Part shown: piece after piece, positions 1 through 64,000 of the stretch
Position numbering within the stretch: position 1 is the stretch's first letter
How the letters are laid out: each line of letters starts with the position of its first letter
Assembly (NCBI GenBank): GCA_051313645.2
Contig: JBNRSN020000004.1
Location: 333,684,001 to 333,748,000 of the forward strand
Length of the DNA: 64,000 bases
Reading direction: 5' to 3'
DNA from: Centroscyllium fabricii
Lineage: Eukaryota
Program-made: the position numbers and the translations under genes
Notes under the pieces: generated by a model
The model's input: the letters and a program-made list of their open reading frames with translations, nothing else
Database searches by the model: none
What the model was told of the DNA's origin: nothing

Positions 1-2749
1 TCATTGATTGGTGGTGTTGAGGGCCCCGGTGTGTGTATATATGGGGGCCAGTATTCGGTGGGTGGTGGCTGGTCGAGCTGAGGCTCGACCGGGGGTTCTG
101 CCATTGTGCTCCTGGCGGGCGCCAGATCCCTGATCGAGACCGTATCCTCGCGCCCGTCCGGGACGGCACATAAGCATATTGCGGGTTGGCGTGGAGCAGG
201 TGCATCCGTTCCACCAGGGGGTCGGTCTTGTGGCCGTGGACGTGCTTTCTAAGCAATACTGGCCCCTGCGCTGTGAGCCACAGCAGGAGTGCTGTCCCCG
301 AAGTCGACTTCCTAGGAAAGGAAAACAACAGGTCATGAGGTGTGGCGTTAGTGGCGGTATACAACAGAGAGCGGATGGAATGGAGCGCGTCTGGGAGGAC
401 CTCCTGCCAACGGGAGACTGGAAGGCCTCTGGACTTCAGGCCCAGGTTGACCGCCTTCCAGATGGTCCCATTCTCCCTTTCTACCTGGCCGTTCCCCCGG
501 GGGTTGTAACTGGTCGTTCTGCTTGAGGCAACCCCTTTCTGAAGCAGAAACTGACGCAGTTCGTCGCTCATGAACGACGACCCCCGGTCGCTATGGATGT
601 AGCTGGGGAGACCGAAAATGGCAAACAGCGTGGTGAAGTGTTTGATCACCGTTGCGCTCGTCATATCTGGGCAGGGGAAGGCAAATGGGAAGCGTGAGAA
701 CTCGTCTATGACCGTAAGGAAATATGAGTTGCGGTCAGTGGAGGGGAGGGGGCCTTTGATGTCCACACTCAGGCGTTCAAAGGGGCGCGTGGCCTTGATG
801 ACGTGCGCCCTGTCTGGCCTGTAGAATTGGGGTTTGCACTCGGCACAGACAGGGCACTCTTTGGTCATAGCCTTAATCTCCGTGATGGAGTAGGGGAGGC
901 TACGGGATTTGACGAAGTGGGCGAGTCTGGTGACACCCGGGTGGCAGAGGCGATCGTGGAGGGCCTTTGGCCGGTCAAGCTGGGCGCTGGCGCACGTTCC
1001 GCTGGACAGTGCATCCGGGGGTTCGTTGAGCTTGCCTTGACGGTAAAGAATGTCATACTCGTAAGTCGAGAGTTCGATCCGCCACCGAAGGATCTTATCA
1101 TTCTTGATTTTACCCCGTTGTTTATTGTTAAACATAAACGCCACCGACCGTTGATCGGTGAGCAGGGTAAAACACTTACCGGCCAGGTAATGACGCCAGT
1201 AGCGCACTGCCTCCACAATGGCCTGGGCCTCCTTTTCCACCACTGAGTGGCGAGTTTCGGGTCCCTGTAGGGTACGGGAGAAAAAAGCTTCGGGCCTGCC
1301 TGCTTGGTTCAGGGTGGTGGCAAGGGCGAAGTCCGAAGCGTCACTCTCCACCTGGAAAGGGATAGACTCATCAACGGCGTGCATGGTCGCCTTGATGATG
1401 TCTTCTTTAATCCGAGTGAATGCCGTTTGGGCTTCTGCCGAGAGGGGGAAGATGTCGGCCTTGAGGAGAGGTCTGGCCTTATCCGCGTACTGGGGGACCC
1501 ATTGCGCGTAAGAAGAAAAGAACCCTAGGCATCTCCCCAGGGCTTTGGGGTTGTGAGGTAAGGGCAGTTCTTGCAAGGGGCGCATACGCTGTGGATCGGG
1601 GCTGAGGAACCCGTTTTCCACCACGTATCCGAGGATAGCGAGCCGGTCCGTACTAAAGCCACACTTGTCTTTATTGTATGTTAGGTCCAGCTGTTTCGCC
1701 GTGTGCAGGAATTTGGCGAGGTTGGCATCGTGGTCCTGCTGGTCATGGCCGCAGATGGTCACGTTGTCCAGGTAGGGGAAAGTGGCCTGCAACCCGTTCT
1801 GGTCAACCATGCGGTCCATCTCCCTCTGGAACACCGACACCCCGTTGGTCACGCCAAAGGGGATCCGGAGGAAGAGGTAGAGCCTGCCGTTCACCTCGAA
1901 GGCGGTGTACTGGCGGTCGGATTTCCGGATGGGGAGTTGGTGATACGCCGACTTGAGGTCGATTGTGGAAAAGACCTTGTACTGGGCGATCTGGTTCACC
2001 ATGTCCGAGATGCGGGGGAGGGGGTAGGCATCGAGCCCGGTGTAGCGGTTAATCGTCTGGCTATAGTCAATGACCATGCGCAGTTTCTCGCCCGTCTTTA
2101 CCAACACGACCTGGGCCCGCCAGGGGCTGGTGCTGGCCTCAATGATCCCTTCTTTCAGCATGCGCTCGACCTCCGACCTGATGAATGCCCGGTCCCCTGC
2201 ACTGTAACGCCGACTTTTGGTAGCAATGGGCTTGCATTTGGGGTCGAGATTGGCGAACAGCGAGGGGGGGTCGACTTTTAATGTGGACAGGCCGCAAGTC
2301 GAGCTCCTTGTTAAGTTGGGATTGTCCCAACTACTGACGGTGAGGGGGGCCAAGGTTCCACCGAAATCCATCGTCACGCTCTTCAGGTGACACTGGAACT
2401 CCAGTCCCAGTAATACTGGGGCACACAGCTGTTGGAGTACGTACAACTTAAAGTTGCGGTAAATGCGGTCCCTGATCGTGAGCGTGACGCTGCAGTAGCC
2501 GGTGATGTCTGCCGTGAGGGACTTTGAGGCAAGGGAGATTTGGTAGTGCGTGGGCTGGGTCTGCAGTGCGTAGCGCCGCACCGTGTCGGGGTGTATGAAG
2601 CTCTCTGTGCTACCGGTGTCGAACAGGCAGTTAGTGACGTGCCCGTCCACCTTTATCTCCATCATGGAGTTGGACAAGGTGTGCGGCCTAGCCTGATCGA
2701 CGGTGGCTGAGGCCGAAGTGTGTGTGTGTGTGTGTGTGGGGGCCCTCCG
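1..2749 (-). CDS. pol: Gypsy A pol (PR-RT-RH-IN), apparently open to the window edge
   Basis: Motifs LFDTGS, YLDNV, DASDFA and an integrase core matching ORF 58116..59528. The frame is open at both ends I translated; I did not check every codon. Confidence 0.75.
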
Positions 2750-4023
2750 CTAGCTGGTGCCCCAGCTGGGGCGGTTGGCAAGATGGTCACTCGGAAGATG
2801 GCGGCGCTGGCGATTCGCACGTTTCCAGCTGCTGTGGCGGCGCCCGTGGTTCGCACGCAGCCGACCGCTGCGGACAAGATGGCGGCGCCCGTGGTTCGCA
2901 CGCGGCTGGCCGCTGTGGACAAGATGGCGGCACCCGCGGTTTGCGGCCGACCGCTGTGGATAAGATGGCGGCGCCCATGGTTCGCACGCGGCCGACCGCT
3001 GTGGACAAGATGGCGGCGCCCGTGGTTCGCACGCGGCCGACCGCTGTGGGCAAGATGGCGGCGCCGGGGGGTCGCACATGGCCTGTCGCGGTCGCGTTTG
3101 GGATGGCGGTGCCTGTGCCGCGCGCGTGGCCGGCCTCCGCCGTACAGTTAAAGGGGATGGAGGCGCCTGCGATTTACCCCCGGCTGACCGCTGCTGGGTC
3201 GCGCTGCAACACTGTACCTGTAGCCACGGAGTGGCGTCGCTGTTCTCACAGGCCGCGCTGTTGGGTCTGGAGGTGGGGGCCGGGCTGGATTTGCACGCCT
3301 TAGCGTAGTGCCCCTTCTTCGCGCACCGCGTGCAGATCGCATTCTTCGCGGGGCACTGCGCCCGCGGGTGCTTTCCTTGGCCGCAGAAGTAGCATCTGTG
3401 CCCCTTTGCAGTCGCCGCTGCCGTCGTGGGGGCCTCGGCCCGTCTCTGTGTCGCCCAGGGGTCAGGGGTACTCGCGTGGGAGTCGTGATCCCTGTACGCG
3501 TCTATCTTCCGAAGCGCTCCGTCTACCGCATTAGAAAGTGTTATCGCGGACTCGAGCGACAGTGTCTCCTGCTCCAGCAGCCGCTGGCGGGCCTGGCTGG
3601 ATCTGAGTCCTGCAATATAGGCATCGCAGATTAGAAGGTTCGCCTCTTCCTCCGCTGTCCTTGCCTTGCAGTCGCAGGCCCGTGCGAGGGCTTGGAGCGC
3701 CAGCAGGAATTGTTCATTGGACTCACCGAGTCGTTGTCTTCTGGTCGCCAGAACATGCCTGGCATAGACCGAGTGGGCCGGGCGCATGTAGCTGTCCTTC
3801 AATTTCTTGACCGCTTCCTCGTAAATCTTGAGGCCGCGGATAAAGGAGTACACCTGGCCGCTGATCCGTGATGAGAGTACCTGGAGTTTGTCCTCATCAC
3901 TTATCGCCTTTACGGCCTCATGTAGGCCTCGACGAGGCCAAACCAGTGTTCAAAATTGTTAGCAGCATCGGGCGCCTGAGGATTTATATCAAGGTGATCC
4001 GGTCTCACTGCGTTGCTCTCCAT
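2750..4023 (-). pseudogene. gag: Gypsy A gag, frameshifted near 3920
   Basis: ATG at 4023 gives a short frame that stops near 3910. The downstream ORF 2750..3853 carries two CCHC zinc knuckles. Confidence 0.85.
2779..3065. repeat. 45-bp tandem repeat in the gag-pol linker (one unit is 41 bp); a (GT)n microsatellite lies just outside at 2718-2738
   Basis: Unit CAAGATGGCGGCGCCCGTGGTTCGCACGCGGCCGACCGCTGTGGA; AAGATGGCG recurs at 2876, 2921, 2962, 3007 and 3052. Confidence 0.9.
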
Positions 4024-4047
4024 GTTTTAAAAATTAGTTAATAAAAT

Positions 4048-4284
4048 TGACGTATTGTCAATTAATCACACAAAGATGAGTAGTTACCTAAACTACAGGC
4101 TTTTATTAACTGAGAATAGAGCTGGTCTCTTGATGAGGTCAAGGTGAAGAGTGAATGGGGGCAGGGCAGCACTCACCTATATACTCCGACCTGAGGGGAG
4201 GAGTTAGGGGTGTGGCTGACCTGGCCTACAATATTGTACAGGTAGACCAGCAACTATGTACAGTGGTTATACACGATTACCACA
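4048..4284 (-). repeat. 5' LTR of Gypsy family A
   Basis: Minus strand starts TGTGG and ends TCA. TATA-like TATATA at 4178-4183 and AATAAA at 4102-4107. Clearly homologous to 57758-58028. Confidence 0.85.
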
Positions 4285-4404
4285 ATGTGATACTGACCTC
4301 CAACATCATTAAACAAGGCAAAAATACACAGCAACACTTAAATGTATACAACTGGAAGAAATAGCTGGCAAACTACAGCTAAATTAAACAGAGAGAAGGT
4401 TCTA

Positions 4405-4560
4405 AATAAAATGCTGGAAAAACTCAGTCGACTTGACAAAGGGGCCTAACCCGAAATGTCGACTCTATATTTCTCTCCGCGGATGTTGCCTGGCCGCTGA
4501 GTTTTTCCAGCATTTTCTGTTATTTCGGATTTCCAGCATCTGCAGTATTTTGCTATCGTA
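4405..4560 (+). mobile_element. Short Penelope-derived inverted-repeat element with a degenerate hammerhead motif
   Basis: Arms AAAATGCTGGAAAAACTCAG and CTGAGTTTTTCCAGCATTTT flank TTGACAAAGGGG...CCCGAAATGTCGAC. Similar to 47610-47712 and 50448-50605. Confidence 0.6.
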
Positions 4561-4886
4561 CGAGAGAAAGTGCTTTTTGTTATCAGTCTATTAACAGCTA
4601 AGTTAATTTTTAAACTGGAACACTGTGGGGTGTATGAAATAATTACGATGGGGTTAGGCATCACCAAACTTGCAACAGATCAATTATTGAATCTTTAAAC
4701 CATCCAATTTTAATCTGGGGCAATTAATTTTTTATTATTCAACAAATGTTTTATTAGTCCCTGCCCTGTTTTTTGATTCTTTAATCCTCTCCTATCGAAG
4801 GTGCTGACTCATGCTGGGACAGAGTTCCAACGTGGCGCTCTGATACTTCTCCCATGTGGCATGAGAAGACACCACCAAGATATAAT

Positions 4887-5718
4887 GGGCCAGGTTTTCC
4901 TTTGTGCAGGTTAGTGCGTGCGCTAGGACCCTGCGGACACCTATCGCACGCACCAACATCGCACAGAAGTTGCACCCTGACTTTCCTCCCCGTTCCTGCG
5001 CTGCGTGGCAGTCCAGCCACGCTAGGTGCGCAGTCTATGCCCTGCCCACAGATCACAAATTTAAATTAAAAACGCCCCCAGATCCCTAATTTAAATTTTA
5101 AAATGCGCACAGATCCCGAGTCGGACCTTTGTGAGAGCAGGGAAGTGCGGAGCTGCACTCACAGACTCGGCGGGGAGCAGCGCGGGCAGAGCAGCTTCTC
5201 AGAGGAAGAAACGCAAGGTAAGTCTGCCATTTTTTCCTCTTAGATTTTTTAATAGCTAGAGAGTTAAAAATTTCAGAAATGTAACTTTAAAAATTAGCGA
5301 TTTGAAACAGGTAAATTAACTTAAAATCGGATTTGTAAATTTTTTTTTTTAAACTTTAAATTTTACGCTACCGATCTGGCCACATTACTCCCAAAAACTG
5401 TAAAAAAATTAAATTAAAGTAAAAAAATTAACTTACCTGCTTTAGTAACTAAATCTTGTCCCTCACGCATGAGTTTACTACTGGTTTTTCTGGGTGCAGC
5501 TTGTGAGCCAGTTGCACACAGAATCACTCTCCAAAAATCACCCTTTTGGATTGCAAATTCTGGGTGCAACTCACTCCTGCGTTTGATGCTGAGGGCCCTT
5601 CTCCCTCAGCAGAGGAAATTCCCGTTTTTGGGCATCCCCCGTGCTGCACACCCACGGGGCATTTCGGACCCCCCTCCGTGCGTGTGCAGCTCCTCTGGAG
5701 CAGAGGAAAATCTGGCCC
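4887..5718. mobile_element. PIF/Harbinger-type MITE
   Basis: TIR GGGCCAG(G/A)TTTTCC, 3-bp TSD AAT. Near-duplicate of 7552-8421. Confidence 0.85.
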
Positions 5719-6057
5719 AATAATTTACTGGTCATCTCATGTGTCGGATCTTGCTGAGCGTGTGCAACATCAGCTGCATTTATTTTCATACCCTTCCTTC
5801 TTAGGCAGTCCCTCGGAACTGAGGATGACTTGTTTCCACATTAAAAATGAGTTCTCAGGTGGCTGATGAGTCCAATGCAGGACCTACAGTCTCTTTGTCC
5901 ATGAGGGTCCTGACGTTCCAGGTCCCGAACTTCGTTTTAAAGGGTGGAAGATGCCTTTACGTGAATTCTTTTAACGTGGGGTGGCCGTTGCACACCAGCT
6001 ACCACACGGGCTTGACAGAGCAAGGTCTTGGTCCAATGGCAAGGGGATCCAAGGCGA

Positions 6058-6356
6058 TTGGCATAGTGGTTAGCACTGTTGCCTCACAGCACTGGAGACC
6101 CGGGTTCAAATCCAGCCTCGGGTACCATCTGTGTGGAGTTTGCACATTCTCCCCGTGTCTGCGTGGGTTTCCTCCGGGTGCTCCGGTTTCCTCCCACAGT
6201 CCAAAGATGTGCGGGTTAGGTTGATTGGCCATGATAAATTCACCCTTAGTGTTAGGGGGATTAAATATGTGGGGTTACGGGGATAGGGTGGGAGATGTCT
6301 CGGTGCAGGCTTGATGGGCCGAAATGGCCTCTATCTGCACTGTAGTGATTCTATGA
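6058..6356 (+). mobile_element. tRNA-derived V-SINE (HE1-like), short-tail variant
   Basis: A box (TGGCATAGTGG), B box (GGTTCAAATCC), V-domain TCTCCCCGTGTCTGCGTGGGTTTCCTCCGGGTGCTCCGGTTTCCTCCCACA, tail GATTCTATG. Confidence 0.85.
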
Positions 6357-6744
6357 TTGGAGACCAGGCTCTGGTACAACGGCCTAGCACACACACAAAC
6401 ATACTCCTACTGTCCTCCTCCCTCATTTGCATACCAACAGTAATTGCGCAATACAGATTCTTCCACATGGAGCCCGGTTATAAATGTCAGTATATAATCT
6501 CTTGGGTTCAGCTTCACTGGTCTCACCTGCAAGTGTGTCCATGTTTCTTAGGATCAGGAGTTGAACTTTTTTTTTAACTTTAAAAAAAAATAAAAAATGG
6601 TTCTGTGGATGTGGACGACATTGGGACGGTTGCTTTTATTGGCCACATCTAGTTGCCCCGAGGTGGTGGTGGTGGCGGGAACTTTCCTTGAACCTCTGCG
6701 GTTCTTGCGGTGGTTGTACTCCCACAATGATGTTAGCCAGGAAT

Positions 6745-7155
6745 TAGGTGTCAGCCTTGGCCCAGTTGGTAGCACTCTCGCCACTGAGTCAGAAGGTTGT
6801 TGGCTCCAGCCTGACTCCAGAGGCTTGAGCACAAAACCTAGGCCGACGTTCCAGTGCAGTGTTGGAGGTGCCGTCTTTCAGATGAGACGTTAAACTGAGG
6901 CCCCGTCTGCCCTCTCAGGAGGAGGTAAAAGATCCCATTTCGACGAAGAGCAGGGGAGTTATCCCCAGTGTGCTGGCCGACATTTATCCCTCAACCAACA
7001 TGACATTGTTTATGGGGCCTTGCTGTGTGCAAATTGGCTGCTGTGTTTCCTACATTACAGCAGTGATTGCACTTCAAAAGTACTTCATTGGCTGTAAAGC
7101 ACTTTGGGACATCCTGAGGTCATGAAAGGCGCGATATAAATGCAATTTTTTTTTC
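6745..7155 (+). mobile_element. Deu-domain SINE (SacSINE1/AmnSINE-like)
   Basis: Core GCCGTCTTTCAGATGAGACGTTAAAC...AAAGATCCC...GAAGAGCAGGGGAGTT; 3' end TATAAATGCAA. Confidence 0.7.
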
Positions 7156-7551
7156 TTTCTAGGATTTCGATCCAGTTTGGGGATGTCTGAGGCATTTTAT
7201 AAGTGTAAGTCCACTGATCCATACGTGGATGATAAATGAATATCGGCAGGCAACTGCCTGATCATCAAGGACCACACAACCAAGCCCGATACTTCCCTCA
7301 ATGAAGTCCAATGCATTTCTAGCAGGAATCAATGGACAGCGATCAGCAGCAGGAACCAGGGCTAGTTTTATTCTTACTCATGAAGGGGGCGCTAAATCCA
7401 ACTTTAGCACCACCATCAGTACCCTAAATGAGATCAGCTAACTCAACACAAATCGATAATTAAACCTAGGACTGTTCTGGTCCACTGGACTAACACAGTT
7501 GGCTGGGGAGTTCCTCACTGAGCCATCAATTCAGCCAATGCTCTACTTATT

Positions 7552-8421
7552 GGGCCAGAATTTCGTCTGTGCAGGTTGGTGCGTGCGCTAGGACCCTGCG
7601 GACACCTATCGCACGCACCAACATCGCACAGAAGTTGCTCCCTGACTTTCCTCCCCGTTCCTGCGCTGCGTGGCAGTCCAGCCACGCTAGGAGCGCAGTT
7701 GATGCGCTGCCGTCGTGCGTGGGCATCAGTGATGCCCCGCCCCCAGATCACCGATTTACATTAAAAAACGCCCCCAGATCCCCAATTTAAATTTAAAAAC
7801 TCCCCCGTTTTAGAGTCGGACCCGGTAGAGAGCAGGGACATGAGGCGCTGCAGCCACAGACTCGGCGGGGAGCAGCGCGGGCAGAGCAGCTTCTCAGAGG
7901 AAGAAACGCAAGGTAAGACTCTGCCATTTTTTCTCTTAGATGTTTTACAATAGCTAGATAGTAAAAAAAATCAGAAATTTAACTTTAAAAATTAGCGATT
8001 TGAAACAGGTAAATTAACTTAAAATCGGATTTGTAATTTTTTTTTTTAAACTTTAACTTAAAAATTTTACGCTACCGATCTGGCCACATTACTCCCAAAA
8101 ACTGTAAAAAATTTAAATTAAAGTTAAAACATTTACTTACCTGCTTTAGTAACTAAATCTTTTCCCTCACGCACGAGTTTACTACTGTTTTTCCCGGGTG
8201 CAGTTGTGGGCCAGTTGCCCACAGAATCACTCACCAAAAATCACCCTTTTGGATTGCAAATTCTGGGTGCAACTCACTCCTGCGTTTGATGCTGAGGGCC
8301 CTTCTCCCTCAACATTCGAAATCTCCGTTCCGTGGGCATCCCCCGTGCGTTCATCGCACGGGGCATTTTGGATCCCCTCCGTGCGTGTGCAGCTACTGTG
8401 GTCAACACGAAATTCTGGCCC
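7552..8421. mobile_element. PIF/Harbinger-type MITE (same family as 4887-5718)
   Basis: Perfect TIR GGGCCAGAATTTCG/CGAAATTCTGGCCC, TSD ATT. Confidence 0.88.
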
Positions 8422-8857
8422 ATTATTTAGTGAAGGGTCAAACAATTTAGGAATATGTGAAAAGGATGGACATGAAAAAACCGACTGGTCCATCCAGGCT
8501 ACCCTACACAGTTGTGATGCCTTATGCATACACTCCCCAGCCACCGACAGACACGTAATCTTCTGGGAGAGGCAAAAAATAAAAATAAAAACCAAGGCCG
8601 ATGGGGGGGGTGGGGGATTTGGAAAATCCCTCTCCGACCCCCTTATGCGACTGAAACTAGCCCAGGAAACCACACTGGCCCCGATTTACGTTACAGGACA
8701 CCTAACTCTTGTATGAGGTGATCTCCCACCCTGCCACAAACAGATCCAGCTCTCGCTTGAAGGAATTCAGCGAATCAGCATTCACCGCATGAGCCAGCAA
8801 CCTGTTTGACAGGTTCACTATTCTCTGGGAAAAGAAGAACAGCCTAACATCCAACCT

Positions 8858-9515
8858 AATTCAATGCAATTCAATTATATTTGTCACATGTGCTAAAATA
8901 CAACGGGTGCAATCTAGACAGTGAAATGCTTTCTTTACGAGTCGAACGCACCGCACAACAAAGGACACTAAGCTGCCCGGCACGCACGGAGCCTGTAAGA
9001 CGGCAGCCATATTCATCGGCGCCATCATCATGGGTCCCGTTCTCGTACCGCTCCGGCTTCGCCTGCTCTCAAAGTTTGATGTTCTTCAGCCGCTCCGTTC
9101 ACCCCGCCGCTGCCGCTTCTGCTTCTTCGCTGCCTCTGCCCGACTCACAGAACTCATGGTAAAGCTCCGATAGCGGGAGTGGAGTCCGACGGCCCGGGGC
9201 CTGCTTCTCCCGCCATGCCGGCTCCCCTGGAGCCGCTCGAACTCCCAGCCCATTCCCGGCGGCCATCTTTCTTTCCGATTCGCCGGGCCAACTTTCACCC
9301 ACATTCTGCTCCCTTACTGTAGTAAGAGGGCCTGATCCAGCGACATCCCGCACCCCTCCGGCTCCGCCGTCTGACCGGGCTCACTCCCGGCGTCTCTCGT
9401 GGGCGGATGGTGACCGATTGACGTTTCGCCCATTCCGACACTCACCCGCTCGCCTCCATGACGGCCGCTCCAGCCGGAACCCTGCCCTTATACTATTTGT
9501 AAGCGTGACCCCAGT
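8858..9515 (-). mobile_element. Unclassified GC-rich non-coding retroposon with a Rex1/RTE-type 3' tail
   Basis: Minus-strand tail AAGCATTTCACTG...CATGTGACAAATATAATTGAATTGCATTGAATT resembles the tail at 50975-51038 and the (TTGAA)n ends of the Rex1 copies. The body is CpG-rich. Confidence 0.45.
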
Positions 9516-10939
9516 CCACCCTAACCTATTTACATAAAACAACTTGCATTTATATAGAGCCTTTAATGAGGCAAAATGTCCCAAGTCGCTTCACAAAATT
9601 TGATACCGAGCCACATATGGAAATATTAGGACAGGAAGAGGTAGGTTTTAAGGAGTGTCTTTAAGTAGAGGAGAGAGGCAGAGAGGTTTCGGGAGGGAAT
9701 TCCAGAGCTTAGGGCCTAGGCAGCTGAAGGAGTGATAAAAATTAGGGATACGCAAAAGACCAGAATTGAAGTTGAAGTATTTGGTTGACATCAACTTAAT
9801 AGTTTATCCAGTCCCTTCATTGCTCTGTAAACCTTCACCACATCTTTTTCTGGTACATGATCATTGCTAAAAAGTATCCAAGAAAAAATATTGGAAACTC
9901 ATCCCAGATACACAGGAAGCGGTGTGTGGCCCAATGGAAAACTGTAATCACGATTTGCAAATGCTGCAACTTTAGCAGGAGTTATGCAAGAGGTTTTTAT
10001 ACAGTAATCCTTGCCAAAACTCATTATTTCTCAACGTCACCCTGAATGAATCGCAATTGAAACTGCTCCCCTTCTCTCTGCTGCGAACTGTCTGGAATAA
10101 CCTGGATGCATATAAGACCAATTTATGGGACAAACAACTCAGAAATGCATCCTTTAGTGTCCCCTGTACTGCAGATTGTACTGAAGTAGAGACAGCAGTA
10201 ATACTCAATGTAATGGAGAGCAAAACAAAAATATGCGATAGCGATCCAGTGTTAAAGTTTAATAAGAGCTACCCTGATGAGTTAGTGAATAAATGTCCTG
10301 TGAAGATCACTGCAATTTTGGATTTTATCCCTAGTTTGTGTTAAGTTGGCTGATTGCAATCAGGTTAGCAGTGGGAAGAGAAGATCTAAGTTGTCTCAAT
10401 ATTCCAAGGCTGCGAACGAATGGGGAAGAAACGCTGGCGCTCCCCCCCCTCCCCCAACCCCGGAGAATGTTGTCCAGTTACCCCCGCTGAAACAAGTGTG
10501 TCTTGTGGATGTGATATGAGGGACAGAATGAGCTTCGCAGTGATGCCTTTCACAATCAGCCTGCCAGAACTCACTGCTTAGGCTCACAAATGAAGAATGA
10601 CGCTTGAAAAAGATGCCTGAAAGGTGACGTTGTCTGTAGAAACACACCCTACCGTGATTCAGTATCCTGATAATCATAAAGTGCTTTGTTCAAGGTCATT
10701 TTTGCGAATGGGCAACACATTTATTTGTAAAAATGAACAAATGATAACACATTTGCACATTGAAGAGTAATTTGGCAATTTCACAATATTAGTTTATATT
10801 GCTCGGATGATCAAGGGATTTTTTTTGTTTTCTGTTAAAGGGGACGGTAGAGTACATTCCATTCCAAGTACGTGCGTTAGGTTATATGTTTTGTGTGATT
10901 AGCACATGAACGCTGCTTTTTAACATGAGCACCAGTAAA

Positions 10940-11820
10940 AAGAAAAACTTGCATTTATATATCACCTTCCACCACCTCAGGACGTCCCAAAGAACTTTAC
11001 AGTCAATGAAGTACTTTTGCAGAGTAGTCACTGTTGTAATGTAGGAAACGCAGCAGCCAATTTGTGCACAGCAAGCTCCCACAGACAGTAATGTGATAAT
11101 GACAATCTGTTTTTTTTTTGTGATGTTGGCTGAGAGCTAAATATTGGCCAGGATACCAGGGCGAACTCCCCTGCTCTGCTCTGAATAGTGCCAAGGGATC
11201 TTTTATGTCCGCCTGAGAGGGCAGACGAGGCCTTGGTTTAATGTCTCATCTGAAAGACGGGACTTCCAACAATGCAGCATTTACGAGGAGAGGTTGAGGG
11301 AGCTGGGACACTTCTCCCTGGAGCGGAGAAGGAAGAGGGGGGACTTAATAGAGATGTTTAAGATGATGAAGGGGATCGATAGAGTAAACGTGCAGAGACT
11401 GTTTTCCCGGGTGGGAAGAACGACAACAAGAGGGCACGAGCACAAGATTCAAGGAGGAAGATTCAGAAGGGATGGCAGGGGCAAGTTCTTTACACAGAGA
11501 GTGGTCGGGGAGTGGAATAGGCTACCATCTGAAATAGTGGATGCGGACAGTCTGGGAGCTTTTAAAAGGATGATAGATAGGTACATGGAGGGGAAGGAAG
11601 AGTAGTGGGGACAGGAAAAATCAGAGACGGACTAAGTGCGGCACTACATTGAGGGCCCAAGGGCCTGTACAGTGCTGTATGTTCTATGTTCTATGTTCCC
11701 TCAGTACTGTACTGCACTGGAGTGTTACGCTGGATTTTGTGCCAAAGTTTCTGGAGTGGGACTTGAACTCAAAACCTTTGTACTAAGTTGCGAGAGTGCT
11801 CCCACTGAGCCAAGACTAAC
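10940..11820 (-). mobile_element. Deu-domain SINE interrupted by a CR1 3' fragment (11281-11697, + strand)
   Basis: Reverse complement of the 6745-7155 core. The insert translates as a CR1 ORF2 C-terminus (LERRRKRGDLIEMFK...FFTQRVV.EWN.LP) and ends in (TTCTATG)n. Confidence 0.75.
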
Positions 11821-12119
11821 ACAAAAGGTATGGAGAGCAGGGAGTTCGACTCCAAACTGGCTGAAGAGCATGTGTGAACCCATCTAAAACCCCGCTTACA
11901 GAGTCATCTTCTGGACCAGCTTTGAACGGCAAAAGGGGTCGGAGAGGAATTTCCCAGATATTATTCCTCCAAATTGGCCTGGGTTTTTATCTAATTTTTC
12001 GCCTCTTCCAGGAGATTACATGGTTTTGGATGGGGTGGAGAGTGTGGATACTGTGATGCACAAGGTATCACAAGCTGGAAGGACCAGAGGGTTTTTTCCT
12101 GTCTGCCATTGTTTGTATA

Positions 12120-12320
12120 ATGTGGAGGTGCCGGTGTTGGACTGGGGTGGACAAATGCAAGAAGTCACACAACACCAGATTATAGTCCAACAGTTTTATT
12201 TTAAATCACAAGCTTTCGGAGCTTCTGCCCCTTCATCTGACGACGGGGCAGAAGCTCCGAAAGCTTGTGATTTAAAATAAAACTGTTGGACTATAATCTG
12301 GTGTTGTGTGACTTCTTGCA
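12120..12320. mobile_element. Non-autonomous Penelope-like hairpin element with a hammerhead core
   Basis: ~75-bp perfect inverted arms; CTGACGA-stem-GAAAGCTTGTGA; 12-bp TSD ATTGTTTGTATA (12108-12119 and 12321-12332). Confidence 0.8.
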
Positions 12321-12987
12321 ATTGTTTGTATAGAGTGGCTCTGCGGTATTCCTCAGACTGGTTTGAAGTTGCCCCCGCTGTTTACAATGGAGCCCCCCTT
12401 CTGGGACACAGCCAGTTGGCCACATCATTGGAAAACTAGTGGGGAGAAGACTCTATAATCAAATGGTTAGCAATAAAATGTAATAAATTTTAAAAAATCA
12501 AGACATTTCTGATAAAACTTATTTTCCTCAGCTTGTTCAATGTTGGCAAAACCAAATTCATCCTCTTCAGTTCTGCCAACTGCCTCATTTTGGTTCCAGT
12601 CCCGTTAACCTCACCAACTAACAGTTCGGATTGAATTAGCAGCTGCGCAACCCAAGCACTGTGGATGAATTTTCTACCATGAAGTCTGGGAGCAAATGCC
12701 AATTGTAGTGCCCCTTTTTCCAGGACAGCTGAGGTTAGTTAACGCAGCACAAACAGGGTCCAGCCGAAGACCGACCGATGAGCCTGGGTTTCCTGGTCTG
12801 GACCGCTTAATATTTACACCAGGCTGTATTTTTAACCACTCGCTATCAGGGAAGCTTCTTTCTACTTGCTTTAATGCCCCCAAGTGAAATGAATGTGGGC
12901 ATCACAATCCATCATCAGATTAATGCCAAAGGTGTCACTTTTGCATGGATGCACAGCTTTTTCCAGAAAAGTGGCAGAATAACTTCA

Positions 12988-13388
12988 GAGAGGTGATCTT
13001 ATCGAAACATATAAGATTGTGAGGGGGCTTGATCGGATGGATGCGGTGAGGATGTTCCCAATGGTGGGTGAGACTAGAACTAGGGGGCATAATCTTAGAA
13101 TAAGGTGCTGCCCGTTCAAAACTGAGATGAGGAGAAACTTCTTCACTCAGAGGGTAGTAAATCTATGGAATGTTCTGCCTCCGCGAGCTGTGGAAGCTGC
13201 GACATTAAATAAATTTAAAACGGAGTTATAGACAGTTTCCTAGCTGATAAGGAAATAAGGGGTTATGGGGAGCGGGCAGGGAAGTGGACCTGAGTCTAAG
13301 TTCGGATCAGCCATGATCCTATTGAATGGCGGAGCAGGCCCGAGGGGCCGTATGGCCTACTCCTGATCCTACTTCTTATGTTCTTATA
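12988..13388 (+). mobile_element. CR1/HER1 LINE 3' fragment
   Basis: RGDLIETYKI...FFTQRVVNLWN.LP; 3' UTR ending CCTACTTCTTATGTTCTTAT. Confidence 0.85.
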
Positions 13389-13706
13389 ACCCAATGCAGT
13401 TCCAGAACACAGTGTCATGAAGACAACCAGTTTTTAAAAATCCATTCTCAGGGTATGGGCCTTGCTGGCAAGACCAGGGATAATTGCCCATCCTTATCTG
13501 CCCTGAGAAAATGGTGGTGGACCTTCTTTTGGAACTGTTGTAGTGGTTTGGTACAACTGAGTGGCTTGCTAGGCCATTTCAGAGGGCACGACAGAGATAG
13601 GCCAGACCGGATAAGGACGGCAGGTTTCCTTCCCTCAAGAACATTCCTAAAGGACATCAGTGAACCAGTTGAGTTTTTATGACAATCCAACAGCTTCATG
13701 GTCATA

Positions 13707-14342
13707 GGGCCAGAAATTGGTCAGCCCACGTTTTGTGGCGCTGACCTCGGCACAGCGCTGTTTTTAGCGTCTGGCGTTACGTAGCGCTGCCAGAGCTAAA
13801 ATTGGCCTGCAGCGCCCATTATAGGCGCACGCTACTGCAGGCCTTCCTCCCCGATTAAAGGGGAGGGGCCTAGCGCAGCTGTGGCCGGAGCCCCGCGGGG
13901 CCGCCGTGGGACTAGAATCGGAAGAAGGAGCCCGGCACTGGAGGGAAGTGCCGGGCTCAGTTGCCGGAGGCCTGACCCCGCTGGGGGACCAGCGGGGGAG
14001 GCCGAGGGGGAAGGTGCTGGCAGTCGGCCAGCAATAAAAATGGCCGACCGCCACACTCCCCTTTAAGCAGCGCTCCCCCGCTGTTACGGCCCCAAAAAGC
14101 TGGCGCGGGCAGAGCGCCGCGATAAATCGGCGGGCGCTGCCCAATTACAGCTACGGGCACCTCCCAGGCGCTGCGCGGCCTGATGATGTCACTCCCGACA
14201 TCCAGCTGGGCGCTAAATTCGTTGGGGCGCTACCAGTTAGCCCCCAACTTAGCGCTCAGCTGAATTTAGCGCTGGGCACGATCTGTAGCACTAATTCTGT
14301 AGTGCCCGATTGGGCCGGTGCTAGACTGCCAATTTAGCCCCC
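13707..14342. mobile_element. PIF/Harbinger-type MITE, GC-rich
   Basis: Imperfect TIR GGGCCAGAAATTGG/CCAATTTAGCCCCC; imperfect 3-bp flanks (ATA/AAT). Confidence 0.6.
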
Positions 14343-14539
14343 AATGTATTTTATTTCAAGATTTTTCTAAACTGAATTCAAATTCTCAAACTGCCATGGT
14401 GGGATTTGAACTGACAGGTGAAATTATAATGGGAAATAAGGAAATGGCAGAGACTTTAAACAAATATTTTGCAGCTGTCTTCACAGTAGAAGACACAAAA
14501 ATCATACCAAAAATAATGGGAAACCAAGGGGCTATTAAT

Positions 14540-14972
14540 AAGAACATAACATAAGAACAAAAGCAGCAGGAGCAGGAGTAGGCCATATGGCCCCTCGGGA
14601 CTGCTCCGCCATTCAATAGGATCATGGCTGATCCGAACTTAGACTCACGTCCACTTCCCTGCCCGCTCCCCGTAACACCTTATTCCCCTATCAGCTAGGA
14701 AACTGTCTATCTCCGTTTTAAATTTATTTAATGTTGCAGCTTCCACAGCTCTCTGAGGTAGCAAATTCCATAGATTTACTACCCTCTGAGTGAAGAAGTT
14801 TCTCCTTATCTCAGTTTTGAAAGGGCAGCCCCTTATTCTAAGATTATGCTCCCTAGTTCTAGTCTCACCCATCAGTTGAAAGATCCTCACCGCATCCACC
14901 CGATCAAGCCCCCTCACAATCTTATATGTTTCGCTAAGATCGCCTCTCATTCTTCTGAATTCCAATGAGTAG
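14540..14972 (-). mobile_element. CR1/HER1 LINE 3' fragment
   Basis: ORF 14645..14965 (EFRRMRGDL...FFTQRVVNLWN) plus 3' UTR. Confidence 0.85.
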
Positions 14973-15020
14973 AGTGTTAAGGGTGAGGAACTTAAAGTAA
15001 TTATCAGCAGAGAAAAGGTA

Positions 15021-15770
15021 CAGGTTGAACACCGTTAATCCGGCAGAGTCAGGACCAGCACCCTGCCGAATTTTTGAGAACACCGAATGATTGAAGCTTC
15101 GCCGGAGCATGCGCAGAGCATTCAAAATGGCTGCCGCTAAATTTTGAATGCTCTGCGCATGCGCTCGCTGTTCGGTGGAATGGCCGCCGCAAAATTTTGA
15201 GTGCTCTGCGCATACGCTCGCCGTTCGTGGACGCATGCGCAGAGCATTCAAAATGGCCGCCGCAAAATTTTTAATGCTCTGCGCATGTGTCGCTGGTACG
15301 TGGAAGGTGATTTTCGGCCCAAGGGTCGGGTGGAACTCACAAGACGCACTCAATTCTGCTGCCCATGGTGAATCAGGGAGCGGGCTGCACGGCTCCAGCG
15401 GGCCTGAGGCCCAATGCGCGGCTTAAGCCCGGCTCACATGACGCCACCGCACGCCAGCTTCGGAACGCGGTGACGTCAGCACGCAGCAGCCTCTGGCAGC
15501 CATGGCGGAGTCGGGCCGAGCTTTGGCTGTATCGCGTCCTGTGAAAGGCGGCTGGCACAACAGTTCATCTTCTGGGCTTGGGATTCACCTTCGGCATCGG
15601 GGTGGTCACTAAGCCAGGATTCAGTGAGTATCTGTTAGGTGAAAGGGAAGCTCAGCCCCGACGGCAGCCATTTTGAATTTTCTGCGCATGTGCTGGGCAG
15701 TCGGGAAAATCTGTGCCGGACGACTGAAACTGCCGGTTTTTCGGGTAACGAATTAACGGTGCTCAACCTG
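15021..15770. mobile_element. Tc1/mariner (Tigger/pogo-like) MITE with GCGCATGCGC arrays
   Basis: TIR CAGGTTGA(A/G)CACCGTTAAT, TA TSD. Confidence 0.85.
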
Positions 15771-16089
15771 TACTTGAGAAACTAATAGGACTAAAAGCTG
15801 ACAAATCCCCTGGACCTGATGGCCTACATCCGAGGGTTCTAAAACAGGTGGCTGCAGAGATAGTGGATGCATAGGTTAATATCTTCCAAAATTCCCCAAA
15901 TTCTAGAATGGTCACAGCAAATCGGAAGGTAGCAAATGTAACCCCGCTTTTCAAGAAAAGAGGGTGAGAGAAAACAGGGTACTACAGGACAGTTAGCCTG
16001 ACATCAGTCATCGAGAAAGTGTTGGAATCCATTATCAAGGAAGTGGCAACAGGGCACTTAGAAAATCAAAAATATGATTAGGCAGTCAA

Positions 16090-17480
16090 CATTCAATTCA
16101 ATTCAAGTTTTATTGTCATTGCAGAGTACAAGTACAAAACAACGAAACGAAGACTCGCCGCTCCCGAGAGTAGTGCAAATAAGTTACATACAATTGCATA
16201 CAGTAAAGTACATTACAGGTGTGCAGATACTGGAGTTTTTTGTTAGAGTTCAGGAGGCTGACAGCCCTGGGGAAGAAGCTCTTCTTGAATCTAGTCGTGC
16301 GGGTGCAAATTGATCTGTAGCGTCTCCCGGAGGGCAGGGGGGCGAACAGACTGTGGCTGGGGTGTGTGGGGTCTTTAATAATGTTCAGAGACCTCCGTAG
16401 GCAACGTTTGAGATAGGTGCATTCAATTGACGGTAGCTGGGTGCCGGTGATTCGTTGGGCAGTTTTGACTACCCGCTGCAGGGCCATCCGGTCCGAGATG
16501 GTGCAGTTTCCATACCAGACTGTGATGCAGTTTGTCAGTATGCTTTCGATTGTGCAGCGGTAGAAGTTAGTGAGGATGCCGGATAACACCTTGGCTTTTT
16601 TCAGCTTCCTTAGGAAGTACAGGCGCTGTTGGGCCTTCTTAATCAGAGAGGAGGTGTTTAGTGACCAGGAGAGGTCTTCCGAGATGTGGACTCCGAGGAA
16701 CTTGAAGCTGGATACCCTTTCCACCTCAGCCCCTTGGATGAAGATGGGGGTGTGTCTTCTGCTTTTTGTCTTCCGGAAGTCCACTATGATCTCCTTGGTT
16801 TTCTTGGTGTTCAGTGCCAGGTTGTTGTCGGCACACCATCCCACAAGGCGCTGAATCTCATCGCTATAGGCTGACTCATCGTTGTTGGTGATCTGGCCAA
16901 CTACTGTGGGGTCGTCCGCAAACTTGATGATCGTGTTGGAGCCATGGACAGCCGCACAGTCGTGGGTGAAGAGGGAGTAGAGGAGGGGGCTCAGCACACG
17001 GCCTTGTGGGGCCCCCGTGTTCAGGGTAAGGGGGGGGGTGGGGGAGGTGAGGTTACCTAACTTCACAGACTGTGGTCTGTTGGTTAGGAAGTCCAGGGAC
17101 CAGTTGCAGAGGGAGGTGTTCAGGCCGAGGGTGAGGAGTTTGGTAATCGACTTGCTGGGGACAATAGTGTTGAATGCTGAGCTGTAGTCAATAAACAGCA
17201 TTCTGATATACGTATCTTTGCTATCCAGGTGGTTTAGTGCAGAGTGAAGAGCCGTAGTGATAGCATCTTCCGTTGATCTGTTTCCTTGATAGGCGAACTG
17301 GTATTGGTCCAGGGCAGCGGGGACGCTGGCTTTGATGTGGGCCAGGACCAGCCACTCAAAACACTTCATGAGTATGGGTGTGAGTGCGACACGGCCGTTC
17401 AGGCACGTCACGGCCGTTTTCTTGGGCACAGGGATGATGGTGGCGGTCTTGAAGCAGGTAGGGACAGCTGTCTTCGCCAG
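16090..17480 (-). mobile_element. Rex1/Babar LINE, 5'-truncated RT
   Basis: [48 protein letters not shown]; (TTGAA)n tail. Confidence 0.9.
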
Positions 17481-18217
17481 AGAAATCGTGTTTAACAAAT
17501 TTATTGAGGATGTAACTAGCCGGGTAGATAAAGGGAACCAGTGGATGTAGTATATTTGGATTTCCAAAACGCATTCGATAACGTGCCATATAAAAACGTT
17601 GCTACGCAAGATAAGGGCTCATGGGATTGGGGTAATATATTAGCATGGATAGAGAATTAGTTAACGGGCAGAAAACATGGAGTCGGAATAAATGAGTCAT
17701 TTTCCAGTTGGCAGGCTGTAACCAGTGGGGTGACGCAAGGATCAGTGTTGGGGCCTCAGCTATTCACAATCTATATTAATGACTTAGATAAAGGGACTGA
17801 GTGTAATGTATCCAAGTTTGCTGACTATACAAAGCTAGGTGGTAAAGTAAGCTGTGAGGAGGACACAAAGAGCCTGCTAAAGGATATAGACAGGTTAAGT
17901 GAATGGGAATAAGGTGGCAGATGGAGAATAATGTGGGGAAATGTGAGGTTATTCACTTTGGTAGGAAGAATAGAAAAACAGAATCTTTTTTAAATGGTGA
18001 GAAACTATTAAAGGTTGGTGTTCAGGGAGATTTAGATGTTCTCGTACAAGAAACACAGAAAGCAATAAGGAAGGCAAATGGCATGTTGGTCTTTATTGCA
18101 AGGGGTTGGAGTATAAGACTAAGGAAGTCTTGCTACAATTATACAAGGCACACCTGGAGTACTGTGCAGTTTTGGTCTCCTTACCTGAGGAAGGACATAC
18201 TTGCCTTAGAGGCGGTA

Positions 18218-18749
18218 CAGGTTATGCACCATTAATCCGCCACGGGCGGGACCAGGCCCGTGCCAGGAAATGGAAAAAACCGGGAGAACGAGGTTGGACA
18301 CTGCGCATGCGCACCATTCAAAATGGCCGCACGCATGCGCGCAACATTGAGATTGGCTGGCGCGCGCATGCGCAGATCGGGCCCGGGTCCGCCGTCCCTC
18401 TCCATCACCTTTCGGGTTGCTGCTGCCGCCGAGCCGGACTCAGGCTGACAGCTGTTGCCTAGTGACTGTCCGCCTCAGTCACGGGGCTCAGCTGTGGAGA
18501 AAATAACCGGCGGCCGTATTGAATTATCTGCGCATGCGCTAACCGTCCGGCGACGCATGCGCAGATCATTCAAAACACCCGGCAGCTATTTTGAATGATC
18601 TGCGCATGCGCTGGGCGCATGCGCAGATCATTCGCTGAAGCCACGATGGCGGCGGCCATCTTGCGCATGCGCAGTGCAGTCGGGGCAATTTGTGCCGGCA
18701 GACTGAAGCTGCCGGCTATTCGGGACATGGATTTTCGGTGCACAACCTG
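18218..18749. mobile_element. Tigger/pogo-like MITE, variant subfamily
   Basis: TIR CAGGTT(A/G)TGCACC, TA TSD, inserted in CR1 at GCGGTA|CGAAGG. Confidence 0.85.
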
Positions 18750-18937
18750 TACGAAGGTTCACTGGATTGATTCCTGGGATGGAAGGGTTGTCCTATGAAG
18801 AAAGATTGTGGAGGGTTGGCCTACACTCGCTGGAGTTTAGCAGAATGAGAGGTGATCTCATTGAAACAGAAGATACTGAGGCGGATTGACAGGGGAGAAG
18901 CTGAGAGGCTGTTTCCCCTGGCTGGAGAGTCTAGAAC

Positions 18938-21900
18938 GAACATAAAAACATAGAAGATAGGAGCAGGAGTAGGCCATTCGGCCCCTCGAGCCTGCTCCGC
19001 TATTCAATGAGATCATGGCTGATCATCCAAATTCAGTACCCGGTCCCTGCTTTCTCCCCATATCCCTTGATCCCTTTAACCTTAAGAAATATATCCAACT
19101 CTTTCTTGAATATATTTAATGAATTGGCCTCCACTGCCTTCTGTGGTAGAGAATTGCACAGGTTCACCACTCTCTGTGTGAAGAAATTCCTCATCTCTGT
19201 CCTAAATGGCGTACCCCTTATCCTTAGACTGTGACCCCTGGTTCTGGACTCCCCGGCCATCGGGAACATCCTTCCTGCATCTAGTCTGTCTAGTCCTGTT
19301 AGAATTTGAAAAGGTTCAATGAGATCCCCTCTCATTCTTCTAAACTCCAGTGAGTCTAAGCCCAATCGACCCAGTCATTCCTGCCATCCCAGGTATCAAT
19401 CTGGTGAATTCTCGCTGCACTCCTTCCATGGCAAGAACATCCTTCCTCAGATAAGGCAACCAAAACTGCACACGATACTGAAGGTGTGGTCTCACCAAGG
19501 CCCTGTACAACTGCAGCAAGACATCCTTGTTCCTGTACTCGAACCCTATCGCTACGAAGGCCAACATACCATTTGCCTTCTTAACCGCCTGCTGCACCTG
19601 CATGCTTACCTTCAGCGACTGGTGCACAAGGACACCCAGATCTCGTTGCACTTCCCCTTCTCCCAATCTATTGCCATTCATATAATAATCTGCCTTCCTG
19701 TTTTTGCCACCAAAGTGGATAACCTCGCACTTAACCACATTATACTGCATCTGCCATATCACCCAACCTGTCCAATCATCAGCATCCTCCCCTCACAGCA
19801 CACACGCCCACCCAGCTTTGTGTCATCTGCAAACTTGGAGATATTACATCTAGTTCCCTCGTCCAGATCATTAATATATATTCTGAATAGCTGGGGTCCT
19901 AGCACCGATCCCTGCGGTACCGCAGTAGTCACTGCCTGCCACTCGGAAAAAGACCCGTTTATTCCAACTCTTTGCTTTCTGTCTGCTAACCAGTTCTCGA
20001 TCTAAGTCAGTAACTTGCCCCCAGTCCCATGTGCCTTGACTTTACACACTAATCTCTTAAGCGGGACCTTATTGAAAGCCTTCTGAAAGTCCAAATACAT
20101 CACATCCACTGGTTCTCCCTTATCTATTTTACCAGTTACATCCACAAAAAATTTCAGATTAGTCACACGATTTACCTTTTGTAAATCCATGTTGACTTTG
20201 TCCGATCCTGTCACTGTTCTCCAAGTGCTCTGCTATTACATCTTTTATAATGGACTCTAGCATTTTCCCCACTACCGATGTGAGGCTTTCCGGTCTATAA
20301 TTCCTCATTTTCCCTCTACCACCTTTTTTGAATAGTGGGGTTACATTAGCGACCCTCCAATCCATGGGAACTGTTGCAGAGTCTATCAAATTTTGGAAGA
20401 TGACCAGCAATGCATCTACTATTTCTAAGGCAACTTCCTTAAGTACCCTAGGATGTAGATTATCAGGCCCTGGAGATTTATCGGCCTTCAATCCCGTCAA
20501 TTTCCCTAACACCATTTCCCTACAAATACTGATTTCATTCTGTCACAGATGGGAATTCCTCTTTAAGGAATCCATTTTGATTTCTATGTTTTGTTCTCTG
20601 TTTGGTATCTTGTTTTCCTGTTAATATAGCCTGTTGAACCTCACATACCTGTGTGTTCCTCGTTCTCTATGCCTGCATCTTATTGGTTAGCACTAATCTA
20701 TCCAGTTGCTTGATCGGCTTATAAGCTGGGTGCTGAGACCAGGGAGTTGCCGGATCATTACTACTTTATACTACCAAGTAGCTTGTAACAACTTTGCAGT
20801 ACTAGGACACACAGAGGTGCTGTTCTAGATCCGTGGGAGGCAGTGAGCTGGTGGATATGGATTTCTCCTTCTGAAGACTCTGGTAGAGTGAGTCCCTGCT
20901 GAAGGGCGGACTCTGGAAGATTCCTAAATTCTACATTCTGGACACTGTTCTCGATCACCTGAACTCAGGTTTGGACATTCCATTTATACATTATGGACAT
21001 TGCTCGTTATGATCTGAACTCTGGAGCTCCGATGGAGGCTGTGTTGGTAGGGCGTTTCCCTGCTAGTGAATAATGGATTTCTCCTTCTGAAAACTCTGGT
21101 AGAGTGAGTCCCTGCTGTAGGGCGGACTCTGGGAGAGTTCCATTTCTTATTCTGGACACTGCTTTCTATTACCGGAACTCAGATATTGGACATTTCATTT
21201 CTACTGCAATGAGGTCTTTTCTGTAAGTAGGATGCTCTTTGCCGAGTGTCCTGGGAGTTTGGAATAAGGCTTGTTTCCAACTTCACAGAGGAAAACTATA
21301 TCCAGGGATGCTCTTGGCCGAGTGTCCTGGGGGTACAGTTGGACATTGTTTGCAATCACCTGTACTCAGTATTGGACTTTTCATTACTACTATATAGGAG
21401 GCCCTTTCTGTTATTAGGATGCTCTTTCCTGAGTGTCCCGAGGGTTCAGTTTCTGTATTAAGCTTGTGCCAGTTTTCAGTGGAAGACTTGTTTTTTATGT
21501 TATATATTTTGTATGTATGGATGTAGTTGATTATGTTTTCTGCATTTTATATTAAATAAAGGAGTTCTAGCTCTAGACAGCAGTTTTCAGTGTCTTGCAT
21601 TTGGGCCCCACACCCAAACGTTACACATTCAGTTCCTCCCTCTCATTAGACCCTATGTTCTCCAACATCTCTGGGAGGTTATTTGTGTCCTCCTTTGTGA
21701 AGACAGAACCAAAGTATCTATTTAATTGGTCTGCCATTTCTTTGTTCCCCATTATAAAATCCCCTGATTCTGACTGCAAGGGACCTACACTTGGACTCCT
21801 CCAATCTTTTTCTCTTCACATATCTATAAAAGCTTTTACAGTCAGTGTTTATGTTCCCTGCAAGCTTACTCTCAATCTATTTTCCCCCTCTTAATTAATC

Positions 21901-23280
21901 CCTTCATCCTCCTTTGCTGAATCCTAAACTGCTCCCAATCCTCAGGTTTGCTGCTTTTTCTGGCCAATTTAGATATCATCTCCTTGGATCTTATGCTATC
22001 CCTAATTTCCCTTGTTAGCCTTGGCTGACTCACCCTTTTTGTTTTATTTTTATGCCAAACAGGGATGAACAAATTCTGTAGTTCATCCATGCGGTCTTTA
22101 AATGTTTGCCATTGCCTATCCACCATCAACCTTTTGAGTAACATTCCCCAAACAATCCTACCCAACTCGCGCCTCATACCATCGTAGTTTCCTTTATTTA
22201 AATTCAGGACTCTAGCCTCTGAGTCAAATATTTCACTCTCCATCTCAATGAAGAATTCGATCATATTATGATCGCTCCTCCCAAAGGGGCCTCGCACAAC
22301 AAGATTGCTAATGAATCCTTTCTCATTACATAATACCCAGTCCAAGATGGCCTGATCTCCAGTTGGTTCCTCGACATATTGGTCCAGGAAACCATCCCAT
22401 ATACACTCCAGGAATTCCTCCTCCACAGTATTGTTACTAATTTGGTTAGCCCAATCTATATGGAGATTAAAGTCACCCATGATAACTGCTGTGCCCTTAT
22501 TGCACGCGTCTCTAATTTCCCGTTTAATGCCATCCCCAACCTCGGCATTACTGTTTGGGGGTCTGTATACAACTCCCGCTAACATTTTCTGTCCCTTGGT
22601 ATTTCTCAACTGTACCCATACAGATTCTACATCATCAGAGCTAATATTCTTCCTGACAATTGTGTTAATCCCCTCTTTAACCATCAATGCTACCCCACCT
22701 CCTTTTCCTTTTTGCCTGTCTTTCCTGAATATTGAATACCCCTGGATGTTGAGTTCCCAGCCCTGGTCATCCTGGAGCCATGTTTCCATAATCCCAATCA
22801 TATCATATCCGTTTACATCAATTTGCGCAGCTAATTCATCCACCTTATTACGAATGCTCCTCGCATTAAGACACAAAGCCTTCAGGCTTGTTTTTTTAAC
22901 ACTCTTAGACCTTTTAGATTTATTATTTACTGTGGTCATGTTTGATTTAAACCCTTGATTTCTCTGACTGCCACTGTTGACTTTCTCCTTCCTGCCTTTT
23001 GCTTCTATCCTTATTTCTCTTTCCTGTCTCCCTGCACAGGTTCCCAACCCCCTGCCATTTTCAGTTTAAACCCTCCCCCACAGCACTAGCACATACTATC
23101 CCTAGGACATCGGTCCCAGTCCTGCCCAGGTGCAAACCATCCATTTTGTACTGGTCCCACCTCCCCCAGAACCGGTTTCAATGTCCCAGGAATTTAAATC
23201 CCTCCCCCTTGCACCATTCCTCTAGCCACGTATTCATCTGAAATATCCTTCTATTTCTACTCTGACTAGCACGTGGCACT
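18938..23280 (-). mobile_element. Near-complete CR1/HER1 ORF2 (APE endonuclease + RT), decayed
   Basis: ORF 21872..23047 is APE (LNARSIRNK, GGGVAL, YRPP, GDFN, SDHN). RT fragments at 19033-20515 and a 3' UTR. Interrupted by a solo LTR. Confidence 0.92.
20541..21625 (+). mobile_element. Solo LTR of a sushi-like Gypsy family
   Basis: TGT...ACA ends and 5-bp TSD CATTC. TATAAG is followed by GCCGGATCATT, then AATAAA. The 3' end CATTTGGGCCC...TTACA is shared with the LTR at 59498-60064. Confidence 0.88.
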
Positions 23281-23478
23281 CAGTACTCACGAACCAAATT
23301 GCATACCATAACACATATATTAATACAGGACATCCTTTGATCATATGCATTTACGATTATTTTAGAAGGCTATTAATGCAACACTCAAAGACAATTATGT
23401 ATCAGTTTGTATATAACTAGACTGAATATATTCTGCATTTAACAGCTAAAGCTTATCACTGACAAATAAGAAACTGAC

Positions 23479-23606
23479 CTCTAATGAAATCAAAGAGTTG
23501 CGGGATAGGTCAAGTGATTTAAGACGGGTAAAGTTCTTGAGGGACTTTCCAAGATGTGTGATCTTTTCTTCATAACTTCCTGGCAGAAACAACGATCGTA
23601 CATCCG
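23479..23606 (-). CDS. CEP72: CEP72-like LRR protein, coding exon 2 (ADVRSLFLPGSYEEKITHLGKSLKNFTRLKSLDLSRNSLISLE)
   Basis: Acceptor TTTCAG|CG and donor GAG|GTCAGT. The phase-1 junction with exon 1 gives GCG (Ala). The peptide resembles the CEP72 N-terminal LRR (KITHLG, LKSLDLSRNSL.SLE); the paralog LRRC36 is not fully excluded. Confidence 0.85.
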
Positions 23607-24676
23607 CTGAAAGACAAACAAAAAAAATATCAGCTTTTAATACGTTCACAGTAGCAATCACCATTCAAAAAGTTGAATTAAAAGATTTATCATAAAATCA
23701 TTTTTGATTTTTACTTTGCTGTTCCTACCAGGTGCATAATTGGAATGACACTCCAAATAATTTCCAGTTAATCCACAAGTAATTTCCCCCAGCATCTAAC
23801 GGCAATGCTTTTTCAACAAAAAAAACAATTTTCCCCCACTTCTCCTGAATGTGCTGACCCTTGCTGAGATACAGTCCCCACTAGCACCCACAGCAGCCCA
23901 GTCTTCACGTGACTCTTGATAGTGAACATGAAGACGTTCCTTTGCAGAAGGCATCACAGCTGAGCCCAATCTTGTTCTCACTAGACATTTACATATGCGG
24001 ATCCTCCAGAAGAGATCACCGGTTAGCTACTGGGAGAAAGAGTCTGCTTGTTTTTTCCCATCTTTCTTCGCCATGGGGCACTGAGCACCATGATAACACC
24101 TCCAACTGCTGCGCCAGCACTGTGTTCCACACTTAAGCCAATACAGACTAGAAAATCGGTGGTTTCATTCCAAGCCTGCAATCTCAGAGGAAGCAGTCGT
24201 TGGGTGCAATTGGACTCAATGGGCTGGATTTTCAATGGGCCGCGAAGGCGTGATTGGAGGCGTGTGGGGGGTTTAAATAGTGAAAACTGGTGGGCGGGAA
24301 GCCCCCGCCTAGTTCCCGACTCCGAGCAACTTTAACTCAGTCGTGTTTAATGGTCCCGACTCCGTCCCGCCTCCAACAGGCGGGATAGCTCGTTAAGGCC
24401 CTTAACAAGCACTAAATAGCCTCTATATTCCTATTTTGAAAAGCCCTTGCGAATTTAACTCTTTTCTCACGTGAAACACGCCTGCTGGGAAACACGATGG
24501 TGAAACCTGGCGGGAGCACTATTGGATTGCTGACTATCAGCTGCAGGTCAACCATTAAATAGGAGATTTGATCAGCCATCATTTGCAGGTGGCGGGACTT
24601 TGTTGTCTCAGGTCTGGGGGAACTTTTAGAAGGCATAACCACAGCTGTGGAAGTTTGGAGCCTCACACCCATCTCA

Positions 24677-25081
24677 TAAAAACATAGAAACATAGAAGAT
24701 AGGAGCAGGAGTAGGCCATTCGGCCCTTCGAGCCTGCTCCGCCATTCAATGAGATCATGGCTGATCATCCAAACCCAGTACCCTGTCCCTGCCCTCTCCC
24801 CATATCCCTCGATCACTATTGAGCCTGCATCGGCACATATCCCACCCTATCCCCGTAACCCCACATATTTAATCCCCCTAACACTAAGGTCAATTTATCA
24901 TGGCCAATCAACCTAACCCGCACATCTTTGGACTGTGGGAGGAAACCGGAGCACCCGGAGGAAACCCACGCAGACACGGGGAGAATGCGCAAACTCCACA
25001 CAGATAGTACCCGAGGCTGGATTTGAACCCGGGTCTCTAGTGCTGTAAGGCAACAGTGCTAACCACTAAGCCACCGTGCCG
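24677..25081 (-). mobile_element. V-SINE with HER1/CR1 tail
   Basis: tRNA-like head, V-domain and tail ...CCTGCTCCTATCTTCTATGTTTCTATG. Confidence 0.85.
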
Positions 25082-25156
25082 TCCAGTGTGACTTCCTGGG
25101 AACACCTCTCGCCACCCTCACTGAGCACTTCCTCAACTGAGGCATATACCAGAAGC

Positions 25157-26379
25157 ATGGGAGCCATTTATTTCCTTCCTTCCTGGGCATTAGAGGAGCT
25201 CGAGCACCAGCCACGGCACCAGCAGAACCAGGAACAACAGCAGCACCAACAGCAGCAGCAACAGGAGCGCCAGGCTGCTGCTCGCCCACCTGAAGCTGCA
25301 CAGGCCAGAAGGGGCCAGCGCTTGGAAGCCCGGCGGTGCAGGAGATACCTCCCAAACAGGGTCTACAGACACAAGGTCAGCTACCTCAGCCTGTCTGAGC
25401 AGCAGTGCCAAAAGCGGCTCCGACTTTCGCGAGAGGTAGTGACTGACATCTGCGCAATGCTGCAACAAACCTGCAGCCCAGAGGACCAGGTGGACAAGCC
25501 TTACCAGTGGCCATCAAGGTCACCACCGCACTCAGATTTTTTGCCTCAGGCTCATTCCAGGTATCAGCAGCAGACATCAGTGGCATCTCCCAGGCGGCTA
25601 CACACACTTGCATCACACAAGTAACCGATGCCCTCTTTGCCATCGCGCCCAGTCACATCCATTTCACCAAGGATCGAGCAAGTGTCACGGCGCGAGTGGT
25701 TGGATTAGCTAATCTGGCAGGCTTTCCAAGGGTGCAGGGCATCATTGACTGCACACATGTGGCCCTTAAGGCAACCCATCGCAATCGAGGTATTTTCGTG
25801 AACCGCAAGGGCTTCCACTCCCTTAACGTTCAGCTGGTGTGTGACCACAAGGAGGAGATTTTGCATGTTTGTGCCAAGTACCCTGGCAGTTGCCATGACT
25901 CCTTCATACTGTGCCAGTCTAGTGTGCCTCCGATATTCAGTCCACCAGACCAACTTAACAGATGGCTACTTGAAGACAAGGGCTATCCCCTGAGGATGTG
26001 GCTAATGACGCCGTTGACAAGCCCATCCAATGAAGCTGAGGAGAGCTACAACTCCAGCCACATGTCCACCAGAGCCATAATCGAGCAAACCATCAGTTTG
26101 CTGAAGATGCGCTTCAGATGCCTGGATAGATCCGGTGGAGCCCTGCAGTACTCAGCAGCCAGGGTCTCCAGAATCGTCATGGTTTGCTGTGCACTTCACA
26201 ACATGGCACAGCGTCGTGGCTTGCAGATTCCTGAGGACCAAGTGGTTCCTCACATACCCTCCTCAGATGAGGAGGAGGAGTGCGAAAACGCACATCCTGC
26301 AGAGGCCCATCAACCAGCAGCAGCATTATGCGAGAACATTGCTGCCCGGGATGCAAGGAACGCACTCACCTTGGCCTGA
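25157..26379 (+). pseudogene. Harbinger (HARBI1-like) DDE transposase, one frameshift near 25470
   Basis: [64 protein letters not shown]. Confidence 0.92.
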
Positions 26380-29300
26380 TTTGCCTAGCCGAGCCGATCA
26401 AGCACTTTTGCCTCGCAGCTTCTGGCCTGAGCATCGACAATGGCCAAGACCCTGCTGATTCCTAACTATTTGAGCAGCATGCTGACAGTTGCAAGTAATC
26501 CTAAGCTCTCAATGTGAAAGTCCCATTCACAAAATGACACACGCCACAACTGCAACAGTTGCCATCAGAATTTTTATGTACAAGAACCAACTGATGGCAT
26601 TTTTACAATAAACACATTTCACCCAAGTGACTACCCTTGTGACTATTTGTGCAGAATTTTCTCTTACGCCTGCTCCTACATCATGCCTCCCCTGTGACTT
26701 CAGCAGATGCGGAGGCCCCCTGCTCACTTTGCTGCTGCTCCTGTCTCGCCACCTTTGACGGGCATCCTCTGGGTTTGCAAGCCTGTGAGGGCTCATCAAC
26801 AGTCTGCTGCTCCTGCGGCTGTGCAGGGGTTGAGACGCCTCTCACTTGGGTGTGGACTCCGGTGGGGCTCTGACCGAGGGCTCTGCAGTGGCATGGAAGT
26901 GTGAGCACTTGGAGAGGAGCCCCCACTTCCTTGATGTCTGCCACCAATTTTCCTCTCATGGGTCAGGACCCCCTAAGCACCTGCAAGTGGCTGGAGAGCA
27001 CCTTGCTGCACATCAGGGGGGCCATGGGGACCCGTATCTGCAGTGGCAGTCCTACTCAGAAGGACTTCCATGAAAGTCTGGTTTCCCAGTTCAATAGATG
27101 CCCAACGCTCCTCCAGAGATGTTATTCTGTTATGAACACTCACCATGTTTTCAGCACTCTGGCAACTTATCTCCTCTATGGCCGAAGCCATCCTCTCGTC
27201 TACTGTTGCCATCTGTTCGAGGGAGGTTGCCATCCTTTCCGCAATGATGCGTTCATGCGCCAATGACTCCACAAAGGCTCTGCTCATGGTCGCTATGGAC
27301 TCTTCCATTCGCTCCACACTCGCAGCGACCCTGGAGACAAAACCTGCCAGAGACTCCTGCATCTGTTCCTGGAGTTCCAGCACCGCTGATCTTATAGATG
27401 GACCCAGAGGCAGAGGGTCGACATGCAGCTGAGCCGAGCTGGGAGAGTCCCGCGCCCTCCAACTAGGACTCTCCACTGCTGTCCCTGTCTCCACAATCTG
27501 CTGATGCTCACTTGTGAGCTGTGATACACCAGGTGACAACATTACTCTATGTCCCGAAGGTCCCACCGAGGTGTGAGTGTCTGCGTTGGTGCTGGGTGCG
27601 CTGAATTCTGCTGACACTGCGCCCTCAGAGGTTGCAGCTTCCTCTGAGGAGTCTGGCTGCTCAGGCTGTTCTTCCTGGCTAGTGAGGACGGATGCTTGCG
27701 ATGGTCCTGTGGGGGAGTAAAGGAAAGAGTCAGAGATGTGATGCCAAGGTTACATGCACATTGCATATTGCAGATGCTCATAAGTCCATCTGTTAGAGCT
27801 TCAAAAATATTATCAGCGACTCATGCAATGCCAATGAGATGGGAAATTTTTCTGTCACCAGCTTGCTGTGTTGCACCCCTCTGTCCATCCCCCACTTGCA
27901 CATCCTCCTCTACTCCCACGATTTCCAGGACCGCCTCCTCCCATGGGGTCAGGTGGGCTAATGAGGCTGTCCCTCCTCCTGTCCTCGCTCTTTCTCGCTT
28001 ATTGTGAGCTCTCTTTTCCTGTAATGAGGGAGACAAGTGGAGGTTGTGTGAGAATGAAGGAATGAGTGTAGAGATTACACAGCATCGATACATAGGAGAC
28101 ATAGATGGAGTGAGGTGGCAAGAACAAGGGCCCTCCCTGTGTATTGTCAGTTGTTTGCATAGCATCAGAGTGAGAGGGTGTGTGAGGGCTGCATAGTCGA
28201 ATAGTTCTGTGAATGTGACCATAGAAAGGGAATGGGTAAGGGTGCATGGATGCCAGTGTTAAGTGGGTTGTGGAGGAAGAGATTGCTGAAGCTGAGTGCT
28301 GGTGAGGAACGGCAACGGGGATCAGATTGAGGGTGATGGGCAAATCATACTCACTTTTCCAGTGCGGAGGTCATGAAATCTCTTAGGGCACTGTATCCAG
28401 GTTCTGCAGTGACTCCTAAGGAGTTGACCTCCTCAGCCACCTGCATCCACACTGCCTTGGTCTGCTTGGGAGGCCTCTTCCTCCCTGTAGAAGGGAAGAG
28501 CACCTCCCAACATAAGAAATAGGAGCAGGAGTAGGCCAATCGGCCCTTCGAGCCCGCCCCGCCATTCAATAAGATCATGGCTGATCTGATCCTAACAACC
28601 AACCTACTATCACAGAAGCATCTCCTGCATCTAATAGAATTCGACACAGGAAATAGGAGCAGGATCAGGCTACACGGTCCCTGGGCCCGCTCCACTACCC
28701 ACAGGGCCATGACCGATCTGAACCTAGACTCAAGTCCAAGTTCCTGCCCACTCCCCGTAACCTTTAATCCCTTTTACTACTAGGAAACTGTCTATTTCTG
28801 TTTTAAATTTATGTAATGAAGTAGCTTCTACAGCTTTTTGGGGCAGCATTTTCCATAGACCTACTACACTCTGAGTGAAGTAGTTTCTCCTCATCTCAGT
28901 TTTGAAAGAGCAGCCCCTTGTTCTAAGTTTATGCCCCCTAGTTCTAGTTTCACCCATCATTGGGAACATCTTCCCCGCATCCACCCGATCCAACCCCTTC
29001 ACAATCTTATATGTTTCAATAAGATCTCCCCTCATTCTTCTGAACTCCAATGAGTAGAGTCCCAATCTACTCAACCTCTCCTCATATGTCCAACCTCTCA
29101 TCTCTGGGATTAACCGAGTGAACCGTCTTTGTGCTGACTCGAGAGCGAGAGCGGGCAGCACGGTGGCATATTGGTTAGCACTGTTGTCTCACAGCACTAG
29201 AGACCCGGGTTCAAATCCAGCCTCGGGTACTATCTGTGTGGAGTTTGCACATTCTCCCCGTGTCTGCGTGGGTTTCCTCCGGGTGCTCCGGTTTCCTCCC

Positions 29301-30126
29301 ACAGTCCAAAGATGTGCGGGTTAGGTTGATTTCCCAGGATAAATTGACCCTTAGTGTTAGGGTGATTGAATGTGTGGGGTTACGGGGATAGGGTGGGATA
29401 TGTGTCGGTGCAGGCTTGATAGGGATCGAGGGATATGGGGACAAGGCAGGGACAGAGTGCTGGGTTTGGATGATCAGCCATGATCTCACTGAATGGCGGA
29501 GCAGGCTCGAAGGGCCGAATGGCCTACTCCTGCTCCTATCTTCTATGTTTCTTTGTCCTTTCTTAAGTATGGACACCAAAACTGTAGGCAGTATTCCAGG
29601 TGCGGTCTCACCAATACCTTGTACAACTGAAGCAATATCTCCCTGTTTTTATATTCTATCCCCCTAGCAATGAAAGCCAACATTCCATTGGCCTTCTTAA
29701 TTACTTGCTGCACCTGCATACTAACCTTTTGAGTTTCGTGCACCAGGACCCCCAGATCCCTTTGTACTTCAGTACTTTCCAGTTTCTTGCCGTTAAGATA
29801 ATAATCCGCTCTATGATTTTTCCTGCCAAAATGCATAACCTCACACTTTCCCGTATTGTACTCCATCTGCCAAATCTCTGCCCACTGACTTAGCCTGTCT
29901 ATGTCCCCCTGCAGGTTCTTTACGTCCTCCTCATTCACCACTTTCCCTCCCATCTTAGTATCATCTGCAAACTTTGATATGTTACACTCGGTCCCCTCCT
30001 CCAAATCGTTAATATAAATTGTAAAGAGTTGGGGACCCAGCACTGACCCCTGCGGAACACCACTAGTGACCGGTTGCCAGTCTGAGAATGACCCATTTAT
30101 CCCAACTCTCTGCCTTCTGTTAGATA

Positions 30127-30354
30127 AATGCAAGAAGTCACACAACACCAGATTATAGTCCAACGGTTTTATTTTAAATCACAAGCTTTCGGAGCTCAGC
30201 CCCTTCCTCAGGTGAACAGAGGTCTCTCTCTGTTCACCTGAGGAAGGGGCTGAGCTCCGAAAGCTTGTGATTTAAAATAAAACTGTTGACTATAATCTGG
30301 TGTTGTGTGACTTCTTGCATTTGTCCACCCCAGTCCAACACCGGCACCTCCACA
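30127..30354. mobile_element. Penelope-like hairpin element with hammerhead ribozymes on both strands
   Basis: Inverted arms; hammerhead motif at 30234-30270 (+) and 30179-30215 (-); 12-bp TSD TTCTGTTAGATA. Confidence 0.85.
30234..30270 (+). ncRNA. Minimal type I hammerhead ribozyme motif
   Basis: TCAC-CTGAGGA-A-GGGGC TGA GCTCC-GAAA-GCTT^GTGA. Stem I is TCAC/GTGA, the core is conserved, and stem III is the palindrome AGCT. Confidence 0.75.
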
Positions 30355-31920
30355 TTCTGTTAGATAGCCAATCCTCTATCCATGCCAGAATATTACCCCC
30401 AATTCTGTGATTTTTTATTTTTAAGCAGTTGGCTGTAGCCCCATCTACTAATGCCTGCAGGGCCACCTCGTCAAAACGAGGAGCTGATCTGGGTCTCCCG
30501 CTAGTCATCGTTCCTGCAGGTCTCTCGCAATCCACAGGCAAAAAGCTTGACAGTCTGCAGAAGAAGCAAGGCTTGCTGTAGACCTTAAATGCAGCAGCAA
30601 TGATGACATCATCGGAGGCGACTTTCAGTCAGGAAAAGCCCATTTGCCAAGGGTTCCCACGCGTTGGAAATCAATTGGACAATTAAGTTAACATTTCATC
30701 AATCTCCCACATCCATTTAGATTCGGGTGGATAACGAGAAATGTGGATAACATGCCACCATCCCGCACCGAGTTAAAATCCAGCTCAATGCCTCTGCGCT
30801 TTGGAGAAGTAAAAACAAAAATCAGTTAGGGTTGACACTCCCAATTACTACCCAGTGTCTACTGCTGAAAAATGCCTGTGGATGTTGCGCACAAACCGGA
30901 TTTTGGTTGCCTCTAATTTATGTAATGAAGCAGCTTCTACAGCTTTTTGGGGCAGCATGTCCCTCCGTGGTCAAATAGCCTGCTGACACTCACTATCTCG
31001 GTTCATACGGAACGAATGGCCAATTGAGAAAGGTACCCGAAGGCCGTTGATACTCTTGGATCCATACTGAAGGCAAATGATGCGCCTCGGAGGGGAGAGA
31101 AAGGAGAGGGTGAGGGAAAAGGAGGGCACTAGAAAGAGTGAGAAAGAACGAGAGAGAGAAGGAAAAGGGGACGGGGAGGAAAAACGCATGCCTTTTATCT
31201 TGAATACTATGCCAGGATTAGCCTTACAATTCAGATTCTTTATTCTGATTTGTGCAGATAGATTTTCTCCTGTAATGGAAACATGATAAATTGAAGGTGT
31301 CCAAAATACAGCGTACAAGCCCTGGTTAGCCAGCTTGTCAAGTCCGACTTCCCCATTTTCTAATTGTCTTCCAACTTCTGCAGCACTCTGCTCTCCAGTT
31401 GGATTTGCAGGCCTGAGAGCTAGTATGGCCCATTTCCAATGCTGCTTCCTGACTGGTGAATCAATTCGAAATTCCAAATCTCCTGGCCCACAAATTACAA
31501 AAAGAGTGAAACCAGCAGGATTCTAAATGCAATCGGTAACTGTGGTGATATCGAAACTTCCGGCAGAAAGTCTAATGAACTCTGCATATGTATTTCCTGT
31601 GACATCATTTCCTTTTTACATGTCACTTCCTGTATATACGTCACTTCCTGTCTAGTGGTATAAGTTCTGCTGCTATCCAGTCTGGGATGATGCTTCCCCT
31701 GTAAGCATGTGAAACGCTAACTCTGTAAATAGTTGATTAAAGCTTTGCTTAGAGTTATTGATGTGTAGGTCTCTTTTGTCACATCAGTAACTATCAAAGA
31801 AAGAGAAATCAAGATCAAGGGGACAAACAGCAAGACTGATCGCACAGGGCAAGCAAAGGGATAGAGAGAGCAACCGTACAGGAAGTGAGACCAAACATGC
31901 AAAGAGAATTAGGAGACAGT

Positions 31921-32750
31921 GGGATGGATTTTGCCAACGGGGAGCTTTTGGAGGCGGGACTCCCACTTGTCGGGTTTCAGTCCCGCCTCCAACAACTTCT
32001 GGCCAACCCACGCTATTTTCCCTTGATTGACTTTGTTAAGCCCGCTCAACGAGCTTAGCAGGCCAATTAAAGGGAAGCCGGTTACACAGAACGTCAGCGT
32101 ATGATGTTTCATTTTTGACAGATGAATTGTCATCGTCTGACAGCTCTGTGAAGCTGTCAAACACTGACATTCTCTGTAGTTTGATGAGTCCTTGAATTCA
32201 AGACATCATCAAACCTCTTTAGTTAGCAGAAATTAGATGGTTGTTGCACTGGAGAATGCAAAGGCCATCTGTCATCTCTGCCGCGGCGGTGCGAGACTCT
32301 CCGCATACCAAACTCTTGAAGCCTGCAGGAAGAAACAAAGTAAACATTTTCTAACACTTTCCTCTTACCTTACATACTCCCCTCTCCACACTTGCACCCA
32401 TTACTCATCTCCACAGCGCACTTTTGCACCCCTCCGACCACCGCAGACCCACTGCTCGCCTCGCTGACCCTGACGGGGTTCGGAGCCTTCGGGAAGTCCG
32501 CGCTTGTGTGGGAAAAATGGGGATAATCCTCTTATCTACCTGTTAACTACCTGTTAACAGGCAGATAAGTGGCACTAATACCCTTCCCACCTCTAAGGAG
32601 ACGGGACCCGGCGCGGGTCGGCTACCCGCCTCCTGGCAAGGTGGCACAAAGGCGGGTTGGGGTGGGTTAGGCACCCGCCCCCAAATCCTGCCATTTTCCC
32701 GGCAGTCCCGCCTCCACATCCACCTCCCCAGGGCTGGCAAGATCGCGCCC
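31921..32750. mobile_element. Harbinger-type MITE related to 40184-40977, opposite orientation
   Basis: Degenerate TIR GGGATGGATTTTGCCA/TGGCAAGATCGCGCCC; shares internal blocks such as TTTTCCCTTGATTGAC.TTGTTAAGCCCGC. Confidence 0.65.
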
Positions 32751-34549
32751 TGTGAGACTGAATGATCAAGGAGTAAGACACAATGGAAAGATAACAAATA
32801 GAGTCATTGCACATTAAAAGGAATCTTGTAAGATTCTTTTCCAAAGAGCTTAAAATTCACATCTCCATTAATTACTCAAACCATCTACAGTATTCATGAT
32901 ACTTTGTGTACCAACTCAATGCAAAAGTCAACTTCCGTGGCAAGCAAGCAAGCCCTTCCTATGAACTGAAATTTGACCGTGTGTGCATGCTATTCAGGAT
33001 AGTCATCCTGAAAGTGAACAACTAACCCTTTTAACCATCAGGGTGTGCACAGAATGGGATACCGCCTCGCACAACAACTTGCATGTATTTAACGCAGTAA
33101 AACGTCCCGAGGCACTTCACAGGAACGTTAGCAAATAAAATTTGACAACAAGCCACATAAGGAGATATTGGGACAGGTAGGTAGGTTTTAAGAAGCGTCT
33201 TAAAGGACAAGAGAGAGGTGCAGAGGGTTAGGGCGGAAACTCCAGAGCTTAGGGCCTCGGCAGCTGAAGGCACGGCCGCCAATGATGGGACAATGACAAT
33301 CGGGGAAGAGCAAGAGGCCAGAATTGGAGGAGCACAGAGTTTTCGGAGGGTTGTAGGGCTGGAGGAGGTTACAGAGCTAGGGAAGGGCATACCTTCCTGT
33401 TCTCGTCAATTGATGGAAAGCACCTTGCTGACAGAGCAAAAGCTTGGACTAGAATCTGAGAACTCGTCTTTATCGAGCAACAGAAGCAAGAACAGATTGA
33501 AGGACTTCATGTCATTTTGCACAGTTTATTATAAACCAATAAAAGCTCAAAATGTTTTGGCAGTTCTTTTCAGTAATTTTGGGCCCATTCATCAGTGGTG
33601 AAATGTTTATACCCTTAATCCACAGTCCTACCCATCGCAGCACCAAACTGTTTCAGATCACTGGAATCATAGTACAGCACAGAAGGCGGCTATGGAGTCT
33701 GCGCTGGCTCTTTGAAAGAGCAATCCAGTTTGTCCCACTCCCTCAATCTTTCCTCATATCTCTTGTCATTTTTTCTCCTTCAAGTATTTATCCAATTCCC
33801 TTTTGAAGACTATTATTGAATGACTGAATGATAGGGTGGTGGATCAGGCTGTGCATTTGAAATTCTAACCACTCAGTGCGCAAAAAAAATGTTTTTCCTC
33901 ATGTCGGGTTTCCATCGTCCCAACCCTACCCAGAGGCTCATTCCATGTGTTGATGGCTCGTGTGTGAAGATGCACTTTGCGACAGCAGTCATTAATTGCC
34001 TTTCACTAGTTGGAACCAGTCCAAAGATGTGCGGGTTAGTTAGGTTGATTGGCCAGGATAAATTGACCCTTAGTGTTAGGGGGATTGAATATGTGGGGTT
34101 ACGGGGACAGGGTGGGATATGTGTCGGTGCAGGCTCGAGAGGGATATGGGGACAAGACAGGGACAGGGTGCTGGGTTTGGATGATCAGTCATGATCGCAT
34201 TGAATGGCGGAGCAGGCTCGAAGGGCCGAATGGCCTACTCCTGCTCCTATCTTCTATGTTTCTATGTTTCTATCAATTGGTAATTTTAAATCTGAGATTG
34301 ATAGCTTTTTGTTAACCAATGGTATTAAGGGATTTGGGTCAAAGGCAGGTATATGGAGTTAGATCGCAGATCAGCCATGATGTTGTTGAATAGCGGAACA
34401 AGCTCGAGGGGCTGAATGGCCTCCTCCAGTTCTTATGTTTTGTTTTTAAGGAAAATTATCTGTTTCGGAACAAAAAATATTAAATTTAAAATGACATGGA
34501 CTTAAGACTAATGCATGAAACTGGAGGTGGGCCTCTGTGCCACAGTGTG

Positions 34550-35195
34550 TTGGCCAGCCATATAAATACTGTGGCTACAAGATCAGGCCAGAGGCTGGGA
34601 ATTCTGCGGCGAGTGTCTCACCTCCTGACTCCCCAAAGCCTTTCCACCATCTACAAGGCACAAGTCAGGAGTGTGATGGAATACTCACCACTTGCCTGGA
34701 TGAGTGCAGCTCCAACAACACTCAAGAAGCTCGACACCATTCAGGATAAAGCAGGCCGCTTGAATGGCACTCCATCCACCACCTTCAACATTCACTCCCT
34801 CCACCACCGGCGCACTGTGGCTGCAGTGTGTACCATCTACAAGATGCACTGCAGCAACTCGCCAAAGCTCCACAACAGCACCTTCCAAACCCGCGACCTC
34901 TACCACCTAGAAGGACAAGGGCAGCAGACGCATGGGAACACCACCACCTACAAGTTCCCCTCCAAGCCACACACCATCCTGACTTGGACCTGTATCGCCG
35001 CTCCTTCACTGTCGCTGGTCCGAAATCCTGGAACTCCCTTCCTAACAACATTGTGGGTGTACCTACACCATATGGACTGCAGCGGTTCAAGAACGTGGCT
35101 CACCACCATCTTCTCAAGGGCAATTAGGGATGGGCACTAAATGCAGGCCTAGCCAGCCAGCGACGCCCGCATCCCATCAATGAATTTTTTTTTTA
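34550..35195 (+). mobile_element. Non-LTR retrotransposon 3' fragment (CR1/L2 group)
   Basis: IYKAQVRSVMEYSPLAW...HRRTVAA...FTVAGPKSWNSLP; second copy at 39424-39958. Confidence 0.75.
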
Positions 35196-35355
35196 AACTG
35201 CACTTTCCTCATCCTGCTCGTCACCGCTTTCAATTCTGACCAATTAAATGTTTATAAAGCAATAAATTCCCACTTTCCAGCGTTCTCCACATTGCTTAAT
35301 TCCAATTACGGATAATAAAAAAAAATTAAATGCAAGGAAATACTTCAAATTATTA

Positions 35356-36078
35356 GGGCGGCACGGTGGCATAGTGGTTAGCACTGTTGCCTCACAGCGG
35401 TAGGGGCCCGGGTTCAAATCCAGCCTCGGGTACTACCTGTGTGGAGTTTGCACATTCTCCCCGTGTCTGCGTGGGTTTCCTCTGGGTGCTCCGGTTTCCT
35501 CCCACAGTCGAAAGATGTGCGGGTTAGGTTGATTGGCCATGATAAATTGACCCTTACTGTTAAAACATAGAAACATAGAAGATAGGAGCAGGAGTAGGCC
35601 ATTCGGCCCTTCGAGCCTGCTCCGCCATTCAATGAGATCATGGCTGATCATCCAAACCCAGTACCCTGTCCCTGCCTTGTCCCCATATCCCTCGATCCCT
35701 ATCGAGCCTGCACCGACACATATCCCACCCTATCCCCGTAACCCCACATATCCAATCCCCCTAACACTAAGGGTCAATTTATCCTGGCCAATCAACCTAA
35801 CCCGCACATCTTTGGACTGTGGGAGGAAACCGGAGCACCCGGAGGAAACCCACGCAGACACGGGGAGAATGTGCAAACTCCACACAGATAGTACCCGAGG
35901 CTGGATTTGAACCCGGGTCTCTAGCGCTGTGAGGCAACAGTGCTAACCACTATGCCACCGTGCCGCTAGGGGGATTAAATATGTGGGGTTACGGGGATAG
36001 GGTGGGATATGTGTCGGTGCAGGCTCGATGGGCCGAAATGGCCTCTATCTGCGCTGTAGGGATTCTATGATTCTATGA
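35356..36078 (+). mobile_element. V-SINE (short tail) containing an antisense V-SINE with HER1 tail (35562-35966)
   Basis: The host sequence resumes at TAGGGGGATTAAAT after the inserted copy. Confidence 0.85.
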
Positions 36079-36987
36079 TCATGAGTTGATTGTGTCATGG
36101 TTTAGTTTGAAGGGGTGTTGCAGATCTAGCTTTTCTATCTGGTTTACTATCTTATCTCGCTCAATCTCTCTCTGGTAACCTTGCAGTTGTTTTCTTTTGA
36201 GGCTGAAAAGGCTAAGCTTCTCCAGTCTTCACTCATAACTCAATCTTATGTCTCTTCTCCAAACCTTTTCCTCTCCAGTGTCTCCGTGGATTAAAACTGG
36301 GCACAGTACTCAAGGTGTGGTCTCAACCTAAAATAGATTAACAAACACATTTTAAAAGTGAGAAAAAGAAGAAAAGTGGCATGTGCAGGGAGAAAGCAGA
36401 AGGGTCACTGAGGTGAATACAAGAATTTGCAAAAACATATTGAAAAGGTGAACAGAGGGGCAAAGAAATAGCTGGAAAAAAGCAGAGTAACTGCAGTTAA
36501 GTGTAACAATAAAATAATTCAGACGGGCAGTAAGACCATAAAAGATGCAAATAGGTTTGAAAAGGCGAGGCACAAAGTACTAAATAAGCATGAGAAACAT
36601 GCCCTCTTGAAACAGAGATATCCCAAGTATAATCAATGATTTTGCTATCTAGATGAAAGGCTAATCGGACTCAAAACAAATAAATCCCCAGGTACAGTAG
36701 CTGCAGCTAAGCGAAATAGTTAAATAATTCAGTACCACAACAAGGACAGTCAGAGAAGTAAGACCATAAATGATGCAAATGGGTTTGAAACTGATAGGCA
36801 CAAAGTAGTAAATACTCATGTGAAACATGCCCTCTTCGAACAGAGATATCCCAAGTATAATCACGACTTTGTTTTTTATAAGATGAAACGCTATGAGTGC
36901 TGCGAGATTAAAAAGGAGATTCGTACGGCACTGACACTTATTAGGAGTCAGTAGACAGTGGTGAGGCGTTGGAAGATTAGCAATGTA

Positions 36988-37468
36988 CAGGTTGAGCACC
37001 ATTAATCCGGCACGGTCGGGACCAGGACCGTGCCGAATTTTTGAAAACTCCGAATCATTGAAGTTCGACGAGCGCATGCGCAGACCATTCAAAATGGCCA
37101 CCGCAAAATTTTGAATGGTTTGCGCATGCGCTCGCCGAAGCATCAACCGTTCGGGGAGAGGCCTGGGCATGCGCAGCCAAGCACGGCAGCCATATTGCGC
37201 ATGCGCAGACCAGTCGGGGAGGCCCGGGCATGCGCAGCCACGCGTGGTGGCCATTTTGCGCATGCGCAGGGCAGTCGGGCAGAGGCCTGGGCATGCGCAG
37301 CCAAGTGCGGCGGCCATATTGCGCATGCGCAGACCAATCGGGGAGGCCCGGGCATGCGCAGCCACGCGCGGCAGCCATTTTGCGCATGCGTGCACCAGTC
37401 GGCCAGATTCGTGCCGGACGTTTGAAGTTGCCGGACACACGGTGTCCGGATTAACGGTGCTCAACCTG
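36988..37468. mobile_element. Tigger/pogo-like MITE with ~60-bp internal tandem repeats
   Basis: TIR CAGGTTGAGCACC, TA TSD, about four GGGCATGCGCAGCC...GCCAT.TTGCGCATGCG units. Confidence 0.88.
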
Positions 37469-38111
37469 TACTAATGTATACCCACATTCAAAAAGGGGCA
37501 AAACAGACCCAGGGAACTACAAACCCATTCATCTTACCTTCATTCCATGTAAAATAATGGAATTGTTTATCAGGAGTAAACGTGATCATCTGTACAACAA
37601 TAACCTAGTTAACAGCAGGCAGCACAGATTCAAAAGAAAGTGGCAACCCAAGTGGATTGTGATAAGCCCGGTGATGTAGCATATCTTCACTTGCAGAGGG
37701 TTTTTGATAAAGTTCCACATGAAAGGCTACTAGTTAAACTCAAAGCTGCAGAGATTCAGGGTCAAGGAATGAATAAGAAATTAATTGAAGGGTAGAAAAT
37801 GAATATTTGTTAGAGGAATTACGTAAATATGTGGGGTGGGGGGGAGGAGTACGGAATGGGGGGGGACCCTCAGGGCCCAATGCTGTAACTAATTTACATA
37901 AATAACCTACAACAACAACTTGCATTTCCATAGCGCCTTTAATGTAGTAAATTAGGAGAAATTTCTTCACTCAGAGGCTGGTGAATCTTTGGAATTCTCT
38001 ACCCCAGAGGGCTGTGGAGGCTCAGTTGTTGAGTATATTTAAGACAGAAATCAATAGATTTTTGAATATTAAATGAATCAAGGGATGTGGGGATATTTCA
38101 GGAAAGTGGAG

Positions 38112-38520
38112 ATAGAAACATAGAAACATAGAAGATAGGAGCAGGAGTAGGCCATTCGGCCCTTCGAGCCTGCTCCGCCATTCAATGAGATGATGGCTGA
38201 TCATCCAAACCCAGTACCCTGTCCCTGCCCCATCCCCATATCCCTCGATCCCTATCGAGCCTGCACCAACACATATCCCTATCCCCGTAACCCCACATAT
38301 TCAATCCCCCTAACACTAAGGGTCAATTTTTTCCCGGCCAATCAACCTAAACCGCACATCTTTGGACTGTGGGAGAAAACCGGAGCACCCGGAGGAAACC
38401 CACGCAGACACGGGGAGAATGTGCAAACTCCACACAGATAGTCACCCGAGGCCGGATTTGAACCCGGGTCTTCAGTGCTGTGAGGCAACAGTGCTAACCA
38501 CTATGCCACCGTGCCGCCCG
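38112..38520 (-). mobile_element. V-SINE with HER1 tail, inserted in a CR1 3' UTR
   Basis: Head, V-domain and tail as in the other copies; the host CR1 UTR continues on both sides. Confidence 0.82.
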
Positions 38521-39423
38521 AGATGAGGTAGAAGATCAGCCATGATCTCATTGGGTGGCAGCGCAGGCTCGAAGGGCCAAATGGCCTACTCCTGCTCCTA
38601 TTTCTTACGTTCTTAAAACATCCCAAGGTGCTTCACAGGAGTGTAATCAGACACAAGTTGACACTGAACCAAAGGAGGAGATATTAGAACAGGCGACCAA
38701 AAGCTGGTGCAAAGAGGTGGGTTTTGAGAAGCGCCTTAAAGGAACCTAGTTTGAGAAACTGAACGGAGAGTGTTAGAATTTGCATGCAATACTAAACTAC
38801 GAGGGGCAGTGAAATCAGAAAAGGCAGTTCAGAAATTACACGATGAGTCGGACAAGATAGGTTTGTGGGCAGACCAAGGGCACATGAAATTTAATGCAGA
38901 CAAATGTAAAGTATTAAATCGAGTCTGCAGCACAGAAACAGGCCGTTTGGCCCCAACTGGTCTATGCTGGCATTTGTGCTCCCCAGGAGCCTCCTTCCAC
39001 CCCTCTTCCTCTAACCCTGTCAGCAATATCCTTGTATTCTTTTCTTCCTCATGTGCTTCTCTAGCTTCTCCTTAAAGCCATCCATGCTATTTGCCTTAAC
39101 TACTCCTTGTGCTAGAATGTTCCACATTCTTGACTCTTTGGGTAAAGAAGTTTCTCCTGAATTCCCTCATGGATTTATTAGTGACCATCGTATATTTATG
39201 GCCCCTAGTTTTTGAATCCCTTCAAGCGGAAACATTTTCTCCAGACCCCTTCATTATTTTGAAGATTTCTATCAAGTCACCCCTCGCCCTTCTCGTTTCA
39301 AGGGAAATGAGCCCCAGCCTGGTCAGTCGTTCCTGATAGTTACAACCTCTCAGTTCTGATATTATCCTTGTAAATCATTTTTGCACCTACTCCAATGCCT
39401 CTATAGCCTTCTTATAACTGAAG

Positions 39424-39958
39424 GGAGTGTGATGGAATACTCTCCACTTGCCTGGATGAGTGCAGCTCCAACAACACTCAAGAAGCTCGACACCATTCAG
39501 GATAAAGCAGGCCGCTTGATTGGCACTCCATCCACCACCTTCAACATTCACTCCCTCCACCACTGGCGCATTGTGGCTGCAGTGTGTACCATCTACAAGA
39601 TGCACTGCAGCAACCCGCCAAAGCTCCTTCAACAGCACCTTCCAAACCCGCGACCTCTACCACTCAGAAGGACAAGGGCAGCAGACGCATAGGAACAGCA
39701 CCACCTACAAGTTCCCCTCCAAGCCACACACCATCCTGACTTGGACCTGTATCGCCGCTCCTTCACTGTCGCTGAGCCAAAATCCTGGAACTCCCTTCCT
39801 AACAACATTGTGGGTGTACCTACACCATTTGGACTGCAGCGGTTCAAGAAGGCGGCTCACCACCATCTTCTCAAGGGCAATTAGGGATGGGCACTAAAAG
39901 CAGGCCTAGCCAGCCAGCGACGCCCACATCCCACCAATGAATAAAAAAAAAAATAATA
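39424..39958 (+). mobile_element. Non-LTR retrotransposon 3' fragment (same family as 34550-35195)
   Basis: Near-identical sequence with an A-rich tail. Confidence 0.75.
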
Positions 39959-40183
39959 ATGTGGAGACCAGAATTGTGCACAGTAATCCAAGAGTGGTCT
40001 AAACAAGGTTCAATACAAGTTCAACATAACTTGCCTGCTTTTCAATTCTACCCCTCTAGAAATGAACCCCAGTGCTTGGTTTGCTTTTTATTAATGGCCT
40101 TATTAACCTGTGTCACTACTTTTAGTGATTTGTTTATCTGTACCCATAGATCCCTTTCCCCCTCTACCCCATTTAGATTCTTA

Positions 40184-40977
40184 GGGCTCGAATTTCCAAG
40201 CCCCGTGGAGGCGGGAGTGGTGGGAAAATTGCAGAATCGGGGGGCAGGAGCCCATCCCACCCCCAACCCGCCTCCGTGCCAATGTCCCAGGAGGCGGGTA
40301 TCCAATCTGTGCTGGGAGCCGCCTCCCCGAGGCAGGAAGGGGATTAGTGCCAATTAACTGCCGCCTGTTAACAGTTTTTTTGCCTAATCCCTATTTTTAG
40401 CCCTGAAGTGTGGGCTTCCCGACAGCTCCGAACCACGCCAAGTTAGCGAGGCGGACCTTCGGTCTGCAGGGGTTGGAGGGGTCGAGATGTGCATTGTGCA
40501 GGTGAGTGATGGGTGCATGTGTGCAGAGGTTAAGTGTGTGAGGTAAGTGTAAAGTGTTTCAATAAGTTTTACTTACCTTTACTTTCTCCTGCAAGCTTCC
40601 TTCCTTCAGTTCATGGGAGTCCCTCAGTTCACCGGCACAGGAAGCGGAATGGCCGCTGAACTGTCAAAAGCTGCAGCATTCTGCTTCCTGGTCTGGAGAG
40701 CTCTGTAACTGAGTCTGAGTAGAAGGACTCAAGTTAGATGACAGATTGTCAGTGTTTGACAACTTCACAGAGCGGTCAAAACACTGATTTTTCATCTGTC
40801 AACAGCTCTTGACAGATAAAATGTCAATCGCTGATGTCACCAGTAACCAGGTGTCGCTTAATTGGCCTACTGAGCCCGCTGGGCGGGCTTAACAAGGTCA
40901 ATCAAGGGAAAATAGCATGGAGGCAGGACTACATCCCAAAACGTGGGTGTCCCGCCTCCATCGATAAATTCGAGCCC
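40184..40977. mobile_element. PIF/Harbinger-type MITE
   Basis: Perfect TIR GGGCTCGAATTT/AAATTCGAGCCC, TSD TTA. Confidence 0.88.
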
Positions 40978-41410
40978 TTATTATCCAAGCAGTATGAGAC
41001 CTCTGTATTCCATCTACCAAAATGCACCACCTCACACTTATCTATATTGAAATTAATTTGCCAATTAAACACCAATTCTGCAAGTTTATTTATGTCTTCT
41101 TGTAGTTTGTCACAATCTTCCTTTGTATTAACTACACCCCCAATTTGGTGTTGTCCACAAAATTAGAAATTGTACTTCCGATTCCAAATTGTTAATGTAA
41201 ATTGTGAACAACAGTGGTCCCAGCACCAATCTCTGTGGAACACGTCCCACCTTTTGCCAGTCTGAGGAGCTGCCCTTAACCCTTACTCTCAGTTTTCTGT
41301 TTTATAGCCAGCTTGCTATCTGTTCTGCTCCCTTGACTCCACATGCTCTGACCTTAATCATGAGCCTACCATGCACCTTATCAAAGGCCTTTTGAAAATC
41401 CAAATATATT

Positions 41411-43513
41411 GGCCCAGAAATTGCAGTGGAGCCTTCGTGCGGGTGCAGTACCTGCTAGTTGCACTGGCACTGCCCATAATCCGGTTTGCTTTTTTGCACT
41501 CAGAAATTGCAGTTAGCCCAGCTTGTCAGAGCTCTGTGCGAGCTTCATGGGCAACTGAACGGCATAATTAGTGCGAGATGGCTTTTGAGACCACGTGATT
41601 GGCAGGGAGCCAATCAGTGGAACCAATCCTCGTTCAAAACTTCCACTCAGGAATCTGTGCAAGTTTTCAATGGAGAGATTACCCAAAAGACATCTAAACT
41701 CAAAAATAAAATTTTAAAAACACCACATTTTTTAACATTACCCCAACTAACACAAATAACCTATTTTAAAGAAAAAATAAAAATTTACAGAAAAACTTTT
41801 CAACTTCCAACAGGTCTAAAAAAAATACTTACCTGTCTTTAAAGTTATCAACAATTAAAAACTTGAAAAAACAACAATTAAAATCAATAAAATACACACT
41901 TACCAGATAAAAATGGATACTTACGACTGCTTTTTCCCAGCATAGAATCTCCTGGGCTTGGTCCGTAGAAAAGGTTTTTAATTCAATTCAATTCAATTTC
42001 AATTCAATTCAAGTTTTATTGTCATTGCAGAGTACTAGTACAATACAACGAGACGAAGACTCGACTCTCCCGAGAGTAGTGCAAACAAAATAAATAAATT
42101 ACATGCAAATTGCATACAGTAAAGTTCATTATCAGGCGTGCAGGTACCGGAGTTTCTTTTTAGAGTTCAGGTGGCTGACAGCCCTGGGGAAGAAGCTGTT
42201 CTGAAATCTAGTCGTGCGGGTGCAAATTGCTCTGTAGCGTCTCCCGGAGGGCAGAGGGGCGAACAGACTGTGGCTGGGGTGTGTGGGGTCTTTTATAATG
42301 TTCATAGACCTCCGTAAGCAGCGTTTGAGGTAGATGCTTTCCACTGACGGTAGCTGTGTACCGGTAATTCGTTGGGCAGTTTTGACTACCCGCTGCAGGG
42401 TTTTCCGGTCCGAGATAGTGCAATTCCCATACCAGACAGTGATGCAGCTTGTCAGTATGCTTTCTATTGTGCAGCGGTAGAAGTTGGAGAGGATGCCGGA
42501 TGACAGCCTGGCTTTCTTCAGCTTCCTAAGGAAGTACAGGCACTGTTGGGCCTTCTTAACCAGAGAGGAGGTGTTTAGTGACCAGGAGAGATCTTCCGAG
42601 ATGTGGACCCCGAGGAACTTGAAGCTGGACACCCTTTCCACCTCAGCCCCTTGGATGAAGATGGGGGTGTGTCTTCTGCTTCCAGTCCTCCGGAAGTCCA
42701 TTATGATCTCCTTGGTTTTCTTGGTGTTCAGTGCCAGGTTGTTGTCGGCACACCAACCCACAAGGCGCTGGATCTCATCCCTGTAGGCTGACTCGTCGTT
42801 GTTGGTGATCTGGCCAACCACCGTGGTGTCATCCGCGAACTTGATGATCGTGTTGGAGCCATGGACAGCCGCACAGTCGTGAGTGAAGAGGGAGTAGAGG
42901 AGGGGGCTGAGCACAAACTTGTGGGGCCCCCGTGTTCAGGGTAAGGGGCGGGGAGGTGAGGTTGCCTAACTTCACAGACTGTGGTCTGTTGGTTAGGAAG
43001 TCCAGGGTCCAGTTGCAGAGGGAGGTGTTCAGGCCGAGGGTGAGGAGTTTGGTAGACAATTTGCTGGGGACGATGGTGTTGAATGCTGAGCTGTAGTCAA
43101 TAAACAGCATTCTGATATATGTATCTTTGCTATCCAGGTGGTTTAGTGCAGAGTGAAGAGCCGTAGTGATAGCATCCTCTGTAGATCTGTTCCCACGGTA
43201 GGCGAACTGGTATTGGTCCAGGGTGGCGGGGATGCTGGCTTTGATGTGGGCCAGGACCAGCCGCTCGAAACACTTCATGATAATGGGTGTAAGTGCAACA
43301 GGGCGGTAGTCGTTCAGGCACGTCACCCGAATTACTGGACACAACCCGTACTTCGCTGCTTCCTGCTCTGGCCCTCGCAGGAACTTCAACGCCCCCGCTG
43401 GCCGGCATAGGAAAACCTGAAGCAGCGCAACCGGCTGCTTCCTGCGGGTTTAAGCTCTGGTGCGCTCGCACCAGAGCTTAAACCTGATATGGGCAGACTG
43501 CAATTTCTGGCCC
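41411..43513. mobile_element. PIF/Harbinger-type MITE containing a Rex1 insertion
   Basis: TIR GG(C/G)CCAGAAATTGCAGT, TSD ATT. Confidence 0.82.
41980..43328 (-). mobile_element. Rex1/Babar LINE, 5'-truncated RT, frameshift near 42915
   Basis: ORFs 42829..43389 and 42132..42914 ([24 protein letters not shown]); (TTGAA)n tail; close relative of 16090-17480. Confidence 0.9.
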
Positions 43514-43745
43514 ATTATTCAAAGAAATAATTACATCACCCATTTTTTCATCCCGTGAACTCTTCCCTGGGCTTTTAGTACTGGAGAATAAATATTATCC
43601 ATTAACGGGAATATTAATCCATTTCGGGCTTCCCTTTCATCGATGTCAATGTTATGAATTCTACTAGGATTATTGCTATTTCAGAAGGACATATTGTTAT
43701 GTTTTCCCCACTGAATTCTTGAACAAAGTAATCATTTAGCACAAT

Positions 43746-44508
43746 GGCCCAGAAATTAGGGGCCCAACGCGTGAGTACGGACGGTGTACTCACGCGTGGG
43801 CCCCTCGGAATTGCCGGTTTCCGGCATGCACCGCGCAACCGGAAATTCCGACCCCTGACTGAAGGGGTCAGGAGCCGGAGCACGTTGGCCTGCGCAGCAG
43901 GAGGTGCACAGTGCACTTCCAATTTTTTCACAGGTTTGTATCAGGGTAAGTATTGGAAAAAGTTACGGCTGATATTTTCATCCGTAAAGAGTCGATTTCA
44001 TCAGGTAAGTCTTTATTTTGTTCAATTTAAACACTTTTTTCCACAGGTTTTTCATTTTTTTAAACTTTAAGGAAAGGTAAGTTGATTTGTAGGCCCGTTA
44101 ACTACTTTAAATATCTTTTTCAAAATTTTTAATTTTTGTTTAAAATAGCTAATTTATGTCATTGATAGTCATTTTTAAAAATGTGATGTTTTTTTTTAAT
44201 TTATATTAAGATTTCGTGAGGTTTTGGGGCTGTAGTATTCATAAGTTGGACAGGTCTTCCTGTCAAACTTAGGAATGGAGCATTCTTTGCTCCGATTGGC
44301 TCCCCGCGGACCACGTGATCCCGGGGGAAGCTTCCCACTAACTCCGACGTACAGATCCACCAGCGCGGCGTGCCGACATTTCACAAGGACCTCGGAGGGC
44401 CTCGCATCGGAAGTCCTGGGCGAGAAATCACCGAAATGCAGGTGCGGAAGGTGAGTGCACTTTGGCGGCTTGCACACGCGGCAAGCCTCCGACCCTAATT
44501 TCTGGCCC
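43746..44508. mobile_element. PIF/Harbinger-type MITE
   Basis: TIR GG(C/G)CCAGAAATTAGGG, flanks AAT/ATT. Confidence 0.8.
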
Positions 44509-44782
44509 ATTAACGATCTTATTTTGCAGTCACAGAGGGTCAACCACAGAGGTGGCTGCAACCTTTGATATGTTGGAAAATCTTTGACTGCTTTGATGTC
44601 CCTCAGCTGAGGTGTGATGTGAAACAACTGGAGAGACCACATTGTTATCTCTCTCTATATATGCTATGTTTAAATGTAACACTTAAAATATGTTAATAAG
44701 CCTTTATGTGTCTAGCTCTACGGAGGTGAGATGTGGGAGATATCAGATTTCTCTTTTCATCGCACATGTGCGTTCTTTAAGT

Positions 44783-44916
44783 CAGTCTCTCTTTCACCTG
44801 AGGAAGGAGCAGACGCTCCGAAAGCTTGTGATTTAAAATAAAACCATTGGACTATAATCTGGTGTTGTGTGACTTCTTGCATTTGTCCACCCCAGTCCAA
44901 CACCGGCACCTCCACA
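44783..44916 (+). mobile_element. Single-arm Penelope-like element with a hammerhead motif
   Basis: TTCACCTGAGGAAGGAGCAGACGCTCCGAAAGCTTGTGA followed by the same arm as 30127-30354. Confidence 0.75.
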
Positions 44917-45287
44917 TTATTTGAAGTGTGGTCACTGTAGTAATGTCGAGAAATGCAGCAACTAAATTTGCACACAGCAAGGTCCCACAAACAGCAATAT
45001 GATAATGACCAGAAATCTGATTTTAATGATGTTGGTTGAGGGATAAATATTGACCAGGACCAGAAAAACTCGCCTACTCTTTTTCCAACAGTGCCTTGGG
45101 ATCCTTCACGTCCACCGCAAAGGGCAGATGGGGCCTCGGCTTAAGGTCTCACCTGACAATCCAGCACTCCCTCAGCACAGCATTGAAGTGCCAGCCTAGA
45201 TTATGTGCTCAAGCCTGTGGTGTGGGACTTTATCCCACAAACTTCTGACTCAGAGACAAGAGTGCCAGCACTAAGCCAAGACTGGCA
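44917..45287 (-). mobile_element. Deu-domain SINE
   Basis: Reverse complement of the 6745-7155 core. Confidence 0.65.
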
Positions 45288-45730
45288 CTTAAAGCTCAAT
45301 TGCATGCAACCAGTTACATGTATTAGTTACCAAAGTCACAGTACAATGGCATCCTCCCAGCTGGCTGACCCCATTTTTAAAATCAGATTTATCCTAACTC
45401 TCTGACATCGCATGAAATAAATACAGAAATCTCCCCATGTGTCACATTAAAACTTGAATCTTGTGTAACACACAGCAACACACTGCTTTATTGGCCTATA
45501 TAACATATGTAGCTGTAATTCAAACAAAACTAGTCTCAGCTCCTCCATCAACCAAACTGAAATAAAAAGATCTGCATTTATATTGCGCCTTTAACGATCT
45601 CATGACATCCCAAAGCGCTTTACAGCCCAAAATACATTTGAACTGTAGTCATTGTTGTAATGTAGGACAGTTCATGTCCTACTCTCAAGTACAGTATCAG
45701 TTCTGCTACTGCAATGAGAAGAAGACAATA

Positions 45731-46124
45731 CAGGTTGAGCACCGTTAATCTGGACACCGTTTGTCCGGCAACTTCAAACGTCCGACACGAATCTGGCCGA
45801 CTGGTGTGCGCATGCGCAAAATGGCCGCCGCACGTGGCTGCGCATGCCCGGGCCTTCCCGATTGGACTGCGCATGCCCAACATGGCCGCCACGCATGGCT
45901 GCGCATGCCCGGGCCTCCCCGGTTGGTCTGCGTATGCGCAATATGGCCGCCGCGCTTGGCTGCGCATGCCCGGGCCTCTCGGCGAGCGCAGACCATTCAA
46001 AATTTTGCGGTGGCCATTTTGAAATGGTCTGCGCATGCGCACGCCGAACTTCAATCATTATGCTTTTTCAAAAATTCGGCACGGCCCTGGCCTCGACCGT
46101 GCCGGATTAACGGTGCTCAACCTG
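45731..46124. mobile_element. Tigger/pogo-like MITE (family of 36988-37468, opposite orientation)
   Basis: TIR CAGGTTGAGCACCGTTAATC, TA TSD, about three internal ~60-bp units. Confidence 0.88.
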
Positions 46125-46901
46125 TATACCTACAAGAGTTGACACTAAATCAGAGTGCTGGTGCCACTATATTATCAACAACTTGCTTTTATATAGAACC
46201 TTTAACATAATAAAATGTCCCAAAGCGCTTCAGAGCAGCGTTAACAAACAAAATGACACCGAGTCACATAAAGAGATATTAGAGCAGGAGACCAAAAGCT
46301 TGGTCAAAGAGGTAGGTTTTAAAGAGCATCTTAAAGGAGGAGAGGTTATTTTAAGAAGCGTGCAAACAGATAAAACATTAATTGTATCTGCGCTCCACTG
46401 TATGTCATCCTAGATTACATTTTCTGACTGTGTGCACAGTTGACCATTTAACCAATGTAACATTCACACCCCTTCACCATCAGCCTGCACTGTGGGTGTG
46501 TTCTCTATCCAGGTTGAACTGACAGCAGATACACTGCAGCCCATGCACACCTAGAGGAGTGCAGAACCTCAGCTTCAGACGATCTCACCAACAAACCGAA
46601 AACCCCAAACCACTGCAAGTTTATTGGCCCGGATTTTGCGTCCGGCAGCGTAATTAAGGATTACGCCGCGAATATCCGAACCGAATGCGCACTTACCTGT
46701 TGCAAGGCCCCAAATGAAAAGTTGCTGTCAAACGCTACAGAGTTGAGCGCAGCGTAGTGGTCCACGGAACCCAGGGGCGCACCGTGTGCGTAAGCGTACC
46801 TGGGATCACGTGGGCTGGTACTCAAATCAGCAAACAAAAAGTTGAGCAGAACTTGAGTATTAACATTACTAGTGCAATGCTTTCTGTTGTATTTGTTAAT
46901 C

Positions 46902-47370
46902 CAGAGGTCTCCAACCGCCGGTCCGCGGACCGGCACCGGCCCGCGGGACAGTTTTACCGGTCCGTGGACGATTATGAGAATCCGCGCATGCGCAGATACA
47001 TCGCCCTTGCCGCGGACATTTGGCTAATGTTCGGCGCATGCGCCGAATCACAGACCCTGCCGCAGCCCGTTGTTAAATTGATCGACTGGCCGTGGCGGGG
47101 TCCTGGAATCGGCGCATGCGCTGATTCTCCGAACCTTCAGCCGACGGAACGTAGAGGCACAGACGGAAGGCAGCAAACCCGCGGGTAACCCTTGAAATCT
47201 CCTTCAGCACCCCCCGCCCCCCCCCCCCGCTGAGCATTAAAATCTCCGTCAGCACCCCCCCCCCCCGCCCCGCTGAGCATGATAATCTCCGCCAGGACCC
47301 CCCCACCGGTCCGCGAAGAAATTGACAAGCCCAAAACGGGCCGCGAACGCACAAAGGTTGGGGACCCCTG
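46902..47370. mobile_element. hAT (Charlie-like) MITE
   Basis: TIR CAG(A/G)GGTC(T/C)CCAACC; 8-bp TSD TGTTAATC/TGTTAAGC. Confidence 0.82.
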
Positions 47371-47609
47371 TGTTAAGCTGTAAGAATCCTGCAGGTCATA
47401 TGAAAATGCTTCCATTTCCAGCCTCATTTTGCTTTTAAAATTACTTGGATTTGTCGAGAGGTATCATCTTACACGATGCAAACAGGCCCTGCGCCTGTTT
47501 GCACCAGCCTTAAAATTTTCTTATGTAATTGCTGGGCAGTTGGTGGGCAATTAACCCAACTCTGTGCTAGAAATTAGGATTTCTGTCGGTGCAGATCATC
47601 TATTCAGCA

Positions 47610-48640
47610 TGAAACAACAACAGAAAATGCTGGAGAAACTTAGCAGGCCAGGCAGCATCGGGGGAGAGAGAAACAGGGTTATCGTTTCAGGTCGAAGACC
47701 TTTCTTCAGAACTGGAGAAGCCAGGAGGGGGGATAGATTTTAAAGCTAGTAGGGGCTGGGGAAAGAACAAAGGAAATATCAGCAACAGGTTAGAAGGCAG
47801 GGAAGGTAAGAGATATTCGGAGAAATTGAAGGGACACAGGATGGCTCTGAATAGGTGTGAACAGCTTAGTAAAGAAAAAAGAAAAAAAAAGGAAAAAAGC
47901 CCAGACGAAAGTGTCGATTGAAAAAAGAGAAAATATATATACAGCGTATGTAAAAAAGTGTGGCAGGGGCCGAGATTATGATCTAAAATTGTTGAACTCT
48001 ACGTTTAGACCAGAGGGCTGCAGAGTGCCTAAGCAAAAGATGAGGTGCTGTTCCTCAAGTTTACGCCGGGCTTCCGTGGAACAATGCAACGGGCCACAGA
48101 CAGTGAGGTCTGAATGGGAGTGGAGTGGAGAATTAAAGCGACAGGCCACCAGGAGCTCAGGGTCCCCCTTACGGACTGAACGGAGGTGTTCCGCAAAGCG
48201 GTCACCCAATCTGCGTTTGGTGTCCCCGATGTAAAGGAGACCACATCGTAAGCAGCGAATACAGTATACTAAATTATAGGAAGTACACGTAAATCGCTGT
48301 TTCACCTGGAAGGGGTGTTTGGGGCCCTGGACAGTGGGAAGGGAGGAGGTATAAGGGCATGTGTTGCATCTCCTGCGCTTGCACGGGAAGGTGCCGGGCG
48401 AAGCATAAGGGGTGCTGGGTAGAGGAGTGGACTAGGGTGTCGCGGAGAGAGTGGTCCCTACGAAATGCAGAAAGGGGAGGTGATGGGAAGATGCATTTGG
48501 TGGTGGGATCACGCTGGAGGTGGCGGAAATGGCGGAGGATGATCCGTTGAATGTGGAGGCTGGTGGGGTGAAAGGGGAGGACAAGGGGAACTCTCTCGTG
48601 GTTCCGGGAGGGAGGGACAGGGGTGAGGGCAGAAGTTCAG
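47610..48640 (-). mobile_element. Penelope-like retroelement 3' part: GIY-YIG endonuclease and pseudo-LTR
   Basis: FTCTSYNLVYCIRCLRCGLLYIGDTKRRLGDRFAEH...EEQHLIFCLGTLQPSGLN; hammerhead-like CTGAAGA-AGGTC/GACCT-GAAA at about 47678-47712. Confidence 0.88.
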
Positions 48641-49354
48641 CATGCATTTCAAAGGCGGTATGACGGCCTACTCAGAGTACGCCGTCATACCAATGACAAA
48701 ATCTGGGCCAATGGGTTTATACTCTTCTTAAGAACATAATAAGAACATAAGAAATAGGAGCAGGAGTAGGCCAATCGGCCCCTCGAGCCTGCTCCGCCAT
48801 TTAACAAGATCATGGCTGATCTGATCTGAACCTCAATTTTATTTTCACTCTCGATCCCGCCCAAACACATGTGATCACCCGGGAGAGGCGAAAAACAAGA
48901 TTAAAAACCCAGTGGCCAATTTGGGAGAAAAAATCTGGGAAATTCCTCTCCGACCCATCTAGGCGATCGAAAACTGGTCCAGGAGATCACATGGCCGATC
49001 TGAACCTAGCCTCACATCCACTTACCTGCCCGCTCACCATAACCCCTAATTCCCTTTACTTCCAGGAAACTGTCTATCTCTGTTTTAAATTTATTCAATG
49101 TAGTTTATTCTTGCTTCAGTACAACCCAAAAAGAAAATACATGGGCAAATAAGGGCAACATCTTGTCAACCTGAGCGATTGGCCCATCCACCCAATCTGA
49201 TTTGCAGATTCCATGGAATGGCTGTTGTTGGAAAAATTTTATGATGCACACTCAGAACAATGTTTTTTTTTTTTTTTTAGAGTAATACACTGATTTATTT
49301 CATTTAAGTTGTATGAAAAATGGAGTGTCTAGTGACAATGGTGTTGGCAATAAA

Positions 49355-50830
49355 AAGACTTGCATTTATATAGCACCTTTCACGACCACCGGTTGTCCCA
49401 ATGAAGTACTTTTTTTTTTATGTAGTCACTGTTGTAATGCAGGAAGCGCAGCAGCCAATTCGCACACAGCAAGCTCCCACAAACAGCAGTGTGATAATGA
49501 CCAAATAATCTGTTTTAGTGATGCTATGATGTGGAGATGTGGACTAGGGTGGACAAATGTAAGAACTCACACACCAGGTTATAGTCCAACAGTTTTATTT
49601 GAAAGCACAAGCTTTCGGAGCGCTGCTCATTCCTCAGGTGAAGAAGGATGCATAAAGAAACATAGAAGATAGGAGCAGGAGTAGGCCACTCGGCCCTTCG
49701 AGCCTGCTCCGCCATTCAATGAGATCATGGCTGATCATCCAAACTCAGTACCCAGTCCCTGCCTCGTCCCCATATCCCTCGATCCCTATCGAACCTGCAC
49801 TGACACATATCCCACCCTATCCCTGTAACCCCACATATTCAATTGCCCTAACACTAAGGGTTAATTTATCCTGGCCAATCAACCTAACCCGCACATTTTT
49901 GGACTGTGGGAGGAAACCGGAGCACCCGAAGGAAACCCACGCAGACACGGGGAGTATGTGCAAACTCCACACAGATAGTACCCGAGGCTGGATTTGAACC
50001 CGGGTCTCCAGTGCTGTGAGGCAACAGTGCTAACCACTATGCCACCATGCCACCTATATGCATCTCTTCACTTCACCTGAGGAAGGAGCAGCGCTCCGAA
50101 AGCTTGTGGGCTTCCTCCAGGTGCTCCGGTTTCCTCCCACAGTCAAAAGATGTGCGGGTTAGGTTGATTGGCCATGATAAACTGACCCTTAGTGTTAGGG
50201 GGATTGAATATGTGGGGTTACGGGGATAGGGTGGGATATGTGTCGGTGCAGACTCGATAGGGATCAAGGGATACGGGGACAAGGCAGTGATGGGGTGCTG
50301 AGTTTGGATGATCAGCCATGATCTCATTGAATGGCGGAGCAGGCTCGAAGGGTCGAATGGCCTACTCATGCTCCTATCTTCTATGTTTCTATGATTTCAA
50401 ATAAAACTGTTGGACTATAACCTGGTGTTGTGTGAGTTCTTACATTAATGAAATAACAACAGAAAATGCTGGAAACTACCCGGGAACTACCCGAAACGTT
50501 GACTCCTATTGCTCTCCTATGGATGTTGCCTGAACTGCTGAGTTTTTCCAGCATTTTCTGTTGTTATTTCAGATGTCCAGCATCTGCAGTATTTTGTTAT
50601 CGTCTTACATTAGTGATGTTGGTTGAGGGATAAATATTGGCCAGGAGGCTGGGGAGAACTCCCCTGCTCCTCTTCGAAATAGGGCCACAGAATATCAACT
50701 GAGAGAGCAGAGAGGGCCTTGGTTTAATGTCTCATCCAAAAAGCGGCACCTCTGACAGTGCAGCATTCCCTCAGCACTGCATTGAGCCTATCAGCTCAGA
50801 ATTTTGTGCTCATGTCTCTGGAGTGGGACA
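49355..50830. mobile_element. Nested stack: Deu-SINE containing a Penelope hairpin element (itself holding two V-SINEs) and a second Penelope-type repeat
   Basis: Deu-SINE halves at 49355-49525 and 50610-50830; hairpin arms at 49528-49643 and 50072-50445; V-SINEs at 49655-50053 (-) and 50110-50393 (+). Confidence 0.7.
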
Positions 50831-51250
50831 ATCGGGTTCCAACACCAAACCCTAGCCTCAAACCCTGAGCCTAAGCAAACCTGATGAACAGGGGGTAATT
50901 ATTAATTTCTTGTAATTATTAATTATTGTTTATATTTATTGTAATCCGGAAAGCACAGACATGGAGCTTGCGATTAAGCATTTCACTACACTTTGTACAT
51001 GTACAATGATGTATGTGACAAATAAAGTGAACTTGAACAGGGGGGTGAAGGGTCTGCAAGTGGGTGCCCATGAACACACAGGGGTTGGCAGAGACAGACC
51101 AGGCCAGTTGGGGAGAGGCCTGGCAGCAACAGCTCGACCCCCGTCCCTGGCGCTGGAGCTTCCCCAGGGACCGCACTCGGTCTGATGTCCCTGCAGCAAG
51201 CTGCAATCCGCCCCCTTTGCAAGCCGGGCTGCGGCCCCCGGCACCCTTAC

Positions 51251-51314
51251 CCAGCTGCTCCTGCTCCAGAGCCACTCTCCGCCGGACCCACTCTTCGGTC
51301 GCTCTCAGCGCCAT
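51251..51314 (-). CDS. CEP72: CEP72-like coding exon 1 (MALRATEEWVRRRVALEQEQL)
   Basis: ATG in AGGATGG context within a CpG island; donor G|GTAAGG; 64 nt (phase 1) splices in frame to exon 2. Confidence 0.78.
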
Positions 51315-51415
51315 CCTTTCAAACCGGCCGTCACTGCGCAGGCGCGCCGCAGCACTGCCACTCACAGCTCGGGGGCGGGGCCCGGTGGGTTAAACTCCGC
51401 CCACTCGCTCTTGAC
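51315..51415 (-). promoter_or_regulatory. CpG-island promoter / 5' UTR of the CEP72-like gene
   Basis: NRF1-like TGCGCAGGCGCG at about 51335; GC boxes GGGGCGGGG at about 51372 and CTCCGCCC at about 51394. Confidence 0.6.
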
Positions 51416-51417
51416 CA

Positions 51418-54400
51418 CTGCTGGAGAGAGAACACAGAGAGAGTATTAGTGCAACTAGAGAGAGAGAACACAGAGAGAGTATTAGTGCAACTAGAGAGAG
51501 AGAACACAGAGTGAGTATTAGTGCAACTAGAGAGAGAGAACACAGAGAGAGTATTAGTGCAACTAGAGAGAGAGAACACAGAGAGAGTATTAGTGCAACT
51601 AGAGAGAGAGAACACAGAGAGAGTATTAGTGCAACTAGAGAGAGAGAACACAGAGAGAGTATTAGTGCAACTAGAGAGAGAGAACACAGAGAGAGTATTA
51701 GTGCAACTAGAGAGAGAGAACACAGAGAGAGTATTAGTGCAACTAGAGAGAGAACACAGAGAGTATTAGTGCAACTAGAGAGAGAGAGAACACAGAGAGA
51801 GTATTAGTGCAACTGGAGAGAGAGAGAACACAGAGAGTATTAGTGCAACTGGAGAGAGAGAACACAGAGAGAGTATTAGTGCAACTAGAGAGAGAACACA
51901 GAGAGTATTAGTGCAACTGGAGAGAGAGAGAGAGAGAACACAGAGTATTAGTGCAACTGGAGAGAGTGAGAGTGAACACAGACAGTATTAGTGCAACTGG
52001 AGAGAGAGAGAGTGAACACAGAGAGTATAAGTGCAACTAGAGAGAGTGAACACAGAGAGTATTAGTGCAACTGGAGAGAGTGAACACAGAGAGTATTAGT
52101 GCAACTGGAGAGAGTGAGAGTGAACACAGACCGTATTAGTGCAACTAGAGAGAGTGAACACAGAGAGTATTAGTGCAACTGGAGAGAGAGAGAACACAGA
52201 GAGTATTAGTGCAACTAGAGAGAGTGAACACAGACAGTATTAGTGCAACTAGAGAGAGTGAACACAGACAGTATTAGTGCAACTGGAGAGAGAGAGAACA
52301 CAGAGAGTATTAGTGCAACTGGAGAGAGTGAGAGTGAACACAGACAGTATTAGTGCAACTGGAGAGAGAGAGAGAACACAGAGAGAGTATTAGTGCAACT
52401 GGAGAGAGAGAACACAGACATTATTAGTGCAACTAGAGAGAGTGAACACAGACAGTATTAGTGCAACTGGAGAGAGAGAGAACACAGAGAGTATTAGTGC
52501 AACTGGAGAGAGTGAGAGTGAACACAGACAGTATTAGTGCAACTGGAGAGAGAGAGAACACAGAGAGAGTATTAGTGCAACTGGAGAGAGAGAGAACACA
52601 GAGTATTAGTGCAACTGGAGAGAGAGAACACAGAGAGAGTATTAGTGCAACTAGAGAGAGAACACAGAGAGTATTAGTGCAACTGGAGAGAGAGAGAGAG
52701 AGAACACAGAGTATTAGTGCAACTGGAGAGAGAGAGAACACAGAGAGAGTATTAGTGCAACTGGAGAGAGAGAGAACACAGAGAGTATTAGTGCAACTGG
52801 AGAGAGAGAACACAGAGAGAGTATTAGTGCAACTAGAGAGAGAACACAGAGAGTATTAGTGCAACTGGAGAGAGAGAGAGAGAGAACACAGAGTATTAGT
52901 GCAACTGGAGAGAGTGAGAGTGAACACAGACAGTATTAGTGCAACTGGAGAGAGAGAGAGTGAACACAGAGAGTATTAGTGCAACTGGAGAGAGTGAACA
53001 CAGAGAGTATTAGTGCAACTGGAGAGAGTGAGAGTGAACACAGACCGTATTAGTGCAACTAGAGAGAGTGAACACAGAGAGTATTAGTGCAACTGGAGAG
53101 AGAGAGAACACAGAGAGTATTAGTGCAACTAGAGAGAGTGAACACAGACAGTATTAGTGCAACTGGAGAGAGAGAGAACACAGAGAGTATTAGTGCAACT
53201 GGAGAGAGTGAGAGTGAACACAGACCGTATTAGTGCAACTAGAGAGAGTGAACACAGAGAGTATTAGTGCAACTGGAGAGAGAGAGAACACAGAGAGTAT
53301 TAGTGCAACTAGAGAGAGTGAACACAGACAGTATTAGTGCAACTAGAGAGAGTGAACACAGACAGTATTAGTGCAACTGGAGAGAGAGAGAACACAGAGA
53401 GTATTAGTGCAACTGGAGAGAGTGAGAGTGAACACAGACAGTATTAGTGCAACTGGAGAGAGAGAGAACACAGAGAGAGTATTAGTGCAACTGGAGAGAG
53501 AGAGAACACAGAGTATTAGTGCAACTGGAGAGAGAGAACACAGAGAGAGTATTAGTGCAACTAGAGAGAGAACACAGAGAGTATTAGTGCAACTGGAGAG
53601 AGAGAGAGAGAGAACACAGAGTATTAGTGCAACTGGAGAGAGAGAGAACACAGAGAGAGTATTAGTGCAACTGGAGAGAGAGAGAACACAGAGAGTATTA
53701 GTGCAACTGGAGAGAGAGAACACAGAGAGAGTATTAGTGCAACTAGAGAGAGAACACAGAGAGTATTAGTGCAACTGGAGAGAGAGAGAGAGAGAACACA
53801 GAGTATTAGTGCAACTGGAGAGAGTGAGAGTGAACACAGACAGTATTAGTGCAACTGGAGAGAGAGAGAGTGAACACAGAGAGTATTAGTGCAACTGGAG
53901 AGAGTGAACACAGAGAGTATTAGTGCAACTGGAGAGAGTGAGAGTGAACACAGACCGTATTAGTGCAACTAGAGAGAGTGAACACAGAGAGTATTAGTGC
54001 AACTGGAGAGAGAGAGAACACAGAGAGTATTAGTGCAACTGGAGAGAGTGAGAGTGAACACAGACCGTATTAGTGCAACTAGAGAGAGTGAACACAGAGA
54101 GTATTAGTGCAACTGGAGAGAGAGAGAACACAGAGAGTATTAGTGCAACTAGAGAGAGTGAACACAGACAGTATTAGTGCAACTAGAGAGAGTGAACACA
54201 GACAGTATTAGTGCAACTGGAGAGAGAGAGAACACAGAGAGTATTAGTGCAACTGGAGAGAGTGAGAGTGAACACAGACAGTATTAGTGCAACTGGAGAG
54301 AGAGAGAACACAGAGAGAGTATTAGTGCAACTGGAGAGAGAGAGAACACAGAGTATTAGTGCAACTGGAGAGAGAGAACACAGAGAGAGTATTAGTGCAA

Positions 54401-57400
54401 CTAGAGAGAGAACACAGAGAGTATTAGTGCAACTGGAGAGAGAGAGAGAGAACACAGAGTATTAGTGCAACTGGAGAGAGTGAGAGTGAACACAGACAGT
54501 ATTAGTGCAACTGGAGAGAGTGAACACAGAGAGTATTAGTGCAACTGGAGAGAGTGAACACAGAGAGTATTAGTGCAACTAGAGAGAGTGAGAGTGAACA
54601 CAGACAGTATTAGTGCAACTAGAGAGAGTGAACACAGAGAGTATTAGTGCAACTGGAGAGAGTGAGAGTGAACACAGACAGTATTAGTGCAACTAGAGAG
54701 AGTGAACACAGAGAGTATTAGTGCAACTGGAGAGAGTGAGAGTGAACACAGAGAGTATTAGTGCAACTAGAGAGAGTGAGAGTGAACACAGACAGTATTA
54801 GTGCAACTAGAGAGAGTGAACAGAGAGTATTAGTGCAACTGGAGAGAGTGAGAGTGAACACAGACAGTATTAGTGCAACTAGAGAGAGTGAACACAGAGA
54901 GTATTAGTGCAACTGGAGAGAGTGAGAGTGAACACAGACAGTATTAGTGCAACTAGAGAGAGTGAACACAGACAGTATTAGTGCAACTGGAGAGAGAGAG
55001 AGAACACAGAGAGTATTAGTGCAACTGGAGAGAGTGAACACAGAGAGTATTAGTGCAACTGGAGAGAGTGAGAGTGAACACAGACCGTATTAGTGCAACT
55101 AGAGAGAGTGAACACAGACAGTATTAGTGCAACTGGAGAGAGAGAGAACACAGAGAGTATTAGTGCAACTAGAGAGAGTGAACACAGACAGTATTAGTGC
55201 AACTGGAGAGAGAGAGAGAACACAGAGAGTATTAGTGCAACTGGAGAGTGAGAGAGAACACAGAGAGTATTAGTGCAACTGGAGAGAGAGAGAGAACACA
55301 GACATTATTAGTGCAACTAGAGAGAGTGAACACAGACAGTATTAGTGCAACTGGAGAGAGAGAGAACACAGAGAGTATTAGTGCAACTGGAGAGAGAGAG
55401 AGAGAACACAGAGTATTAGTGCAACTGGAGAGAGTGAGAGTGAACACAGACAGTATTAGTGCAACTGGAGAGAGTGAACACAGAGAGTATTAGTGCAACT
55501 GGAGAGAGTGAACACAGAGAGTATTAGTGCAACTAGAGAGAGTGAGAGTGAACACAGACAGTATTAGTGCAACTAGAGAGAGTGAACACAGAGAGTATTA
55601 GTGCAACTGGAGAGAGTGAGAGTGAACACAGACAGTATTAGTGCAACTAGAGAGAGTGAACACAGAGAGTATTAGTGCAACTGGAGAGAGTGAGAGTGAA
55701 CACAGAGAGTATTAGTGCAACTAGAGAGAGTGAGAGTGAACACAGACAGTATTAGTGCAACTAGAGAGAGTGAACAGAGAGTATTAGTGCAACTGGAGAG
55801 AGTGAGAGTGAACACAGACAGTATTAGTGCAACTAGAGAGAGTGAACACAGAGAGTATTAGTGCAACTGGAGAGAGTGAGAGTGAACACAGACAGTATTA
55901 GTGCAACTAGAGAGAGTGAACACAGACAGTATTAGTGCAACTGGAGAGAGAGAGAGAACACAGAGAGTATTAGTGCAACTGGAGAGAGTGAACACAGAGA
56001 GTATTAGTGCAACTGGAGAGAGTGAGAGTGAACACAGACCGTATTAGTGCAACTAGAGAGAGTGAACACAGACAGTATTAGTGCAACTGGAGAGAGAGAG
56101 AACACAGAGAGTATTAGTGCAACTAGAGAGAGTGAACACAGACAGTATTAGTGCAACTGGAGAGAGAGAGAGAACACAGAGAGTATTAGTGCAACTGGAG
56201 AGTGAGAGAGAACACAGAGAGTATTAGTGCAACTGGAGAGAGAGAGAGAACACAGACATTATTAGTGCAACTAGAGAGAGTGAACACAGACAGTATTAGT
56301 GCAACTGGAGAGAGAGAGAACACAGAGAGTATTAGTGCAACTGGAGAGAGTGAGAGTGAACACAGACAGTATTAGTGCAACTGGAGAGAGAGAGAACACA
56401 GAGAGAGTATTAGTGCAACTGGAGAGAGAGAGAACACAGAGTATTAGTGCAACTGGAGAGAGAGAACACAGAGAGAGTATTAGTGCAACTAGAGAGAGAA
56501 CACAGAGAGTATTAGTGCAACTGGAGAGAGAGAGAGAGAACACAGAGTATTAGTGCAACTGGAGAGAGTGAGAGTGAACACAGACAGTATTAGTGCAACT
56601 GGAGAGAGAGAGAGTGAACACAGAGAGTATAAGTGCAACTAGAGAGAGTGAACCCAGAGAGTATTAGTGCAACTGGAGAGAGTGAGAGTGAACACAGACA
56701 GTATTAGTGCAACTAGAGAGAGTGAACACAGAGAGTATTAGTGCAACTAGAGAGAGTGAGAGTGAACACAGACAGTATTAGTGCAACTAGAGAGAGTGAA
56801 CACAGAGAGTATTAGTGCAACTAGAGAGAGTGAACACAGACAGTATTAGTGCAACTAGAGAGAGTGAACACAGAGAGTATTAGTGCAACTAGAGAGAGTG
56901 AACACAGAGAGTATTAGTGCAACTGGAGAGAGTGAGAGTGAACACAGACAGTATTAGTGCAACTAGAGAGAGTGAACACAGACAGTATTTGTGCAACTAG
57001 AGAGAGTGAACACAGAGAGTATTAGTGCAACTGGAGAGAGTGAGAGTGAACACAGACAGTATTAGTGCAACTAGAGAGAGTGAACACAGACAGTATTAGT
57101 GCAACTAGAGAGAGTGAACACAGAGAGTATTAGTGCAACTGGAGAGAGTGAGAGTGAACACAGACAGTATTAGTGCAACTAGAGAGAGTGAACACAGAGA
57201 GTATTAGTGCAACTGGAGAGAGAGAGAACACAGAGAGTATTAGTGCAACTAGAGAGAGTGAACACAGACAGTATTAGTGCAACTAGAGAGAGTGAACACA
57301 GACAGTATTAGTGCAACTGGAGAGAGAGAGAGAACACAGAGAGTATTAGTGCAACTGGAGAGAGAGAGAACACAGAGAGTATTAGTGCAACTGGAGAGAG

Positions 57401-57757
57401 AGAGAGAACACAGACATTATTGCTGCAACTAGAGAGAGTGAACACAGACAGTATTAGTGCAACTGGAGAGAGAGAGAACACAGAGAGTATTAGTGCAACT
57501 GGAGAGTGAGAGAGAACACAGACATTATTGCTGCAACTAGAGAGAGAGAGAGAACACAGACAGTATTACTGCCGCTGGAGACAAAACACAGACAGCATTA
57601 CTGCAACTAGAGAGAGAGAGAGAACAGAGAGTATTAGTGCCACTGGAGAGAGAACACAAGAGAGTATTACTGGAACTGGAGAGAGTGAGAGAACACAGAC
57701 AGTATTACTGCCACTGGACAGAGAACACAGCCAGTATTACTGCAACTGGAGAGAGAG
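51418..57757. repeat. ~6.3 kb satellite/VNTR, unit about 32-42 bp GTATTAGTGCAACT(A/G)G(AG)n(TG)AACACAGA(G/C)A, with higher-order blocks
   Basis: Read directly from the sequence; identical ORF translations recur 910 and 2088 bp apart. Confidence 0.97.
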
Positions 57758-59497
57758 TGACGTATCGTCAATTAAGACAAAAGACGAGTAGTTACCTTAA
57801 CTATAGGCTTTTATTAAATTTATAATGGAGCTAGTCTCCAGTCGAGTTCAAGGCGCGAATGAACGGGGGCAGGGCGGCCCTTACCTATAAGCTCCCACCT
57901 GAGGGGAGGAGTTAGAGGTGTGGCTGACCTGGCCTTACACACAGTATACAGGTATATGTGACCCCACAGTGTACAAGTCCCGCCAATGCACTCGCAACTA
58001 CATACAGATGGTAATAACGGTTACCAAATTCACCCCTTCTTTGAAAATAAGTCCAGCGGGGTGAACGAGAGACAAAACAGTAACCAGAGAAGAAAAAGAA
58101 AAATTTTAGTGTCCGTTAGCACTGCGCTATCAGTCTGTCTGGCGGTCGTGTCTGCCTCGAGGACCGCCGGGGTTCCGGTAACGGTGCTGGTGCCGGTTGC
58201 GGTGCCGGGATCGGTGCTGGTGCCGGTGGCGGTGCCGGGGTCGGGCTCTCCGGCAATGGTGCCGGTGGCGCTGTGTTCGATCCTAGGTCAGCAGTTGGTG
58301 TTGTCAAGGGCCCCGGTGTGTGTGTGTATGAGGGCCAGTAGTCGGTGGGTGGTGGCTGGTCGGGCTGAGGCTCGACCGGGGGTTCTGCCCTAGTGCTCCC
58401 GGCGGGCGCCAGGTCCCTGATCGATACCGTGTCCTCGCGCCCGTCCGGGAATGTTACGTAGGCATACTGCGGGTTGGCATGTAGCAGATGCACCCGTTCC
58501 ATCAGGGGGTCGGTCTTGTGGCCGCGGACATGCTTTCTAAGCAAGACCGGCCCTGGCGTCGTGAGCCATGGTGGGAGTGCTGTCCCCAAAGTCGACTTCC
58601 TGGGGAAGGAAAATAACAGGTCGTGAGGTGTTGAATTGGTAGCGGTACACAACAGAGAGCGAATGGAATGGAACGCGTCTGGGAGGACCTCCTGCCAACG
58701 GGAAACTGGAAGGCCTCTGGACTTCAGGCCCAGGTTGACCACCTTCCAGATAGTCCCATTCTCCCTTTCTACCTGGCCGTTCCCTCGGGGGTTGTAACTG
58801 GTCATTCTGCTTGAGGCAACCCCTTTCTGAAGCAGAAACTGGCGCAGTTCGTCGCTCATGAACAACGACCCCCAGTCGCTAAGGATGTAGCTGGGGAGAC
58901 CGAAAATGGCGAACAGCGTGGTGAAGTGCCTTATTACCGTTGCGCTCATCATGTCTGGGCAGGGGAAGGCGAAGGGGAAGCGTGAGAACTCGTCTATGAC
59001 CGTGAGAAAGTACGAGTTGCGGTCAGTGGAGGGGAGGGGGCCTTTGAAGTCCACGCTCAGACGTTCAAAGGGGCGGGTGGCCTTGATGACGTGCGCCGTG
59101 TCTGGCCTGTAAAATTGGGGTTTGCACTCGGCACAGACAGGGCACTCTTTGGTCATAGCCTTTATCTCCGTGATGGAGTAGGGGAGGCTACGGGATTTGA
59201 TGAAGTGGGTGAGTCTGGTGACACCCGGGTGGCAGAGACGATCGTGGAGGGCCTTCAGCCGGTCCAGCTGGGCGCTGGCGCACGTTCCCCTGGACAGTGC
59301 ATCCGGGGGTTCGCTGAGTTTGCCTGGACAGTAAAGAATGTCATACTCGTAAGTCGAGAGTTCGATCCGCCACCGCAGGATCTTATCATTCTTGATTTTA
59401 CCCCGTTGTTTAGTATTAAACATAAACGCTACCAACCGTTGGTCGGTGAGCAGGGTAAAACGCTTACCGGCCAGGTAATGACGCCAGTAGCGCACTG
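57758..59497 (-). mobile_element. Gypsy family A, copy 2: end of RNase H, integrase, PPT and 3' LTR (57758-58028)
   Basis: ORF 58116..59528 has the HHCC motif (H...HPG...CPVC) and an integrase core with catalytic D and E positions; PPT AAAGAAGGGGTGAA abuts the LTR. Confidence 0.92.
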
Positions 59498-60081
59498 TGT
59501 CATAGGTTGGTTCTTCTCCTTTTGTCATAGGTTGGATTCCCCTTTAAATTCTAGGTGGCCTCTTCTCCCTTAAATTGGCCAGTACCTCGTTTACTACTGC
59601 ATACACCAGATTGGACAGCCCTAATCAACCAATATATCTTGAGCTGTTTATAAGCTTCCACTTTGCACCAGGAGCTTGCCAGATCATTAATTCTGTTACT
59701 GTGATACATGTGTTCTGTTCCTAGCTCTCTGATTCAGTCGAATTGTGTTACTGACCTGCTTACAGAAGAATTGGATTCTACTCTGCTGGAACTCGGTGTT
59801 GGAGTTTGTCCCTTCGGTGAAGCGGACTACCTGGAGAATTACTGTTTCTGTATTTGGACTTATTGCTCTCTATTACCTGAACTCTGGTTTGGACTTGTTA
59901 TCCTCTATTACCTGAACTCTGGTTTGGACTTGTTTGTCTCCGTGAACTTACTGCAGTTATTGACTTTATGTTTCTATATCTTCTGACGACTTGGAAATAA
60001 AGGAATTTTATTTCTACGCTGGTTTCCTGTGTTTTGCATTTGGGCCCTACCATCAACCATTACAGAACGATCTGGCCAAGA

Positions 60082-61050
60082 ATGGACCCAGCAGACACAC
60101 TGAAGCGTCTGGCACAGGTCGAAGGCGCCCTATTACACCAGGGGCAGGCCTTGGGGAATATGATCACTCAAATGGAGCAGCTAACCGCCGCCTGGAACTC
60201 GCGGGCAGCGTCGGATCCGGCAGGGATTCCACCACCACCAGACCCGGCTTCAGCATCGGTGTCGGCACCCATGCCTCACCTACAAGGCCTCACACCCGAA
60301 CCCCGAGTCGGGGTACCGGAACGTTATGCCGGTGAACCTGAGCAATGTAATCCCTTTCTCACTAACTGTTCCATTCTGTTTTCATTGCAGCCCCGCACCT
60401 TTGCCAATGAGACGGCAAAGGTAGCCTTTGTGATTAACTACCTCACAGGAAGAGCTCGTCTTTGGGGAACCGCCGAGTGGGAGAGAGAGACTCAGGCTTG
60501 CTCTTCTTTCAAGGGATTCGCCACCGAATTAAGAAGGGTGTTCGGCATGGTAACCTTCGGCTCTGAAGCAGCTCGGGGACTCATGAATCTGAGCCAGGGC
60601 AATCAGACAGTTGCTGATTACTCAATAGACTTCCGAATTAGAGCTCGGCTGAGTAATTGGAATTCGGCTGCATTATGTGACGTTTTTCTTCATGGGCTTG
60701 CAGGCTGCATCAAGGATGAACTGGTCTCCTATGATCTCCCTTCCACCCTGGATGAACTAATTAGTCTTGCCACCAGGATCGATCTCCGTATCCAGGCGCG
60801 TCGACGTGAGAGACTACTGGGAACGACTGGTCGACATCCTCCGAAACGGACTCAAGAGATATTCGGGGCGCCCAGGAATACTGCGACAGCAGGGTCAGAG
60901 CCAGTGGGTCACGAACCAATGCAGTTGGGTCGCACCTATATCTCATTGGTGGAGCATAAACGACGCCGCAAGGGGAATCTCTGTTTGTACTGCGGTCAGG
61001 CCGGCCATTTTGTTTCCCAGTGCCCAGCAAAATATCGGACTCACCAGTAG
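60082..61050 (+). CDS. gag: Sushi-like gag
   Basis: MDPAD..., [47 protein letters not shown]. Confidence 0.9.
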
Positions 61051-64000
61051 ATGGAGTCGTACTGGTGAGTCGAACTCCTACAAGACTCTCTCCCAATCCA
61101 CGACCCTTGTGCCAGGCCAGACTTCTTCTTCCCAGTGGATCCCAGACTCTCACCACCTTTATTGACTCTGGAGCGGACGTCAACATTATCGATGAAGATC
61201 TGGTCACACAGCTGGAAATTGACCGGGTGCCACTGCCACAGCCGGTTCCTGCCAACGCCCTAGACGGCCACCTCCTGGGAACGGTGACACATCAGTCCTC
61301 ACCGGTTCATATGCTTCTGTCTGGGAATCATCATGAAAGCATTCAATTTCATATCTTGAAATCACCTCGGCTTCCGTTAATTCTGGGACACACTTGGCTT
61401 CGCCGCCACAACCCTCACATTGACTGGAACACGGGGGCTATTTTGGGGTGGAGTTCCTCCTGTCACCAGGTCTGTCTAAAACAGGCTACCGTCATCCGGC
61501 AGCCAGTAACACCTCTTCCCGCTTCAGATCTTTCAGTGGTCCCCACCGAATACCATGATTTTAGAGAGGTGTTCAGCAAGGCTAGAGCCACGTCGCTGCC
61601 TCCACATCGCCCCTATGACTGCGTCATTGATTTGCTGCCAGGTTCTTCCCCACCCAAGGGACGTCTGTATTCTTTGTCTGCACCTGAGAGGGAGGCCATG
61701 GAGACATACATCGGTGACTCTATGGCGGCGGGGATCATCCGTTCCTCTTCATCACCAGCTGGGGCTGGATTCTTTTTTGTGGGCAAGAAGGACGGGTCGC
61801 TGCGACCATGCATCGACTACAGGGGTCTTAATGACATTACGGTGAAGAACCGGTATCCTCTTCCTCTCATCTCTTCGGCTTTTGAGTTGCTACAGGGGGC
61901 GACCATCTTTACAAAGCTGGATCTTCGTAACGCTTATCATCTGGTCCGGATACGAGAGGGCGATGAATGGAAGACTGCTTTCAACACCCCCTCTGGACAT
62001 TATGAGTACCTCGTTATGCCGTTCGGGTTAACCAACGCCCCGGCGGTATTCCAGGCCTTGGTTAATGATGTTTTACGTGACATGCTGAATAGGGTTTTGT
62101 TTGTGTACATGGACGACATTCTAATCTTTTCCAAATCTCTTGAGGAGCATGTTCACCACGTCCAGACGGTCCAACAACGGCTCCTGGAGAACTCATTGTT
62201 CGTGAAGGCAGAGAAATGTGAATTTCATGTCACTACCGTCTCTTTCCTGGGGTACATCATTGCGCAGGGGAGCGTGCAGATGGATCCGGAGAAGGTGTCA
62301 GCTGTTGCGTCATGGCCTAGTCCTGAGACACGCAAACAACTACAGCGGTTTCTGGGATTCGCCAATTTTTATCGACGGTTCATTCGTAGCTACAGTATGG
62401 TAGCGGCTCCGTTATCGGCTCTTACCTCCTCAAGGGTGCCGTTCAAGTGGTCTCCTGCAGCGGAGGAGGCGTTTCGAGATCTCAGGTCCCGGTTCACTTC
62501 TACTCCCATTCTCCAGGTGCCTGATCCGGATCAGCAGTTCGTGGTAGAGGTGGACGCATCAGATGTTGGAGTAGGAGCTATTCTGTCTCAACATTCGGCT
62601 TCAGACCAAAAGCTACATCCCTGTGCCTATTTTTCCAAGCGCCTGTCCTCGGCTGAGATGAACTATGACATCGGGAACCGGGAGTTACTGGCGGTCAAAA
62701 TGGCATTGGAGGAGTGGCGCCATTGGCTAGAGGGGACCAAGCTGCCGTTCCTAGTATGGACTGACCACAAAAACCTGGAATATATTCGCACGGCCAAGAG
62801 GTTGAATTCACGACAGGCTAGGTGGTCTCTCTTTTTTACACGTTTCAACTTCACCCTCTCCTACAGGCCTGGTTCCCGCAACATCAAGCCTGATGCTCTG
62901 TCCCGCCAGTTCCAGAAGGAGGAGGGCCCAGCTCCTGGATCGGACCTTATCCTTCCAGCTCCTTGTCTTATTGCTGCGGTTACGTGGGAGATCGAGGAGA
63001 GAGTGAGATCAGCCGTGGGGGATCAGGCTGGACCCAGCGGTTGTCCTCCCGACCGTCTATTCGTCCCCACGAACCTTCGACCGGATGTTCTCCTATGGGC
63101 CCATGCTTCCAAGCTTTCCTGCCATCCGGGGGCTCAAAGGACCAAGGAAGTTATATTGCGGAGGTTCTGGTGGGATACTCTGGAGGAGGATACCCGGGAA
63201 TTTGTCAACGCCTGCTCGGTATGTAACCAACACAAGCCGTCTCATCGGGCCCCTGCTGGACTTCTGCAACCTCTGCCGATACCACATCGTCCTTGGTCCC
63301 ACATATCCTTGGACTTTGTTACCGGTCTGCCCTCATCCAAGGGACTAACCACGATCCTGACTGTGGTGGACCGATTCAGTAAGATGGCCCACTTCATACC
63401 TCTGACTAAACTGCCCAGCGAAGGAAACAGCTGAACTCATGCTACAACATGTTTTCCGGCTTCATGGGCTTCCTTTAGACGTAGTCTCCGATCGGGGCCC
63501 TCAGTTTACATCGGTATTCTGGAGGGAGTTCTGCAGTCTGATCGGGGCCACAGTCAGTCTGTCGTCGGGGTTTCATCCACAGTCCAACGGGCAGTCAGAA
63601 CGGATGAATCAAGAGATGGAGAAGGCGCTCCGATGCATGGTCTCCCAGAATCCCTCTTCCTCGTCCCAGTTACTCCTGTGGGTAGAATACGCTCAACACT
63701 CTGACCAGTTCCGCCACCGGACTCTCCCCGTTCCAGTGCGCCTATGGATTCCAGCCTCCATTGTTTCCGGACCTGGAGAGGGAGGTTTCCTGTCCGTCCG
63801 TCCAGGCATTTATTCAGCGTTGTCGCCGAACATGGGACCAGGCTCGGACTTCGTTGCTTCGCTCGGCGGATCGATACTCGGCTGCTGCCAACCGTCGTCG
63901 TTCGGTGGCTCCTGAATATCAGGTTGGGCAGAAGGTGTGGCTCTCCACTAAGGACCTGCCTCTCCAAGTGGAGTCGAAGAAGCTTGCTCCCCGCTTTATC
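61020..64000 (+). pseudogene. pol: Sushi-like pol (PR-RT-RH-IN) in the -1 frame relative to gag; frameshifts near 63420 and 63695
   Basis: [62 protein letters not shown]. Confidence 0.9.

Follow-up and report, generated by a model that had tools for sequence, protein, structure and literature searches.

A primer-binding site that covaries with the poly(A)-signal region of its own LTR suggests self-priming in a Ty3/Gypsy clade outside the chromoviruses

What could prime reverse transcription in an LTR retrotransposon whose LTR is not followed by a binding site of the tRNA type? The question is raised by an element on the minus strand of a 64,000-nt stretch of Centroscyllium fabricii DNA, which was analysed as a whole and is referred to here as the window. 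Unless indicated otherwise, the coordinates of the element refer to the minus strand. Its 5' LTR occupies 4048..4284 (237 nt, TG...CA), and the LTR end is fixed independently by a second copy in the window, whose 3' LTR (57758-57954) aligns to 4048-4244 with 82.5% identity and ends in the same TCA. No TGG follows the LTR of the studied element, and no tRNA gene was found within the window. Instead, one spacer base (A, 4047) separates the LTR from a putative primer-binding site (PBS, 4046-4036), TTTTATTAACT, which is not of the tRNA-CCA type and is exactly complementary to AGTTAATAAAA at 4111-4101 inside the LTR. The latter segment, here called the arm, includes the hexamer AATAAA (4107-4102) and would form the 5' strand of a helix, P1, with the PBS as its 3' strand.

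The 11-nt exact complement over the AATAAA had been pointed out in a preliminary description of the locus, and it withstands comparison with random sequences. An 11-nt complement to a PBS starting 0–5 nt past the LTR arose in 9 of 20,000 dinucleotide-shuffled LTRs, and of the 79 AATAAA sites that the window has on its two strands, only the two strands of the studied feature have such a partner. The predicted fold of 4115-4030 has z = −3.0, with none of 200 shuffles equally stable; for the longer region 4152-4010 the corresponding values are z = −2.2 and 8 of 200. A PBS variant at 4039 is common in host-lineage contigs. Changes at 4035 and 4112 share one contig depth (23.1, run X11), a hint of a pair that would be the twelfth.

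The coding region begins with gag (2750..4023, ATG at 4023), which contains two Cys/His knuckles and 45-nt tandem repeats near its end and whose ORF is broken by a frame change near 3950. It is followed by pol (2..2749), with protease, RT, RNase H and integrase core in the Ty3/Gypsy order, which runs off the window. Near the gag-pol junction of this copy, six 45-nt tandem units lie at 2790-3120. The second copy comprises the 3' LTR with a variant arm and a polypurine tract before the LTR (57758..58028) and the end of RNase H with an integrase remnant (58116..59497, 91.9% to the first copy, no chromodomain match); its 5' end is not inside the window. The A-run in the LTR of this second copy is one A longer than quoted in the preliminary description, and the pattern as quoted has no match. 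The PR-RT-RH-IN order, the TG...CA LTRs, the polypurine tract and the target-site duplications seen in relatives are those of Ty3/Gypsy elements (Metaviridae). The 3' end of the studied copy lies outside the window, and target-site duplications were scored in relatives only: 5-bp duplications flank L004, L005, L016 and L031, and the LTR ends were verified in several copies with paired LTRs. The window also contains a sushi-like Gypsy element (59560-64000, plus strand), which was used as a control. At 59678, 29 nt past a TATA box, lies a 10-of-11 match to its PBS (near 60066), which is the ordinary Tf1-type geometry; its AATAAA is located at 59996.

A gag search for relatives of the studied element yielded 6,397 cluster representatives at E ≤ 0.001, of which 150 were listed. 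Relatives known by name include those of shark, ray, crinoid, nematode, isopod, sea spider and several insect orders; the gag of a shark relative is 45% identical to that of the studied element, which suggests a cartilaginous fish as host. Metagenome contigs were scanned with an alignment of 20 of 153 proteins, picked for shared motifs. The scan gave 366 pattern matches, of which 235 were confirmed, and the best 80 of the 235 loci, together with the window, make up 44 families at gag identity of at least 78%. Among the 20 representatives with an RT, RT identity ranges from 38 to 74% with a median of 54%. The RT of the window element is 45–65% identical to clade members compared with 31% to the sushi-like RT in the same window, and it stands on a long branch apart from the latter (SH-aLRT 99) in a quick tree (two outgroup rows, no named reference), which served solely to set the clade apart from the sushi-like RT. 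Full-length relatives have single ORFs of ~1,200 aa, and the LTRs measured among relatives span ~80–290 nt. No Chromo match was detected at E up to 0.1 in three full-length relatives (P0152, P0110 and P0139) or in the second copy. Three scans recovered no relatives in viral contigs, and no longer gag homologues were found, which is weak evidence. We take the clade to be a candidate match to the Cigr-1 clade (Ciona; also molluscs and annelids), which combines a short LTR, a single ORF of ~1,200 aa and a Mag-like gag, a label given by description only; it could equally be a MolGy clade. The available portions of the papers naming the Cigr-1 clade contain no discussion of its PBS.

If the PBS is functionally tied to the arm, the two should change together across families. 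A perfect arm:PBS helix of at least 9 bp is present in 36 of the 44 families (best member per family). One of them, L072, contains a mismatch that displaced the automatic register and is excluded from the per-position counts for that reason. In the remaining 35 scored families the helix measures 9–18 bp and reaches at least 11 bp in 31, lengths that are inflated by the use of best-of-family rows, with positions 1–9 paired by selection. The helix starts exactly 1 nt past the CA of the LTR in all 35 families, the spacer base is A in 33, and the position just outside the helix is unpaired in all 35. The arm ends in the A-run of the poly(A) signal and its last base faces the second base past the LTR; the 3' end of the arm faces the base where minus-strand synthesis would have to start in every scored family, as the preliminary description had proposed for the primer end. 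In none of the 35 families do the first 8 nt past the LTR contain TGG, which extends the absence of a TGG-type PBS, originally claimed for the window locus, to the clade. The PBS sequences are diverse, with 34 distinct 12-mers among the 35 families, and when arms and PBSs of different families are combined, only 7 of 1,190 pairings attain 11 bp or more.

Pairing exceeds the cross-family expectation through position 15, and two-sided changes occur at 14 of the 15 pairs (117 cells compared with 30.9 after shuffling; the score was reached in none of 500 shuffles). In this automatic alignment, in which two rows are out of register, 91.8% of the positions are paired compared with at most 46% for slid partners. 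The test suggested with the preliminary description, covariation between the PBS and the sequence flanking the AATAAA, therefore came out in its favour. In L020/L027 and L064 the two-sided change falls within the would-be hexamer: the arms end in AGA and the PBS begins with TCT. Eight families remain. L015 (14 bp) and L030 (12 bp) are positive by eye via the 3' LTR, and L025, also counted as positive by eye, retains after a deletion a PBS remnant in which 9 of 10 positions match. Four more (L058/59, L074/76, L075 and L079) are truncated or rearranged. In L046 (L046:1-118) no arm:PBS match was found upstream; its contig could start too far downstream, or this family could be different.

The composition of the helix bears on how it is maintained. 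G-U pairs should be tolerated in a helix that selection alone maintains, but not in one that is rewritten by copying. Across 528 cells at positions 1–11, with G-U scored equal to Watson–Crick, we counted 503 Watson–Crick pairs, 8 G-U, 7 A-C and 10 others. The count is based on 48 distinct arm/PBS pairs from the 67 of 81 loci that passed in a constrained register; free choice of the register gives false alignments. Five of the eight G-U cells stem from two doubtful registers. In addition, L008 differs from nine siblings 98–99% identical to it by one transversion, which is carried in matching form by the PBS and both LTR arms; this is a single event. The near-absence of G-U pairs, together with this matched double change, suggests that the arm is copied into the PBS.

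A second structural element adjoins the arm. In the studied element, folds predict a hairpin with a 5-bp stem (P2, 4086..4100) that begins on the first base after the arm. A hairpin of at least 4 bp in this position is predicted in 29 of the 35 families, whereas 500 shuffles gave 6 on average and never more than 14. The hairpin spans roughly 11–36 nt after the arm and has two-sided variants of its own; in contrast to P1, its first pair is G-U in 18 of the 35 families. A small hairpin at the end of U5 (4047..4061, spacer base included), also predicted from folds, is kept in the LTR of the second copy and is not clade-wide, with energies below −2 kcal/mol in 6 of the 35 families. No sign of a Tf1-like "pretzel" was obtained: the leader-U5 duplex energy is −9.7 kcal/mol within families and −10.1 kcal/mol across families. 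In L050 (L050:99-178) the LTR is only ~80 nt long and still contains the arm, the hairpin and the PBS helix, leaving little promoter room upstream of the arm.

The arm ends in AATAAA in 13 families, ATTAAA in 13 and other sequences in 9, and only one of these nine has a canonical hexamer further downstream in the LTR. L001 and L035 have no canonical hexamer in the arm and carry ATTAAA 5 nt downstream, within the hairpin loop in L001; in this family the poly(A) signal may have become detached from the primer arm. Masking of the 5' poly(A) signal by the helix, as proposed in the preliminary description, may plausibly occur. It cannot be the sole purpose of the helix, and we place priming ahead of masking, because the nine families without AATAAA or ATTAAA in the arm keep the helix.

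As judged from its sequence and that of its relatives, the studied element belongs to the Ty3/Gypsy retrotransposons outside the chromoviruses, and its PBS is complementary to, and covaries with, an arm of its own LTR. The clade-wide two-sided covariation, the fixed register at the LTR end and the lack of a tRNA-type PBS strongly support the earlier proposal of self-priming, and we assign a probability of roughly 0.88 to self-priming by the arm in some form. In the consulted parts of the Tf1 literature, the primer site is described as copied into the cDNA (PMC11042837) and the Tf1 RNase H as cutting the RNA and thereby releasing the primer. By analogy, the 5' copy of the arm in the genomic RNA would pair with the PBS, and the RNase H of the element would cut at the junction of P1 and P2, predicted at 4101|4100. 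From the 3'-OH created in this way, RT would proceed across the spacer and U5 as far as the cut, and the first strand transfer would take place on the short stretch between the hexamer and the poly(A) site. Plus-strand synthesis would copy the arm and in doing so rewrite the PBS. As a side effect, the hexamer of the 5' copy would be buried, and that of the 3' LTR copy, which has no PBS partner, would stay free. A point against the internal cut is the short homology left for strand transfer, as the arm ends 23–71 nt before the LTR end. We regard this complete geometry, with an internal 5' arm and a cut at the arm/hairpin junction, as about an even bet, and the priming geometry probably differs from that of yeast Tf1.

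The main difference from Tf1 would lie in the position of the arm within the transcript. A TATA-like box (4177..4183, TATATA at 4183-4178), putatively a promoter element, is located 72 nt upstream of the first base of the arm in the studied element compared with 29 nt in the sushi-like control, and it predicts a start near 4152, at a pyrimidine-A initiator-like site 31 nt downstream. Measured from the 3' end of the arm, the TATA lies at −83 in the studied element and at −75 and −82 in two other families, and related subfamilies carry a canonical TATA motif in the corresponding position (loose contig ends, runs X11 and X13). Across the clade, a TATA-like match within 160 nt is found in only 8 of the 35 families, scattered from −45 to −158, with four at −109 to −158. 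Transcription starts on purines, with known exceptions, and if the cap defined the start of the helix, helices should begin on purines. The helix begins on a pyrimidine in 23 of the 35 families. Pairing past the 5'-most purine amounts to 46 compared with 18.4 ± 4.4 expected (0 of 20,000; best-of-family rows), and pairing past position 11 to 117 compared with 17.9 ± 5.6. These data make it probable that the arm is internal to R, with the start site some 40 nt upstream of it.

The alternative that survives best is a Tf1-type geometry in a new lineage, in which transcription starts at the arm, the first 11–18 nt including the hexamer act as the primer, and R is very short. The studied copy has the initiator-like motif TCAGTT at 4108..4113 with its A exactly at 4111, and an initiator-like run of A, G and T occupies arm positions 11, 10 and 9 in 23, 28 and 25 of the 35 families. 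L048 has a weak TATA match at −45, or 31 nt before the arm, which fits the Tf1 spacing. Run-off at the cap would simply end the copied PBS, and the mechanism is a proven one as far as the consulted sections go (PMC5341516, PMC4600332, bioRxiv 2022.12.06.519325). Against this stand the excess of pairing beyond position 11 and past the 5'-most purine, the lack of a TATA near −30 from the arm in the studied element, and the replacement of the C preceding A 4111 on the element strand: at 4112, G>A and G>T account for nearly all of the host-lineage contig depth. Overall, we consider a start at the arm rather unlikely. The earlier claim that the arm is internal to R, unlike in Tf1, is favoured, indirectly, by the TATA distance and the pairing past the purine start, and opposed by TCAGTT at 4111 and the TATA spacing in L048. 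Positions of initiator motifs were rejected as a guide to start sites, being too scattered. Contig starts at the arm in L012 and L014 were likewise rejected, as their distances to the downstream LTR end, 77 and 55 nt, are typical assembly word lengths; the L055 contig begins 54 nt before the LTR end, upstream of the arm, and is a further case against reading contig starts as transcript starts.

It is also conceivable that the 3' copy is the primer. The arm in the 3' R would pair with the PBS, looping the genome, and cutting or trimming after the hexamer would expose the primer; strong-stop DNA would copy all of U5-R, with transfer beside the primer. This arrangement would place the primer near the natural 3' end of the RNA, where the poly(A) signal at the end of the arm lies, would accommodate pairing into upstream pyrimidines with no special start site, and would provide longer homology for transfer. 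The PBS length could moreover be set by RNase H, if it trims the hybrid as far as the RNA:RNA helix. However, local pairing is predicted for the 5' copy close by, where the pair probability averages more than 0.7 in 34 of the 35 families, and this helix would form first; polyadenylation may remove the conserved hairpin from the 3' copy; and the consulted portions of the literature searched contain no precedent. Priming from the 3' copy therefore seems unlikely to us.

A helix that only hides the 5' poly(A) signal, as the poly(A) hairpin of HIV does, or that regulates translation, with an unseen host RNA as primer, would agree with AATAAA or ATTAAA within the arm in 26 of the 35 families and with a PBS start 13–82 nt upstream of the gag start, but we judge it quite improbable, as masking would require no constant 1-nt offset from the LTR end and no restriction to Watson–Crick pairs, the helix persists in the nine families without a canonical hexamer, and the 34 different PBS 12-mers each match their own LTR only, with no TGG site.

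Self-priming by the arm invites comparison with known systems, which we describe from the portions of the literature available. The fission yeast elements Tf1, Tf2, Tj1 and Tosmo and the Tf1/sushi chromoviruses including Tcn1 share with the clade the Ty3/Gypsy domain order, the lack of a tRNA PBS, an LTR-adjoining PBS complementary to the LTR, an accessory helix beside the primer duplex and a PBS copied from the primer. The clade differs from them in lacking a chromodomain (in the three full-length relatives and the second copy), in its distant RT, and in having a local hairpin in place of the three-duplex "pretzel" (bioRxiv 2022.12.06.519325). Its arm ends in the poly(A) hexamer, whereas the AATAAA of the sushi-like control lies 318 nt past the complement, and its helix is 9–18 bp long with an arm that is probably internal. 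Of the features that characterize Tf1/sushi elements, the clade has the PBS complementary to its own LTR; a chromodomain, clustering of the RT with chromoviruses and the "pretzel" were not seen. Outside the chromoviruses, self-priming has been predicted from LTR-PBS complementarity for the TAR lineage (Houba, Osr-1) of plant Ty1/copia elements (PMC6317226), which belongs to a different superfamily and host kingdom and represents an independent case. Unconventional priming has been proposed for Skipper of Dictyostelium and for the fungal GalEa copia elements, both without a TGG PBS; unlike the clade, Skipper has no complementary region in the LTR, and the GalEa hairpin lies within the internal region. 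The tRNA-primed Gypsy clades (Mag, CsRn1, Gmr1 and others) have a TGG-initial PBS, which is absent in 35 of 35 families here.

In the consulted sections, self-priming is listed for Tf1/sushi, Tcn1 and TAR copia only (PMC3601003, PMC6317226, PMC5341516, PMC5006619, PMC6238403, PMC6934838, PMC3670739, PMC8556966, PMC4600332, PMC11042837, bioRxiv 2022.12.06.519325). A full-text literature search of partly accessible sources found no report of self-priming in the clade or of a primer overlapping the poly(A) signal; an earlier passing mention is possible. Among Ty3/Gypsy elements, self-priming has thus been tied to the Tf1/sushi chromoviruses in the literature available, and its probable presence in a separate, large animal clade suggests that it either arose independently there or is more ancient. 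By joining the primer end to the poly(A) signal, the clade would have an RNA architecture different from that of Tf1/sushi. It also bears on the proposal, as given in the part consulted, that hairpin priming preceded tRNA priming (PMC3601003). Elements of the clade would also offer tRNA fragments no target site, and annotation tools that require a tRNA PBS would miss them. If priming from the 3' copy were true, priming, circularisation and the first strand transfer would share one duplex in a pan-animal clade, which would represent a third priming route besides tRNA and cap-proximal self-priming.

The rest of the window contains other repeats. A tandem array of ~6.3 kb (51400-57760) with units of 34–40 nt and strong G and A skew directly abuts the 3' LTR of the second copy. 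Convergent ORFs are located at 25447-26379 (plus strand) and 26973-27749 (minus strand), and the former may encode a Harbinger/PIF-type transposase, judging by its motif. LINE remnants at 16116-17618, 21872-23065 and 42132-43449, all on the minus strand, contain RT-like and endonuclease-like frames, two of them 90–92% alike, and many short dispersed repeats are scattered through the window.

Follow-up and report, generated by a model that had tools for sequence, protein, structure and literature searches.

Genomic context of the insertion

The window, that is the whole 64-kb stretch of DNA that was analysed, carries a 228-bp insertion at 30127-30354, here called insertion B. It interrupts an older LINE, which we take to be of the CR1 type, and is situated between two segments assigned to CEP72.

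23479-23606, minus strand: CEP72 exon 2, downstream of insertion B
51250-51314, minus strand: CEP72 exon-1-like segment with an ATG and a GT donor, upstream of insertion B
29546-30126, resuming at 30367 and running to about 30420, minus strand: reverse transcriptase (RT) coding part of the LINE that hosts insertion B (RVT_1, PF00078, E 6e-12)

The top named matches of the exon at 23606-23479, among 70, are CEP72 of sharks and rays; agreement with a Pristiophorus japonicus CEP72 record is 100% for exon 2 and 14 of 21 residues for exon 1. From these two minus-strand segments we infer that insertion B lies in intron 1 of CEP72, which would be transcribed from the minus strand, and they bear out the intron location given in an earlier note on this DNA. 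A CpG-poor minisatellite of about 6 kb (51400-57700) is found directly upstream of the exon-1-like segment. Near the two ends of the window, a near-identical pair of integrase-like stretches (about 400-800 and 58700-59550, minus strand), with more on either side, apparently represents LTR-retrotransposon copies. A separate short inverted-repeat family with a common GC-rich motif (15108-15690, 18500-18592, 37064-37139 and 47031-47124) has the look of a MITE-type DNA element.

Anatomy of insertion B

Insertion B and its borders consist of the following parts.

30115-30126: left target-site duplication (TSD), 12 bp
30127-30221, minus strand: inverted arm, a 5'-truncated pseudo-LTR copy without tail, sense in the CEP72 pre-mRNA
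30222-30227: head-to-head junction or hairpin loop (6-nt spacer), private to insertion B among the three hairpins of the window
30228-30321, plus strand: direct arm, a 5'-truncated pseudo-LTR copy
30322-30354, plus strand: one-sided tail, 33 nt, A/C-rich, the ends of which are putative reverse-transcription start sites; contig ends pile up at 30355
30355-30366: right TSD, 12 bp

The 12-mer that bounds the insertion on both sides has no further occurrence on either strand of the window. In an alignment with a paralogous LINE copy (17877-17629), both flanks of insertion B match at a spacing of exactly one 12-mer, and since this copy has room for a single 12-mer only, the duplication is a true TSD. 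The TSD is the only terminal redundancy of the insertion. The arms of about 95 bp are 97% alike, with one mismatch and one 1-nt gap overall and a perfect innermost stretch of 56 bp, and the tail has no pairing partner on the left side. The earlier note had described a hairpin of about 230 bp centred near 30225 with long perfect inverted arms and a 12-bp TSD. The hairpin, its centre and the TSD were confirmed, as were the long inverted arms, but the word perfect was a slight overstatement. That description was correct as far as it went and omitted the one-sided tail and three sister insertions.

The inverted arm fuses in frame with the RT frame of the LINE, producing a stop-free stretch of 211 codons on the CEP72 strand (29543-30178, minus strand), which is probably due to chance.

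An inverted repeat of this kind could also be an artefact of assembly, or could have arisen when an older solo copy was duplicated in inverted form at the DNA level. Short-read assemblies are reported to struggle with inverted repeats (PMC8557442; the papers cited here are used as far as their accessible text goes), and no public contig from four sequencing runs spans the whole stretch 30222-30460. However, the arms differ from each other by a substitution and a gap, a clean 12-bp TSD surrounds the whole unit, the flanks are not duplicated, and two other insertions show the same tail offset. We regard an artefact or DNA-level duplication as highly improbable.

Hammerhead motifs

A purpose-built minimal type I hammerhead descriptor, run over the 64-kb window with 100 shuffles as control, found five sites (C3 positions 12237+, 30238+, 30211-, 44798+ and 50077+), all of them within the repeat family of insertion B; the shuffles gave a mean of 0.01 and a maximum of 1. 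The motifs of insertion B are placed as follows.

30234-30270, plus strand: minimal type I hammerhead motif with C3 at 30238 and a cut predicted after 30266
30179-30215, minus strand: minimal type I hammerhead motif with C3 at 30211 and a cut predicted after 30183

The descriptor thus confirms, at the level of the motif, the hammerhead that the earlier note had read on each strand with a predicted cut after CUU. Rfam models, which that note had proposed as a check, detected no hammerhead: there were no matches at gathering score in the whole 64-kb window, and no hammerhead family was present among 20 weak matches over 29900-30600. These weak matches comprise 17 miRNA-precursor rows, two SscA rows and one lncRNA row, and a miRNA identity of insertion B was rejected as all of them fall below the gathering score.

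Besides the CUU triplet, the motifs of insertion B have a 4-bp stem I, a 5-bp stem II, one extra A and a zero-loop palindromic stem III. Metazoan PLE (Penelope-like element) minimal hammerheads are described as having a helix I of 4-5 bp, a nucleotide between 9 and 10.1, G10.1-C11.1 and palindromic 15.2-16.2 (PMC4209133). The conserved core, the 4-bp helix I, the nucleotide between 9 and 10.1, G10.1-C11.1 and the palindromic 15.2-16.2 are all present in insertion B. The 5-bp helix II, compared with 7-8 bp in Schistosoma minimal hammerheads, counts against a PLE reading. In the same source a single minimal motif is reported to show no cleavage and dimers to cleave weakly, and opposite-strand pairs of minimal hammerheads, 100-700 bp apart, are already described (PMC4209133). 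The ribozyme of an Anolis PLE is reported to need protein for activity and to be dispensable for insertion (PMC11167929).

Differences between the hammerheads of the copies are located in the stem-II loop or preserve pairing (G-U versus A-U). Because variation is distributed in this way, the comparison of copies suggests that the hammerhead fold is under selection in the source elements. In insertion B the hammerhead is likely a passenger brought along from its source pseudo-LTR.

Sister insertions in the window

A BLAST search of the window with the right arm revealed three further insertions, giving four family members, of which three are hairpins.

12108-12332, minus strand: sister A, hairpin with tail on the left and a 12-bp TSD (12108-12119, 12321-12332); its centre falls within the hammerhead core, which leaves one core intact
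44786-44917, plus strand: sister C, lone arm plus tail without inverted arm, no TSD seen
49515-50618, minus strand: sister D, a left-tailed hairpin from a subfamily that has diverged further, with a 9-bp TSD (49515-49523, 50610-50618) and split by three later insertions

The hairpin of A is oriented opposite to that of B. The TSDs of the hairpins measure 12, 12 and 9 bp, and the one-sided tails 33 nt in B, about 34-35 nt in A and about 30 nt in D, where a 7-nt deletion and a longer end are found. In all three the inverted arm ends at the same point, about 33-37 nt before the end of the tail. The centres differ in every case: the centre is inside the core in A, 10-15 nt before C3 in B, and about 20 nt or more before C3 in D, a comparison of three hairpins in 64 kb in which the centre of D is obscured by a later insertion. 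Two intact hammerhead cores are present in B only. Within a hairpin the two arms have the same stem-II loop, and this loop differs from those of the other two hairpins, which indicates that each hairpin came from its own source sequence.

A self-propagating fold-back unit of the MITE-like kind is expected to have its two ends and its centre in common between copies, and in the window the three centres are all different. The earlier note had itself named breakpoints unique to each copy as the observation that would speak against a propagating family, and that is the pattern of the three hairpins. Its recurring non-autonomous unit survives in part, since the arm sequence does recur (four insertions in the window) but the hairpin does not recur as a unit. 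Judged from these copies, the recurrent part is the pseudo-LTR and its mode of insertion, not a fixed hairpin unit.

All seven arms (in 12120-12320, 30127-30354, 44786-44917 and 49524-50445) start within about 21 nt of the hammerhead C3. This clustering hints that an RNA has its 5' end, or that the RT stops, a short way upstream of the ribozyme.

Remnants of a second PLE-like family are found at 47606-48500 on the minus strand, with a GIY-YIG-like frame (47982-48332; PF01541 at E 5e-4, which misses the curated cut-off), followed by a repeat end of its own (47760-47606) with a hammerhead-like core read by eye. A short relative of this family at 50446-50609, nested in the end of D, has 27-bp inverted arms, a one-sided tail and a TSD of about 10 bp, and another relative is present at 4449-4524. 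Because the element at 50446-50609 repeats the pattern of insertion B, fold-back products would be made by two unrelated families.

The family in public sequencing contigs

The right arm and flank of insertion B (30222-30460) were compared with four of 20 listed sequencing runs, in which depth is not a copy number; the runs share just 0.29-0.54 of the words and may come from related species. The numbers of contigs matched per run were 32,361, 28,763, 3,615 and 3,879, matches to the LINE flank included. Loose ends starting right behind the tail at 30355 numbered 577 in run X1 and 565 in X2, with an agreement of 0.39. This low agreement implies many unrelated flanks at one fixed 3' end, as expected for independent insertions. 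The consensus of these loose ends opens with CATG, again at low agreement. Upstream, loose ends at 30233 were found in 156, 136, 31 and 48 contigs (agreement 0.41-0.71), and their consensus resembles the sequence upstream in D, not the hairpin centre of B. Contigs of X10 and X11 carry mostly D-type substitutions, which suggests that other species share the D subfamily.

Six X2 contigs with a loose end at 30252 look folded back at the stem-II palindrome, a fourth kind of centre, though weakly at an agreement of 0.73. In several X1 and X2 contigs the tail end is joined back to 30325 with about nine letters between (30325-30355); these joints may reflect tails in tandem, or copies joined tail to tail, at other places in the genome.

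The source RNA could be a short ORF-less pseudo-LTR master, a SINE-like derivative of a PLE that is not autonomous, instead of a full-length PLE mRNA, with the hairpin made anew at each insertion. Such a master would account for the start of all seven window arms close to C3, and two protein searches with short queries found no ORF link. Chlamydomonas is reported to have non-autonomous PLEs and very short PLE insertions with a median of 128 bp (PMC9977147). The same clustering would, however, result if a normal mRNA began in the pseudo-LTR, where an internal promoter has been described (PMC2377424), and was primed close to its 5' end, and ordinary truncation would cluster arm starts too. The CATG behind the tail, for all its low agreement, is what an ORF start might give. 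A short master is in our opinion rather unlikely, and it alters the source of the RNA, not the verdict on the hairpin.

Folding and predicted sequestration of the ribozymes

Each strand of insertion B is predicted to fold as a single long hairpin, at -185.1 and -186.9 kcal/mol (z = -25 and -24), and none of 200 shuffles was as stable. The second ribozyme is an inverted copy of the first, and each strand carries the antisense arm ahead of the sense hammerhead. Since the complement of the hammerhead is transcribed first on either strand, the hammerhead would be sequestered. In equilibrium predictions, forcing the hammerhead fold inside the hairpin costs 76.2 kcal/mol in both polarities, and the probabilities of stem I and stem II are 0 at all six nascent lengths per strand; for an isolated arm the probability of stem II is 0.56-0.98. 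Two isolated hammerheads co-fold at -33.0 kcal/mol via stem II and not as the active stem-III dimer, in a calculation that has the pseudoknotted active dimer outside its scope. An isolated hammerhead is no more stable than its shuffles, nor is a stem-loop over the tail (z -0.7 to -0.9).

The hammerhead of insertion B is thus predicted to be locked shut by the hairpin in either transcript, and in the CEP72 pre-mRNA the insertion would be an inert double-stranded stem of about 95 bp. The two motifs are never on one RNA, and therefore no cis dimer can form. With one hammerhead per strand there would be at most one cut, and therefore no unit-length monomer to circularise. The 'ambisense' look of insertion B is a consequence of its palindrome.

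These predictions bear directly on the proposal of the earlier note that the hairpin propagates itself as a rod-like RNA, similar to retrozymes or viroids and mobilised by a PLE, whose ribozymes work in both polarities. In its favour, both cores of insertion B are intact, the nearly identical arms give a rod-like fold, the family is abundant, and rotifer pseudo-LTR sequences can reportedly act in trans (PMC3846280). Yet the paired ribozymes are one sequence and its inverted copy, one per strand and with a predicted fold probability of about 0, so that no unit-length RNA would be released, while retrozymes need tandem ribozymes on the same strand. Moreover, the centres of the window hairpins all differ, only one of the three has two intact cores, and the centre of B is not the consensus of the upstream loose ends. 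A copy that ends at the tail would also lack the downstream RNA that the Anolis protein is reported to need (PMC11167929). The claim of ribozymes working in both polarities is accordingly not upheld, and self-propagation of the hairpin appears very improbable.

A variant would be that the exact centre of B recurs elsewhere as a subfamily. The fold-back product would then have become an ORF-less parasite of PLEs that is mobilised again and travels in host or read-through transcripts, and the hammerheads on its two strands would be off in the hairpin and on only after separation of the arms, for instance through PLE protein or antisense transcription. We consider this just as improbable as self-propagation.

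Origin and possible mechanism of insertion

The assignment to PLEs rests on architecture and hammerhead type, and that the element works like a PLE insertion is better supported than membership of any clade. The anatomy of PLE insertions has been published (PMC8557442, PMC3846280, PMC4209133, PMC8969392): a 5'-truncated copy in inverted orientation beside a tail of 30-40 bp at one end (PMC8557442), and in rotifers head-to-head copies with TSDs of 8-10 bp and a 31-bp tail (PMC3846280). Of the features of EN+ PLE insertions, head-to-head truncated copies (in three of the four insertions), a one-sided tail, a TSD of about 8-12 bp and a pseudo-LTR hammerhead are found here. Together with the hammerhead type, the published anatomy supports the view of the earlier note that this insertion lacks an ORF and derives from a PLE, with a PLE RT/GIY-YIG protein as its probable maker.

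The longest open frame of the repeat end, a short query, gave no link to an RT/GIY-YIG ORF in a word-seeded search of longer proteins, nor any match in a profile search of 1.84 billion representative proteins. At the DNA level, an exact-pattern scan of viral contigs gave no matches, and 37 pattern matches in metagenome contigs were dismissed as chance, each aligning over at most 24 nt; viral and metagenome contigs thus held no true relatives of the repeat end.

A possible mechanism follows from work on the purified protein of an Anolis PLE (Poseidon). It is reported to cut and extend both target strands, favouring DNA that is AT-rich, to start reverse transcription at two internal sites bounding the tail without a need for hammerhead cleavage, and to require RNA extending downstream of the start sites (PMC11167929). 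In insertion B the 3' ends of both TSDs run straight into antisense element, as expected of cDNA, the top strand from the proximal site and the bottom strand from the distal site, and at the inverted-arm junction three of four bases match the template. Such TSD-to-antisense junctions are expected if a cut with a 12-nt stagger is primed at both of its ends. In this scheme, a PLE GIY-YIG endonuclease would cut both strands of an AT-rich target 12 nt apart, after which each 3' end would prime reverse transcription on pseudo-LTR RNA. One start would be at the distal site, the end of the tail, and the other at the proximal site about 33 nt inside. Both cDNAs would halt some 100-130 nt further on, close to the hammerhead's 5' side, before being joined head to head by these ends.

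Within the PLE model it is also conceivable that one strand folds back and self-primes at a local palindrome, and that endonuclease resolution leaves the tail. The private variants common to both arms of a hairpin are better explained by fold-back, the centres of A and B are at quasi-palindromes, and the weakly supported X2 contigs apparently folded back at the stem-II palindrome would fit as well. Self-priming has been proposed for head-to-head PLE structures (PMC3846280), and the tail has been ascribed to endonuclease resolution (PMC8557442). Alone, however, fold-back leaves unexplained why the inverted arm has a common internal end in all three hairpins, an end that matches the second start site of RT in vitro (PMC11167929), and it does not explain the junction microhomology with the target. 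Self-priming is a serious possibility to which we would give somewhat less than even credence. For the arrangement of junctions we lean slightly towards two-strand priming from a staggered cut over fold-back of a single cDNA; the product would be identical.

In view of the above, insertion B is likely a one-off, dead-on-arrival truncated fold-back product of a high-copy shark PLE and not a self-propagating unit.

As such it is a routine retroelement remnant, and it teaches caution, as any ribozyme-bearing inverted repeat looks 'ambisense'. It is also a clean example of a PLE insertion product. A survey of young shark copies could tell two-strand priming and fold-back self-priming apart, a step left open in vitro. 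Many shark hairpins may, tentatively, record two-strand priming together with an RNA 5' end just upstream of the hammerhead, though we think this less probable than not by a clear measure; if true, they would form a natural data set on the unsolved late steps of PLE integration. Intronic stems of about 95 bp might feed RNA editing or small RNAs.

Comparison with known systems

In viroid-like ambisense RNAs the ribozyme of each polarity folds and cuts multimers to unit length, and the circular replicon carries two ribozymes of different sequence, each able to fold during synthesis. Insertion B shares with them a rod-like predicted fold and a hammerhead motif that can be read on both strands. 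Its motifs, by contrast, are one sequence and its mirror in genomic DNA, and the penalty and the near-zero probabilities given above, predicted for both polarities, set it apart from RNAs with ribozymes that fold in each polarity.

Non-LTR retrozymes (PMC7229834; 10.64898/2026.07.22.740005) resemble insertion B in being ORF-less and PLE-related, with a type I hammerhead, a size of 150-450 bp and a TSD of more than 4 bp. As described in the accessible parts of these sources, what defines them is a tandem of units in which one strand carries two or more hammerheads. The units are arranged head to tail and release circular monomers, whereas insertion B is head to head with one ribozyme per strand, and there is no tandem among the five hammerhead sites of the window. 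A chondrichthyan retrozyme set is listed in the supplements of 10.64898/2026.07.22.740005 and could include the family of insertion B. We found no paper on this shark family; subscription journals, Repbase and Dfam were outside the search and may well have it.

The minimal PLE hammerheads (PMC4209133) are close to those of insertion B, which shares the intact core, the 4-bp helix I, the extra nucleotide 9/10.1, G10.1-C11.1, the palindromic 15.2-16.2 and the absence of loop 3. Insertion B differs in its helix II of 5 bp, and the searchable text and supplements of that paper, one file excepted, contain no shark example. Poseidon of Anolis carolinensis, PAc (PMC11167929), likened to insertion B by description, has a hammerhead shortly upstream of an A/C-rich tail with two fixed ends and an AT-rich target. 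PAc was studied as a full-length element in vitro, and hairpin products are not described in the main text.

The closest correspondence is with the complex EN+ PLE insertions (PMC3846280, PMC8557442), which are reported to have the same head-to-head inverted truncated copy, a 30-40-nt tail at one end, a TSD of about 10 bp and a palindromic junction. Insertion B differs from them in having no ORF between the repeats, both copies being cut to about 100 nt, and in its shark host.
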